In this document: positions 1 to 64,000 of the stretch, one piece after another | How the letters are laid out: every line of letters starts with the position of its first letter | Numbering within the stretch: position 1 is the first letter of the stretch | DNA from: Nemertoderma westbladi | Lineage: Eukaryota > Animalia > Xenacoelomorpha | Reading direction: 5' to 3' | DNA length: 64,000 bases | NCBI GenBank assembly: GCA_032718475.1 | Contig: JAUCBJ010006962.1 | Coordinates: 151,976 to 215,975, forward strand | Position numbers and translations under genes: made by a program | Notes under the pieces: model-generated | Seen by the model: the letters and a program-made list of their open reading frames with translations, nothing else | Told to the model about the DNA's origin: nothing | Database searches by the model: none

Positions 1-16
1 GGAGTTAGATACGACA

Positions 17-2242
17 TTGACCTTATTCTATTGGACGGACACATCCTTGGTGTTAGTATACATTGCGGCCGACAATATTGCACTAAAGACATTTGTGGCC
101 AATAGATGCGCTCAGATCGTTGACTTTTCGACGAAGGAACAATGGAGACATTGTCCGGGAGTATTGAACCCGGCCGACATAACTTCGAGAGGTGCAATGC
201 CGGCGGAATTCTGTCAGGAAGAGTCGCAGGAGTTTTGGTTGCATGGACCTGATTTTCTAACAAGGACACAGGAACATTGGCCAGAGCGACTAAAGATAGT
301 GACCAATCCGATGCCTGAAGATGCAGAAGTCAAGGTGGAGAAAGTCTCTAAGTCAAAGTCTAAAGCCAAACTTAAGTCATTGGAGCGGCCTGAAGAGTCA
401 TTGGAGCGGCCTGAAGAGTTATTGGAGCGGCCCGGAGACCTGTCAGACCTACAGACTTACGTGACTACTAGGTCAGGAAGGGTAAGTTATGACATAAAAC
501 CACCCTTACAGACTAAACCAGAGTCACAGTTGGTAAGTGACGGACAGAAAATGACCGACACAATGGAGCCTTTGGTTTCCAAACCTGCGGGTTTGGATTC
601 GAAACTTCCATTAATTAGCGGACAACCGTCGCTGGCATTAGAGCCATGTAGTATTTATGACAAATTACTAAATTCGTCTGCCTCTTGGCTGACAATTTGT
701 AAAAGAACTGCGTGGTTAAGCCGATACATTTCGTACCTTTGTTTAAAACATTCGAAACATTTGAGAGAACCATCGAGCACCAATAGTGAGCGAATTCAGA
801 AATTGAAACAACCTCTGACAGAGGATGAGATTGATCAAGCGGAATTAAAGCATTTGAAGCACTATCAAATGTGTGCCTTCCCAAAAGAATTCCATCTATT
901 ATCGGCTCAACGACCAGTTCTCTATAAACCCCTTAGAAAATGGAGTCCATTAATCCATAAGGGTTTAATTTGTCATAGATCGAGAATCCAGACTGTCGAC
1001 ATAAACTCACAGTTTAGGTTCCCAGTGATAATCCCTAGTCACCCAATAGAATTGCAAAGAGCGATTCTGTGGGATATACACAAGAGGTTGCATCACGCGG
1101 GAAAGTTACACTGTTTGTCGGCAGCGAGACAGCGATTCATTCTATTGCAGCCAAGCAGGGCAGTCGGCACTATGTATGACGCCTGTCTGGTTTGCAAGAG
1201 GGTGAACGCCAGAGTATTGGAACAGGAGATGGCTGAACTCCCGGAAGCGAGAGTGCAGGCATATGACCCACCTTTTACGAACACAGGGGTGGATTGTTTT
1301 GGTCCGATTGAAGCAAAGAGTGGACGGCTGACCCACAAGCGATGGGGTCTGCTACTGACATGCATGGCTAGTAGAGCCATACACATTGAGCGTGTGGCAG
1401 ACATGTCGATCAAATCTCTGCTCCTGGCCTTAAAGAGATTTATGGCCAGGAGAGGACTAGTAAAGGCGTTCTACTCTGACAAGGGTACAAACTTTGTCGG
1501 GGGGAACAGCGAGTTAAACGCGGCTCACAAAGCAGCACAGAATAAAGAAATTTCTGCAGCACTTTTACCGCAAAGAGTAGAGTGGAGATTTAATACTCCA
1601 GAAAGTCCTTGGAGAGGAGGAAGTTGGGAGCGTTTAGTTCGCTCTGTAAAACAGGCCATTGCTAAGACGTTGCCTGTAAACAAACAACTTACCAACGACG
1701 AACTGGTCACAGCTTTCATCGAAATCGAGCATACATTAAACTCGAGGCCGATAGCTATGTTACCAGACGGTGTTGCATTAACGCCGAATCATTTGCTAAT
1801 GCAGAGTCCAGCATTTCTTGTGCCGGCATCAGAACCCATTAGTGCCGACCTATATAGTCGTAAGAGCTGGAAAATGACACAGTTTATTGCGTACACATTC
1901 TGGGAATATTGGCGGGAATACTATCTTCCCACCATATCCACCAGAACAAAGTGGTACAAAACGGTTCGGAGTCTCCAAAGGGGAGATTACGTACTGATAA
2001 CCAAGCCGATTGTCAAGAGAAAGTATTGGGAGACGGGAGTTATCTTGCATATACACCCAGACGTGCAAAACATAGTGCGCACAGTCACTGTGAAAATTAG
2101 GTGCAAGTGTCCGCACCCAAAGAAGTGTAAAACTAATGGCTTACACACCTTGGACCGACCGGTCCAAGATATCATGTTATTAGAGGAGACACGCATCGAG
2201 ACGGGAGATTATAATTTGTCTCCTGCCTCAAAACAGAATTAG
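17..2242 (+). CDS. pol: BEL/Pao Pol C-terminal part (RNase H tail, HHCC zinc-binding region, DDE integrase, C-terminal domain); 5'-incomplete
   Basis: FYWTD, QWRHCPGVLNPADITSRG, IHKRLHHAG...CLVC, GVDCFGP, YSDKGTNFVG, GGSWERLVRSVK, LNSRP, LTPNHLL. Confidence 0.95.
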   Translation: MTLFYWTDTSLVLVYIAADNIALKTFVANRCAQIVDFSTKEQWRHCPGVLNPADITSRGAMPAEFCQEESQEFWLHGPDFLTRTQEHWPERLKIVTNPMPEDAEVKVEKVSKSKSKAKLKSLERPEESLERPEELLERPGDLSDLQTYVTTRSGRVSYDIKPPLQTKPESQLVSDGQKMTDTMEPLVSKPAGLDSKLPLISGQPSLALEPCSIYDKLLNSSASWLTICKRTAWLSRYISYLCLKHSKHLREPSSTNSERIQKLKQPLTEDEIDQAELKHLKHYQMCAFPKEFHLLSAQRPVLYKPLRKWSPLIHKGLICHRSRIQTVDINSQFRFPVIIPSHPIELQRAILWDIHKRLHHAGKLHCLSAARQRFILLQPSRAVGTMYDACLVCKRVNARVLEQEMAELPEARVQAYDPPFTNTGVDCFGPIEAKSGRLTHKRWGLLLTCMASRAIHIERVADMSIKSLLLALKRFMARRGLVKAFYSDKGTNFVGGNSELNAAHKAAQNKEISAALLPQRVEWRFNTPESPWRGGSWERLVRSVKQAIAKTLPVNKQLTNDELVTAFIEIEHTLNSRPIAMLPDGVALTPNHLLMQSPAFLVPASEPISADLYSRKSWKMTQFIAYTFWEYWREYYLPTISTRTKWYKTVRSLQRGDYVLITKPIVKRKYWETGVILHIHPDVQNIVRTVTVKIRCKCPHPKKCKTNGLHTLDRPVQDIMLLEETRIETGDYNLSPASKQN

Positions 2243-3006
2243 TGTTAGACGCAACTCACTTCGTATGCATTCCTCGTATGCAAATCCAAGGAAATGCATA
2301 GGAGCGGGGTTGTGGTGATTTGCGTTGAGTTTTGTCTGGTGGGTATCAAAACAAAATTTTATTTTCAAAATTTTTGGAAAATTTTAAATTTTAAAAATTA
2401 GAAGCGAACCCAAGACAATTCCAGATGCTGTGTATAGACGCGTTTTAGAATTCGTCTATAGAATAAACAGTAATTTGAAAAGTCGTGAAGCCTGGAAAAT
2501 AGCATTTAGAAACCATGGTGACAGCTATATTACGTAGGAGTGTAAATTGAGTTTAGCAACTTCCACAGATTGGTGCCAACAGTGCAACTAAGGTGCTAAA
2601 GGTTAGTAGCACCAGAGGCGTACGCGGACCCCACTCAGTAGTTTGCAGTGAAGTGTGATATTCGATTATCAAACCTGTGGGTTTGGTATAGTCGAGTATT
2701 GAGACTATGGTCCTTTCTAACTACTGTAGTTTAGTACGAGTAATGGGAGTAGTTTGGGCATCAAAAAGTGAGTTGGTCACGGCCAGTTTATCTCCAAAGT
2801 TTTTGCGCTATGCATGGGAATAGGTTAGAGGATAGTTAGTTAGGAAGAGACGGGATCTAGAGAGTCGAACCTGAACTGCTGGAAGGCAGCGGGGGGGGGG
2901 GTTCGGGAGGTCTGTCTTTCGGCAACATCTAACTGATTTACCCACAGTGTAATTGGTTACGTAACGGAACACTTATTGGGATATATATGTATATACGCGG
3001 GGCATA

Positions 3007-6000
3007 ATGGAGAAGGATATTAGAGCGCAACCGCGCAGAGGATTTACTGCTAGAGAGGAGGCGGAGCTACCATTCGCGCGACCAGGATGTAAAGATTCTA
3101 ATGTTTACTACCATGGGTGGTCGGTGATGGAGCTAAATGGGAAATACATACCCACTTATGATAAGGAATTACGGAGGGAAAGAATGAGAGCGTTGGGGGA
3201 CCATATGGAAGTTCTGCGGAAAGAGTATCGCACTCGGTATCCCTACGACTTCGCTTTAGACGTGTGCGACATCAGCGCAGATCCGGACGAAGAGATCGCG
3301 CGGCTGTACCACATGAATATGTATTTACGACATGAAGAACCTCTACCTGCAGTCCGCGATCAGTTCGACGGAATGCATCTGTACCGGAGGACTCGAGGCG
3401 AGGATCAGGAGACGCCGAAAATCTTCAGCGTGTACAAGTTGTTTTACAAGTGTGGTGAATGCATGAACAAACAAGACGAGCGATTCCCGACCGACTAGAC
3501 GAGCAACATCCAGAACCGATATTAACGCGATGTCCAGCTCACCAGTTCCTTAGATATAACGAGGGAGGTTACCCGATGAGCAACCCGATGATCAGTATCG
3601 ACTTCAGCGGAAAGCGACCTCCAAGACCTATTACGCCGACCGTTACGACATTAGATCCGTATACGGAGATTAAACCCTGTTCGACACCCAGTTTGATAGA
3701 GACGGCAGCGGCCATTTCGCTGTACCAAGGATCTAGAGGCGCGGCGCGAAGCGGCACGGGACTCGGGTACCAAACCGAGCTCTCGTTTGGAGCTCTCGAG
3801 TCCCTGGACTGCGTTTACTTCACCTCACCGAGCGAGAACCCTCACTCCTGAGCATCAGGACGACATAGACGCGTTGCGGCAGGAGGAGCGAGCGGCGAAG
3901 GCGAAAGAGTTATTCGAGAATAGGATAGCGGAGTATAATAAGACCGCGGATAGACATCAAGAGGAGACTAGGAGAGTGACCGGATTTGTTCCACAGGTCG
4001 TATCTCAACCCCGACCGGTGTATTATTCCGATGGCAACGAACCTGCGATATTAGTAGATCATCCAGAGTCGCGAGAAGCGATAAGCTTCTTGCCGATGGT
4101 AAGAATGGCGGATCATTGGAACGTTGACTGTCTACGGGAAGTTTTATACGCGAAGTTCTTGCGTGATGTCCCAATGCAGATCACAGATTATGACACATTG
4201 GACAAGATTGGAGCTCCGGGGAAGGAGAGCAAACTGTTTGGATGGTTGGATAAGTACATCAAAGTATGGGTCGCGGTGGCTACATTCCCAGACGACGAGG
4301 AGGTAGACCAGACGTGGCTGAGGAGAAAGGGTTCTTACACCCGATATGATGACCACAAGGCTATCGAGCGCATGTGGACCCCATCAGACGAGATTCAGCG
4401 TCAGTGGAGGAAAACGGAGGAATCACTGCAGGATTGGAGGGTGATGTTCTATGACAATGAAGGAGGGTCCCATCAGGAATGTTTGACTAGCAAGTGCATT
4501 CAAATTCGTGCAGCCGATGGTGTGACTCATGTGTTTATGCGCGTGAGGGCGGATCGAGAGAAACCATCATAACGACACAATATCGGAGGGGGAAGGATCC
4601 TAGGGAGCAGATTTTGGAGGTATGCAGGCGAGGAGGTATGCACGGAGCAGAGCGTATTGACGCCAGGATGCTACCCAAGAAGGTTAGAGAGGCTATTCTC
4701 AACCAAGATTACGTCAAGGTGGGATCAGGAGTCCAGAGCGATTTGGAGAGTGACTTCAACGCCATGACTGATCTGGAAGATAGATTGCCGAGACCGTTTG
4801 TCGACACCAAGCTATTGTTGCTATGGGCACAGGATATTGGAATTTATAGGGAGTATCCCAACTCTGCCAAGACTGGTATGGGCTTTATAGCACATTTGTT
4901 GTATAATTGGGACTTTAAGTTAAAGACGCAGAAGAAGTACGAGGAGGCGTATGGTGAATACAACACGCGACTGGGAGCGGAGTTCAAATCCCACTTCAAG
5001 CGGCAAGCGTTAGTGTATTGGAACATTTGCGCGCCACCCCGTGCGTCGCTACAATATTATTTGGTGCTTGAGTCGAACACGGTGACTTGTTTATTAGCGG
5101 ATATCGTTGCGTGAGTTTTGAAGCGTCATCGATTGGTATTCGGAGGAGATCAATACGTTCGCTCGAAAGGGGGAATCCAATCCGACGTGATGAAGCATTT
5201 CTTAACCCCGTTCTTCAACCAATCGTTAGAGAATACGTCGATGGTTAGGAGAGGATTAGCGATATTCGAAGGAGTATATCGACAGAACATCGGAGATTTG
5301 GGAGACCGACCGTCGATGGAGTATCCGACGCCAGAGGCCTTGGAGAAGTGGTTCGGGAATCAAACCCGCGGGTTTGGTACTCCCTTCCACTCGGAGGCTG
5401 ATAGACCCGTTAAGGAGGGTTGGCCGGAGACGTTAGTAGAGGTGTTCGGAGTAGATCTTCCGGTGGAGAAGACATATCCGAAACGAACGCGGGAGGAAAT
5501 ATTGGAGATAGAGGACAAGGGCGAGGATGTTTACTTTGTTCCAGATCGACAACCGCTGACCGGAGAGGACGACATCGTATTAGACATTGGGAAAGAAGGA
5601 AGTGCGAAACCGATTGGAGACCTCATATACGAGAGGGCCTGGTTTCCTCAAGCGCGGAGGTGTAAGTTGTGCGGCAGCATAAGGCACAATCAAAAATCGT
5701 GCAACGCGGTAGTAGAGGCGGCGCATAAGGTCTGCCGTTGGTGTAATGAGACCGACCATTCGTTTCACACATGCACCGTCTTCATTTCTTAATGCGGATA
5801 CTGTGGGGTAAAGGGACATCGCAGCGCGAGATGTCAGCTGCGAGACGATTCCTTCCAAAACCACAGCGCTAACCTACTTCGAGAGATGCTAGATAAGTGG
5901 GAGTGTGTGGCCGACTACCACATCCAAGCGCAGATGCGTTGGTTACCATTTAAGGCGGGATACGGGTTTTGGGCAGTAGACCCATCTCACGTTGCGTATG

Positions 6001-6665
6001 AGCCGTATCTACAGTCTTTGCCACAATATCAGGAGCTCATCTTGACCGCTCAAGACCTTCCACAGAACACTGGAGTAATTGTTGTTCGGGAATACTTTAG
6101 ACAACTAAATATGGATAACAAGTACACTTGGAACTTCGTTGCTATTTGCGATCGAATCACGTAGGGTGTATTTTCGGAAACTAGAAAGGTGGTACGCGCG
6201 AGAGGAGATTGGAGGATGGCGGCTATACAATACCGCAACGATTTCTTGTTGACTCATGTACCAGTGGGGTCATTGACCGCTGAGAGGATGCAGGAGCAGA
6301 GAATCGCAGCGACCACAGCGACAACCGCTGGAGCTCAAGGCTCGCGGAAAGAACCAGGAGGAGAGGTCCAAGACAAGCGTCAAGTCAAGGACGACCACTA
6401 TCACTCCATTATAGAGGCACAGCGATTGCAGCGCAAGGCGCAGGGGGCGTCGGAAAAGGCGCGCGTGCAATTGCAGAAAGAAGAGTTGGCGGAAGCGACC
6501 GTAGGAGCACGACAATCGGGATGAGGCCGAGGTAGAAGTACCAGCCTGGAGTCTGTCAGGGCTCAGGGAACATCGTCGCCGGTTCCGGGGAGTGACGCCT
6601 CACGGACGCCATCAACAGAGTCGACTAGAGGAAGATTGGTACCTAAAGAGGTGAGGTCTCTATAG
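3007..6665 (+). pseudogene. Extra ORF of element A (reconstructed ~1200 aa, three CCHC knuckles, not Env-like), broken by frameshifts and stops
   Basis: ORF pieces 3007-3498, 3459-3851, 3787-4572, 4494-5114, 5118-5792, 5886-6164 and 6189-6524 join into one frame when compared with copy B, whose lesions are at other positions. Knuckles: CKLCGSIRHNQKSC, CRWCNETDHSFHTC, CGYCGVKGHRSARC. Confidence 0.85.
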
Positions 6666-8342
6666 GGGTGCCAGTAACAGGCGGCGGCGGACTCGTGAGG
6701 GTCTGGGGGCACGTTAAATCTTCTTCTAAGTGCAAGGGAGATACTGAAGGCCCTCGTGTCTAGCGAACCATGAATCAACATGGTGCCGTGGTACCGTCTA
6801 GTCGGCCTGTTGCCGTACTGCCAGTCCTGTACACAGTAGGGGTGGTGGCATGGCGTGATTTGTGGTTCATGTGGTGTGAACTGTGATTTGTATGTGGGCG
6901 ATCAGTGACAGTTTACTTGGAGCTCGGATGGGTTCCTTTGGCCATCAGCTGTTCCGTTTTTTTGATACTATATGTTATTGTCTCCATGTTCAGCTGATTG
7001 GGTTTTGGGATTTGTTTGGGCCTTTGAGTTTTCTGTTGCTGTGGGTACGTGAGTACACGTGATTGTGTGTATGGCCACTGCGAGTGAGTGTGGGAAACCT
7101 TGCCAGTTGGCTCAGTCGCCGCTGGTATTAGTAGGACCATATTTTACTGCGCCCTAGCATACTTTGCGCACACAAAGTTATTTTGCCCTGACGGCAAAAT
7201 AAGGTACTCTCGACTCTCATGTTCTCTCTAGTCGATACAACTAGTCCCTCTCGATTTTGACCCCGATTTTGTCTTTCCCGATTATGACCTCTGTGTGTGC
7301 ATGGTATGTGTCCAATTTGTGTACTTGATATTGTGAACATCTGTTGAGTACACGTGTACAGTGACTGGTAAGTGGTTACTTGTTCTTAGCTTTTGAGCAA
7401 GACAGTATTGTTTTTTCAATACTGCCGGCGAGGCAGGTGAAAACGAGTCAAAATTCCATGTTGGGTAGCGCAAGCCCACATGGGACAAGACCGTCGGTTA
7501 GGCCCAAGGGCGACCTTGGTGCTCGATCGCTATCGACTGGCCCACCTGCCGGTTGACTCTCTGAGTTGGCTCAATGTACAGTCAGGCCACAGTAAGTTGA
7601 CAGTAGCCGACCATCTGGCTACACGTTCGACGAGCTGTGCCGGTGTGATCGGGGAATTGAAAATTGAACCCAGGAAGCATCGGACCACCCCCCGGCCCGG
7701 TCTGATAATAACATCAGTCGGACTGGCCCCAGGGGTGGTGGAAACACGTCCGCCTCGTGGGTGCGCCTCAGGGAGGAGCCCAGAAGGACGAAAGCGGTAT
7801 CTGGGAAGAGGGCGAAAGAGGGTAGCGAGCCCAAAGAACCCAGGAGCGGGTCAATAATGCATTTATAGCACAGGGCGACAGACTCTAGATATATACATCA
7901 TCGTCGCTCTGATGTATATTGTAGCATTTTAGAAATATCCGATTAGACTCATATACACTAGTTGCGCTGTTTTGAATTTATATTATGAGAGAGGCGAAGG
8001 AAGTGATTGGGGAGACAAACCTGCGGGTTTGGCTTACTCCTTTCACTTACCCTAGCAAAATTTTATATTTGATCTTGTATGTAGTAATCATTATGTAAGA
8101 ACGAACGAGAAACAATATTTTGTAAATTTAATTTGTATGTAATAATCGTTAAACAGTGAGAGAGATAATATTTTGTAAATTTAATTTGTATGCAATTCAT
8201 TATGCAATATCTATAGCAATATTTTGTAAATAGTAGGATTTATAGTATCAAGTATTTAGATTATTTGGAAGAAATTTATTTTGTTTGTATACATCACCTA
8301 TACTCTTCTACAGTTGGAGGGAAACATTGTATGATTTCCCTT

Positions 8343-8349
8343 GGAGCGG
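8343..8349 (+). promoter_or_regulatory. PPT-like plus-strand primer site (GGAGCGG) of element A
   Basis: Abuts the LTR TG. The same motif abuts the 3' LTR of B (52252-52258) and of C (54158-54165, minus). Confidence 0.75.
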
Positions 8350-10319
8350 TGTTATGGTATATGGCGCTGTACACATTATTAGCCATTATACAGTATAATA
8401 TATTGGTTCATTATACAGTATAATATATTAGTCCGTTATACTGTACGCAATATTAGTCCGTTATGCAGTATAATATTTTAGATAAGACATAATAGCGAGG
8501 TGATATTTAGATAAGGAAACTGAAACGCCCATATATTTTGAACTCATCCATTTTGTATAGTATGTAGCCCTACCTACGTAATTTTGTATTAAGATATAAG
8601 TAGATAGTTCCAGGGTAGCAAGTTCAGTTGGACCCTGGATATGTGCTTGCTGTTATTAGCTTCGATAGGGCCAGCATCTAGGGACGCAATCCTAACCATT
8701 CCGCAGCCAGGGACACGATCCATTACCATATATGGTAATAATTTACGGTTTGGAAGCCCTGAGGTTCACAATCCGGCTTTCTAATTGGACTAACTAATAT
8801 TCTTAACTGTGTTTCTCAATCAATCCTATTGATTACTGCTAATTACAACCGGAACTATGATTTCTACCTCTTCCGTTAATGGTTCTATGTAATTTATTTC
8901 GACGCAATAATCCTACGGGATTTCTGAGACTGTCAGACTTGTGATTTGCATGCGCCGCTACGGTAGCTATTCAATAAATGGAGGGCTAAGGTGCCAGTAG
9001 GCGGTGGGCGCATCGGGGGGTTAGCGACGAAGGGAGTGCGGAAGATTCAAAGGCGGGCAACGCTGGCGGGGGTCAACGTTGTGGTCGGGCAATTTGAACT
9101 GTAGGTAGAGACCGCTCGCTGGTACGGTAACTAGGGGGCTGATGATCCAGATTTTGTCTCTATTTAGTATTAGGGGGGCAGGAATTGGGTTAGTTAGGAA
9201 GCCTAGATGTACCCGGGAGGGGCCTGCATACCCTACAGTAAATTGCGAATTAGTCAATTGCGAATTATTACGTTGCGAATTATATAATTGCGGATTGTAT
9301 AATTGCAAGTTATACTATTGTGATCTGTGATTGCTGACGCTGATTGGTGTGTTACTGAAGTGTGCCTATGATTACGAATGCTTAGGTAGGCGCCCGTTTC
9401 TCTTTGATTGATTTCTATTTCTTAGTTACAACAAATAATTACTGATTAGGTCAAAGTAATACGGCATTTTAGGCTATTACTAGCGAAACCTGTTGTGTAA
9501 TAAATTAGAATTACGCATTCTGGAACTCTTAGTAATTAGTGCGCTGTTACATATTTGTGACTGTAATTGATTAGTAAAATTAAGAATTAGTACGCAGCAT
9601 AGCGGAGAGTAGCTAAGGTAATAATTTAGAGTACCGTAAACTATTCACGCTGAGCGGTTATTTGCATTAGCGGGCAATAAGCTAGATCGCAGTAGTCAGT
9701 ACGCAAGACACTAGTAGATTGCTGGCCTAAAGCCAGCTGCAGGCAAGTTTAGACCCAGAGCGGTATCACCCACGAAAGACAGTGTACTGTACCAATTTTT
9801 TGATTATTTTAAATATTCTCGCATTCACACATTCCGTTAGGGAATCCCCAGTATTCGCGATTAGAAAAGACGTAGACAATAGCGTGCTTTAATAGTGGTA
9901 AAATTAGGCGTAATAATACTCTGAGTGCAAAGCCTCTCGCACTCGTCTTAAGTAAGCTTAGGGAGCCGACTCGGGTTTATTGTTTTGGTTATTCCCGCGT
10001 GGCTCATAGATTCGAACAGTTAGCTCTCTATCGAGCGATCGGTAGAGAAAGGAACAAGCGATTTTGCAGGAGCTGTGTAAATTTAGTAAAATATATTAGC
10101 GGACGGCAGATTAGCGCCATCCAACGGTAAGTAGCGGTTTTGTATTTAGCAGCCTTTACATTTTAGTAATAGCACGCTCCTGATCCCCTTTACTTAACAG
10201 TAGAGCAGTCTTTGTGTCTTATTGGTTAGGCGAGAACTCATTAGGTTGGCAGAGAAGTATACGGGTATTTGTCTGTTCAACAGTTCTGCTGTTAGTATAG
10301 GGGTCGCGCCTGTTTAACA
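8350..10319 (+). repeat. 3' LTR of element A (~1.97 kb)
   Basis: TGTTATGG...GTTTAACA. Aligns with B LTR 35569-37835 and diverges exactly after TTTAACA. Confidence 0.92.
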
Positions 10320-10445
10320 CAATGTATCCTTGTGCATTTAGGTATTAATTGTGCTATGCTGTTAAATTTGGTATAAATAATCTGTACAGTATGTTTTATG
10401 GGCTCTGCCCGATGAATAAACTTGAAATTGAAATTGAATTGAAAA
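10320..10445 (+). repeat. LINE-like 3' tail (AATAAA followed by (TTGAAA)n)
   Basis: gaataaacttgaaattgaaattgaattgaaa resembles CR1/L2-group LINE 3' ends. Confidence 0.45.
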
Positions 10446-11457
10446 TTTAGTTACGATGCTATTTTAGAGTGTTGCTTGGCAACTCTGTAAACAACACTGC
10501 AGCTGATAAATATCTGAGATTCCTTTAGTTAGTTGTTCCATATTTTAATATAGGTAAGCATGCTGATAGTCCGGCAGCCACGTACCTCTTTTTGGCCCAA
10601 CCGAAAATTTTTGGACGGATTACATTTTTTGGTTGTTTTGGTGTCTATGGGTCCCTCTTAACATAAAAAAGTGATTTATGGACTTTGACACCTTGGGCAA
10701 TTTTAATTAATGACCCGTTTCTATGGACTACAGCAATTTCTTTGAAAGCTTAGCAATCAGAATGGCGATTAACTGGTGGGCTTGAACTGGTTGTAATTTT
10801 GATGGAAAATATGAAAATTTTAGAGAAACTATTGAAGTGTTGCTATGGTAACGAAGGCACTACAACTATCGCTCTATCTTTCCAAGGAAAAACTACTATG
10901 CCTACTGACACTCATGTGTTTTTTGTTTCGTTTGTGCACTTTATTAATAATATGTTTCCCTAAATAATATACACCACATCAATTTTGTATAGAAATATGT
11001 TTAGCAACAAATACCCGTATTCATGGAAACCACAGTAATTTATTGCGGACATCACATCGAAGCTTTTAAAACCTTGGCAAAAAATTATTACTTTAAAATG
11101 TATATAAATAAATTGTTTCCTGCTTGTTTCAGGTAGTGGCGCACTTTGACCGCAAGTGAAAATAGTGATCTTCAGCGCTAATTGACCGCAAGTGAAATAA
11201 TGCAGAGTTTATTGCTTTGGTTAAAAAACATCGCCACTGTAACCTGCTCCTTTCCCTTAATGTTTTTAATTAAATTAAACCAATTTTTAAAACCCACCAA
11301 ATTTATTTTGTGTTTGCGGACATTTTGCGCCATTGACTCACTTGTTTATACCAATTTTTTAATGAACACTAAATATACACAATTTAGTTAATGCATGGCG
11401 AATATGGAGACTATGCATTTTATATTATTCATTGTTTGATTATAATACAATATGAGA

Positions 11458-11968
11458 TTACGAAAAGTTTGCGCATGAATCTTTATTGTAGTTGCAAAAT
11501 TCTGTGTAATCATGTTTGTTTTTTCTGCAGGTGCACTTCTGCGATTTACATGGGATTTTGGATGAACAGTTACACCGAATTAATTGCAAAATGCATTCCG
11601 GAGCTGGTGGTATGCCCTCAGGTATTGCAATCGGGGAAAGTTGATTGTTAGCTATTATCCACCCATATTTTCTGGGGTCTACACTAGGTGGTTTAATTTC
11701 CATTGAGTTCTTCAACACCTTTACTTGCAAATGGGCCCTTTTCACGTTCTCTGAGAAGGAGTCAGTGGTCGGTGGTATTGTTTGCAGCTTTGCACAGCGG
11801 GTGATTGTTTTTTCTGTGCACACCTTTTGTCTGTGACTGGGTCATGTTGTCTGAGTCATATCCATAGCAGTCCCGCCAGTCAGTTATAAAGTTAGTACAT
11901 TCCATTAAGACTGTAGATTGCGGTGCTTCCATATCTCCCAAACAAGTAAGAGTGAGTCCTTTCTCCAA
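11458..11968 (-). pseudogene. Fragment of a transposon-associated protein with C-terminal tesmin/TSO1-like CXC cysteine cluster
   Basis: PPTTDSF..VKRAHLQ...YGW...PPAPECILQLIRCNCSSKIPCKSQKCTCRKN...FCN...SCAN; frameshifted. Confidence 0.6.
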
Positions 11969-11973
11969 AGCCT

Positions 11974-13498
11974 TGTGGGGCGAGACACGAATGGCGAGCC
12001 ATCAGCGAACTGATATAATTATACTATGGCCGTTTTTCAAAAGTCTGTGTGTGTGTGTGTGTGTGTGTGACATGTGTGTGTGTCGGTAGCCATAAATGTC
12101 GGAAGCCATAATCTAAATTAATATATTCAGCTAAAGAGCACCAATCTGAGCGAATGATACATCGGTTAGCCAGGTAGCTAGCTACTTGCAGACCAATCAT
12201 AGGTGGCCTGCAGCAGGCTGGGTTGGTTAAGTAGTAATCTCAATAAATAGGACCCAGCAGGAGAGCGGAGTGGATCTACTGTGATTGGTTCTTGACTTAC
12301 ATTGGTAAGAACCAGCAGTAAATCTTAGATTAGCTTTTTTCAGTTCACATATTGTTTATAATCATAAACACAAAATGATTCAATTATTCAATTTTGCAAT
12401 GTACCGGATGGGTGCTAGCGAGGTAGGCCTAGCAGGTCGTCAGTCCGTCATCCTACAAGTTGGATCTTGACTCTATCATGTGCGTTCATCTATATGATGC
12501 AGACCATCCTGAGCCCGTGAACATGAATTGTAAAGGCTATCTCGAGGCTGATTATTTTACACATTTACTTGATACTTGCATGAATGCGTCTTTGAGGTAA
12601 AATTGCATTATTCTGCAGTTGTTTTGTTATCTGAGAAATTACTGATCAGCAAGCAGGAAATTATAACAGCATCATCGTAACCACTCTGCTGACACTTTGC
12701 AGAATAAATTCTACCAGACCATAGCTGCGTGTTGGGAGGACGCCGACCAGTTTGCGGTTCTTCAGTCTGCCACTAGGAGGCGAAATGTCTGAAAGTGAAA
12801 ATCTTATCCTATTTTGTTATTAATAATGATTTTTAGCTGATACTTAGGTCCTTTACACAATATGTTTATAATGTTTTTTTTGCTGATACCAAGCAGAGTA
12901 TACTACACCGTAAGGGTGTGTATTTGGGCTTGGGGAGACGATGACCAATCTACAGTTCCCCAGTCTGCCGCTATTAGGGGATGAAATGTCTGAATGAGGA
13001 AACCTACAATTTTGTTGTTTATGAATGCTTTTTTGCTGATACTTGGCACTTGGCAGGCAGTCTGCCACTAGGGGGCGAAATGTCTGAAATTACAACCTTC
13101 CATTTTAATACGATAGAGTTGCTGCAGTGACCTACTGCACTATAGGTTATGTTTGCGAGGACGCTAACCACTACTCTGCAGTTATACAGTTTTCCAGTTA
13201 CACACGCAGTTATACATGTAAAGTTTTGTTAAGTTAATTAATTAATTTATTTATGTTTGATATTGTCCATTGATTGATTGACTGTATAGAAGCTTGTGAA
13301 CTAGAAGGTTTCTAGTGTTATATATAAATATGCATTGTCTGTCTGTGAGTCTATGAGTCTGTGAGTCTGTCCAAGCTATACACTCCGACACACGAGCACC
13401 AATCTGAGCAAATGATCGAAAGCTCTCTTCCCGAGCACATAAACTATCGCTATCTCGAGGCTAATTTTACTTGTTTGTTTGCGTGAATGCGTATTTTG
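11974..13498. mobile_element. Helentron-associated (HINE/DINE-1-like) non-autonomous element; a second head starts at ~13499
   Basis: Terminus GGGGCGAGACACGAATGGCGAGCC plus (GT)n, repeated at 13499-13600. Internal repeats CAGTCTGCC.CTAG..GGCGAAATGTCTGAA are the reverse complement of those in 28197-29460. Confidence 0.6.
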
Positions 13499-14854
13499 TG
13501 TGGGGCGAGACACGAATGGCGAGCCATCAGCGAACTGATATACTGTAATTATACTATGGCCGTTTTTCAAAAGTCTCTGTGTGTGTATGTGTGTGTGTGA
13601 CAACAAGGCATGAACAAGGGCAGCCGTGCCCAATAATATTTCTTGAAGTTGTACATTACTAAAATGGCAGCTAAAGCTAAAGTCATTGACCAAGCCAGTG
13701 CCTAGGCTAGCACACAAGGACATGGCCTAACCTGTAGTAGTCTAGTAGAAGGAATAGTGCTCCTTCAATACATCTCAACAGACATCAATTCATTTGCCTC
13801 TGCCTACCATAACATAACATATATGCTTGATTTCCAATCACCTCTCACCACAATTATTATTAGTAATTAAAAGTTTCAATTCGATTTGTCTTTCCGTTAT
13901 ATGGTTATTCAGTTATTGCATTATTAATAAACAAATGTTTTAAAATATATCTTAGGCCAGTATTGGTTGACAAAAGGAGATACGCAATGCGTATCCCATT
14001 GCGCCTCATAATAGCCTCTCGTCAACAAGTCAACCCCACCGACTAGCGGCACTGGCTGTTTCAGCTGACGGGGCTCTGTCGAAAAACGCGTCCCTGATGC
14101 AGTAAGGGCCCTCTTTTGAGGAGCAATATTATTATTGCCGCGGAACTGCTTCTACTCTAGGCCAGACCTAGCCAGAAGTAGAATCCTCACCAACCATCAA
14201 CACGAATAGATAAATCTGACACTTGCCCCAACACCCCCCCCCCCCCCCCCCCCCCGCCCCAATGAGGCAGAGGCAGACCAACAACACACCTCTTCACCTC
14301 TACCGATGTCGGAGAGTAAAATACCACGCATTATAGAATACAGGATAAGTTTGATCCAAGCAATGCAACGAAACCTGTAAGTTAGAAAATGCATGGTCCC
14401 AATATTTGCAAAATAATTACAAAGTCCTACATTTATTTTGCATGAGATACTAACAACCCGTCACTAACCACAACAAACGTACTGTATAGTACAGTAGCCT
14501 GTCGTATTCGCCCAAATACGGCAGTATAACTCTGGGTTCAGAGAACGTGTACATATTGACAGGCGGCAATCCCCGGATACAGTACCATGCATGTGTTTGA
14601 TATAAATATTAGATTTCTACTTCCATACAATTCTCATTGATTCCGCAGGTCAATGTTATAATTAAAACAGTCAATTTGATATATTCTTCCGATTCCATAG
14701 GCGGCTTACACACCAACTCCCACCCTACAGCCCTATTTATCCCAATCCATCAATTTTTGTCACAGGTGTGGTCTGAGGATACTACATTATACAAAATGAG
14801 TTTTCCATCCTGATAACTCTGTTTAATTTGACAATGTTTATAATGATAACTTCA

Positions 14855-17800
14855 CCTCGATGGTCTGGCTGCAACCGGAGAGCCAAAGGCTCGACAGAGA
14901 ATTATGAGGCATAGATACTGCAGCCTATTTAACGGAACATAGAACCCACCATCAACACCAACTTCAAACCTCATAATTTATACAGTCTAGAGACCTACCT
15001 ATCAAGTAGGCACTTTGCTTTGATCTTTTTTAGGTCGATTTTTAAAGGATTTTTCCAGGAGAACGGCGAAAGCTAGAACGATTCTGTTTGCGCGATCTGG
15101 TAGATGGCCCTAGCGCGATAGCTAGGAGTTTTTGTGGAAAAAATCTGTTAATTAATTAATTAGTAATTAGCGATTAAAGATTTCTAATTGATTTATCTCG
15201 AAAAGTATTTGGTTTTTCCCCTAGCAACGGTGTTTTTTTTTGTTCATCTCGGTAAGATCTAAAAAAAGTTCAGTCATCGCTATGGCCCTCCTATTACTGT
15301 TAATTAGTACTAATTAGCCGAAAACTAATTAGCGTCGTAACTCGAAAACACTAAGAGCTATGAAAAAACGTAACATCACAAAGTTGTTCGGAATTTTATT
15401 CTACACAAAAAAGTCTCTGGCGCCGATGCCGTATCTCCTACCGTTAATTAGTAATTAACTAATTACTTAATTACCTAATTGGCGGGGGGGCTTTGCCCCC
15501 CCGTCCCCCAAATCCTTATTCACAAGGTGTATCAAAGCGGTTTACTATTTTACAAATGATAATTACTCTAAAATCTTTTGAATCGAACTAATTAACGATT
15601 TTACTAATTAGTAAAGTTCCCCAAATTAATTAATAATTTATCCACTCCGGCTGCAATTAATTAAACAGCTGAGTCGTCAGCCTGGTTTGATGAACTTGAT
15701 GAAATCATAAAGTCAGTAGTTGCTGTATGCCATTACTGACTAAAACTATATACCAAGCACCTCTTGCCGGTAGCTATCTCCACAGTCTGTAGTGAGCACC
15801 GGTGCAGGTATGGTAGGCCTACATGTATGGCATATTTAGTGGAGGTTCTTTTGGCAGATAGGCCTAGTCAAAACGTTACATCAGATGCCGTATTTTAGTC
15901 AAAACGTACCCTATCTTCATATAGTTGAGTATTGTCAATACAGGAATATCCAAGTACTGGGTACTCCTGTACTTAGTATACCCATCTGCCCATGTACAGT
16001 AACTGGCTGATAGTTACCCTTAGTTTGTAGGCTATAGATGATTGACGTTTCTAGCAATGTTCTTAACGTTGGGATTTTACTTGGAAGTTATTAATACCAT
16101 AGTTTACCCCAAAAAAACTAAAATTACCCAAATCGCACCAAATCAAAATAAATCTTATAACAGCAACACGGGCTATCTGACGATATGGATTAGATCAATG
16201 TAGCGGATAGTGACCATTGAAGGGCTTCTTATGCATGCAAAGGAAAATATGATCAGACCCAAATCACACAGTCAGACCTGATCTTTTGCTGATCAAATAC
16301 CGGTAGGTGACTTTGCTGATATGCAGTAACATTTTACAGTACAATTTGATGCGAAAATGTTTTGGCCAGTACTCTGAACCTTCCATTGGGGTCTCAGGTC
16401 ACGCGCGTACCGTGGTCACTGTATCTGGCACCTGATTGGCTCAAATATTCAAACGCTGAAAACTTACCTAGGCCTTGACAATTAGTGATAAGATTTTATG
16501 CGAATATGTTTTGGATGGTGTTCTGAATCTCGCGTTGAGGTCCCAAGTCACCCCCATACCGTGGTCATCAGATACGGCGCCTGATTGGCTAATGCTTTGA
16601 ACGACGATAACTCGAGTTTGCTTCACTTTGGGATGAAGTTTGAAAGCTAAGAATATTCTCTGGAGTATGCCCTAACTCACTGACGATGTTTTATAGCTGT
16701 TGGATTGTCGGGTTTTGCTACGTGGTCTATGATTGGTTAATTTTTTGAAAGGCTATATCTCAAGAAGTATTCACTTTGGAATGATGAAGTTTATTTTAAA
16801 TGTTCTCTAGAGTGTTTCCGATCCTACTAAAGACATCCAATTGCTGTATGACTACCGGTTTCACGCTTTTGATTGTTTGAATATGCATGAAAATTTTGCA
16901 TATAATATATCAAGAAGAATTAATTTTTGCACAAAGGAAATAATACTTACAATGCTCTCTGACATGTCTGGTGTATTTTAAAATCACTGGGGTTGAACAA
17001 TTGTAATTGGAATACACCTTCATGGGTTTTCTTTATGATTTTAGAGCTTTAAAAGTTCAATATTAAATTTTTTATTAAATAATTATTTTTGTGTTATTTG
17101 TTAATATGAGTATATTTCTGTATTTGCTGGTATTATATTTTGGGTGTTTTTTTTGTTATTAGTTTTGGTATTAATTATTTTTTATTAATCCAGGGAATAT
17201 CCCTATTAACTCTGGGTCCTCACTCGTTAATTCAGGGACCACCCCGATAGCTCTGGGTCCACCCTCGTCTCGTTAATTCAGAACCACCTTTGTCAATTCA
17301 ACAAATTTGAATAATTTTTTTTATTAGGTTTTCCAAGGTGCTGAATTAATTGATTGAAGATGGTTTTAAATGGCCTGCTTTTATTGTAATTCCATTTCGT
17401 GTGATGTGTTTCGTGCCACAAATTTTTGAAGTATAAATAATAATTTAATAATATGGTAGGCCTACATGTAGGGCAGATATAGTGGAGGTTCTTTTGGCAG
17501 ATAGGCCTAGTCAAAACGTTACATCAGATGCAGAATTTTAGTCAAAACGTACCCTATCTTCATATATGGTAGTTGAATATTGTGAATACAGGAATACCCA
17601 AGTACTTCTGTAGGCCTACTAATGTACATGCGCAAGTAATATAAATTGGGGGGGGGGGGTCTATGCGCCTGTCGATTCATACGAATCGACAGGCGCAACA
17701 AAAGTATTTGGAATATTATGCCCATGTATACTTATATATGTAAGCCTTCAAGTATAAACAAAACTGACCTTAACAAAATCAAGGTAGGCATTTGTTATTT

Positions 17801-20800
17801 TCTATCAGCAATATGGGCTTTAACTTTTAACTTTACATGGGATTAATAATACTGTAATATTCTAGAACAATACCATATGGCCAACGCCGTCGGCCATGCG
17901 CTCGCACGGCGCAAATGCTCCATTTGCGCTCTCCACCTGGATGGTTTGGCTGCAACCGGAGAGCCCAAGGCTCGACAGAGAATTATGAGGTATAGATACT
18001 GCAGCCTATTTAACGGAACATAGAACCCACCATCAACACCAACTTCAAACCTCATAATTTAACGGTCTAGTATCACTCCCTGAGAAGTAGGCATTTTGCT
18101 TTGATCTTTTTTAGGTGGATCTTTAAATGATTTTTCCAGGAGAACGGCGAAAGCTAGAACGATTCTGTTTGCGCGATCTGGTAGATGGCCCTAGCGCGCT
18201 AGCTAGGAGTTTTTGTGGAAAAAATCTGTTAATTAATTAATTAGTAATTAGCGATTAAAGATTTCTAATTGATTTTTCTCGAAAAGTATTTGATTTTTCC
18301 CCTAGCAACGGTGTTTTTTTTTGTTCATCTCGGTAAGATCTAAAAAAAGTTCAGTCATCGCTATGGCCCTCCTATTACTGTTAATTAGTACTAATTAGCC
18401 GAAAACTAATTAGCGTCGTAACTCGAAAACACTAAGAGCTATGAAAAAACGTAACATCACAAAGTTGTTCGGAATTTTATTCTACACAAAAAAGTCTCTG
18501 GCGCCGATGCCGTATCTCCTACCGTTAATTAGTAATTAACTAATTACTTAATTACCTAATTGGCGGGGGGGCTTTGTCCCCCCCGCCCCCAAATCCTTAT
18601 TCACAAGGTGTATCAAAGCGGTTTACTATTTTACAAATGATAATTATTCTAAAATCTTTTGAATCGAACTAATTAACGATTTTACTAATTAGTAAAGTTT
18701 CCCAAATTAATTAATAATTTATCCAATCCGGCTGCAATTAATTAAACAGCTGAGTCGTCAGCCTGGTTTGATGAACTTGATGAAATCATAAAGTCAGTAG
18801 TTGCTGTATGCCATTACTGACTAAAACTATATACCAAGCACCTCTTGCCGGTAGCTATCTCCACAGTCTGTAGTGAGCACCGGTGCAGGTATGGTAGGCC
18901 TACATGTATGGCATATTTAGTGGAGGTTCTTTTGGCAGATAGGCCTAGTCAAAACGTTACATCAGATGCCGTATTTTAGTCAAAACGTACCCTATCTTCA
19001 TATAGTTGAGTATTGTCAATACAGGAATATCCAAGTACTGGGTACTCCTGTACTTAGTATACCCATCTGCCCATGTACAGTAACTGGCTGATAGTTACCC
19101 TTAGTTTGTAGGCTATAGATGATTGACGTTTCTAGCAATGTTCTTAACGTTGGGATTTTACTGGAAGTTATTAATACCATAGTTTACCCCAAAAAAACTA
19201 AAATTACCCAAATCGCACCAAATCAAAATAAATCTTATAACAGCAACACGGGCTATCTGACGATATGGATTAGATCAATGTAGCGGATAGTGACCATTGA
19301 AGGGCTTCTTATGCATGCAAAGGAAAATATGATCAGACCCAAATCACACAGTCAGACCTGATCTTTTGCTGATCAAATACCGGTAGGTGACTTTGCTGAT
19401 ATGCAGTAACATTTTACGGTACAATTTGATGCGAAAATGTTTTGGCCAGTACTCTGAACCTTCCATTGGGGTCTCAGGTCATGCGCGTACCGTGGTCACT
19501 GTATCTGGCACCTGATTGGCTCAAATATTCAAACGCTGAAAACTTACCTAGGCCTTGACAATTAGTGATAAGATTTTATGCGAATATGTTTTGGATGGAG
19601 TTCTGAATCTCGCGTTGAGGTCCCAAGTCACCCCCATACCGTGGTCATCAGATACGGCGCCTGATTGGCTAATGCTTTGAACGACGATAACTCGAGTTTG
19701 CTTCACTTTGGGATGAAGTTTGAAAGCTAAGAATATTCTCTGGAGTATGCCCTAACTCACTGACGATGTTTTATAGCTGTTGGATTGTCGGGTTTTGCTA
19801 CGTGGTCTATGATTGGTTAATTTTTTGAAAGGCTATATCTCAAGAAGTATTCACTTTGGAATGATGAAGTTTATTTTAAATGTTCTCTAGAGTGTTTCCG
19901 ATCCTACTAAAGACATCCAATTGCTGTATGACTACCGGTTTCACGCTTTTGATTGTTTGAATATGCATGAAAATTTTGCATATAATATATCAAGAAGAAT
20001 TAATTTTTGCACAAAGGAAATAATACTTACAATGCTCTCTGACATGTCTGGTGTATTTTAAAATCACTGGGGTTGAACAATTGTAATTGGAATACACCTT
20101 CATGGGTTTTCTTTATGATTTTAGAGCTTTAAAAGTTCAATATTAAATTTTTTATTAAATAATTATTTTTGTGTTATTTGTTAATATGAGTATATTTCTG
20201 TATTTGCTGGTATTATATTTTGGGTGTTTTTTTTGTTATTAGTTTTGGTATTAATTATTTTTTATTAATCCAGGGAATATCCCTATTAACTCTGGGTCCT
20301 CACTCGTTAATTCAGGGACCACCCTCGATAGCTCTGGGTCCACCCTCGTCTCGTTAATTCAGAACCACCTTTGTCAATTCAACAAATTTGAATAATTTTT
20401 TTTATTAGGTTTTCCAAGGTGCTGAATTAATTGATTGAAGATGGTTTTAAATGGCCTGCTTTTATTGTAATTCCATTTCGTGTGATGTGTTTCGTGCCAC
20501 AAATTTTTGAAGTATAAATAATAATTTAATAATATGGTAGGCCTACATGTAGGGCAGATATAGTGGAGGTTCTTTTGGCAGATAGGCCTAGTCAAAACGT
20601 TACATCAGATGCAGAATTTTAGTCAAAACGTACCCTATCTTCATATATGGTAGTTGAATATTGTGAATACAGGAATACCCAAGTACTTCTGTAGGCCTAC
20701 TAATGTACATGCGCAAGTAATATAAATTGGGGGGGTCTATGCGCCTGTCGATTCATACGAATCGACAGGCGCAACAAAAGTATTTGGAATATTATGCCCA

Positions 20801-21018
20801 TGTATACTTATATATGTAAGCCTTCAAGTATAAACAAAACTGACCTTAACAAAATCAAGGTAGGCATTTGTTATTTTCCATCAGCAATATGGGCTTTAAC
20901 TTTTAACTTTACATGGGATTAATAATACTGTAATATTCTAGAACAATACCACATGGCCAACGCCGTCGGCCATGCGCTCGCACGGCGCAAATGCTCCATT
21001 TGCGCTCTCCACCTGGAT
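14855..21018. mobile_element. Head-to-tail dimer (period ~3081 bp) of a non-coding, probably rolling-circle (Helitron/Helentron-like) element
   Basis: Identical 73-aa ORFs at 17293 and 20374. Junction CACCTGG|ATGGTTTGGCTG at ~17939. Terminal hairpin GCGCAAATG-CTC-CATTTGCGC and short subterminal inverted GGAGAGC/GCTCTCC. Confidence 0.7.
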
Positions 21019-21759
21019 TCATATACCATAAGCATCAAACAGTCTTGCAATGTAATAAATCTGCCCAATAACTCATTGAACCGGAAGGACGCCCCAGGCT
21101 GACAACATAAATCAAAGCTAAAGTAAACATTATCTCTCCTTCATGTACTTATGTCTTCAATAATATACTACCCAGAGACAGTCAGTCCCAGGCTATACAA
21201 AATTAGTTACCTCGGAGCCAGCAGCTGCTACAGAGTATTACATAACCCAAATCCATTTACTATAACATTGCCTTTCTTTCCATTTCTTTGTCACATTTTC
21301 TCAGTTACCCCCCCCCCCCCCCCCACACCCCACCCCACCCCTAAGCAGTCTCATCAAACCACCTGAATTATTGCAGGAGTTAAAAGTATCACATTGTCCT
21401 AATCCAAATCAACTTGAGATACAAAGAGCAACGTTTATTTATTTATTTTTCAGATACATCGCCAACACTTTCTTCTTTTTGTTCATATTAAGTATACCGT
21501 AAAAACTCTTAACCCAGTGGCTCCCTACTGTAAGAAATGTACATACGCCAAATGTCAATATGTGCGCCGCGTCGTCGGATTCCGAGTGGCCCACACCCGC
21601 TTAGGTGTGCCCACTGCGGATCTTCCGTAGTAAACCAATTTGGTCAGGTCAAATCCAAACATTCACTGGAGATCACCAAATGGGGCGCTATGTGAAATAC
21701 CGTGCAGACACGATGATGAAATATATCTTACGAAATATGGTTAATAATTAAAACGTGTC

Positions 21760-22310
21760 GCTAACATTCTCGCTGTGGGGGTTTTAAGGGGTGCTGATTA
21801 CATTTCTGATGTCAGTTTTCACGTTTACATAAATCTAGTCTGTCTGTCTGTCGGTCATTCTGTTAGTCAGTCTGTCAAAACATAAAAAACAATTCAAATT
21901 AACTAACATTCTCGCTATGGGGGTTTTAAGGGGTGCTGATTTCATTTCTGATGTCAGTTTTCAGGTTTACATTAATCTAGTTTGTCGGACTGTCGGTCTT
22001 TCTGTCAGTCAGTCAGTCTGTCAAAACTTTAAAAAGAATACAAACTAACTAACATTCTCGTTATGGGGGTTTTAATGGGTGCTGATTTCATTTCAGATGT
22101 CAGTTTTCACGTTTAATAAATCTAGTCTGTCTGGCTGTTGGTCTGTCGGTCTTTCTGTCAGTCAGTCTGTCAAAACTTAAGAAAGTATACTAACTAACCA
22201 ACATTCCCGCTATGGGGGTGTTAAGGGTTGCTGATTTCATTTCTGATGTCAGTTTACACGTTTACATAAATCTAGTCTGTCTGTCTGTCGGTCTTACTGT
22301 CAGTCTGTAC
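21760..22310. repeat. Four ~145 bp tandem units with GTCT/GTCA microsatellite
   Basis: AACATTCTCGCTATGGGGGTTTTAAGGGGTGCTGATTTCATTTCTGATGTCAG at ~21762, 21904, 22050 and 22200. Confidence 0.85.
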
Positions 22311-22619
22311 TACTGTACTGTGGTTGGCATTACGCCATATACCTAACACTAATACTACAGTCTACAATACAGCCTATCTACAGTACAGAATGGATTTTTT
22401 GCCATGAAGAGCACTAAATGTCTTTAATACTATCCACCAGTATACCTAGACCAAGAGCCTTCCAATGAAACATGTATTGCAGCATATTGCAGCATGACGT
22501 CCACTGCATGTCTTAGTGTTGTCCATGGTGACATGCACTGGACGTCATAGGCTCTAAGGGGTTAAGCAACACGGTCCCTACTTCTCCCTGTCGACACCCC
22601 AGCCATTTTTCACCAATCA

Positions 22620-22920
22620 TTTTTTAGAGTTTTTAAATTTTTTTGTTATTGGTGAAAGTTCTAGAACATTAGTAGATATGTTCTTTATGATAGCTACCGG
22701 TAGTGTTTTTTGCTAGCTAGTATTTTTAGAAATTATAAAAAATGTGAAAGTCCATGATATTTCAGGTTAAACTGTTGAAGAATATATTAATGACCAAAAT
22801 AATTTCCAAAAATTACTAGCTAGTAAAAAATACTAGCTATATACCATAAAAAATCTACTAAGGTTCTAGAACATTCACTAATATAAAAAAGCAATCAAAA
22901 TCACAAAAAAATAAAAGTTA
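22620..22920. repeat. Imperfect inverted repeat (MITE-like)
   Basis: GTTCTAGAACATTAGTAGAT...GCTAGCTAGTATTTTT is mirrored by AAAAATTACTAGCTAG...ATCTACTAAGGTTCTAGAAC. Confidence 0.55.
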
Positions 22921-23689
22921 AAAAACTCATTCGGGACACTTTTGCTTAAGGAGTCAAAATTGTAGAAAAAATTACCGAAGTTTGCGACGTTTGCGAAATT
23001 CGCGACGTTTGCGAAATTCGCGAAGAATCCGTCAGTTTCTGTGCCCTAATGGGTTCGTGCCAAAACAATCAATTCTTACACACTTAACACACACGAACTA
23101 ATTTAAAGTGGGTATTAGTATGCCTGAATAATTAAATAGAAATTAAGTTAATGAACGCTATTTCAACATGAAATCTACGGAATCAATACACAACACACGC
23201 ACACTACTGAATTTAAAAATTTATATAGATTGCAACTTATATTTGCCTACCTTTTAATGGGTGACTAATTTAATTATTCAACCCTATATATTTGTAGCCT
23301 TTTTAATTTGTGCCTCTAATTGAATCAAACATTAAACTAAAATATATGTCACAATATTGGTCTGTCTGTAGCTGGTCAATGAATCCCTCATAAATTTGTT
23401 AATTAGTCGCTGCTCAGTCATTGAACATTTGAACACGTGCTGCTCGAAGACCCCACAACGTGTTAACTTTCGCTTTGCCAATCCCAAACATAGGCCTACT
23501 CGTACCCGTTTCACACCCAGATAATGCATGGCCTCCCAAAAGATTTCCTATGGTACCACGATGCATTTTTACTGTATCGCCCACGTCTATTAACTGCGGT
23601 ACGGTTTTTTAATGGGGATTTTATGAAAAATGAATTGGTTATACCTGTTACTTCCCTCAGATAAAAATGTAATAATAGAACAAATATTG

Positions 23690-23880
23690 AATATTTATCT
23701 GCGAAAATGCGCATAGCGCGCATGTTCTGTGGATACTTTTTCCCAGATAACATCTTCGAAACACCGCCAAAATACACACGATACACTTCAGAGAGGCCGG
23801 TTTCAACCATTAAACTTCCTATGGATCCAATGAAACGCATTAATGTATGCATCCCCCCTAATGTAAGTCCACCGTACTGA
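23690..23880 (-). pseudogene. Core fragment of a transposon-associated protein, probably the same gene family as 11458-11968
   Basis: LGGMHTLMRFIGSIGSLMVETGLSEV...FGGVSKMLSGKKYPQNMRAMR. Confidence 0.5.
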
Positions 23881-24129
23881 ACAGGAAAATCCAAATTACA
23901 TAGTGACATCTTTGAGGAACTCATGGTAAATACATTTAGCTCGATGTAGACCAATAGCAGACCCCGCCAAAACTTTTAATGGCAAGGCATTAAACCGGGT
24001 TTGAAATACTAGTATAACTCTTGATATCCAACCCAACCCCGCCCCCCCCCCCCCCCCCCCTCCCACCCCCACCAAAAAAATGTTTCATTTAACATATATT
24101 TACAATATCTAATTGTTGTATATTATATA

Positions 24130-24603
24130 CTGATTCGTATGCATGGTTGAAAATTTTGCACATAGTTTCAAGAAGAATTCACTTTAGTGCAAATAATTAT
24201 AATTTATATAATGTTCTCTGGTATCTCTGGTGTGTTCCAAAAGACCTTCACTTCCACCAGCTTCGGGTTATGTGTTACTTCCACAAATAATAATACACAA
24301 GTAATATAAATTGGGGGGGTTTATGCGCCTGTCGATTTATACGAATCGACAGGGGCAACAAAAGTATTTGGAATATTATGCCCATGTATACTTATATATG
24401 TAAGCCTTCAAGTATAAACAAAACTGACCTTAACAAAATCAAGGTAGGCATTTGTTATTTTCCATCAGCAACATGGGCTTTAACTTTTAACTTTACATGG
24501 GAATAATAATACTGTAATATTCTAAAACAATACCACATGGCCAACGCCGTCGGCCATGCACTTGCACGGCGCAAATGCTCCATTTGCGCTCTCCACCTGG
24601 ATA
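24130..24603. repeat. Partial third copy of the 3.08 kb element, including its hairpin end
   Basis: 24300-24603 matches 20715-21018. Confidence 0.85.
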
Positions 24604-25498
24604 TCTATGTCATGATCCGTTTTGGTCAATATCAGTACAGAATGATCCGCTTCATCCACATGTGATAAGGTAGGTTCAATATTCCTGTTTGGTTTGGTTA
24701 TTAGCATAGATATTGAATGCGTGGATTTCTTACAATTCATGGAACTTAAATTCGTTTATACAGTAGTTTGCTTGGCATTACTTAGGTAAACTCCTGTAAA
24801 CCTGTAAGGGAGTCGGATGACTCTAGTCCCGACCCGTTAACTATGTAGTTACCGGCCCGTTAACCACATTTTATCTATTGACTTTTAAATAATGATCATG
24901 ATTTTGAGATTTTACAAGCTATTTTATTTATCAGATACAATAGTTACTGTTTTTCCAGGTGGCACCCATAATATCTTATGAATGTTCGTACTAGACATTA
25001 TAGAATTTTTTACAGTAATTGCTAGGTTTCCTATTTCGATTAGCTATCATCAACTGTTATATTTCTAGAGAACTACGCAAACATACAGTACCATTTTAAT
25101 TATTAAAAAAAACATTTATAAAAACATTAAAAAAACATACCGATGATAATTAAATGAACAATTCGACTCACGTTTAAGAAACTACAACTATGTCAATTTT
25201 CTAGAACAAGCTAATTAGTCCATGGGCCAGCCAGCATAGGGGATACTTTTTGGTAACCACCCGGAACTTATAGTTTTGGGAAGACCTAGCTTCTGGCCAT
25301 TCATTTTGATATGATAACAAATATGAATCGGTAGCTGACTTGGTGTAATAATGATATGCAATAATGGAATAATGATAATTCGTTTTATTTCCTGTACATA
25401 TGGAGGAATGTAAATAGGAAAATTACCGTTAATCACAAACACAGATTACATAAAACAATATTTAAGAATTGTAGATAAAACTATACATAAATAAAATA

Positions 25499-27266
25499 TC
25501 ATTGCATGAAAATCGGTATCTCATTGTTTATTAGATATCTAATAGCACTTGGAGCGAAAGAGTTTTGAAACATCTTGGTCCGTGTATCAGGCATTCTGTA
25601 ATTATTGCGAGTTGCGGTGGAGTTTGATCGGCAACCAATAATGAAAGCGTGTAGAGGATGACTCGGCGTGTCCACAATCTTCTTTACCATGTTGGTGAAC
25701 TGTTTGGAAAACGCATCATTTATAATGTTCATGTAAACTTGTTTTTCAATTTTTGAGTGTTTGGCAAACAGCGACAGTGGCCTCTTTAACTTCTTTTTGA
25801 GATTCTTTGGAATGAGGGGGACCCACGCAACCGCACAGTACATATATTGTGGTACAATGTAAGTTTCAAAGAGAAATATTTTTGTATCTTTATTTGCAAA
25901 CCGGATGAAAAAACTGAATTGGCGAACTATGTAATTTACCCTTTTTATAAGTTTAAATATATGAGTTTTCCATGATAGATTATTTGCAATCCATATTCCA
26001 AGATGTTTCACTTCGGACGGACGCGGAACCTCGTCACCATCTATGTAGATTATTTCTTCTGCGATATCTAGAACTTTCTGTTCTTTAAAGTTCATTGGAA
26101 TGAAACATAGTTCTTCAGATTTCTTTGCGTTTATCTTTAAGTTTTTTCCATGTGATAGCTCAACAATTCGCTGTATGTTAGACTTATATTTGTCATTTTC
26201 TGCGGAATGCCTTATCGCCTGTAGATTTCTTGAGTCATCAGAATATTTTGCTAGGGATCCATCGTCAGCTCGAATTTCATCAGTGTCTTTGGTAAACAAA
26301 GGTCCACTAAGAGGACCCCCTTGGGGAAAACCAACTTTCAGTGAAATAGAGGAAGATATGTTTTTTCCAGATTTAACCGATTGAGAGAAACCACTCATGT
26401 ATGAGTGAAGCCAGCTGGCCAACCAACGCATCTCTATTGGTAATTCGTCTAAAAGTCTGTTTAAAAACTTGTTTTGTAACACTGTGTTAAAAGCAGATGA
26501 GTAGTCTATGAATAAACATTTTACAATTGTGTGTCTTTCATCTAACGCTTTTGTAATCTGATGAAGGAGGTATAAGATCGCATCAGCTGTAGAATAACCT
26601 TTTTTGTATGCAAATTGAAAAATATCATCAGTGGATTTACTTGCATTACGAAATATATCTAGAGCCAATCTGTCTAAACACCTAGAACTCAAAGGAGTAA
26701 CACATACTGGTCTGAAGCTGGTTTTTTCAGAAAATGATGAATCACATCTTTTAGGTAAGGCAGATGTCAAAGACGAATTCCAACATTGCGGGTATTTTTG
26801 TTGATGGAAACTATCTCTGAATAGTGAAGCATAAGGTATAGAAAGTTCTTTTGCAAAGGTTTTATAGCAAATTGCAGAAACAATGCTACTACCTTGGGCT
26901 GTATTCGGTTTCAATTTACGTATTAATTTCTCAACCACAATCGGATCAACATGAATATCATTATCATAGGTGGTACCATTATATATAGGCTCATCCTTAT
27001 TCACATCCTCGTTAAATCTAGTGAAGAAATTATTAAGACTCTCGACTTCATTTTCATCAAATTTATGAACTTGGTGTTTTTTCCTTATACAGTTATCAGA
27101 TAGTTTGTACAGTTGAGTTTTTGGCATATTGGTGAATTCCATTTGCCGTTTATCAAAGATCAGTTTGTTGATTTTTCTCTGGCACTCATTTCTCTTAACA
27201 TTATCCTTACATGCTATAGCTTTCTTTTTCTCAGCTAGAATGCCTTTAACACCAGGAATAGGTTGA
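25499..27266 (-). CDS. LINE ORF2 reverse transcriptase (partial)
   Basis: FRPVCVT, QFAYKKGYST, IDYSSAFNTV, GFPQGGPLSGPLF, YSDD, KHLGIWI. Confidence 0.9.
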
Positions 27267-28196
27267 AACTTGTTTTTCAATTTTTGAGTGTTTGGCAAAC
27301 AGCGACAGTGGCCTCTTTAACTTCTTTTTGAGATTCTTTGGAATAAGGGGGACCCACGCAACCGCACAGTACATATATTGTGGTACAATGTAAGTTTCAA
27401 AGATAAATATTTTTGTATCTATTTGCAAACCGGATGAAAAAACTGAATTGGCGAACTATGTAATTTACCCTTTTTATAAGTTTAAATATATGAGTTTTCC
27501 ATGATAGATTATTTGCAATCCATATTCCAAGATGTTTCACTTCGGACGGACGCGGAACCTCGTCACCATCTATGTAGATTATTTCTTCTGCGATATCTAG
27601 AACTTTCTGTTCTTTAAAGTTCATTGGAATGAAACATAGTTCTTCAGATTTCTTTGCGTTTATCTTTAAGTTTTTTCCATGTGATAGCTCAACAATTCGC
27701 TGGATGTTAGACTTATATTTGTCATTTTCTGCGGAATGCCTTATCGCCTGTAGATTTCTTGAGTCATCAGAATATTTTGCTAGGGATCCATCGTCAGCTC
27801 GAATTTCATCAGTGTCTTTGGTAAACAAAGGTCCACTAAGAGGACCCCCTTGGGGAAAACCAACTTTCAGTGAAATAGAGGAAGATATGTTTTTTCCAGA
27901 TTTAACCGATTGAGAGATCGGCTCCGATCCAGCTGGCCAACCAACGCATCTCTATTGGTAATTCGTCTAAAAGTCTGTTTAAAAACTTGTCTTGTAACAC
28001 TGTGTTAAAAGCAGATGAGTAGTCTATGAATAAACATTTTACAATTGTGTGTCTTTTATCTAACGCTTTTGTAATCTGATGAAGGAGGTATAAGATCGCA
28101 TCAGCTGTCTAATAACCTTTTTTGTATGCAAATTGAAAAATATCATCAGTCGATTTACTTGCATTACGAAATATATCTAGAGCCCATCTGTCTAAA

Positions 28197-29460
28197 CACG
28201 AAGTGGGGCCTTCGCGCAGCACGTGAAATGAGTTAATGCTAAGTATCAACTCGAAAGGATTATAAAAACATAGGAGAAGATTTTCCCGGAAAACGTTAAC
28301 CCTCTAGCGGGAGACTGGGTAACTGAAGAAGGAAGGATTAGTTTCCCTACAAAGCCACAGCCTATGGTCTATTACATATCTACCAAGTTTCCGATTGACG
28401 GATCATAAATAACGAAATGTTGGAAGGTTTTCACTTTCATACATTTAGCCCTCTAGCGGCATATTAAAGAACTACGGATCGATCACCTTCCTCACAAAGA
28501 CGAGGCATGTGGTCTAGTACATACCGGTACTGTATATTCCAAAATTCAGCTTAAATAGATTAAGATCAAGGAATTCGCGAAGGTTATCACTTTCCTACAT
28601 TTCGCCCTCTAGCGGCAGACTCGAAAACTCCGGACCGATTACTGTCCACACAAAGACTTAGGATGTCTTCTAGTACATATATGACAAGTTTCAGCGTAAT
28701 CAGATCATAAACAACTAAATGGAAGAATAATTTCACATTCGGGACATTTCGCCCTCTAGCGGCAGACTGGAGAACTGCAGACAGATTAGCCTCCTTTGAA
28801 ATTTACAGCTAATGGTCTAGTACATACTTCCCAAGTTTCAGCTTAAACGGATTAAAAGCAAAGAAATGGGTGGCCATTTAATGTTTAGACATGTGGCCCT
28901 CTACCGGCAGACTGGAAAACTTCGGACCGATTACAATCCACACAAAGACTCAGGATGTCATCTAGTACATATATGACAAGTTTCAGCGTAATCAGATCAT
29001 AAACAACTAAATGGAAGAATAATTTCACATTCGGGACATTTCGCCCTCTAGCGGCAGACTGGAGAACTGCAGACAGATTAGCCTCCTTTGAAATTTACAG
29101 CTAATGGTCTAGTACATACTTCCCAAGTTTCAGCTTAAACGGATTAAAAGCAAAGAAATGGGTGGCCATTTAATGTTTAGACATGTGGCCCTCTAGCGGG
29201 AGACCATTGCACTGATGGTGTCTGAAAGTCTCTCAAAAATCTCAACTTTTGCTCATATTGATACCTACAAATTTTCAACTTGGCAGCTTTAAATCCGACA
29301 AAGTTATTAGCATGTCAAAATCGTAACGACGACGACAACGACGACGACGACGACGACGACAACGACGACGACGACGACGACGACAACTATTTGCATAAAT
29401 TGACCCACCCCCTAACAGTGTCAATTCGCTAAGGCTCCGCCAACTTCGTGGCTCGCCCCA
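28197..29460. mobile_element. Helentron-associated (HINE-like) element inserted in the LINE duplicate
   Basis: Interrupts TCTAAA|CACCTAG. Subterminal IR CACGAAGT/ACTTCGTG, ~120 bp internal tandem units (CCCTCTAGCGGCAGACT), (ACG)n microsatellite, terminal hairpin. Confidence 0.75.
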
Positions 29461-31145
29461 CACCTAGAACTCAAAGGAGTAACACATACTGGTCTGAAGC
29501 TGGTTTTTTCAGAAAATGATGAATCACATCTTTTAGGTAAGGCAGATGTCAAAGACGAATTCCAACATTGCGGGTATTTTTGTTGATGGAAACTATCTCT
29601 GTATAGTGAAGCATAAGGTATAGAAAGTTCTTTTGCAAAGGTTTTATAGCAAATTGCAGAAACAATGCTACTACCTTGGTCTGTATTCGGTTTCAATTTA
29701 CGTATTAATTTCTCAACCACAATCGGATCAACATGAATATCATTATCATAGGTGGTACCATTATATATAGGCTCATCCTTATTCACATCCTCGTTAAATC
29801 TAGTGAAGAAATTATTAAGACTCTCGACTTCATTTTCATCAAATTTATGAACTTGTTGTTTTTTCCTTATACAGTTATCAGATAGTTTGTACAGTTGAGT
29901 TTTTGGCATATTGGTAAATTCCATTTGCCGTTTATCAAAGATCAGTTTGTTGATTTTTCTCTGGCACTCATTTCTCTTAACATTATCCTTACATGCTATA
30001 GCTTTCTTTTTCTCAGCTAGAATGCCTTTAACACCAGGAATAGGTTGACGTATGTGAAAGTTATGTACTTTCATCTTAGTTAGAGGTACGTGTTGATCAA
30101 AGATATACTTATATAGCTCTCTGTAGCTTCCACACTTTTATCTAGACTAGTGGTGTCTTGGAAAACATTCCAATTTGTTTCATCAAAAATTAGTTTTACT
30201 TCAGCAATTTTTTCCTCGCTGAAAACACGAGCCTTTTTGTAGCTAGGTTTAGGTTTATATGCATTGCTGCAGTCAATTTTTGGTTGAAGAAAGATAGACT
30301 TATGATCATCCACTCTACCAATAGGAGCTGATGTGGAGCAATGATATGGGTAGGCATCAGTGACATAGGCCACATCTAATTGTGATTCACCCCATTCAAT
30401 TTAATTGTGATTGATGGTGTTATCACCGGTTGTCATGGAAATGGTAAAACAACAAACATGCTGTAGTATTCTAATAACTCGATATAAATTCATCGCATCT
30501 TTTGAAAAAGATAGCTACTGGTCTAACAATTCTAAATGTGACATAAAATTCTGGAATATAATTATTGTTACCATGGGAACGCTGCTAAATAAAAACTGAC
30601 AATGTTTTAGAAAAATAGCTACCATTCTAGAACAATAGAATTATTTTAAAAACAAATTGCCACATTTTATTGAATATTAGTTTTGGAAAATTTTGGTATA
30701 CTATACTGAGAGCTAAACCTGTTTTGTTATAACGGTGATATATGGTTCCAAAGATATACCCAAGTTTGAAATATTTTTATTTTTCATCAATTTAATCTCA
30801 TTCCACTCTGTTTCAAAATAATCGCTTTATATAACAATATTTATGCCAATAAAATACAATCAAGATGTGACTACAAATCACTTTAAAACGACAAGTGACA
30901 TCTAAATGGCATTTCAAATAATACTCCTTCACAGGTTACCATGACTACCACTACAGATGCAATTGAAGATGACTCACATATGACACAAACAAATGACTTG
31001 ACACCTACCACAAAAGAGAGGTTAGTTCTTTTAGTATATTCACTTCAATTTATATATTTATCATAATTTTTCCTAGATGATTTCTGCAAAGATGATATCT
31101 TCGATAATGACATTTTTGAATACTAAATCCTCTTTATTCTTTGGG

Positions 31146-32003
31146 GGGGCGTATTCCCAAAACTTACACTAGTAGGAAAAAAATCATGTAAGGATTGGAG
31201 ATAGAGGTCGAACTAGTGTAAGAGTTTTATACTCAGTTTGCAGGTACAGTAGACCCAAAGTACGTGTTCCAAACGCTGTAAGGAACGGAGAAATTGGGTG
31301 AAATCATGTAAGGGTTATTACACCAACAGTATTAGATGAGTAGACTTAACATTTGATATTATTCTAGGCAGTAGAACATTGGGTTATGGTTTATACAGGG
31401 CTGCATGAGCTGCCCCCACACATAAGGACCACACTGCGCACAATATTGTGCTTTGGCAGCACCATAGAGAAAATAAGCATGATGGACAGCCCATGACTTT
31501 CTTAAGATGCCTCCTAAAGGACACTGGCTTTGAAGATGCAGCTAATCTCGCGAAAGTCATGGGGGATAGGGAATTGTGGCGGTGCAACTTTGTTGGTTGA
31601 TAAGCCGGTATAGAATTCTTAATGTACGCTGCATTTGGCTTGCCGATTGCGGATTGCATGGTTGTGGCAAAATACATTTGCCAAGCTGGCATAGCATCTC
31701 GATGTGCAGTTTCAATGCAACAGGCCGATTTTAGTACTGTACAGCAGTAATTGCTTATGAATAGTCTGTCTGCTATTCGTGTGCATCGAACTGCACTAGC
31801 GCGCCATCTAGACATCTAGAGGTTTTAAGAGTTTATTTTATTTGGAGCCTTTGGAGCACTTTATAAAAACCTTACACTAGTTCGACCCCTCTTTCCATTC
31901 CTTACATGATTTCAACGTCCAATCAAATAATAACTCATTAACCAATCCCAGGTGTTAATGCAAGATGTGTTCCTAGTAGTGTAAGGATTGGGAATACGCG
32001 CCC
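31146..32003. mobile_element. MITE-like element with TIRs GGGCGTATTCCCAA...TTGGGAATACGCGCCC
   Basis: 31146-31230 is mirrored at 31865-32003. Confidence 0.55.
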
Positions 32004-32770
32004 GGTTTATTTTGTAATTAGTCCGTATCTTTGAGTGAGGTTTGTTTGGAACACCGAGATTTCGTGACTTTTCCTAAAATTTAATGGGTTATCCAACAGC
32101 GCAAACGCCATTTACATGGCCATGTTAGTTTTCGTGCTGTGCTCCCTTTATGGCACCCATCTCCAGTACTTTCCTATTAAGATTTTCAATAGTTTTCATA
32201 ATTCACTAAAATTAATTTATTTGCGATATATAGCGGTTTTTTTGGATGCTGAAAGCGATTATAGAACTGCAACATTACATTCGTGAAATTTTTTGGTAAT
32301 TTTTAAAGTGTAACCTGGGGTACGAATAAAACAAGTACTGCAAATGTTAGTCAAAAATCACGTCAAGAGCTTCAGTTCATTCAAATTTCGCCTCCTTCCT
32401 GTTGGTACATGACTTTAATTTGCACAACTCAATGCAATGATGTTGATGTTTGTTTTGAAGGCAGATACAGAGTGAGTACAAAACAAAGACTCAACATCCA
32501 ATTATAAAGACCTGCATAATCATCTAACATGTGTTAACTTTCGTTTATTGTTTTGGTTCCCCCAAAACGCCTCAGTAACGTGTTCCTTTACTAACCTGCT
32601 CCTTTAAATAGCAATGGGACTTATTGCTCTTATGGACCTAGCGCGACTTCACCTCTTTGTTTTGTACAGAACAGGCAGTAAAGTCTTGGATCTTTGTTTT
32701 GTACTCAACTGGCAGATACATGTTGGTGGTTTACAATTGCAATACAGCAGAGATAGAGAGTGAGGATAGA

Positions 32771-33237
32771 TTATGGAGCTGGTAGAATATGCATCCAATC
32801 AGGTATTACCATATCCTCCTCATCTAACAGCCATCTTATGGGAGAAGATACATTGATGATGGGTACTACTAGGCTTATATACGATTGGTAGTTGGTTCTG
32901 GCTGGATAGGTGTCTATCTTTAAACAATATTTACAAAGTGGCAGCAAGGTTGACTCGATTTCTCCATGTTTTGAACAGAAAAGACGATACCGAAGCTCGT
33001 TCACGTCATTAACTTCTGACATTCATGTAAAGCAATAAGTATTATGCATAAGTCAGGTCCAAGATTAGCTGATATAGTGTTTATGTTATAATGCGTTATT
33101 CTACTTAGAGATCCACACTTTTGATAAACCTGGCATTTCAGGACATCGTTTTCAGCCCTTGTAATGTATTTGAGAGGCATTGATTTGTGTCCATTTATTG
33201 CCGGCACCCTCATTATCATATCGAATATGAATGTCAC
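32771..33237 (-). pseudogene. Degenerate fragment of the same CXC-associated transposon gene family
   Basis: LGPDLCIILIALH...VNELRYRLFC...LLPLC...ARTNYQS...W...DWM..LPAP corresponds to the region preceding the CXC cluster at 11458. Confidence 0.5.
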
Positions 33238-35568
33238 ATACTTGATCTAGTCTTTGACGTTTGCTATTGGATACACCACCCCCCCCCCCCCCCCCCCCCA
33301 CCACCCCTTTCAGTGAAACCTGCCTCTGCACTGATGTCTATATTATTCTTAACCTTCCAACATATGTTAATCATTCATCATTGGCGAACATTGGCAACTA
33401 TCAGAATCGTATCTAGAGAGATGGGGAGGATAATGATAATACCTGATTGGCCTACAAAATAAACTTCATTGCATTGAGTTGTAAAAATTCAAGTAATGCA
33501 CCAAATGGAAGCATGAGGAATTGGAATGAACTGATGCAATGATGAATAATGATGAATCAGATGATGAAGATGATTTCTAATACAGCAATAATTGTATCAC
33601 ATACATTACCTCCTCGACTAAGAATACTCGATTTGTTCGGATGACATCATCGCATACCAATTAAGAATACGTACATACATAATTATGTATTTATTATTAA
33701 TTAAAGATAATTTAGTGTACAAAAATGTTATTATCGATTGTGCGCAGTATGGTCCTTATGTGTGGGGGCAGCTCATGCAGCCCTGTATAAACCATATCCC
33801 AATGTTCTACTGCCTAGAATAATATCAAATGTTAAGTCTACTCATCTAATACTGTTTGTGTAATAACCCTTACATGATTTCACCCAATTTCTCCATTCCT
33901 TACAGCGTTTGGAACACGTACTTTGGGTCTACTGTACCTGCAAACTGAGTATAAAACTCTTACACTAGTTCGACCTCTATCTCCATTCCTTACATGATTT
34001 TTTTCCTACTAGTGTAAGTTTTGGGAATACGCCCCCCCAAAGAATAAAGAGGATTTAGTATTCAAAAATGTCATTATCGAAGGTATCATCTTTGCATAAA
34101 TCATCTAGGAAAAATTATGATAAATATATAAATTGAAGTGAATATACTAAAAGAACTAACCTCTCTTTTGTGGTAGGTGTCACGTCATTTGTTTTTGTCA
34201 TATCTGAGTCATCTTCAATTGCATCTGTAGTGGTAGTCATGGTAACCTGTGAAGGAGTGTTGTCTAAAATGCCATTTAGATGTCACTTGTCATTTTAAAG
34301 TGATTTGTAGTCACATCTTGATTGTATTTTATTGGCATAAATATTGTTATATAAAGTCATTATTTTGAAACAGAGTGGAATGAGATTAAATTGATGAAAA
34401 ATAAAAATATTTCAAACATGGGTATATCTTTGGAACCATATATCACCGTTATAACAAAACAGGTTTAGCTCTCAGTATAACAAAATTTTCCAAAACTAAT
34501 AATCAATAAAATGTGGTAATTTGTTTTTAAAATAATGGTTTTGTTCTAGAATAGTAGCTATTTTTGTAAAACATGTCAGTTTTTATTTAGCAGCGTTCCC
34601 ATGGTAACAATAGTTATATTCCAGAATTTTATGTCACATTTAGAATTGTTAGACCAGTAGCTATCTTTTTCAAAAGATGCGATGAATTTATATCGAGTTA
34701 TTAGAATACTACAGCATGATTGTTTTTTTACCATTTCCATGACAACCGGTGATAACACCAAGTCAGCTACCGATTCAGATTTGTTATCATATCAAAATGA
34801 ATGGCCAGAAGCTTGGTCTTCCCAAAACTATAAGTTCCGGGTGGTTACCAAAAAGTATCCCCTATGCTGGCTGGCCCATGGACTAAATGACATTTTCATG
34901 TCAATGAAAAAAAATTCCATATCAGAAACTATGAGTATATCAATTTTCTATAGAACAAGTCCCATTTAAATGCAGAGACCTGGAAACTCAGTAGCTATTC
35001 CATGAAGAAAACACTAAATGTGATGCCTAACTCATTGATAAATCATAGGCCTAACTAATGATCAATAACGAATAATCATCATTAGTTATGAATTCCAAAC
35101 CCCATTCTCCATATCGAAATGGTCACCCAAGATAAAGTACTGTAGTACCCAGCTCAAAATGTGATATATTATAAATATTATTATATATATCGTACGTTGG
35201 AACATAGGAACATACTATACTGTAAAGTAGAATCCACTCTAATCTACTTTGCTAAGGTACTTTATGCACTTTATCTGTACTATACCTTACGGTATCGATT
35301 TATGAATACGGGTATAATAAAATAAGACGCACAATACAGTAGAAAGGAGCTAAACTGGAAATAACAAATATCTTAGAAACATCACCTAAATGTTATAATC
35401 GCTGAAATTTGTTGTCTTTAATAAATATGTTAGCACTCAAACGTGTCAGGTTAGGAAATAAATATCAGCCCAATTTAGATTCTTTACCTTGTCTAACGTT
35501 ACAGAAAGGCCACGCTAATAAAATAAACATAATTTAACAAACTTTGGTGCATATTTTGTAACTCATGG

Positions 35569-37835
35569 TGTTACGGTATATGGCGCTGTATCCACATTGT
35601 TCGCCGTTGTACTGTATACACGACATTGGTTATTATGCAGTACACATTATTAGCCATTATACAGTATAATATATTAGTCCGTTATACTGTACGCAATATT
35701 AGTCCGTCATGCAGTATAATTATTTAGATAAGACATAATAGCGCAGTGACATTTAGATAAGGAAATTGAAACGCCCATATATTTTGAACTCATCCGTTTT
35801 GTTATAGTATGTAGCCCTACCTAGGTAATTTTGTAATATGATATAAGTAGATAGTTCCAGGGTAGCAAGTTCAGTTGGACCCTGGATTTCGGGCTTGCTG
35901 TTATTAGCCTTGATGGGCTAGCTATCACGGGTTTGATTTCTTTATAATCGCGCTAAATTAACTTTTGTGCATCATGTTATTAGTGCCACTAAATTAAGCA
36001 TCGGCAAAATTACCTTATATGGTGACGTTTTGTGGGTTTGGGGAGCAATAGGGCTACAATCCGGCTTTCTTATTGGACTAACTGCTTCCAGGTTGGTCTA
36101 ATGCTAGCGCGGATTGGAGAGCCAATGAGAGAGCGATTGCATCACCCTTCTCGGATCACCTATAAATTGGCGGTTTGCCGGTAGAGCGGTATCTATCTGT
36201 ATATATTCCCCACACAGCAACAACAGCAGCAACTCACTCAGACATATTTAGTGCCATTAAGTTTAGGAGTATAATTTGTGTGTATTTTCTGCATTTCTAC
36301 CTTTTGATTAATTTTCTTGAAATGATTCGTTAGTGCTACTATTCTCACTTGTGTTTCTCAATCAATCCCAACGATTACTGCTAATTACAATCGGAACTAT
36401 GATTTCTACCTCTTTTGTTAATGGTTCTATGTAATTGTTTTCGACGCAATAATCCTACGGGATTTTCTGAAACTGTCAGACTTGTGATTTGCATGCGCCG
36501 CTACGGTAGCTACTCATTCTGATGGAGGGCTAAGGTGCCGGTAGGCGGTGGGCGCATCGGGGGGTTAGCGACGAAGGGAGTGCGGAGGATTCAAGGGCGA
36601 GCAACGTTGGCGGGGAGTCACCGTTGCGGTCGGGCAACTTGTGCTGTAGCGTAGAGACCGCTCGCTGGTACGGTAATTAGGGGGCTGATGATCCAGGTTT
36701 TGTCTCTATTTTAGCATTAGGGGGGCAGGAATTGGGTTAGTTAGGAAGCCTAGATGTACCCGGGAGAGGCCTGTACGTACTACAGTGTGGAGAGTGAATT
36801 GCACAACTGTGGACTACACAGTAGTGAACTGCATAATTGCGAGCTATGATTGCTGACGCTGATTGGTGTGTTACTGAAGTGTGCCTAAGATTACGAATGC
36901 TTAGATAGGCGCCCTTTTTCTCTTTGATTGATTTCTATTTCTTAGTTTACAACAAATAATTACTGATTAGGTCAAAGTAATACGGTATTTTAGGCTATTA
37001 CTAGTGAAACCTGGTGTGTAATAAATTAGAATTGCGCATTCTGGAACTCTTAGTAATTAGTACGCTGTTACATATTTGTGACTGTAATTAGTTAGTGAAA
37101 TTAAGAATTAGTACGCAGCATAGCGGAGAGTAGCTAAGGTAATAATTAGGATACCGTAAACTATTCACGCTGAGCGGTTATTTGCATTAGCGGGCAATAA
37201 GCTAGATCGCATTATTCAGTACTCAAAACACTAGTAATTTGCTGGCCTAAAGCCAGCTACAGGCAAATTTAGACCCAGAGCGGTATTACGCACGTAAAGA
37301 CATTGTACTGTACCAATTTTGATTATTTTAAATATTCTCGCATTCACACATTCCGTTAGGGAACCCCCAGTATTCGCGATTAGAAAGAACTTAGGCATTA
37401 TCGTATTACAGTAGTAGAATTAGGCGTAAGAATATACTCTGAGTGCAAAGCCTCTCGCACTCGTCTTAAGTAAGCTTAGGGAGCCGACTCGGGTTTATTG
37501 TTTTGGTTATTCCCGCGTGGCTCATAGATTCGAACAGTTAGCTCTCTGTCGAGCGATCGGTAGAGAAAGGAACAAGCGTTTTTGCAGGAGCCGTGTAAAT
37601 TTAGTAAAATATATTAGCGGACGGCAGATTAGCGCCATCCAACGGTAAGTAGCGGTTTTGTATTTAGCAGCCCTACATTTAGTAATATCACGCTCCTGAT
37701 CACCTTTATTTAACAGTAGAGCAGTCTTGGTGCCTTATTGGTTAGGCGGGAACTCATTAGGTTGGCAGAGAAGTATACGGGTATTTGTCTGTTCAACAGT
37801 TCTGCTGTTAGTATAGGGGTCGCGCTAGTTTAACA
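35569..37835 (+). repeat. 5' LTR of element B (~2.27 kb)
   Basis: TGTTACGG...TTTAACA. Repeated at 52259-52963 and in LTR A. Confidence 0.95.
36111..36166 (+). promoter_or_regulatory. Candidate LTR promoter (ATTGG/CCAAT boxes and TATAAA)
   Basis: GGATTGG at 36111, GCCAATG at 36121, TATAAA at 36161-36166. Confidence 0.5.
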
Positions 37836-37845
37836 GTAGTACGTA
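37836..37845 (+). promoter_or_regulatory. Non-tRNA primer-binding position of B, complementary to LTR 36774-36783
   Basis: GTAGTACGTA versus TACGTACTAC. Confidence 0.65.
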
Positions 37846-38929
37846 GTTATTGTCTGCTGTAGGCCTACCGCGTACAGTAGGACACTGAGTATATTCTTAG
37901 GCTGTTAGTTTAGATTACTGTATTCACTGGTCGCGTACAATAGTACAGTAGTACATTAGGCTGATTGCTGTTACTGCGTACGGTAGAAGGGACATTTGTT
38001 TTGCCGTACCACACACAGTATCATTAGGCTGTTAGGTTGGTGTACTGTTTACTTACTGTACTGCATACGGTGGATGTACGGTAGTGCGTTTTTACTAATT
38101 GCGAATACAGCAGTTCCTTAGGCCTTAGGGCGAATTGTAATTAGTAAGTTTTTTGAAATTTTTAGCTAGGTTTGCGAGAATTCAGTTTCGGTCAAAATTA
38201 TTTGTAAAATCTAGAGTTTTGTACCGGTATGTTAGGTAACCGCTTAGTTATTTTATACCATCTGGAGATACATGGCAAGACGGAACTTCTGAGTTTGGGG
38301 TTCGTGTGGGTCTGCGGGTTCGGTTTGCAATCAGCGAAGGGACTGAAACTTTGGACACGGACGTGGAATCTCACAGCAAACAAGGTTGGTTGTTCTGTTG
38401 GTACCATTGTGTTTGTGGAAGCAGTAAAAAATTACCGGTTGTTTAACTGCGAAACTGAACTCAATTTATTAGTTAGGTTAGTTAGGTTTAGCCGGCCATG
38501 GTTTTTTGAATCGCTCAAGTTAGAGAGAGAGTTAGAGAGAGTCGCAACCCGAAGATGTAGCCACGCGCTAGTGGATACATATAATATTTGAAATTAAAAT
38601 TGCATTGATTAGAGCTATATATGCAAAATTGGAATTATTTGGGTGGCAAATTCATTCTGAATATTTTGTATTAGATTCAGAAATTATTTTGTGTCATACC
38701 GGTATTTAATTGCTATAATAGCTATATAATAATATTTTGTTTAAATATTGTGCTAGTATTTGCTATAACTATACCTTATTAAATTCACAATATTGCATTG
38801 CGAATTTATTTTGACATTTTGGACCAACTAATTATTAGACAAATAATTTGACCGAATTTCGGTTAAATTATAATTATATCTCGAAATTTTGCGAGATATT
38901 TTGCCGGAAGGCAAAACATTATTTAGACT

Positions 38930-41368
38930 ATGAGTGTCTCAGACAAGGAGGCACTAGAGGACAGCTATGAGAAGGCGGCTGGACCGCCGACTGACGATAG
39001 CGTTAATATTACTGTTGACGACAATGCCGACTATGACGACGCAGCGAGCGATGCTGACGTAAGTGAACAGGAGGACGAGACAGTAACTAGTGAGGAAGAA
39101 CAACAACCTCAAGTAATAGTATTAGGATCCCCTACCGCTACTGTAAGGAAGGATTGTACAGCAACCCAACCAGAGGTGAGTGATAGGGAGGGTAGTGTAG
39201 CAGAAGCGAGAGCCCGGAGCCCGGTTTCCAGACCTGTGGGTATGGTAAGTGCCGTGGTCCCAGCGGCTGTTAGGAGTACCCGTAGTTCCCGAAACAATCC
39301 TTCAAGTCCACCAAGTGTGAGTCAGGTAAGCGAGAGAGAACTTGACATCGCGATAAAGAAGAAACTTCGCGCGCATGCCGGACATATAACTCGGACAACG
39401 GACAAGGTAAGGAAGATGTTAGCTGACGCAGGTAACATCGGAAGGGAAGGGTTAGTAGAGATTAGAAAGGGATATAACTCAGCGTTATTTAAGCAGACGG
39501 AGGAGCTTGCAGTCCTAGCGAAGAGAGCAGTGGAGTCTCAGTCGAGCGACGTGGCGACGAGGGTTTATGATAGGGTTTTAGCAGCCCTGTTGGAGCACCT
39601 CGCTTTATCGGAGCGATTCCGACGAGTTAGGACGGAAAACTGGCTGCTATGGGCATCACAAGCGCAGGCGAATCAGGTGAGTGACGCAGAGTTGAGAGAT
39701 TTAGAGGAGCGAGAAGAAATCCAAGATAAGGAAGAGCGCCGTTATCAGAGGGAAGTTACTAGCTGGCTGATGCAGAGCGGAGTGGTGGTACCAGGCCAGG
39801 TGCTACCGACGACGGAGAACATCCAACAGAGGACTTTGACTCCACCCGACGACGCATCCAGAGACAGTGGTGATTCTCAGGTTAGTCACGCGCGAGGGAA
39901 GGTTATATGTGCTAGATCCCTTGTTTCTCACAACTCGGCGGAAGAGAGAAGACTCCGACTGGACGAACAACAGGCTGAAGTTTTGCGTGAATCGGAAGCA
40001 CGGAAGGAAGCCGAACGGGAACGGGAGCGCACACGTAAGTTAGACGCGAAGTTGCGCGAGTTGGAAGAAAAGGGTAAGCGTGAGCGAGCGGAACGCGAAC
40101 AGAAGGAACGCGAACTCCAACTCGAACGCGAACGCAAGGAACGCGAACTCCAACTCGAACGCGAACGCAAGGAACGCGAACTCCAGCTCGAATGCGAACA
40201 GAAAGAACGCGAACTCCAGCTCGAACGCGAACAGAAGAAACGCGAACTCGAACTTGAACGCGAACGCAAGGAACGCAAACTTGAGATCGAGAAAGAGCGA
40301 CAAGCGTTGTATGAAGAGAAGGCGCGTGTGGAAGAAGAGAGTGCAGCGAGACGAGCGAGGGAAGAAGAAGAACGTAAACTGGCACAGTTGGAAAGTGCGA
40401 GATTAAATTTAGAGAGCGAAGAACGGTCCAGGAAGGCGAATGAAATCGCCGAGAAAGGGATGCGAATGATCGAAGAATGTGGGGCGAGTGTAGGGACTGA
40501 GTTGCGAGAACTGTTTGCACTGCAGAAGGCCGAACAGGAAGCGAGAACTCCGACCATACGCGAGTCGACGACGACCAGAATTCCTATACCCGGTCCAGCT
40601 ATTACGAGTACACGGATCGCTAAACCGTTTTCTACATATCGCACGCCAGTTGGTATTAGTGCTTCACCCATCGCGCAGAATCCACGTCATCAGAACACCG
40701 CACCACTACATACTGAACGAGACGATGAAGAGTTTAGAGGAGAAACTCCGACGGGCCGAGTATTTGGCGAACCGAACCCGCGGGTTTGGAATATGCGGAC
40801 GGAACGCCGACCCAGTTCGACGGAGAACTTCCGGGTTAAACCGGAAGAGGGATCATATGAGAGACAGCGGATTACTCAGATAGAGCCGACTATACAACAG
40901 AACCCTAGCCAGGAATTTATTACGAGGGATGAGTTAAGTGCTAGTCTAGCGCAAGCTATATCACCGCACATCCAACCTATAACGGACATGCTTAGTAACC
41001 TACAGTTAAAGGAAGCAACCCAGGTAAGAAGTAATTCAAATCCTAGCAGGCCTGAGTTAGATAAAGTCCAACCTAGTCAACGAGTACGTATATCAGAGGC
41101 AACTATACATAGACCTCAGGTAAGGACGCCTGTCCCGACTATCCATAATCCCAATTTCGAAAATTCGGCAGAAAAGTTTATTCAGGAAGCTTGGGTCAGG
41201 GCTTTGGCGCGCAAACCAACGCGAGCGCTAAGGACTGACACAGAATCAAGTGATGAAGAGGAAGAAATGAGACGTCAGAAGTCCCAAAACTATAAGGAAA
41301 GAAGGACCGACGCGGAGCAGGTAAGTTGGAACCACCGGGAAAGGACCAGACTTAACAACCCTGCGTAA
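38930..41368 (+). CDS. gag: Gag N-terminal region (acidic N-terminus, long coiled coil); in frame with the downstream gag-pol
   Basis: 812 aa with ERERKERELQL repeats. A single in-frame TAA separates it from 41378. Confidence 0.8.
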   Translation: MSVSDKEALEDSYEKAAGPPTDDSVNITVDDNADYDDAASDADVSEQEDETVTSEEEQQPQVIVLGSPTATVRKDCTATQPEVSDREGSVAEARARSPVSRPVGMVSAVVPAAVRSTRSSRNNPSSPPSVSQVSERELDIAIKKKLRAHAGHITRTTDKVRKMLADAGNIGREGLVEIRKGYNSALFKQTEELAVLAKRAVESQSSDVATRVYDRVLAALLEHLALSERFRRVRTENWLLWASQAQANQVSDAELRDLEEREEIQDKEERRYQREVTSWLMQSGVVVPGQVLPTTENIQQRTLTPPDDASRDSGDSQVSHARGKVICARSLVSHNSAEERRLRLDEQQAEVLRESEARKEAERERERTRKLDAKLRELEEKGKRERAEREQKERELQLERERKERELQLERERKERELQLECEQKERELQLEREQKKRELELERERKERKLEIEKERQALYEEKARVEEESAARRAREEEERKLAQLESARLNLESEERSRKANEIAEKGMRMIEECGASVGTELRELFALQKAEQEARTPTIRESTTTRIPIPGPAITSTRIAKPFSTYRTPVGISASPIAQNPRHQNTAPLHTERDDEEFRGETPTGRVFGEPNPRVWNMRTERRPSSTENFRVKPEEGSYERQRITQIEPTIQQNPSQEFITRDELSASLAQAISPHIQPITDMLSNLQLKEATQVRSNSNPSRPELDKVQPSQRVRISEATIHRPQVRTPVPTIHNPNFENSAEKFIQEAWVRALARKPTRALRTDTESSDEEEEMRRQKSQNYKERRTDAEQVSWNHRERTRLNNPA
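40090..40290 (+). repeat. 33-bp coding tandem repeat (ERERKERELQL) x ~5-6
   Basis: GAACGCGAACTCCAACTCGAACGCGAACGCAAG units. Confidence 0.9.
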
Positions 41369-41377
41369 CTAAACCAT

Positions 41378-44300
41378 TTGTTAACCCTGAACGACGCAAC
41401 CCTTAGGGACATAGGTAAGTTTGCTGCTAGGCAAGGACTGCCAACGCAACAACCCCAGAAGTTTATGGGTAACCACAAGCACTGGAGGACATTCAAAACC
41501 TATGTCGACGAGCAGCTAACCAACAGCACCTTTACTCCCAACGAGAAGTTCAACTATTTGCTTCAGATGCTCCATCGAGAACCTAGAGCCATTGCTGACA
41601 ACTTCGTCGGCAATGAAAGGGCATTTGAGTTGGCAATGAAGACACTTAGCGACATCTACGGGAATAAAACCAAGATGGCACAGTCAATAGTAGAAGACTT
41701 GGGTAAGGGCGGAAGGATTACAACTCCGTTAGAGCTGTTGAACTTAGTGAACGCTATTTCGAACGCATTGGACATCTTGAAGACGGTGAATCTACCTCAT
41801 CATGGTGATCACGCCGAAGTTTTAAAGAGCGTAATAAGACGTTTAAACATGCGTTACAGACAGAAATGGCACAAATTAGAGAATAAGTTGGAGGGTCAAG
41901 GTAAGGTGTTGACACTTCAGCATATTCATGACATGATAGCCACAGACGCAGTAGCAGAGATGAAATCAAACTTCTCAGAGGAGAATATGAGGGAGTCTAA
42001 ACCTGTTACCGGTAAGTCTATGGTAAGTTTTGACGATGACAGGACCACTGTGACATTTAACTCAGTAGACAGATATAATTCGAGTACCCCAGCCTTTAGA
42101 TCAGACTCGCGAGTATGGTCAGGTGAGCGGTTAGATAGACCTAGGTTAAAGCAACAGGAGTTGCCGGGTGGATTTGTAGGTTGCCAATACTGTTTACTAA
42201 AGGAGGTAAGATCTGACGACCATAAGTTAGATAGTTGCAGACGGTTCAAAGAATTAAATTCGGAACAGAGAAGAGTTCAAGTGCGGACGTTGGACACCTG
42301 TTGGGCATGTCTTGCGCCAGGTCATGTACGGCGGCAGTGCCCGAACAGCAAGGACGGATGCATGGAATGCGGCATACTACATCACAAGTTGCTACATGCG
42401 GATTTCCACACCCCAACGGACCGTTACTTACAGCGAAATCCTCACAGGAAGGGGAGCAAAGAACCCGTATCGATAAGGAGAAATACGTTCACCGGCATTC
42501 AGGACGATGGTTATCAACCAGGTTCGTCGGATGAGGATGGCGAGTCGAGCGCAAGAGAGGTGACCTGCCAAGGTTTCACTGCGGATAGTTCATCGACCAG
42601 CGCACGGACGTATTTATCATCGGCCACGTCGGAAATATTTAGCGTGACTCCGGTGAAACTTACTGGAGATAAGGGATCGAAACGAATATATGTGATGTTG
42701 GACACTGCGTCCACATTATCTTATATCGACGAAGAAGTGGCGAGAGCCGTTTCTAGCTTCCAGGACGCCGAGGAAATCCAAATAGAGTTAAAGTCTATGC
42801 ACGGGGTAGGTGACCTCAAGGGACACAGGATATCTGTAGAACTAGATTCCCTACTGCCGAGAGACCAGCATACTCGACAAGAACGAAGAGCCCTGCCATT
42901 AGACGGATTCAAGTGTCTAGCTATGAAGGGATTCGGCAGGCAGTTAGGTAAGGTGCCGCCGATGAGTCCCATAGCACAGGAGTATTTTGACAAGCTCAGG
43001 ATACCCAGACACCAGGTAGGTTATAGGATTGTTTCTATGTTGATTGGTGCAGAACAGCTGATCGCACACCAGATATGGGAAACGAGACCAGCTGAGCCGC
43101 ATGTCAATGGACCACATGCCCATAGGACTATACTAGGTTGGTATACAAGAGTACCCATGTCTTATGAGTTTACAGGTGGCGACAAGCCAATAGATAGATA
43201 CGACGAATTACAGCCAATAACTCAACCACCGTTAGTAGAACCACCAGACATAGACGAGTTTAGGAGAACCTGTATTGACCATTATAGTGACTTTAGCGAG
43301 TCGGACGAGGAGTTGATTCCCGATAATGTTAGGTTGTCGGAACCACTTCACAACGACCGGGCAGATAGTGAACCCGAGGACTACTGTTATCAGTCCCGTG
43401 GGTCTGGTTCAGCGGCCCACGCTACCTATTTGAGTAACGTTTTGACTTATACCAACATAGTGGAGGGTCAAGTGGCTAAATATCGAGACCTAGACATTTT
43501 CCAATACTGTGAGGAGGAATTGCAGAAGGAATTGATACGCCAGGACCTCGAGACAGGAGCCAGAACCGTCGAATGGCTGGATAGGGACGCAATGGAACCC
43601 GGTGGATATGACCTAACCATGTCTACTGACGAGAAGCGGTCACTGGAGATGATGGAAGACACCATACGTCTGCTGCCGACTGGACATTTTGAAGTTGGAA
43701 TGTTGTGGCGTCGACAACCTCCTAAGTTGGAGAACAACTACAACTTAGCCTTGAAAGGATTGAACGGAGTAAGGGCTTGGTTGTTAAGGAATCCGGACAT
43801 TAGGGAGAAGTATTGCGCTCAGATAAACAACTATTTTGCCAAGGGATTTGCTGGGAAGGTAGAGGACCCTGACTTAGTGACAGACCAGACTTATTACATC
43901 CCACACCACTATGTGACTCACCCTGACAAGCCAGACAAAGTCCGAGTAGTCAACGACTGCGCAGCAGTCTATAGAGGTATGTCCCTGAATTCAGAGTTGA
44001 TGGATGGTCCCAACCTGAACAATTATTTGATTGGAATACTGTTACGTTTTAGACAGCAGCGATTCGCATTTACTTGTGACATCGAGGCGATGTTCCACCA
44101 GGTAAGAGCCTGTAAGGCAGACCAGGATAGCCTTCGATTTCTCTGGTACGAGAATGAAGACTTATCCGGCCCAGTGGTTACATACCAGATGTACGTTAGG
44201 ATATTTGGTGCCCGCGATAGTCCAAATGGCACGCTGTTTGTTCTAAAGAAAACGGCAACAGCCCAGATTGGTAAGTATCCAGTAGAAGTCATCGAGTCCA

Positions 44301-47285
44301 TCTTGAGAAACTTCTATATGGACGACGGATTGGTGTCCAAGGACACAGCGGAACAAGCCATAGAAGTGGCTCACGGCCTACAGGAGTGCTTGGCTACAGG
44401 GGGATTTCCTCTGACCAAGTTCACTACGAACTCGGAGGCCCTATTAGAGTCGTTCCCGGTAAAAGATCGCGGGAGCGGAGACATTGAATTGGGGGTAGAA
44501 CCAATCCCCATGGCGCTAGTACTGGGACTCGCTTGGAATCCGAACACAGACAAGTTCCAGGTAAGAGTTAGATTTGAGCCCAGTAGCCCAGACAAAGTTT
44601 TGACTAAGAGAATTTGCTTATCGACATTGAGTAGACTATTTCACCCGATGAACTTTATCAGTCCGGTAATATTACAGGCACGAGCGTGCATGAAGAAAAT
44701 TTGGTTGTCCGACCTAGAGTGGGACGAACCAATATCTCCTATACATGCAAAGCAGTGGAGAGAGTGGGAAGCCGAGTTACATCTATTGAAAAACATAGAT
44801 GTACCCCGCTCCTACTTTCCGAATCAGCTGGTATTCCCAGCTGATCTCGAACTCCACCTATTTAGTGACGCAAGTGACACCGGCTTTGGCATGGTAGCCT
44901 ACCTTCGCCGAGAGGTAAGTCAGGACAAGTTTGAAACGGCTTTTGTGACTTCTAGATCAAAGACAATGCCGGTCAAATACATAACTGTCCCTCGTGCAGA
45001 GTTACAGGCGGCAGTAGTTTCAGTCGAGGTAAGTAAGCAGATAATTGAGGAATTAGACACAACATTGACCTTATTCTATTGGACGGACGCATCCTTAGTG
45101 TTAGTATACATTGCGGCCGACAATATTGCACTAAAGACATTTGTGGCCAACAGACGCACTCAGATCGTCGATTTTTCGACGAAGGAACAATGGAGACATT
45201 TACCGGGAGTGTTGAACCCGGCCGACATAACTTCGAGAGGTGCAATGCCGGCGGAATTCTGTCAGGAAGAGTCGCAGGAGTTTTGGTTGCATGGACCTGA
45301 TTTTCTAACAAGGACACAGGAACATTGGCCAGAGCGACTAAAGATAGTGACCAATCCGATGCCTGAAGATGCTGGAGGTGGAGAAAGTCTCTAAGTCCAA
45401 GTCTAAAGCCAAACTCAAGTCATTGGAGCGGCCTGAAGAGTCATTGGAGCGGCCTGAAGAGTCATTGGAGCGGCCCGGAGACCTGTCAGACCAACAGACT
45501 TACGTGACTACTAGGTCCGGAAGGGTAAGTTATGACGTAAAACCACCCTTACAGACTAAACCAGGGTCACGGTTGGTAAGTGACAGACAGAAAATGACCG
45601 ACACAATGGAGCCTTTGGTTTCCAAACCTGCGGGTTTGGATTCGAAACCTCCATCAATTAGCGGACAACCGTCGCTGGCATTAGAGCCATGTAGTATTTA
45701 TGACAAATTACTAAATTCGTCTGCCTCTTGGCTGACAATTTGTAAAAGAACTGCGTGGTTAAGCCAATACATTTCGTACCTTTGTATAAAACATTTGATA
45801 CATTTGGGAGAACAGACGAGCGCTAATAGTGAGTGAATTCGGAAATTGAAACAACCTCTGACAGAGGATGAGATTGATCAAGCGGAATTAAAGCATTTGA
45901 AGCACTATCAAATGTGTGCCTTCCCCAAAGAATTCCATCTATTATCGGCTCAACGACCAGTTCTCTATAAACCCCTTAGAAAATGGAGTCCATTAATCCA
46001 TAAGGGTTTAATTTGTCATAGATCGAGAATCCAGACTGTCGATATAAATTCACAGTTTCGGTTCCCAGTGATAATCCCTAGTCACCCAATAGAATTGCAA
46101 AGAGCGATTCTATGGGATATACACAAGAGGTTGCATCACGCGGGAAAGTTACACTGTTTGTCGGCAGCGAGACAGCGATTCATTCTATTGCAGCCAAGCA
46201 GGGCAGTAGGTACTATGTATGACGCCTGTCTGGTTTGCAAGAGGGTGAACGCCAGAGTATTGGAACAGGAGATGGCTGAACTCCCGGAAGCGAGAGTGCA
46301 GGCATATGACCCACCCTTTACAAAAACAGGGGTGGATTGTTTTGGTCCGATTGAGGCAAAGAGTGGATGGCTGACCCACAAGCGATGGGGTCTGCTACTG
46401 ACATGTATGGCTAGTAGAGCCATACATATTGAGCGTGTGGCAGACATGTCGACCAAATCTCTGCTCCTGGCCTTGAAGAGATTTATGGCCAGTAGAGGAC
46501 TAGTAAAGGCGTTCTACTCCGACGAGGGTACAAACTTTGTCGGGGGGAATAGCGAGTTAAACGCGGCTCATAGGGCGGCGCAGAATAAAGAAATTTCTGC
46601 AGCACTTTTGCCGCAGAGAATAGAATGGAGATTTAATACTCCAGAAAGTCCTTGGAGAGGAGGAAGTTGGGAGCGTTTGGTTCGCTCTGTAAAGCAGGCC
46701 ATTGCCAAGACGTTGCCTGTAAATAAACAACTTACCGACGACGAACTGGTCACAGCTTTCATTGAAATCGAGCATACCCTAAACTCGAGGCCGATAGCTA
46801 TGTTGCCAGACGGTGTTGCATTAACGCCGAATCATTTGCTAATGCAGAGTCCAGCATTTCTTGTGCCGGCATCAGAACCCATTAGTGCCGACCTATATAG
46901 TTGTAAGAGCTGGAAAATAACTCAATTTGTCACGTACACATTCTGGGAATATTGGCGGGAATACTATCTTCCCACCATATCTACCAGAACAAAGTGGTAC
47001 AAAACGGTTCGGAGTCTCCAAAGGGGAGATTACGTATTGATAACCGAGCCGATTGTCAAGAGAAAGTACTGGGAGACGGGAGTTATCTTGCACATACACC
47101 CAGACGTGCAAAACATAGTGCACACAGTCACTGTGAAAATTAGGTGCAAGTGTCCGCACCCAAAAAAGTGTAAAACTAATGGTTTACACACCTTGGACCG
47201 ACCGGTCCAAGATATCGTGTTATTAGAGGAGACACGCATCGAGACGGGAGATTATAATTTGTCTCCTGCCTCAAATAAAAATTAG
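41378..47285 (+). pseudogene. pol: BEL/Pao Gag-Pol (capsid region, three Zn fingers, protease, RT, RNase H, integrase) with a frameshift at ~45372 and a stop at 45834
   Basis: KFMGNHKHWRTF, CWACLAPGHVRRQC, CMECGILHHKLLH, MLDTAST, DIEAMFHQV, FYMDD, FSDASD, VPRAEL, DDE integrase. Confidence 0.95.
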
Positions 47286-48052
47286 TGTTGGATGCAACTC
47301 ACTTCGTATGCATTCCTCGTATGCAAATACTAGGAAATGCACAGGAGCGGGTTTGCGGTGATTTGCGTGAGAATTTGTCTGGTGGGTATCAAAACAAAAT
47401 TTTATTTTCAAAATTTTCAAAATTAGAAAATTTTAAAAAAAATTAGAAGTGAACCCAAGACAATTCCAGACGCTGTGTATAGACGCGTTTTAGAATTCGT
47501 CTATAGATATACAGTAATTTGAAAAGTCGTGAAGCCTGGAAAATAGCATTTAGAAACCATGGTGACGGCTATATTACGTAGGAGTGTAAATTGAGTTTAG
47601 CAACTTCCACAGATTGGTGCCAACAGTACAACTAGGGTGCTAAAGGTTAGTAGCATCAGGGCGTACACGGACCCCACTCAGTAGTTTGCAGTCAAGTGAG
47701 ATGTATGTTCGATTATCAAACCTGTGGGTTTGGTATAGTCGAACATTAAGACTATTGTCCTTTCTAACTACTGTAGTTTAGTACGAGTAATAGGAGTAGT
47801 TTGGGAATCAAAAAGTGAGTTGGTCACGGCCAGTTTATCTCCAAAGTTTTGCGCTATGCATGGGAATAGGTTGGAGGATAGTTAGGAATGAGACGGGATC
47901 TAGAGAGTCAAACCTGAACTGCTGTAAGGCGGGGGGGGGGGGGGGGGGGTTCAAGAGGTCTGTCCTTCGGCGACATCTAACTGATTTACCCACAGTGTAA
48001 TTAGTTACGTAATGGCACTTATTGGAATATATATGTATATACGCGGCGCATA

Positions 48053-51000
48053 ATGGAGAAGGAAATTAGAGCGCAACCGCGGAGAGGATTTACTGCTAGA
48101 GAGGAGGCGGAGTTACCATTCGGGCGACCGGGATGTAAAGATTCGAACGTTTACTACCATGGGAGGTCAGTGATGGAGCTAAATGGAAGGTATAAACCCG
48201 CGTATGATAAGGAGCTAAGGAGGGAAAGAATGAGAGCGTTGGGGGACCGTATGGAAGTTTTGCGGAGAGAGTATCGCACTCGGTATCCCTACGATTTCGC
48301 TTTAGACGTATGTGACATTAGTGCAGACCCGGATGAGGAGATCGCGCGGCTGTACCATATGAACATGTATTTACGATATGAAGAACCTCTACCTGCAGTC
48401 CGAGACCAGTTCGACGGAATGCATCTGTACAGGAGGAATCGAGGCGAGGATCAGGAGACGCCGAAAATCTTCAGCGTGTACAAGCTGTTTTACAAGTGTG
48501 GTGAATGCATGAACAAACAAGACGTGGCGATTCCCGACCGGCTGGACGAGCAACATCCTGAACCGATATTAACGCGATGTCAAGCTCACCAGTTCCTTAG
48601 ATATAACGAGGGAGGTTACCCAATGAGCAACCCGATGATCAGTATCGACTTCAGCGGAAAGCGACCTCCATGACCCATTACGCCGACCGTTATAACATTA
48701 GATCCGTATACGGAGATTAAACCCTGTTCGACACCCAGTTTGATAGAGACGGCAGCGGCCATTTCGCTGTACCGAGCCTATAAGGATCTAGAGGCGCGGC
48801 GCGAAGCAGCACGGGACTCGGGTACCAAACCCGCGGGTTTGGAGCTCTCGAGTCCCTGGACTACGTTTACTTCGCCTCACCGAGCGAGAAGCCTCACTCC
48901 TGAGCATCAGGACGACATAGACGCGTTGCGGCAGGAGGAGAGAGCGGCGAAGGCGAAAGAGTTATTCGAGAAGCGGATAGCGGAGTATAATAAGACCGCG
49001 GATAGACATCAAGAGGAGACTAGGAGAGTGACCGGATTTGTTCCACAGGCCGTATCTCAACCCCGACCGGTGTATTATTCCGACGGCAACGAACCTGCGA
49101 TATTGGTAGATCATCCGGAGTCGCGAGAAGCGATAAGATTCTTGCCGATGGTAAGGATGCCGGATCATTGGAACGTTGACTGTCTACGGGAAGTTTTATG
49201 CGCGAAGTTCTTGCGTGATGTCCCGATGCAGATCACGGATTATGACACACTGGACAAGATTGGAGCTCCGGAGAAGGAGAGCAAATTGTTTGGATGGTTA
49301 GATAAGTACATCAAAGTATGGGTCGCGGTGGCTACATTCCCAGACGACGAGGAGGTAGACCAGACGTGGCTGAGGAGGAAGGGTTCTTACACCCGATATG
49401 ATGACCACAAGGCTATCGAGCGCATGTGGACCCCATCAGACGAGATTCAGCGTCAGTGGAGGAAAACGGAGGAATCACTGCAGGATTGGAGGGTGATGTT
49501 CTACAACAATGAAGGAGGGTCCCATCAAGAATGTTTGACTAGCAAGTGCATTCAATCGCGCAGCCGATGGTGTGACTCATGTGTTTATGCGCGTGAGGGC
49601 GGATCGAGAGAGACCGGAGCCCATCATAACGACACAATATCGGAAGGGGAAGGATCCTAGGGAACAGATTTTGGAGGTATGCAGGCGAGGAGGTATGCAC
49701 GGAGCGGAGCGTATCGACGCCAGGATGCTACCCAAGAAGGTTAGAGAGGCTATTCTCAACCAAGATTACGTCAAGGTGGGATCAGGAGTCCAGAGCGATT
49801 TGGAGAGTGACTTCAACGCCATGACTGATTTGGAAGATAGATTGCCGAGACCGTTTGTCGTCACCAAGCTATTGTTGCTATGGGCTGGGCACAGCATATT
49901 GGAATTTATAGGGAGTATCCCAACTCTGCCAAGACTGGTATGGGCTTTATAGCACATTTGTTGTATAATTGGGACTTTAAGTTAAAGACGCAGAAGAAGT
50001 ACGAGGAGGCGTATGGTGAATACAACACGCCACTGGGAGCGGAGTTCAAATCCCACTTCAAGCGGCAAGCGTTAGTGTATTGGAACATTTGCGCGCCACC
50101 CCGTGCGTCGCTACAATATTATTTGGTGCTTGAGTCGAACACGGTAACTTGTTTATTAGCGGATATCGTTGCGCGAGTTTTGAAGCGTCATCCATTGGTA
50201 TTCGGAGGAGATCAATACATTCGCTCGAAAGGGGGAATCCAATCCGACGTGATGAAGCGTTTCTTAACCCCGTTCTTCAACCAATCGTTAGAAAATACGT
50301 CGATGGTTAGGAGAGGATTAGCGATATTCGAAGGAGTATATCGACAGAACATCGGAGATTTGGGAGACCGACCGTCGATGGAGTATCCGACGCCAGAGGC
50401 CTTGGAGAAGTGGTTCGGGAATCAAACCCGCGGGTTTGGTACTCTCTTCCACTCGGAGGCTGATAGACCCGTTAAGGAGGGTTGGCCGGAGACGTTAGTA
50501 GAGGTGTTCGGAGTAGATCTTCCGGTGGAGAAGACATATCCGAAACGAACGCGGGAGGAAATATTGGAGATAGAGGACAAGGGCGAGGATGTTTACTTTG
50601 TTCCGGATCGACAACTGCTGACTGGAGAGGACGACATCGTATTAGACATTGGGAAAGAATGAAGTGCGAAACCGATTGGAGACCTCATATACGAGAGGGC
50701 CTGGTTTCCACAAGCGCAGGTGTAAGTTGTGCGGCAGCACAAGGCACAATCAAAAATCGTGCGACGCGGTAGTAGAGGCGGCGCATAAGGTCTGCCTTTT
50801 GGTGCAATGAGACCGACCATTCGTTTCATACATGCACCGTCTTCATTTCTCAATGCGGATACTGTGGGGTAAAGGGACATCGCAGCGCGAGATGTCAGCT
50901 GCGAGATGATTCCTTCCAAAACCACAGCGCTAACCTACTTCGGGAGATGCTAGATAAGTGGGAGGGTGTGACCGACTACCACATCCAAGCGCAGATGCGT

Positions 51001-51762
51001 TGGTTACCATTTAAGGCGGGATACGGATTTTGGGCAGTAGACCCATCTCACGTTGCGTATGAGCCGTATCTACAGTCTTTGCCACAATATCAGGAGCTCA
51101 TCTTGACCGCTCAAGACCTTCCACAAAACACTGGAGTTATCGTAGTTCGAGAATACTTCAGACAGTTGAATATGGACAACAAGTACACTTGGAACTTTGT
51201 TGCTATTTGCGACCGGATCACGAAAGGTCTGTTTTCGGAAACTAGAAAGGTGGTACGCGCGCGAGGGGATTGGAGGATGGCGGCTATACAGTACCGCAAT
51301 GAGTTCTTGTTGACTCATGTACCAGTGGGGTCATTGACCGCTGAGAGGATACAGGAGCAGAGAATCGCAGCGACCACAGCGACAACCGCTGGAGCTCAAG
51401 GCTCGCGGAAAGAACCAGGAGGAGAGGTCCAAGACAAGCGTCAAGTCAAGGACGACCTCTATCACTCAATTATAGAGGCACAGCAGTTGCAGCGCCAGGC
51501 GCAGGGAGCGTCGGAGAAGGCACGCGTGCAACTGCAGAAGGAAGAGTTGGCGGAAGCGACCACAGCAGCACGACAATCGGGACGAGGCCGAGGTAGAAGT
51601 ACCAGCCGGGAATCTGTCGGGGCTCATGGAACATCGTCGCCGGTTCCAGGGAGTGACGCCTCACGGACGCCGTCAACAGAGTCAACTAGAGGAAGGTTGG
51701 TGTATCTGGGAAGAGGGCGAAAGAGGGTAGTGAGCCCAAAGAACCCAGGAGCGGGTCGGTAA
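48053..51762 (+). pseudogene. Extra ORF of element B (same gene as 3007-6665), disrupted
   Basis: ORF pieces highly similar to copy A, with lesions at different positions. Confidence 0.85.
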
Positions 51763-52258
51763 TGCATTTATAGCACGGGGCGACAGACTCTAGATATGTA
51801 CATCATCGTCGCTCTGATGTATATTGTAGCATTTGGATATATTCGACTAGACTCATATACACTAGTTGAACCGATTTTGAATTTATATTATGAGAGAGGC
51901 GAAGGAGGTGATTGGGGAGACAAACCTGCGGGTTTGGCTTACTCCTTTCACCTACCCTAGCAAAATTTTTTATATTTGATCTTGTATGTAGTAATCATTA
52001 TGTAAAAACGAACGAGAAACAATATTTTGTAAATTTAATTTGTATGTAATTATCGTTAAACAGTGAGAGCGATAATATTTCGTAAATTTAATTTGTATGC
52101 AATTCCATTATGCAATATCTATGGCAATATTTGTAAATAGTAGAATTTATAGTATCAAGTATTTTAGATTATTTGAAAGAAATTTATTTTGTTTGTATAC
52201 ATCACCTTATACTCTTCTACAGTTGGAGGGAAACATTGTATGATTTCCCTTGGAGCGG

Positions 52259-52963
52259 TGTTACGGTATATGGCGCTGTATCCACATTGTTAGCCGTTGT
52301 ACTGTATACACGATATTAGTTATTATGCAGAACACATTATTAGCCATTATACACTATAATATATTAGTCCGTTATACTGTACGCAATATTAGTCCGTCAT
52401 GCAGTATAATTATTTAGATAAGACATAAGCGCAGTGACATTTAGATAAGGAAATTGAAACGCCCATATATTTTGAACTCATCCGTTTTGTATAGTATGTA
52501 GCCCTACCTATGTAATTTTGTAATATGATATAAGTAGATAGTTCCAGGGTAGCAAGTTCAGTTGGACCCTGGATTTCGGGCTTGCTATTATTAGCCTTGA
52601 TGGGCTAGCTATCAAGGGGTTTGATTTCTTTATAATCGCGCTAAATTAACTTTTGTGCATCATGTTATTAGTGCCGCTAAATTAAGCATCGGCAAAATTA
52701 CCTTATATGGTGACGTTTTGTGGGTTTGGGGAGCAATAGGGCAACAATCCGGCTTTCTTATTGGACTAACTGCTTCCAGGTTGGTCTAATGCTAGCGCGG
52801 ATTGGAGAGCCAATGAGAGAGCGATTGCATCACCCTTCTCGGATCACCTATAATTTGGCGGTTTGCTGGTAGAGCGGTATCTATCTGTATATATTCCCCA
52901 CACAGCAACAACAGCAGCAACTCACTCAGACATATTTAGTGCCATTAAGTTTAGGAGTATTAT
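52259..52963 (+). repeat. 5' part of the 3' LTR of element B
   Basis: Follows GGAGCGG. Matches 35569-36274 until element C begins. Confidence 0.95.
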
Positions 52964-54157
52964 TGTTCGCGCTTTCAGACCTTTGGCAGTTTAACCCACC
53001 AAATTAAGATGTCTTCTAGATATTAAATCGGTTTTTAGTCTATGACAAGTATTTGATTCACTACACTAGTCGAAACCAATCTGTGCGCGATCATTCACCC
53101 GCTGGATATTCCCGGGAGATTGGGTTCGACGGTTTAATTTTATTGCTATGTAAGCCTAATGTATTATTCGACTGACAGTATTATATAATCTCTGACAATA
53201 TTATTCACCTTCGGGAAATATTAACAGTTCCTTTAGGACGTGGCGCTCTATCTATACAAACAGAGTTATGACTTAAACTACTCACAACGATATGGCTCAA
53301 TTATAATTCACATATATGGCGCATTCTTTAGGAATTGCTTCTTTAACAGACTCACTCATACACAATGCTGCACAATACTGCACACTAATCTGCCAATCTT
53401 CACTGATTTTAGTCACATATAAAAGGAACACAGACTGACTCATGTAGGGTCTATCAAATAACATTAGATTCACTTCAAACCACTTTAACATAAGTTACAA
53501 TCGTTATTGGTAACCTTTCTCTCTTACCTTCGGTATATCAAGAATATTGGGTTTCGGGGTTATTTATCGTTATTCCAAATATAATAATTCATCAACCATA
53601 TTATGAAGAACTGACAGTAAATAGCAGTATAAAACAACAATGAAAACACTGATTGTTATGAGTTTGCAATGTTTCAGCAGTCAGTATGTATGATCAGTTA
53701 GCAGTTAAAGGATATATGTCCTTATAATTAAACCTACTAGTGTAAGACTAAAAACTGAAACACGGAGGTGCCAAAAGCCGGTTCTTAGGCTCTGGGCAAA
53801 AACATAACACTGCACTACTGAGTTTCTGTATATACCTCCAACACAGAGACAACAAACGCTCTGATTGGTCAACCTGAACAACGAGAGAACAAAGAAACAA
53901 AGAAACGTCGACGTGGCAATATCAGCTGCTAGCCGTCGTCATGGTAGCGACACTGTTTTCAAGAGTATCGAGCTTTTACGTCACGGAATTACGGATTATG
54001 TCCTCTAAAGTACAAATACAGAAGAAATAGCTTTTATGTCCGCTAAAACACCAGTACAGCAAGGACACGGCCTTTTTATGCCTGGTAAACCAACTACAGA
54101 GTATTTTACGGGAAAAATAAGGAAAAATAACCGGACAATTCAGCAAAAGCTTTTACA
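52964..54157 (-). repeat. 3' LTR of element C (1194 bp)
   Basis: Minus strand TGTAAAAG...GCGAACA, preceded by GGGAGCGG. Confidence 0.9.
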
Positions 54158-54939
54158 CCGCTCCCAGAAAATGGGATTTTCAGTCTATAAAATATAAAAA
54201 TCACAGTTTCTAAAACATAAAGATACTCTAAACAGTTAGTCTTTCTTGCGCGGACGGCGTTTACGCAGTTTTTTAAAGCTAGCAAGAGTCATTTTCTCTT
54301 TGGGGGAAGCCACTTTACTAGGAGGGCCATAACTCCTGGGTGAAGGGTGCAATATGATTGCATTAAAAGGTTTGGGTTTACGGTCGGTGTCTCGTCCATT
54401 TCGATATGCTTCTCCTCGAGCTGATTTTCCTCCGCTTGTCATGGGATACGTTCGTCCAAAACTCTCGCAGAGAATAGGGTTTTCTAAGCTTGATATCTTC
54501 TTTGAGATTCGAGGTTTCCCAATCGAACTGAGATAAGGCCAATTTGTTTATCGATTGGACTTACTGTTGTAACTTACGTTTATCTGAACAAACGCAGGTT
54601 TCTTTTTGATCTTTATAGAATAGCGTTTAACTCGTTTCGTACAACGCTCTCCTTCACTTTGATGAAGGGTTGTATCGCGTTAAACGGGACGACCATACGG
54701 TTGGATAATGATATTAGGTGTCTGCGTCATAATCCAGCTAGGTAAGATGGGCGGCTAGCTAGAAATCACTGTCGGAGTGTTACCGATTAATTGTTAGGGT
54801 AGCACTAGATCTTGAACAGTGAATACCGTCTGCGAGGATCCGCGACACCACCAGGATCGCAGGTCTGAGGTCCAACTAAGAAATGAGGAGGTTTGACCGA
54901 GTATTCCGGGACTCTGATCGTAGGTTTACTCTAGGATCG

Positions 54940-55830
54940 TTAGAGCCGAGTGAGCATAGGTGATACGTCAAACAAGTTTCGCTCGAAACTCCAGTAAATA
55001 TAACGAACACAACTGTGTTTAACACAACGTTTCCGTGGATGTTTATGTCTTTCCGTTTATTGGCTGGGTCTAGGGCATTTACCGTAATAATACCCAAAAA
55101 CGTACGTCTTGTAGGGGAAACGCGAGTGATCTTTCTCCAGCTTACAATATTCCTCCATCCGTTCGAAGCTGTTCGGTACAACAGGTAGCGGTCGATCGGC
55201 GATAAGATACATCATAGGGGAATCGAGCCGTTTGAGTTCTACCATGCGGTCATGATGTATACCTTGAGGATATCGAGTTTCTAGATTTTGTTGACTGGCA
55301 ATATTGAGATATGTTTCTATCAGGAATTCCAGATAATCGTTGAAGTCGCTGCGTTTATCCGGCTCCTCAACGTCTTCTCTTTCGAGTCTGTTTCGAATAG
55401 AATTCTCGTGTTCCATTCTTGGTTTATCGTTCCGCCTCTGCTGGGTAGGATATTTCAATCGTACCATTTCCCTTTTGGTGTCGACATTGTCCGTATCGTG
55501 TAAATCGATAGGATGACCAGTAGTTAAGAAGCCCATATACGTACCATTACGCTGCGTATATCGAGCAGTGAATTTTCTATAGTCCAACTCACGCGTGAGC
55601 TGCTCTTGGGACATTGGCGGTTCGATATAACGACCATCGTCCTCCGCAGCAGTTGGACTAACGTCGCCGCGTATTAAGCTATCAACAAACGCTTGTAAAA
55701 GTAGAGTATATCGCTCCCCGATACCAAGACCATCTTCTATCAACTCCGTCATATCTGCTATATATGAGTTTATCCATATTATAATGAGTCCACATTTAGG
55801 CGAGCGGGCGTCGCTGCCTACCCCAATCAA
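54940..55830 (-). pseudogene. Extra ORF of element C, homologous to the N-terminus of the A/B extra ORF
   Basis: TRYP...MYLxxxxPLPxVxxxFxxMxxY, and RCxxHxxxRY after an in-frame TAA at 55057. Confidence 0.7.
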
Positions 55831-57408
55831 CCCCCGGACAGTACGAGATCCTCAGCGCCGATGTGTCGTCGCCGCTGTACTTTCGCCAACGACGTAGCCG
55901 CACAACGACAACGACAACCGGCACAAGTCACTCAACTGTCCGTCCCAAAGGCTTAGATGTACTTCAGGTTTTCCTTGGAGAGTTAGGTTACTTTACGATT
56001 GCGACTGGCTACTGTAAACACACCTTAGTAGTAACATTCGCCTATAAGCTCACAAGTACCACACACACAACTTGTCACAAATTACACACACTCGGGTCAC
56101 TTGTCCGTTAGTCAATGCCTTCCAGAATGTCACTGTATTATTATGTATCCTTGGATACTAGTAGTGCGCTATTTATTCCCTATGCTATTCAATGGGACAA
56201 GCTTTCTATTGTTCGTTTAACTCAATTCTAATTCTAGCGTGGTTGTTGCTATGGTGACATTATGCAAAGCTAGCGGTAGAATTAGAGTAATTCCAATGCA
56301 TACAGATCTGGGATGTTATTTAATAGTATTCTTTAATAGTCAATGTTCGGTTTTATACATGACTTTATGAATTTTATCGGCTATTGACTATGTTTGGGAG
56401 ACTTTCGCACACTCATATGCATAATAAGATAAATCTCCGCTCCCTTGATCTATTAATTAATGGAATTTTGGGAATGTTATAAATTGCGTAAAAATGGCAA
56501 TTTATTAAATTCATTAAAAGGCACGAATTTAAATTTATTCCCTGAAATTTTATTATTTGATAATTAAATTGACATATTTTGATTCTAGAACATGTCTAGG
56601 GACACAAGATCCTTAATTCTAAGAAAATTGTCTCTTTAAGAATATCGGTAAATGCTACGATATCTTAATTGACTAGAATTGTTGAAGGATCTGAATTTTA
56701 CAGATTTTGACTTATTTGATTTGTAAATATTAACTAATTAATATTTGAGATGGGCACCGATTTATTCCAGAACTTGTCTGGGGACGTTAACCACTGATTC
56801 TATAATTTGTCTTTCAAGTATATCGGTGGGTGCCACGATATCTTAATCGACTAGAATTACAGATGGTCAAAGGGTTTAACAGATTTATTTTGCGTTATAC
56901 GCTACTGTTAAAGGGACATCACGCTACTATATGTATTATTTAATATACGGTATGAGAGCAATATCGCACGAAGCAATGTCAGTGTGAAGAGGCAAGTCGT
57001 TTCCAAGGTCTACCCAGAGCTTGGTTTAGCCGAGACACGAGGATCTGAACTTTGCATTCCTAATACTCTGCCTACCAATAATACTTAAATATAGTAGTGG
57101 CTTTATTGTACTTTAATAAGTACGGACATTTCATCTTACTGTAGTCACGTATTTATAATATGATACGGACAGTAAGGAAAGAGGAAAAGAATTATTTCTT
57201 GCCGTCGCATTAAATATAATATATACGTAATTAAGTAATAAACGCGAATATATATTGCACTAATCTACTAAATAATCGCTAAAATAACATTCTACTGAAT
57301 AAAATTAAAGAAAACGATTATAATAAAATTACATAGTAATACATACGTAAATATAAAAATAATAAAATAATATAAAATAATAGAGTCACACACCCACTCC
57401 ATATGTTG

Positions 57409-58635
57409 TTACGTTATGGAGTCCCTAGATGTTTGAAGGATTAGGGAGGTGGTCGTGGGATGAGAATCTTGCCTTCCACAGTTTCCGGAGAGTCCTCCAT
57501 TCCCTTCCGGTAAACACAAACGACCGACTGGGTGATTGAGTCGCTGCATCCTGAATACAATTCCAGGTTTCCTCTTCGTCCTAGAATAGTGACGATAGAA
57601 ACATCGCTCAAAGTATATGACGGCGTCACAAAGCCGATTCCAGGAGCTATAGTGGTCCGTCGCTCTCTGCAGGAGAGGTGAGAGTCCCTGCGAGACGTCT
57701 GATGTTCCAGAGCTCCAATCGCTCTCTCTGATCTTCATGAAGGATCCACTCGCGGTGGGGAGGTCCAGATCCACGGCGTCGTCCCTGGCAATATGTAATA
57801 CCGACAGATCTATCCCGGGTTCAAATAACTCCGATCCACCCGTCCGGGTTTTAGGTTTGACTTTCTCCGCTCCCTTGGCTGGTCTAATCTCAGTCGGAGT
57901 AAGATGGGGAGGCCATTCATCCTCCTTACTCAGGAAGTCGGGTTCACCTAACCGGTCTGTAGTATCTGTCAGTTCTTGAGGAGATGCTCCTCTGGAAGCG
58001 ATGTCAGTTGGATTAAACTTCTTGGGGCAATATCTCCATTGATCTACATTGGAGCTAAGATTGTCATTATCTGAGGAGTGTGGTGTTCCCTCAGTTGGGT
58101 CGTCTCCCTCACTAGTATCATCTTCCCATTCACTCACCTGGCAGACGCGATCTTAAAGCAGTCTTTCCCTGAGCGTTCTACGGGAAGGTCCAGTAAGGTA
58201 CCAACCTACTCTAGTTCTTACCGCATAGGTCTGTAGTGGCTGCGGTTGAGCAGGCCGTTTCTCTAATGTCTCCAGCGCCTCATGCGCGTTTTGGCCGATG
58301 AGTATTTGCACTCCAGGATAATCAGTCTGGAATCGAGGTATGTTAAGATGTTGGATGCTCTCATCCTCGTCCCAATTATAAAGGTCTGCTTGAGTAGTAG
58401 CGAAGTTCTTTATAGCCACCATTTTCACTGACCTGATGCTATGTTCTCCTAGTTCGTCCTGGGGGGTGGACAACTCACCTATATAATAGTCGGCAGCTAC
58501 AGTAGAATTCCAAACCTGCATGATCCCTGACATGTTTAGCTTGGTTCGGAACTTGGGTTGTCCAGCAAAGATGACTTCGGCTAGTTCTTTATCGATGAAT
58601 GTTCCTGTGCTACCGGAGTCCAGGAGGGCGTTCAC
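57409..58635 (-). pseudogene. pol: Protease and Pol remnants of element C
   Basis: ALLDSGSTGTFID, ILIG...TRVGW; a spacer fused directly to QWRYCPKKFNPTDIASRG. Confidence 0.85.
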
Positions 58636-58686
58636 TATATAGCTCTTCTGAGGTCCGTGGACCCGTAACTGGACTACAGGAAATTC

Positions 58687-61437
58687 TCAGATCCCTATAT
58701 TGGAAGTTGGCGCTTTCCAAGATGGTTGTTGATCGGAAGTAGTTAAGGTAAGGTCGCTGTCTGTGTCTTCCTCATGCACGAGTACTCGATACACTGCGGT
58801 GGTGTTTATTAGGTAACAGGATTCGTTTTGGTCGGAGAACTCGTCCGTATAGAATCCTTCCATCTCAGATTGATCAGTGTCGTTCACATCACTGAATTGG
58901 ACATGTAGTTCGGACTCACTTACCTGACTCGGGCTGTTTCGTTCTAATTCCGTGTGCAACAAGATATTATGTTTTGCGCCGCACTTTGCACACCTTGCGT
59001 CGGAGTTACAGGTTCGCCGTTGGTGTCCTCGTCTGAGGCAATTATAACACAACCGCTTATCCCACATGACTTCACGTCTATCCTCGAGTGATTTCCTCAG
59101 GAATTTATCACACGCATTTAAACGGTGGGGCCCGTCGCACAGCACACATTTCGGCTTGATGTTACTTACTTTAACCTGTGCTATGTGGTGCACACTTGTT
59201 CTTTCCTCGGGCTTTCTCACCTGAATTCTTTTAGGAGACGTAGGAGGGTTTTTTTGTACCGGTTCCCTTCTGGCATTGGGTCGAGACTTGGATTTACTTA
59301 CCTGATCTTTAGGCATTTTATTGCCATAATAAGATCTTTCAGTGTCTTTCCCGCTGTCCTCTCCTTGAGAAGTTTGGCTTTCACCGTCGTCGGTATAACA
59401 TACTGGTGTTACCCTTCTCCTAGAAACGGGTTTCTCACTTACCTTGTTTTCCAATGTCTTCTCTCTGGACTGCCTTAGGAGCTGTAATTTCACTTCTCTA
59501 TCTAAGAATGACATGAGATCAGTCATGGTAGGGTCTCGTCGTTGTTGTTCCATCATATATAACACCTTCTTGTCCCAGCGTGTACCTACTCCACCCTTGG
59601 GCAAAGTAGATGCTAAGGCTCCTACAACCATAGAATTCTGGTATTCATGAGACTTACCTAACCAATCTAGTTGTCTACAGATCTCCTGAATCTCATCGGA
59701 AAACTCTATAATCCCGCTGCTAAGAAACTTTCGGGGCGCCATTAATTTCGCATATAAATACCTAGCTATGTTAGTCCTATTACCATACCTGATGTTTAGT
59801 GTATCCCAAACTTGTCTTAATCCATCTGGATGTCCAATAAATTTTAACGCCATTGACTTGGGAGGTCCTTCCAAACATTCGATGAGGAATCTAAGTTTCT
59901 CTCCGTTAGATAGTACAGAGTTCTGTATGTTATCTTTATAATATTCATTAAAAGGTAACCATTTCATCTCATCTCCATTGAACTTGACGATCTCTCCCAC
60001 CTTTACCGCTTGCCGGGCTTCAGTTCTAGCCATTTGACGCGTAAAACTTTCTTGAGCCATCGCATTATTGAATAGAGAATTATCGGTATATAAGTTTCTC
60101 GGATTATTATCAAGTCTAGATGAGATATCATTATCAACAGGTTTATAATTACCCTTAATAGGGTTCACTATAGGAGTTTCTATTTCGCTAGCAGTATAGA
60201 TGCGTGTAGGCTCCACACCTTGCGCATGGGATACTTCAGACCTAACGGGTTGACACATTGTTACAGGGGGTGGTGGTATACCCTTTTGTGTGTTCACTAA
60301 TTTATCGCGTTCTAACGCGATACTTTGCTGCACCTTTTGCAACTCTAACCTACTTTCCCTTACTGTGCCCTTGAATTGCTGGACAGTCTCTTCCAACTCT
60401 CGGACCTGTTGGGAGGAGCGTATCCGATTCTCCTTCATCTCTCCAAGGAGAATATCCATCCCCCGCCGTCTCTCGTCTACCCAATCAACCGCCGAAACGG
60501 GATCCGCCAACGTCGTAGCGGGCAGACGAGGGACAACGGGCGACAAATTTGGAATATTTCATTCGGGGTCCAGGACCTGAACTGTCTCCTGGGCAGTTCT
60601 ACGGGGCACAGGTAGCTTAGTGCTATGCAGAGGGAATTTAGAGGTAGTTTCAGGGAGCACAGGTGTGTCTATCACCGAAGGGGTGATTTCAAGAACAGGC
60701 CTAATTATTTCAGGATCATCTACTATAGTAGGGAGTCTTTCTATTTTAATTATTTGGTCTGTGGGCTCTGTACTACCTAAGTTGGTGTTATTTAGTTGCC
60801 TTCTAACAGCTGGAGGCAAATCAGGCAATTTCTGACGGTGGAATGTTCTTTTACGTCTACTTAGACGAGATCTATTTCCTTTGCCTTCAGTATCGGTGGT
60901 ATCGCCTTCCTCAGATGATGTAAATCCCTGTCTCTTGGAAGTAGTCCGACTTATCAGCTGCATATCACTAGCCGTTATCTGTTTATTTAAGTAATCGTGC
61001 TTCTCTTGAAGATTCTCCAACTCTAGTTGGACCTTTTCTTCAGATGCCCTCCGTTCCGCTTCTGCCACTGCCACTGCCGCTTTTCTTTCTGCTTCTGCCG
61101 CTGCCACTGCTGCTGCCACTGCCGCTGTCTTTCTGTCTTCTATCTGTTTTTTCTTCAACTGTTGTTCCCATTCTCTAACGATGCGGATTCTTTCATCAAT
61201 TTTCGCTCTATTCGCTGCCAACATTTCCGCATCTATTGCGTCCAACACAAACTTTGCTCCTTCGCTATTAGGGCTAAGTCCATCTAACCTTCTCCTCAAT
61301 TCGTCATCACCCAAAAAACGTTGATAGTCCGACAGGTAGATGTCAATGGCATCCCTCTTATGCGACTTCTCTGCCGTCACTTCGCTCTCGGTTGTATCTA
61401 GTAGACTGTCTGATAGGTTCTGTCTTGCGTCAGACAT
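58687..61437 (-). CDS. gag: Gag of element C (in-frame TGA at 60559-60561)
   Basis: KFNGDEMKWLPF, LSNGEKLRFL, CVLCDGPHRLNAC, CYNCLRRGHQRRTC, CAKCGAKHNILLH. Confidence 0.9.
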
Positions 61438-62789
61438 GCTTATGTGTACAGTTGAATGTCTACTGCTGTATTACAGTCTGAGCAAGTCTAGTAACTCAGT
61501 ATTAACTGATAGCCTAGTAATTAATTACCGGTACTGCTACTCAGTGTAGCGTGATATATATAATATATTAGAATACCGGTATGCTTATAGTATATATAAC
61601 TATTATTACAGACTAGGTTTATCACAGAATACCGGTATAATTTTAGCACAAATATATATAAATATATAATAGGCCTATCGGGAATACCGGTATACAGCTT
61701 ACAGTTTGTAGTATATATAATTCTGGACTAGAATTAATTACAAGTACCGGTATAATTTCAGCCTAAATTTATAGAAATAAAGATAATAGGCCTATTGTAA
61801 ATACCGGTATATCAATTATTTTAAATAACTGAATTTCTGAATTTTAAGGGTTACTTGGTTACTTTAACTTACTTTATTGCCGTTATTTAAGCAGTAGTCC
61901 AACTGATATTGAGACCTAATTGTTGTATGGCAGGCCTACTATTTATAAATCGTTAGATTTGATTTATAATATATATATACCCGTTTTAATGGGTTTTGTC
62001 TATGTTTGAAATAAATGTTATTATTTCTGGGGAGTAATCACTACACAAAGCGGTGCGCTTTCAGTGAAGTGTTACTTATAGGACACTAAAACAAATAATG
62101 CTAATTTACCTAAGTTACTTAATACTACAAATTACGTACGATTCGGGTTGAGATTACAATCTCTAAATAAACACAAAAATTTACAAAAACACAAAATACG
62201 AAATTTTAGGGTAATTTTACAAGAAGTCTACAAACCAGTCTAACAAAGGGTTAGAAATCTGGTTATTACAACTGACAGGGTACTGCGGTTATTTGAAAAT
62301 AATACGTAGTAGTAAATACACTGCGTTGTCCAGATAGGAAAATACCACCGCCTGACGACCTATAGCCGTATCGCTATAGGTACTACGTTATGTATCACGG
62401 AGTGTTCCTACCTAGAAGTTAATAGAGCTAATCGAATGTGCCTATTAACCACTTTACAACACAAATATAATGCCTACACTAATTACTTTCGGAAAGCACT
62501 GTACACTAAACCCTAAATTAGGTACGAGTACTTGTACAACAAATAATCAGTAGTTAAATATACTTGAACAGCTAAAAGAACCACGGCATCTGCTGGAGTG
62601 ACCGATGCACAAAATCACCAGTCTTTACCTACGCCGAGCAGCCCGTGTAGTACCGGGGTTAATTTAACTATAGCGGTATGTATAACAAACACAATTACTG
62701 TAGGAACAAACTTGGGGAATGAATGTTGCGGATAATCGCATAAACTCTGAAGAATAAATATTACGCTACGCGTACAAACTACTCAAACA

Positions 62790-63330
62790 AAATACAGACC
62801 GAACACTGACAGACTACTATCAAGCCTAAACAAACTACGGTATATGCAGACTCCGAAATGATTAGGGAGTATGCGCTCTAACCCAGTAGTGCGACTTATT
62901 CTTTAGTTGGGGGTTTACCTTACAGCGTTCGCTGCCCCTACTGCCTAACCGTACTTAATCGGACAGATGATCTACACACGCGGCAATCCGTTCAGACCTA
63001 ATAACAGCCAGACAACTATCCAGCCTACAAATTATCTAAATAAAATTATACGCTACCCGTACAGACTTACACAAACAAAGTACAGACTAAACGATGGCAG
63101 ACTACTCTCAAGCCTAAATAAACTACAGGACATGCAGACTCCGAAATGATTAGGGAGTATGCGCTCTAACCCAGTAGTGCGACTTATTCTTTAGTTGGGG
63201 GTTTACCTTACAGCGTTCGCTGCCCCTACTTCCTAACCGTACTTAATCGGACAGTTGATCTACACACACTGCAATCCGTTCGGACCTAACAGCAATCAGA
63301 CAACAGCTCAGCCTACAAATCTTCTGTACA
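62790..63330. repeat. ~288 bp direct duplication in the 5' leader of C
   Basis: CAGACTCCGAAATGATTAGGGAGTATGCGCTCTAACCC at ~62847 and ~63135. Confidence 0.9.
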
Positions 63331-63643
63331 ATCTGATCAGGTTTACACGTCTTCTGTTCAATACTGGCCTACAAACAAATAAAACTTGACAGAAATAAGT
63401 AAAATCTCAATAAAAAACCAGGGCGGCCGTTCCCTGATTAAGTACTAAGACCTACCGGTATACAACAATCAAATCGAATAATACTAATGTACTTATACGG
63501 GAAGTACCGGTTGGGACAGTTAGGCCTACGGGCCTACGGCAGTATCGGTTCTGGCAGTTGGGCCTACTGACCTACAGATGTACCGTTCAGGTTTACCGGT
63601 TGACCGGTACTTTCAACTTTATTGCTTACTGCAATAAAGAAGC

Positions 63644-63655
63644 TATATCCTTTAA
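63644..63655 (-). promoter_or_regulatory. Non-tRNA primer-binding position of C, complementary to an LTR-internal site (53705-53716 in the 3' LTR)
   Basis: Element-sense TTAAAGGATATA versus LTR TATATCCTTTAA. Confidence 0.7.
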
Positions 63656-64000
63656 TGTTCGCGCTTTCAGACCTTTGGCAGTTTAACCCACCAAATTAAG
63701 ATGTCTTCTAGATATTAAATCGGTTTTTAGTCTATGACAAGTATTTGATTCACTACACTAGTCGAAACCAATCTGTGCGCGATCATTCACCCGCTGGATA
63801 TTCCCGGGAGATTGGGTTCGACGGTTTAATTTTATTGCTATGTAAGCCTAATGTATTATTCAACTGACAGTATTATATAATCTCTGACAATATTATTCAC
63901 CTTCGGGAAATATTAACAGTTCCTTTAGGACGTGGCGCTCTATCTATACAAACAGAGTTATGACTTAAACTACTCACAACGATATGGCTCAATTATAATT
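63656..64000 (-). repeat. 5' LTR of element C (runs off the window)
   Basis: Almost identical to 52964-53308. Confidence 0.95.

Follow-up and report, generated by a model that had tools for sequence, protein, structure and literature searches.

In the Tf1/sushi group of Ty3/gypsy elements, the LTR RNA of an element pairs with about 11 nt beside its own 5′ LTR, and Tf1 takes its initial 11 bases, which RNase H cuts off, as the primer for reverse transcription, as set out in the portions covered here of three papers (PMC7175516, PMC4600332, PMC5341516). Self-priming has also been predicted for Tcn1 (Ty3/gypsy) and TAR/Houba/Osr-1 (Ty1/copia), the criterion being at least 10 bp of complementarity beginning 0–5 nt after the LTR; unlike the element described below, these belong to plant and fungal lineages, and the sections covered of the paper concerned mention no splice-joint primer (PMC6317226). 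For BEL/Pao elements, the ICTV profile of the Belpaoviridae gives an 18-nt primer-binding site (PBS) for tRNA-Arg or tRNA-Gly, LTRs of 0.2–1.2 kb and genomes of 4.2–10 kb, and describes replication as poorly understood; the start of reverse transcription, tRNA-primed according to the profile, is assumed rather than measured (PMC8742986). The literature searched, with subscription journals, Repbase and GyDB entries and supplements outside its scope, held no report of BEL/Pao self-priming. A term search of three papers returned no mention of a PBS or tRNA (PMC3118150, PMC554778, PMC6238403), and the parts covered of four others contain none of BEL/Pao self-priming (PMC3601003, PMC5443660, PMC8220671, PMC13524379).

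The window, the whole 64-kb stretch of Nemertoderma westbladi DNA that was analysed, contains three BEL/Pao elements, A, B and C. Element B is laid out as follows:

35569–37835, plus strand: 5′ LTR of B, 2,267 nt, TGTT...AACA
36200–36205, plus strand: TATA-like box by sequence, a candidate only, in both LTRs of B
36774–36783, plus strand: candidate self-primer segment, exact complement of the PBS, presumably within R
37020–37025, plus strand: the only AATAAA of the B LTR, putative poly(A) signal
37836–37845, plus strand: PBS of B, adjoining the LTR end, without TGG
38927–47285, plus strand: gag-pol of B, with DUF1759, RT with YMDD, Peptidase_A17, Integrase_H2C2 and DUF5641
48005–51762, plus strand: extra reading frames 3′ of the integrase, about 4 kb
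52248–52258, plus strand: polypurine tract of B, ending GGAGCGG
52259–52963, plus strand: first 705 nt of the 3′ LTR of B, with element C inserted at 52964

Element B is a member of BEL/Pao (Belpaoviridae), with a DUF1759 Gag, a Pao RT/RNase H region and an integrase placed after RNase H, and the TG...CA LTR ends and polypurine tract expected of the group are present; the GGAGCGG ending of the tract is common to A, B and C. Its closest protein relatives, at 38–42% identity, all carry PF05380, and the named hosts of the best of them are cnidarians, echinoderms, hemichordates, nemerteans, a mussel and a spider, while no relatives were found among viral contigs. Element B hence agrees with the ICTV description in domain content and order, LTR termini, polypurine tract and animal-type relatives, but departs from it in the absence of a tRNA-type PBS, in its 2.27-kb LTR and in a total size of about 19 kb, twice the range given (PMC8742986). 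The 5′ LTR and the 3′ LTR fragment are 97.6% identical over 708 nt, and gag-pol is decayed: stops interrupt it at 41366 and 45834, and the reading frame shifts near 45351–45394. The post-integrase frames have no Pfam or Atlas match, and an env identity was rejected on that ground and for want of any hydrophobic or membrane-spanning stretch; the last of them carries, by eye, a zinc-knuckle-like Cys/His motif pair, and copy A has a counterpart of these frames at 2965–5792. Towards its 3′ side, the B LTR has strong GTAAG donors (37426, 37470 and 37645), candidates for producing a spliced message to the extra frames. Elsewhere in the window there are a 3,081-nt tandem duplication within 14850–21018, a rearranged RVT_1-bearing element at 25502–30137, and an inverted repeat pair at 30415–34760 (1,030 nt, 96.6%), which may bound a DNA transposon.

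A preliminary description of this locus had proposed that the 10 nt following the LTR of B are exactly complementary to 36774–36783, and the sequence bears this out: that segment, reverse-complemented, reads exactly as positions +1 to +10, and pairing from +1 takes in 10 of 10 letters. The LTR end at 37835, which the same description had placed there with no TGG after it, is set independently by copy A, whose 3′ LTR match stops after AACA at 10319, and by a fall in public-contig depth at that point, so that a misplaced LTR end can be ruled out. A PBS of the kind listed by ICTV for tRNA-Arg or tRNA-Gly is lacking in both B and C, where the first TGG after the LTR end comes at +93 and +236, respectively. 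ARAGORN finds no tRNA genes in the window. An Rfam scan gave nothing for the B LTR and leader and two chance matches near C, and detected in these regions no known ribozyme or tRNA-like unit able to make a cut.

The 10-mer has just two exact matches in the window, a number reached in none of 100 shuffles. The Markov expectation for the match is 0.001–0.003 (orders 0–3), close to the chance of about 0.002 first estimated, and 35 of 14,405 internal positions (0.2%) attain a 10-nt LTR match. The background within the leader of B is higher: 10 of the first 300 positions (3%) do as well, falling into about five distinct matches that include one of 13 nt. Because of these, the match in B, taken alone and with freedom of offset, is suggestive and not convincing. 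That B by itself is just modestly unlikely would suit priming by a host RNA fragment (a tRNA half, an snRNA or an rRNA end) with the LTR match arising by chance, and half-tRNA priming is known in Ty1/copia lineages, according to the sections covered of PMC6317226. Half-tRNA priming would be expected to leave a constant PBS. Other origins for a primer at the segment were discarded: a splice-joint primer brings no gain over the contiguous match in B or C; a transcript 3′ end would lack a poly(A) signal just upstream in both; and for a free 5′ exon or intron end, the segment is followed by AG and then GT in B and A, and by neither in C.

Element C, a minus-strand, gag-bearing element without an RT match, interrupts the 3′ LTR of B and belongs to a second family:

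52964–54157, minus strand: 3′ LTR of C, 1,194 nt, TGTA...AACA
53705–53716, minus strand: 12-nt candidate self-primer of C, as it stands in the 3′ LTR
63644–63655, minus strand: PBS of C, adjoining the 5′ LTR end at 63656, without TGG

The PBS of C is unlike that of B, and is an exact complement, 12 of 12 from +1, of positions 442–453 of its own LTR (53716–53705). The segment was taken from the 3′ LTR, its 5′ LTR copy lying beyond the window, and the two LTRs are 99.4% identical over the comparable 349 nt. A 12-nt match has an expectation of about 2e-4 and is attained at 3 of 9,478 positions, one of them the PBS itself; in swapped combinations of PBS and LTR, the match extends to just 4–6 nt. 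Judged from sequence, C thus appears to be an independent replicate, in another family, of a self-complementary PBS. The long leader of C also contains a 287-nt tandem duplication (62756–63320, 89%).

Copy A is a sister of B (90–95% identical) that spans 1–10319 and lacks its 5′ end, and it allows the segment to be compared within one family:

8350–10319, plus strand: 3′ LTR of copy A, about 90% identical to B, without the equivalent of B 36082–36335
9227–9236, plus strand: copy A version of the primer segment, 5 of 10 letters different from B
36786–36835, plus strand: stretch where B and A diverge most (31%, with about 93% in the surroundings), immediately 3′ of the primer segment

The five differences inside the segment stand against a single one among the 30 flanking letters, and both versions of the divergent stretch fold into local hairpins. 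The PBS of copy A lies outside the window, and its segment therefore predicts a PBS form. Contigs from four public runs (at most three samples) were placed on 37770–37900, where the LTR end is constant and the PBS variable, depth dropping across +1 to +10 and recovering in the leader; several insertion and loose-end PBS forms occur, with 19 of the 39 loose ends listed. A form placed before 37846, which X1, X2 and X3 each show at a single contig end, is by eye complementary to the A segment at 9 of 10 letters, including all five A/B differences; a hand estimate puts the chance of this, (1/4)^5 times about six forms seen, near 0.006. Another, behind 37839 (X1, two contigs, agreement 0.73), also matches at 9 of 10, including four of the differences. 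Furthermore, most listed forms have A at +4, pairing with the T that makes up nearly all contig depth at 36780 (5,520/5,520; 13,953/14,595; 7,719/7,719); B has instead C at 36780 and G at +4. Covariation between PBS and LTR, which the preliminary description had put forward as a check, is hence seen as matched segment and PBS forms in public contigs, but these contigs are shorter than 250 nt and the variants are unphased, never linked on one molecule. The PBS thus varies among copies of one family as well as among families, where a half-tRNA would be expected to leave a constant site.

After 36786–36835, the part of the LTR in which B and A diverge most is 37386–37435 (68%), with its A counterpart at 9882–9895. 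The B version can pair with the B PBS (8 pairs, one G-U) and adds a stem to the LTR end; the A version is complementary from +2 to a third PBS form in the contigs, a match that by hand estimate is within chance for a free search. This stretch is a possible decoy or alternative partner of the PBS.

An alignment of 39 RT-bearing proteins led to 80 metagenome and 8 genome-bin loci, the latter probably host DNA in bacterial bins. Among the latter, L082–L086 are complete BEL/Pao elements with near-identical LTRs, and their contigs probably represent host-animal contamination. LTR ends were called by self-comparison, giving 19 calls, of which 14 were kept and five dropped: L009 (the same as L010) and, on inspection, L034, L062, L068 and a second L082 call, which had cut or non-LTR ends; L007 had no polypurine tract call and was left out of the match test. 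Twelve of the 14 relatives, representing about nine families, show a 10–15 nt match to the LTR of the same element, L070 (TGG at +6) and L086 being the two that do not. Only L061 and L082 have contiguous matches like those of B and C; the other 10 match solely across a GTRAG..YAG joint (donor GTAAGT in six of them), and their pairing partner therefore exists only in RNA. Controls scored in this way give 6 matches among 232 cross-family pairs and 2 among 160 shifted windows. These figures are to be read with the order of the analysis in mind: a first pass, in which joints were tried at offset 0 alone, yielded L059 and no other, the 0–5 nt offset was taken over afterwards from the published criterion (PMC6317226), and the donor filter was set after donors had been seen. 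All 14 hits (the 12 relatives, B and C) have at least 10 nt of complementarity within that offset.

The 14 hits share a common register and form. Each match starts 0–4 nt from the LTR end, all pairing is exact Watson-Crick without G-U, and all segments lie upstream of AATAAA wherever one exists. The segments end in AC (nine), ACT (two), AT (two) or AA (one), and the next letter is C in 11 of 14. Between L083 and L084 the last three letters of exon 1 differ, and the matching PBS letters differ likewise. As a separate observation, the segments of L044, L046, L079, L030, L082, L083 and L084 end like TTCGAAC or TTGAAC, with CA next in three cases, recalling a tRNA T-loop followed by CCA. In a quick tree B sits on a long branch of unsure place, joined to another long branch and about 40% from its relatives, which may therefore differ from it in mechanism; the labels show no clustering on the tree, 150 of 500 and 500 of 500 shuffles being equally low. 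The internal self-primer first proposed from B has hence gained support from a second family, matched changes and most of the relatives, and the picture is wider than in that proposal, as most relatives would need splicing.

These comparisons bear on two explanations in which the LTR match plays no part in priming. With each PBS matching its own LTR and not those of others, priming by a host RNA fragment becomes very improbable. Inverted-repeat correction or conversion at the DNA level could also have made the match, since nowhere in the LTR and leader is variation greater than at the two places, and the leader is internally repetitive; the places are 1,050 nt apart, however, their register is locked to the LTR end, and the 10 relatives that match solely after intron removal have matches that DNA templating cannot have produced, leaving this origin scarcely plausible for the set.

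RNA folding gives the segment no advantage. In folds of 36230–37900 and 36700–37900 the helix between segment and PBS has a probability of about 0.001 or less, and its duplex energy of −15.1 kcal/mol is ordinary against random 15-mers (median −13.5). The fold prefers instead a local hairpin or a second partner, picked by the minimum-energy structure:

37402–37409, plus strand: weaker second PBS partner, 8 pairs, one G-U

By itself this partner is not above chance (hand estimate), and as a primer it was rejected both for this reason and for its position downstream of the only AATAAA, where a cut would leave no R. A search for an extended helix of the Tf1 type beside the primer site found only broken pairing. 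With the helix unfavoured in the fold, a chaperone, a partner RNA or a short separate transcript would therefore be needed. Alternative fold partners of the PBS, together with the resemblance of the variable 37386–37435 region to PBS complements, could also indicate that the pairing is real and selected yet serves as a structural switch (in packaging, dimerisation, translation or the sensing of splice state), with a different RNA as primer. This reading is unlikely: exact pairing at 0–4 nt from the LTR end in 14 of 14 hits is what a copied primer would give, and neither B nor C, with TGG so far into the leader, offers an alternative primer site.

The complements are exact, sit in register with the LTR end, and differ between families and copies with matched (unphased) changes. 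On this sequence evidence, the explanation that probably holds for B and its relatives is that an RNA segment from their own R region, cut out internally, serves instead of a tRNA as the primer for reverse transcription. The transcript of B would start near 36230 and be polyadenylated near 37040, placing the segment inside R, some 90–550 nt from the cap and upstream of the poly(A) signal. The preliminary description had a candidate TATA about 600 nt upstream of the segment; TATA-like boxes do lie 613 nt (36161) and 574 nt upstream, but the first is altered in the 3′ LTR of B and copy A has neither. In C, a TATA-like box lies 118 nt upstream of the segment. At 36684–36714, B has a branch-point-like word, a pyrimidine tract and an AG 59 nt before the segment, all kept in copy A, and no strong donor was found upstream of them in B; speculatively, an intron there would shorten the distance between segment and presumed cap to about 90 nt, as in C.

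In the self-primer model, the Gag nucleocapsid would anneal to the PBS a segment supplied by the same RNA, a dimer partner RNA or a short LTR-only transcript, and RT RNase H would cut after 36783, as in Tf1, to leave a 3′-OH. RT would then extend over about 1,050 nt until it reaches the cut, forming the strong-stop DNA of B, and the strand jump would use the roughly 250 nt of R that remain. In retroviral replication, the primer is copied into the next PBS at plus-strand synthesis. Here, the last bases of the primer would likewise be copied into the new PBS in each cycle, so that the match would stay exact while both sites change quickly. The segment would, in most relatives, span an exon–exon joint, with B and C as the intron-free form; one LTR copy would have to escape splicing in joint-primed elements because the intron would otherwise be lost. 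Intron loss may account for B, C, L061 and L082, or they may represent an older state. The primer could also be self-derived through host small-RNA processing (piRNA or siRNA) or transcript termination instead of RT RNase H, a rather unlikely variant that shares the core claim and overlaps with the explanation preferred here. The very high copy number of the family, the freedom of a short internal primer from a long 5′ tail and the want of a convincing Tf1-like extended helix at the site speak for it. Against it, neither B nor C has an AATAAA shortly before the segment, and segments end mostly in AC or AT across distant hosts, which suits an element-encoded cut.

Like Tf1 and Tf2 of Schizosaccharomyces pombe, Tj1 of S. 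japonicus and the Tf1/sushi group, element B lacks a tRNA PBS and has a PBS complementary to its own LTR, to the extent that the portions covered of the sources describe these systems (PMC7175516, PMC4600332, PMC5341516). Its BEL/Pao domains set it apart from the Ty3/gypsy chromovirus ancestry of that group; in contrast with the primer of Tf1, its segment may be internal, a placement hinted at by the TATA-like boxes that lie upstream at 574–613 nt in B and at 118 nt in C, and in most of its relatives the segment would be spliced. Element B is likely to work in principle like Tf1, an internal and often spliced segment being the difference. The broader proposition, that much of BEL/Pao has dropped tRNA priming for a third mode, an internal R-region primer, often splice-assembled, with an AC-type cut and a PBS rewritten each cycle, is evenly balanced between true and false. 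If true, self-priming would reach a third LTR superfamily, and the replication of these elements would be tied to host splicing. It would also give a reason for the quick turnover of the PBS inside one family, and account for the failure of tRNA-based PBS finders to pick up such elements. Primer and PBS would then drift together as a private lock and key between BEL/Pao subfamilies.

Follow-up and report, generated by a model that had tools for sequence, protein, structure and literature searches.

Element C, located in the 64,000-nucleotide stretch of Nemertoderma westbladi DNA analysed here (the window), is a BEL/Pao retrotransposon of an animal genome, young and internally deleted, and its sequence suggests that this non-autonomous element probably dispenses with a tRNA primer: its RNA would start at or near the LTR stretch that pairs with the primer-binding site, and this stretch, once cut off, would prime DNA synthesis. 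LTR retrotransposons fall into three superfamilies, of which BEL/Pao is one; a published account treats BEL/Pao replication as poorly understood and as primed by tRNA (PMC8742986). The proposed mechanism is of a known kind (Tf1-type self-priming); new would be only its occurrence in BEL/Pao and its splice-built form.

The two LTRs of C differ at a single position across the 345 visible bases, and the full 5' LTR is predicted to reach position 64849 (Table 1). The LTR terminus was set where the two copies diverge, i.e., at the first base past ACA, with the 5' LTR ending ...GCGAACA at 63656. TG...CA termini and a polypurine tract are present, and BEL-type domains were recognized in C (DUF1759, E 7e-14) and in element B (DUF1759; Peptidase_A17, E 2e-37; DUF5641, E 9e-17). 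Gag and protease are retained and align with those of B (E 4e-29). RT, most of RNase H and integrase, the last of which was not found anywhere in C, are gone, and C is therefore regarded as a deletion derivative of BEL/Pao; the PR-RT-RH-IN order, incomplete in C, is complete in B, which also bears several extra 3' ORFs.

Table 1 Features of elements A, B and C in the window
Feature	Position	Strand	Remarks
C 3' LTR	52964..54157	-	1194 bp, TGT...ACA
C 5' LTR, visible 3' part	63656..64000	-	345 bp; 344/345 bases same as 3' LTR
C primer-binding site TTAAAGGATATA	63655-63644	-	directly after 5' LTR
C LTR site TATATCCTTTAA	53716-53705	-	LTR 442-453 of 3' copy; predicted self-primer
C hairpin	63617..63639	-	perfect 9-bp stem, 5-nt loop, +17 to +39
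C LTR 813-821	53337..53345	-	9/9 complement of internal +13..+21 (63643-63635)
C gag	58687..61470	-	DUF1759 E 7e-14, CCHC knuckle; stop interrupts at 60559-60561
C protease region, then directly RNase H region end	57901..58686	-	RT and most of RNase H deleted between ~58186 and ~58053
C 3' accessory ORF remnant	55000..55851	-	weak similarity to B ORF at 48005-48673
C polypurine tract core GGGAGCGG	54158..54165	-	precedes 3' LTR
C CCAAT and TATA-like boxes	53829..53868	-	LTR 290 and 324; 118 bases upstream of site; candidate alternative promoter
C AATAAA and ATTAAA	53133..53144	-	LTR 1014, 1020; 560 bases past site; likely poly(A) signal
B 5' LTR	35569..37835	+	2267 bp; end set by element A copy at 8350-10319
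B LTR site	36774..36783	+	LTR 1206-1215; opens block differing sharply among family members
B primer-binding site GTAGTACGTA	37836..37845	+	10/10 complement of B LTR site
B 3' LTR, first 705 bases	52259..52963	+	C inserted here in opposite orientation
A 3' LTR equivalent site CATACCCTAC	9227..9236	+	letters differ from B site; A primer site lies outside window

The 12/12 complementarity between primer-binding site and LTR of C, reported in the initial annotation, was confirmed: the primer-binding site is the exact reverse complement of LTR positions 442-453, from which it is 741 bases apart, both 12-mers are single-copy in the window, and no TGG occurs in the first 60 internal bases of C. The stretch was read in the 3' LTR; its counterpart in the 5' LTR is expected at 64397-64408, beyond the window. 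Dinucleotide shuffles of the LTR yielded a match of at least 12 in 3 of 5000 cases from +1 and in 7 of 5000 from +1 to +6 (0 and 3 of 4000, respectively, in a second run), and a comparable 12-mer match exists for 3 of 9486 internal positions. If the match were due to chance, an unusual cellular RNA, e.g., a tRNA half, would have to act as primer. Half-tRNA priming is known in copia lineages, according to the available part of PMC6317226, the 12-mer of C is AT-rich, and the covariation data described below stem from the B family rather than from C; nevertheless, the shuffling results (1 of 200 even under the widest survey model) and the fact that B and 11 of 13 relatives show the pattern too render this explanation barely credible. 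Rfam searches over positions 35000-64000 gave three matches, all far below the gathering score and none at the site, which hence corresponds to no ribozyme or known RNA, and no tRNA gene was detected in the window. The site of C contains ATATCCTTT, which we take to be a U12-type donor motif; a U12-type intron starting inside the site was rejected, as the LTR holds no matching branch motif and the arrangement is not common to A or B.

In element B, primer-binding site and LTR site (10/10) are 1052 bases apart, and TGG is absent at +1 to +6. This match was reached in 16 of 4000 shuffles; taken by itself, B falls short of significance when the wider model of the survey is applied (13 of 60 shuffles). 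A 676-bp LTR ending at 36244 was rejected for B, since the copy of A shows the LTR to extend to 37835, and the polypurine tract GGAGCGG precedes the LTR in both elements. The LTRs of B and C lack evident similarity, as noted in the initial annotation, their best blastn match comprising 30 nt (80 %, E 0.56) in opposite orientation. Close kinship of B and C is weakly suggested by their 3' accessory ORFs (31 % over 77 aa, pairwise E 2e-4) and a polypurine tract core common to both; any lineage-wide claim rests on the survey of distant loci. A tree obtained by a quick method (88 of 94 rows) placed B on a long branch in no supported group, for which reason no clade name is given. For the accessory ORFs of B, an atlas search returned a penicillin-amidase look-alike, not accepted because of low recognition, and otherwise no usable match for two ORFs. 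An exact search of metagenomes for the LTR end of A/B gave no match, and 60 pattern matches among viral contigs included no relative.

Comparison of sequences within B's family indicates that LTR site and primer site co-vary among its copies. The LTRs of A and B share 84-100 % identity in 19 of 22 bins of 25 bases, falling to 25-56 % in three bins that start exactly at the first base of the site; contigs from two other samples diverge from B at the same base. The lack of coverage close to the B site in run X5 carries no evidential weight. A site variant in run X3 differs from B in 5 of 10 letters, and in runs X1 and X3 the exact complement of this variant comes after the LTR end, while two more primer-site variants are 9/10 matches to the complement of A's site. 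The primer-site variants had been predicted beforehand, one of the three predicted being absent among the matches listed, and the covariation, determined for the B family from short unphased contigs, amounts to one exact and two 9/10 matches.

Eleven of 13 distant BEL/Pao loci matched their own LTR over 10-15 nt, compared to 5 of 154 cross-pairs. Two of these matches are contiguous as in B and C; the other nine lie across a splice junction inside the LTR, i.e., the complement is formed only across a GT-AG intron. Applied to B and C themselves, the splice-junction model performed no better than chance, with a best spliced match of 9 nt each (73 of 300 shuffles for C, 22 of 60 for B). An RNA start at the match edge would leave the splice-type relatives an exon 1 of just 3-9 bases. 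Twelve further loci with LTR ends not fixed, scanned without shuffle control and left out of the survey count, provided five clear junction matches of 11-14 nt, one tie and two contiguous 10-mers. The matched changes within B's family and the self-matches of distant loci together argue against a cellular primer. Conservation of the pairing between otherwise unrelated letters, as claimed in the initial annotation, is borne out by the same data and the 10/10 match of B; of the lineage-wide tRNA-independent priming system that it proposed, the widespread self-match holds, while priming itself is what we infer from it.

In LTR elements, the leader often pairs with LTR sequence, and such pairing could here serve a structural purpose (packaging, dimer formation or translation control), with a host RNA or another route priming DNA synthesis. 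This reading would agree with the listing of the family as tRNA-primed by ICTV (PMC8742986) and draws on the inferred nature of the priming step. It is considered improbable, because the paired stretch begins 1-5 bases past the LTR end, where a primer must sit, in all 13 matched elements, because TGG is absent from C, B and 9 of the 11 matched relatives, and because at least three different primer sites exist inside one family within one organism.

According to the self-priming model, transcription of C would begin at about LTR position 442, at the site or a few bases from it, and the first bases of the RNA would pair with the primer-binding site. By analogy to Tf1, an RNase H cut after base 12 would then free the primer. 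Lacking RT and most of RNase H, C could not prime itself unaided, and the enzymes would come in trans from an intact family member. First-strand DNA would run through U5 and R to the cut, and the missing first bases would be regained from the 3' LTR after strand transfer. Second-strand synthesis, in which the primer is copied under the standard retroviral scheme, would move a change of the LTR site into the primer site and would thereby explain the joint change of both.

Evidence on the RNA start is mixed, predicted folding and the edge of divergence favouring a start at the site and promoter motifs not doing so. For C, the helix probability is 0.91-0.97 with an RNA start 0-5 bases ahead of the site and drops to 0.0 once at least 25 upstream bases are included; the folding of the B leader is unstable (0.98 in one of eight settings, at most 0.01 in seven). 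None of C, B and A has a TATA box some 30 bases ahead of the site, the TATA-like boxes being located at -118 (C) and -613 (B), and one of nine relatives examined has such a box at -31. It is conceivable, though unlikely, that transcription instead starts at the TATA-type promoter, some 90 bases upstream of the site in C and 585 in B, and that the RNA pairs via an internal site, a single cut at the site's 3' edge yielding a long primer. Besides the missing box at -30, this alternative is in line with a CCAAT box that has a TATA-like box 34-39 bases behind it, in C (LTR 290, 324) as well as in B (LTR 554, 593), and the covariation and survey evidence fit it equally. Against it stand the loss of the predicted helix in C and B upon inclusion of upstream bases, albeit folding of long RNAs is weak evidence, and the sharp 5' edge of the match, located just where the divergent block begins.

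The site could also represent the RNA's own 3' end, i.e., a poly(A) cleavage site folding back to prime. A weak hexamer (ATTATA) 24 bases before the 3' end of the site in C and the TT at which the primer site of C opens are compatible with this. Such a 3' end is nonetheless very improbable, given that a search for 13 hexamer variants in the region 12-45 bases upstream of the 3' end of the site was negative in all 13 other elements, and that 12 of 14 elements (C, B, A and 9 of the 11 relatives) have AATAAA or ATTAAA downstream of the site.

Among known systems, the proposed self-priming by the RNA front most resembles that of Tf1, in which the first 11 RNA bases pair with the PBS and RNase H cuts between bases 11 and 12 (available text of PMC7175516). 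As in Tf1/Tf2/Tj1 and Tf1/sushi elements, a tRNA site is lacking and the PBS directly follows the 5' LTR as a perfect complement to 10-12 bases of the own LTR (available parts of PMC7175516, PMC4600332 and bioRxiv 10.1101/2022.12.06.519325). Tf1/sushi elements are, however, Ty3/gypsy chromoviruses, whereas C and B are BEL/Pao by their domains and would be Tf1-like in working, not in membership. They differ from Tf1 further in lacking a TATA box before the site, in the distance between site and primer site, in that the three-duplex 'pretzel' is unsupported in C and B, and in that their RNA start is a prediction; moreover, 9 of 11 matched relatives form the complement only across a splice junction. 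For Tcn1 (gypsy) and TAR, Houba and Osr-1 (copia), self-priming was likewise predicted from sequence alone outside fission yeast, the share among surveyed plant elements being 12 %; these are plant and fungal gypsy/copia elements, with neither BEL/Pao nor a splice-built primer in the available portion of the source (PMC6317226). The literature search retrieved self-priming for Tf1/sushi, Tcn1 and TAR elements and none for BEL/Pao.

According to ICTV, Belpaoviridae have LTRs of 0.2-1.2 kb and a site of 18 nt that is complementary to tRNA-Arg or tRNA-Gly (PMC8742986). C and B conform to this description in how their LTRs are built, in the domains of gag and pol (DUF1759, Peptidase_A17, DUF5641) and in their polypurine tract, and deviate by the missing tRNA site and, in B, by the 2.27-kb LTR and extra 3' ORFs. 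The missing tRNA site weakens the family description and not the assignment of C and B, which is based on protein domains.

More broadly, and with somewhat less than even confidence, we propose that a large animal branch of BEL/Pao has dropped tRNA priming and may use the front of its own RNA as primer, spliced by the host in the majority of families and free of introns in C and B, the fast co-changing primer and site acting as a private lock and key between subfamilies 95 % alike. If much of BEL/Pao self-primes, the reference description would be wrong for that branch, self-priming would be present in all three LTR superfamilies, and the elements would possibly be beyond tRNA-fragment silencing directed at primer sites. 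The fast-changing matched pair in B's family renders the claim testable from genomes alone, and self-priming predicts RNA start and cut to the base.

The perfect 9-bp hairpin that the initial annotation placed behind the primer-binding site is present in C (reached when shuffling the first 60 internal bases in 2 of 3000 cases) and is not a common feature, since the first 120 internal bases of B contain only a 5-bp stem and 21 different perfect stems of at least 9 bp occur in the window. The Conserved Hairpin Site of fungal GalEa copia elements, as given in the available part of PMC5445492, likewise combines absence of a classical primer site with a hairpin just past the 5' LTR; it differs in having no LTR complement and in its hairpin at the LTR end, that of C starting at +17 and being absent from B. 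A test for U5-end duplexes was negative in 13 of 13 elements, and perfect-match tests for flanking 'pretzel' duplexes found none in B and 11 relatives. The 9-bp candidate obtained for C (LTR 813-821) is borderline (73 of 2000 shuffles); it adjoins the primer site and overlaps an arm of the hairpin.

Element C, a BEL/Pao LTR retrotransposon, carries directly behind its 5' LTR the internal bases +1 to +12, TTAAAGGATATA, whose reverse complement stands without mismatch at LTR positions 442–453, the predicted self-primer (hereafter the site). The site was read in the 3' LTR copy, from which the 345 bases of the 5' LTR located in the window differ at one position. Coordinates and letters of this 12/12 complementarity had been reported correctly in the initial annotation. 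Dinucleotide shuffles of the C LTR attained 12 or more from +1 in 3 of 5000 cases in one run and in 0 of 4000 in another, and a 12-mer LTR match occurs at 3 of 9486 internal positions of C, the primer site among the three. The self-match of C is real and beyond chance, a fortuitous origin being scarcely credible. The 9-bp hairpin also highlighted in that annotation does exist; the window contains 21 such stems, and the neighbouring element B shows no equivalent.

Coordinates of features in the window
Feature	Position	Strand	Remark
C 3' LTR	54157–52964	minus	1194 bp, TGT...ACA, preceded by purine tract GGGAGCGG
C primer-binding site	63655–63644	minus
C site, 3' LTR copy	53716–53705	minus
C site, 5' LTR copy (outside the window)	64397–64408		expected
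TTATAAGGACA	53717–53727	minus	11 bases, immediately precedes C's site
ATATCCTTT	53707–53715	minus	within C's site
C gag stop	60559–60561	minus	TGA AAT
C remnant of first additional ORF	55000–55851	minus	weak
B 5' LTR	35569–37835	plus	2267 bp
B candidate intron	36785–36945	plus	GTGTGG, weak
B gag stop	41366–41368	plus	TAA CTA
B additional ORFs	48005–51762	plus
Copies of additional ORFs	2965–5792
A 3' LTR	8350–10319	plus	1970 bp
A candidate intron	9238–9425	plus	GTAAAT
Tandem duplication	14850–21018		~3.08 kb, 98.7 % identity
Region of LINE-like and inverted-repeat elements	25204–34897
LINE-like element, RT-coding	25499–30137		RVT_1, E 8e-15
Element with 1-kb inverted repeats	30415–34760

In a distant BEL/Pao locus (L053), TTATAAGGACA recurs at LTR positions of about 234–244, one base before the matched stretch, and the corresponding position of another (L083) holds AAGGAC. 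This stretch, which in C is also able to pair locally with the site, is possibly a promoter element or a chance occurrence. The 9-mer ATATCCTTT, present twice in the window, corresponds in C's site to the U12-type donor consensus; no U12 branch motif for this donor was found in the C LTR.

C codes for a BEL-type gag (DUF1759) and a protease, directly after which come the final residues of the RNase H region; C lacks RT, integrase and most of RNase H, and several stops interrupt the frame. C is a young non-autonomous derivative and sits head-to-head inside the 3' LTR of B, a full-length but broken BEL/Pao element, whose LTR end was fixed via the copy in the related element A. The polymerase of B shares ~35–42 % identity with its best database relatives, the named ones coming from cnidarians, a hemichordate, molluscs, echinoderms and a brachiopod, and the host is an animal; B was given no clade name because it forms a long unsupported branch in the tree. 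Identities between C and B of 23 % for gag-protease and 31 % over 77 residues for a 3' accessory ORF provide weak evidence that the two may be kin. Both harbour an in-frame stop within gag upstream of DUF1759, which may reflect either decay or read-through. A and B possess ~4 kb of additional ORFs downstream of integrase, for which no Pfam family, no match among 92 related loci and, for two of the ORFs, no accepted Atlas hit was obtained. One displays a CCHC-like knuckle, and a remnant of the first is kept in C.

These 92 loci were retrieved with a profile of the B RT-RNase H region and comprise 79 loci from metagenomes (the 80 best of 520 relatives, half of the collection scanned) and 13 genome-bin loci. 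A direct repeat was detected in 40 and the LTR end could be fixed in 15, of which 13 were tested after removal of near-duplicates (L007, L092). With match starts at +1 to +4, seven of the 13 match a GT-AG junction in their own LTR over 10–15 bases and two match contiguously over 10–11. Once the start had been widened to +5 post hoc, two more cases having been seen by eye, 11 self-match (nine junction, two contiguous) versus 5 of 154 cross-pairs. Matches of the observed length turned up in 0–4 of 200 shuffles at ten loci and in 9 of 200 at L069. In the junction-type loci (L006, L008, L010, L017, L026, L048, L053, L059 and L083) the complement spans an LTR exon-exon junction over 10–15 nt, and seven of the nine have the donor GTAAGT; the self-matches of C and B are contiguous. 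The wide model is significant for C (1/200 shuffles) and not for B alone (13/60). Since L017 and L026 have a primer core in common, about ten independent families are represented. The non-matching L086 has a polymerase match that is not flanked by its repeats, and the likewise non-matching L058, with TGG near the start, branches outside the main group. TGG also occurs at +2 in two matched loci (L083, L048) and is absent from the first 60 internal bases of C; a merely structural role of the pairing, with another primer in use, appears improbable. The 13 contigs L080–L092 encode BEL/Pao polymerase in bacterial metagenome-assembled genomes and most likely represent wrongly binned animal host DNA.

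In B, internal bases +1 to +10 are the exact complement of LTR 1206–1215, matched by 16 of 4000 shuffles from +1 and by 42 of 4000 from +1 to +4. Around the site, the LTRs of A and B are 84–100 % identical in 19 of 22 bins and 25–56 % in three bins starting at the site's first base; four of ten letters differ between the two sites, and contigs of other samples diverge from B at that same base. One contig-variant site was readable, with five of ten letters unlike those of B (majority cell, three contigs, agreement 0.72). Three primer sites were predicted, and four of ten listed runs were then aligned to the LTR end of B; the first prediction was not blind, nine letters having been visible near this place in an earlier contig table. 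The complement of the contig-variant site was recovered exactly in two samples (runs X1 and X3). Gapped contigs spanning LTR end and leader are consistent with it. The A-site complement was recovered at nine of ten letters in two variants, one in X1, X2 and X3 and another in X1 (agreement 0.73), while the third predicted site, a single change tolerable as G-U pair anyway, was absent among the loose ends listed. The contigs are short and unphased and some loose ends represent genomic flanks; the chance of one exact match over seven variable letters is roughly of the order of 0.002 (~nine candidate ends, three predictions). This paired-change test covers the family of B rather than that of C.

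In both A and B a candidate intron begins one base behind the site, with a strong pyrimidine-rich acceptor as possible end 161–188 bases further; it would follow the primer, not split it. Relative to B, the LTR of A has an internal deletion, by which the CCAAT and TATA-like boxes are gone and the site is retained.

In C and B, the RNA would start at the site and its front would pair with the primer site in a Tf1-like manner, for which we infer the primer cut, the responsible enzyme and a trans-acting partner. A start at the site is favoured by folding of C, where the helix is predicted at 0.91–0.97 with 0–5 upstream bases and at 0.0 with at least 25, by the divergent block in the family of B beginning there, and by the poly(A) hexamer lying downstream of the site in 12 of 14 elements; priming by the RNA's own 3' end is very improbable. 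Against it stand the absence from A, B and C of a TATA box some 30 bases before the site, CCAAT and TATA-like boxes further upstream, a TATA box at -31 in only one of nine relatives, folding of B, which gives the helix in one of eight settings, and perfect-match tests for flanking duplexes, which support none beyond one borderline 9-bp match in C. The main rival, an RNA starting further upstream from which a single internal cut yields the primer, would also be self-priming and is rather unlikely; Tf1-like priming from an RNA starting at the site is probable, and self-priming by one route or the other more so. The initial proposal of tRNA-independent priming with conserved pairing is backed by the B family and the matched relatives, which suggest such a mechanism.

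Tf1 is an established case of self-priming, which has also been proposed for Tj1 and the Tf1/sushi group (PMC4600332) as well as for the plant Tcn1 and TAR lineages (PMC6317226). In the ICTV profile of Belpaoviridae, priming is ascribed to tRNA-Arg or tRNA-Gly (PMC8742986). C and B would resemble Tf1 in mechanism but are not members of Tf1/sushi; what is new would be a variant of a known mechanism, here in BEL/Pao. No title or abstract on BEL/Pao self-priming was found in the literature searched, Repbase, Dfam, GyDB, supplements and subscription journals being outside the search and possibly holding an earlier mention. By word search, neither "PBS" nor "tRNA" occurs in the main text of either of two surveys of BEL/Pao (PMC3118150, PMC554778), and the available portions of PMC3601003, PMC5445492, PMC8220671 and PMC11042837 do not mention self-priming in this group.

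Elsewhere in the window, each copy of the tandem duplication carries a 15-bp perfect hairpin, and the rearranged RT-coding LINE-like element is adjoined by the element with inverted repeats.
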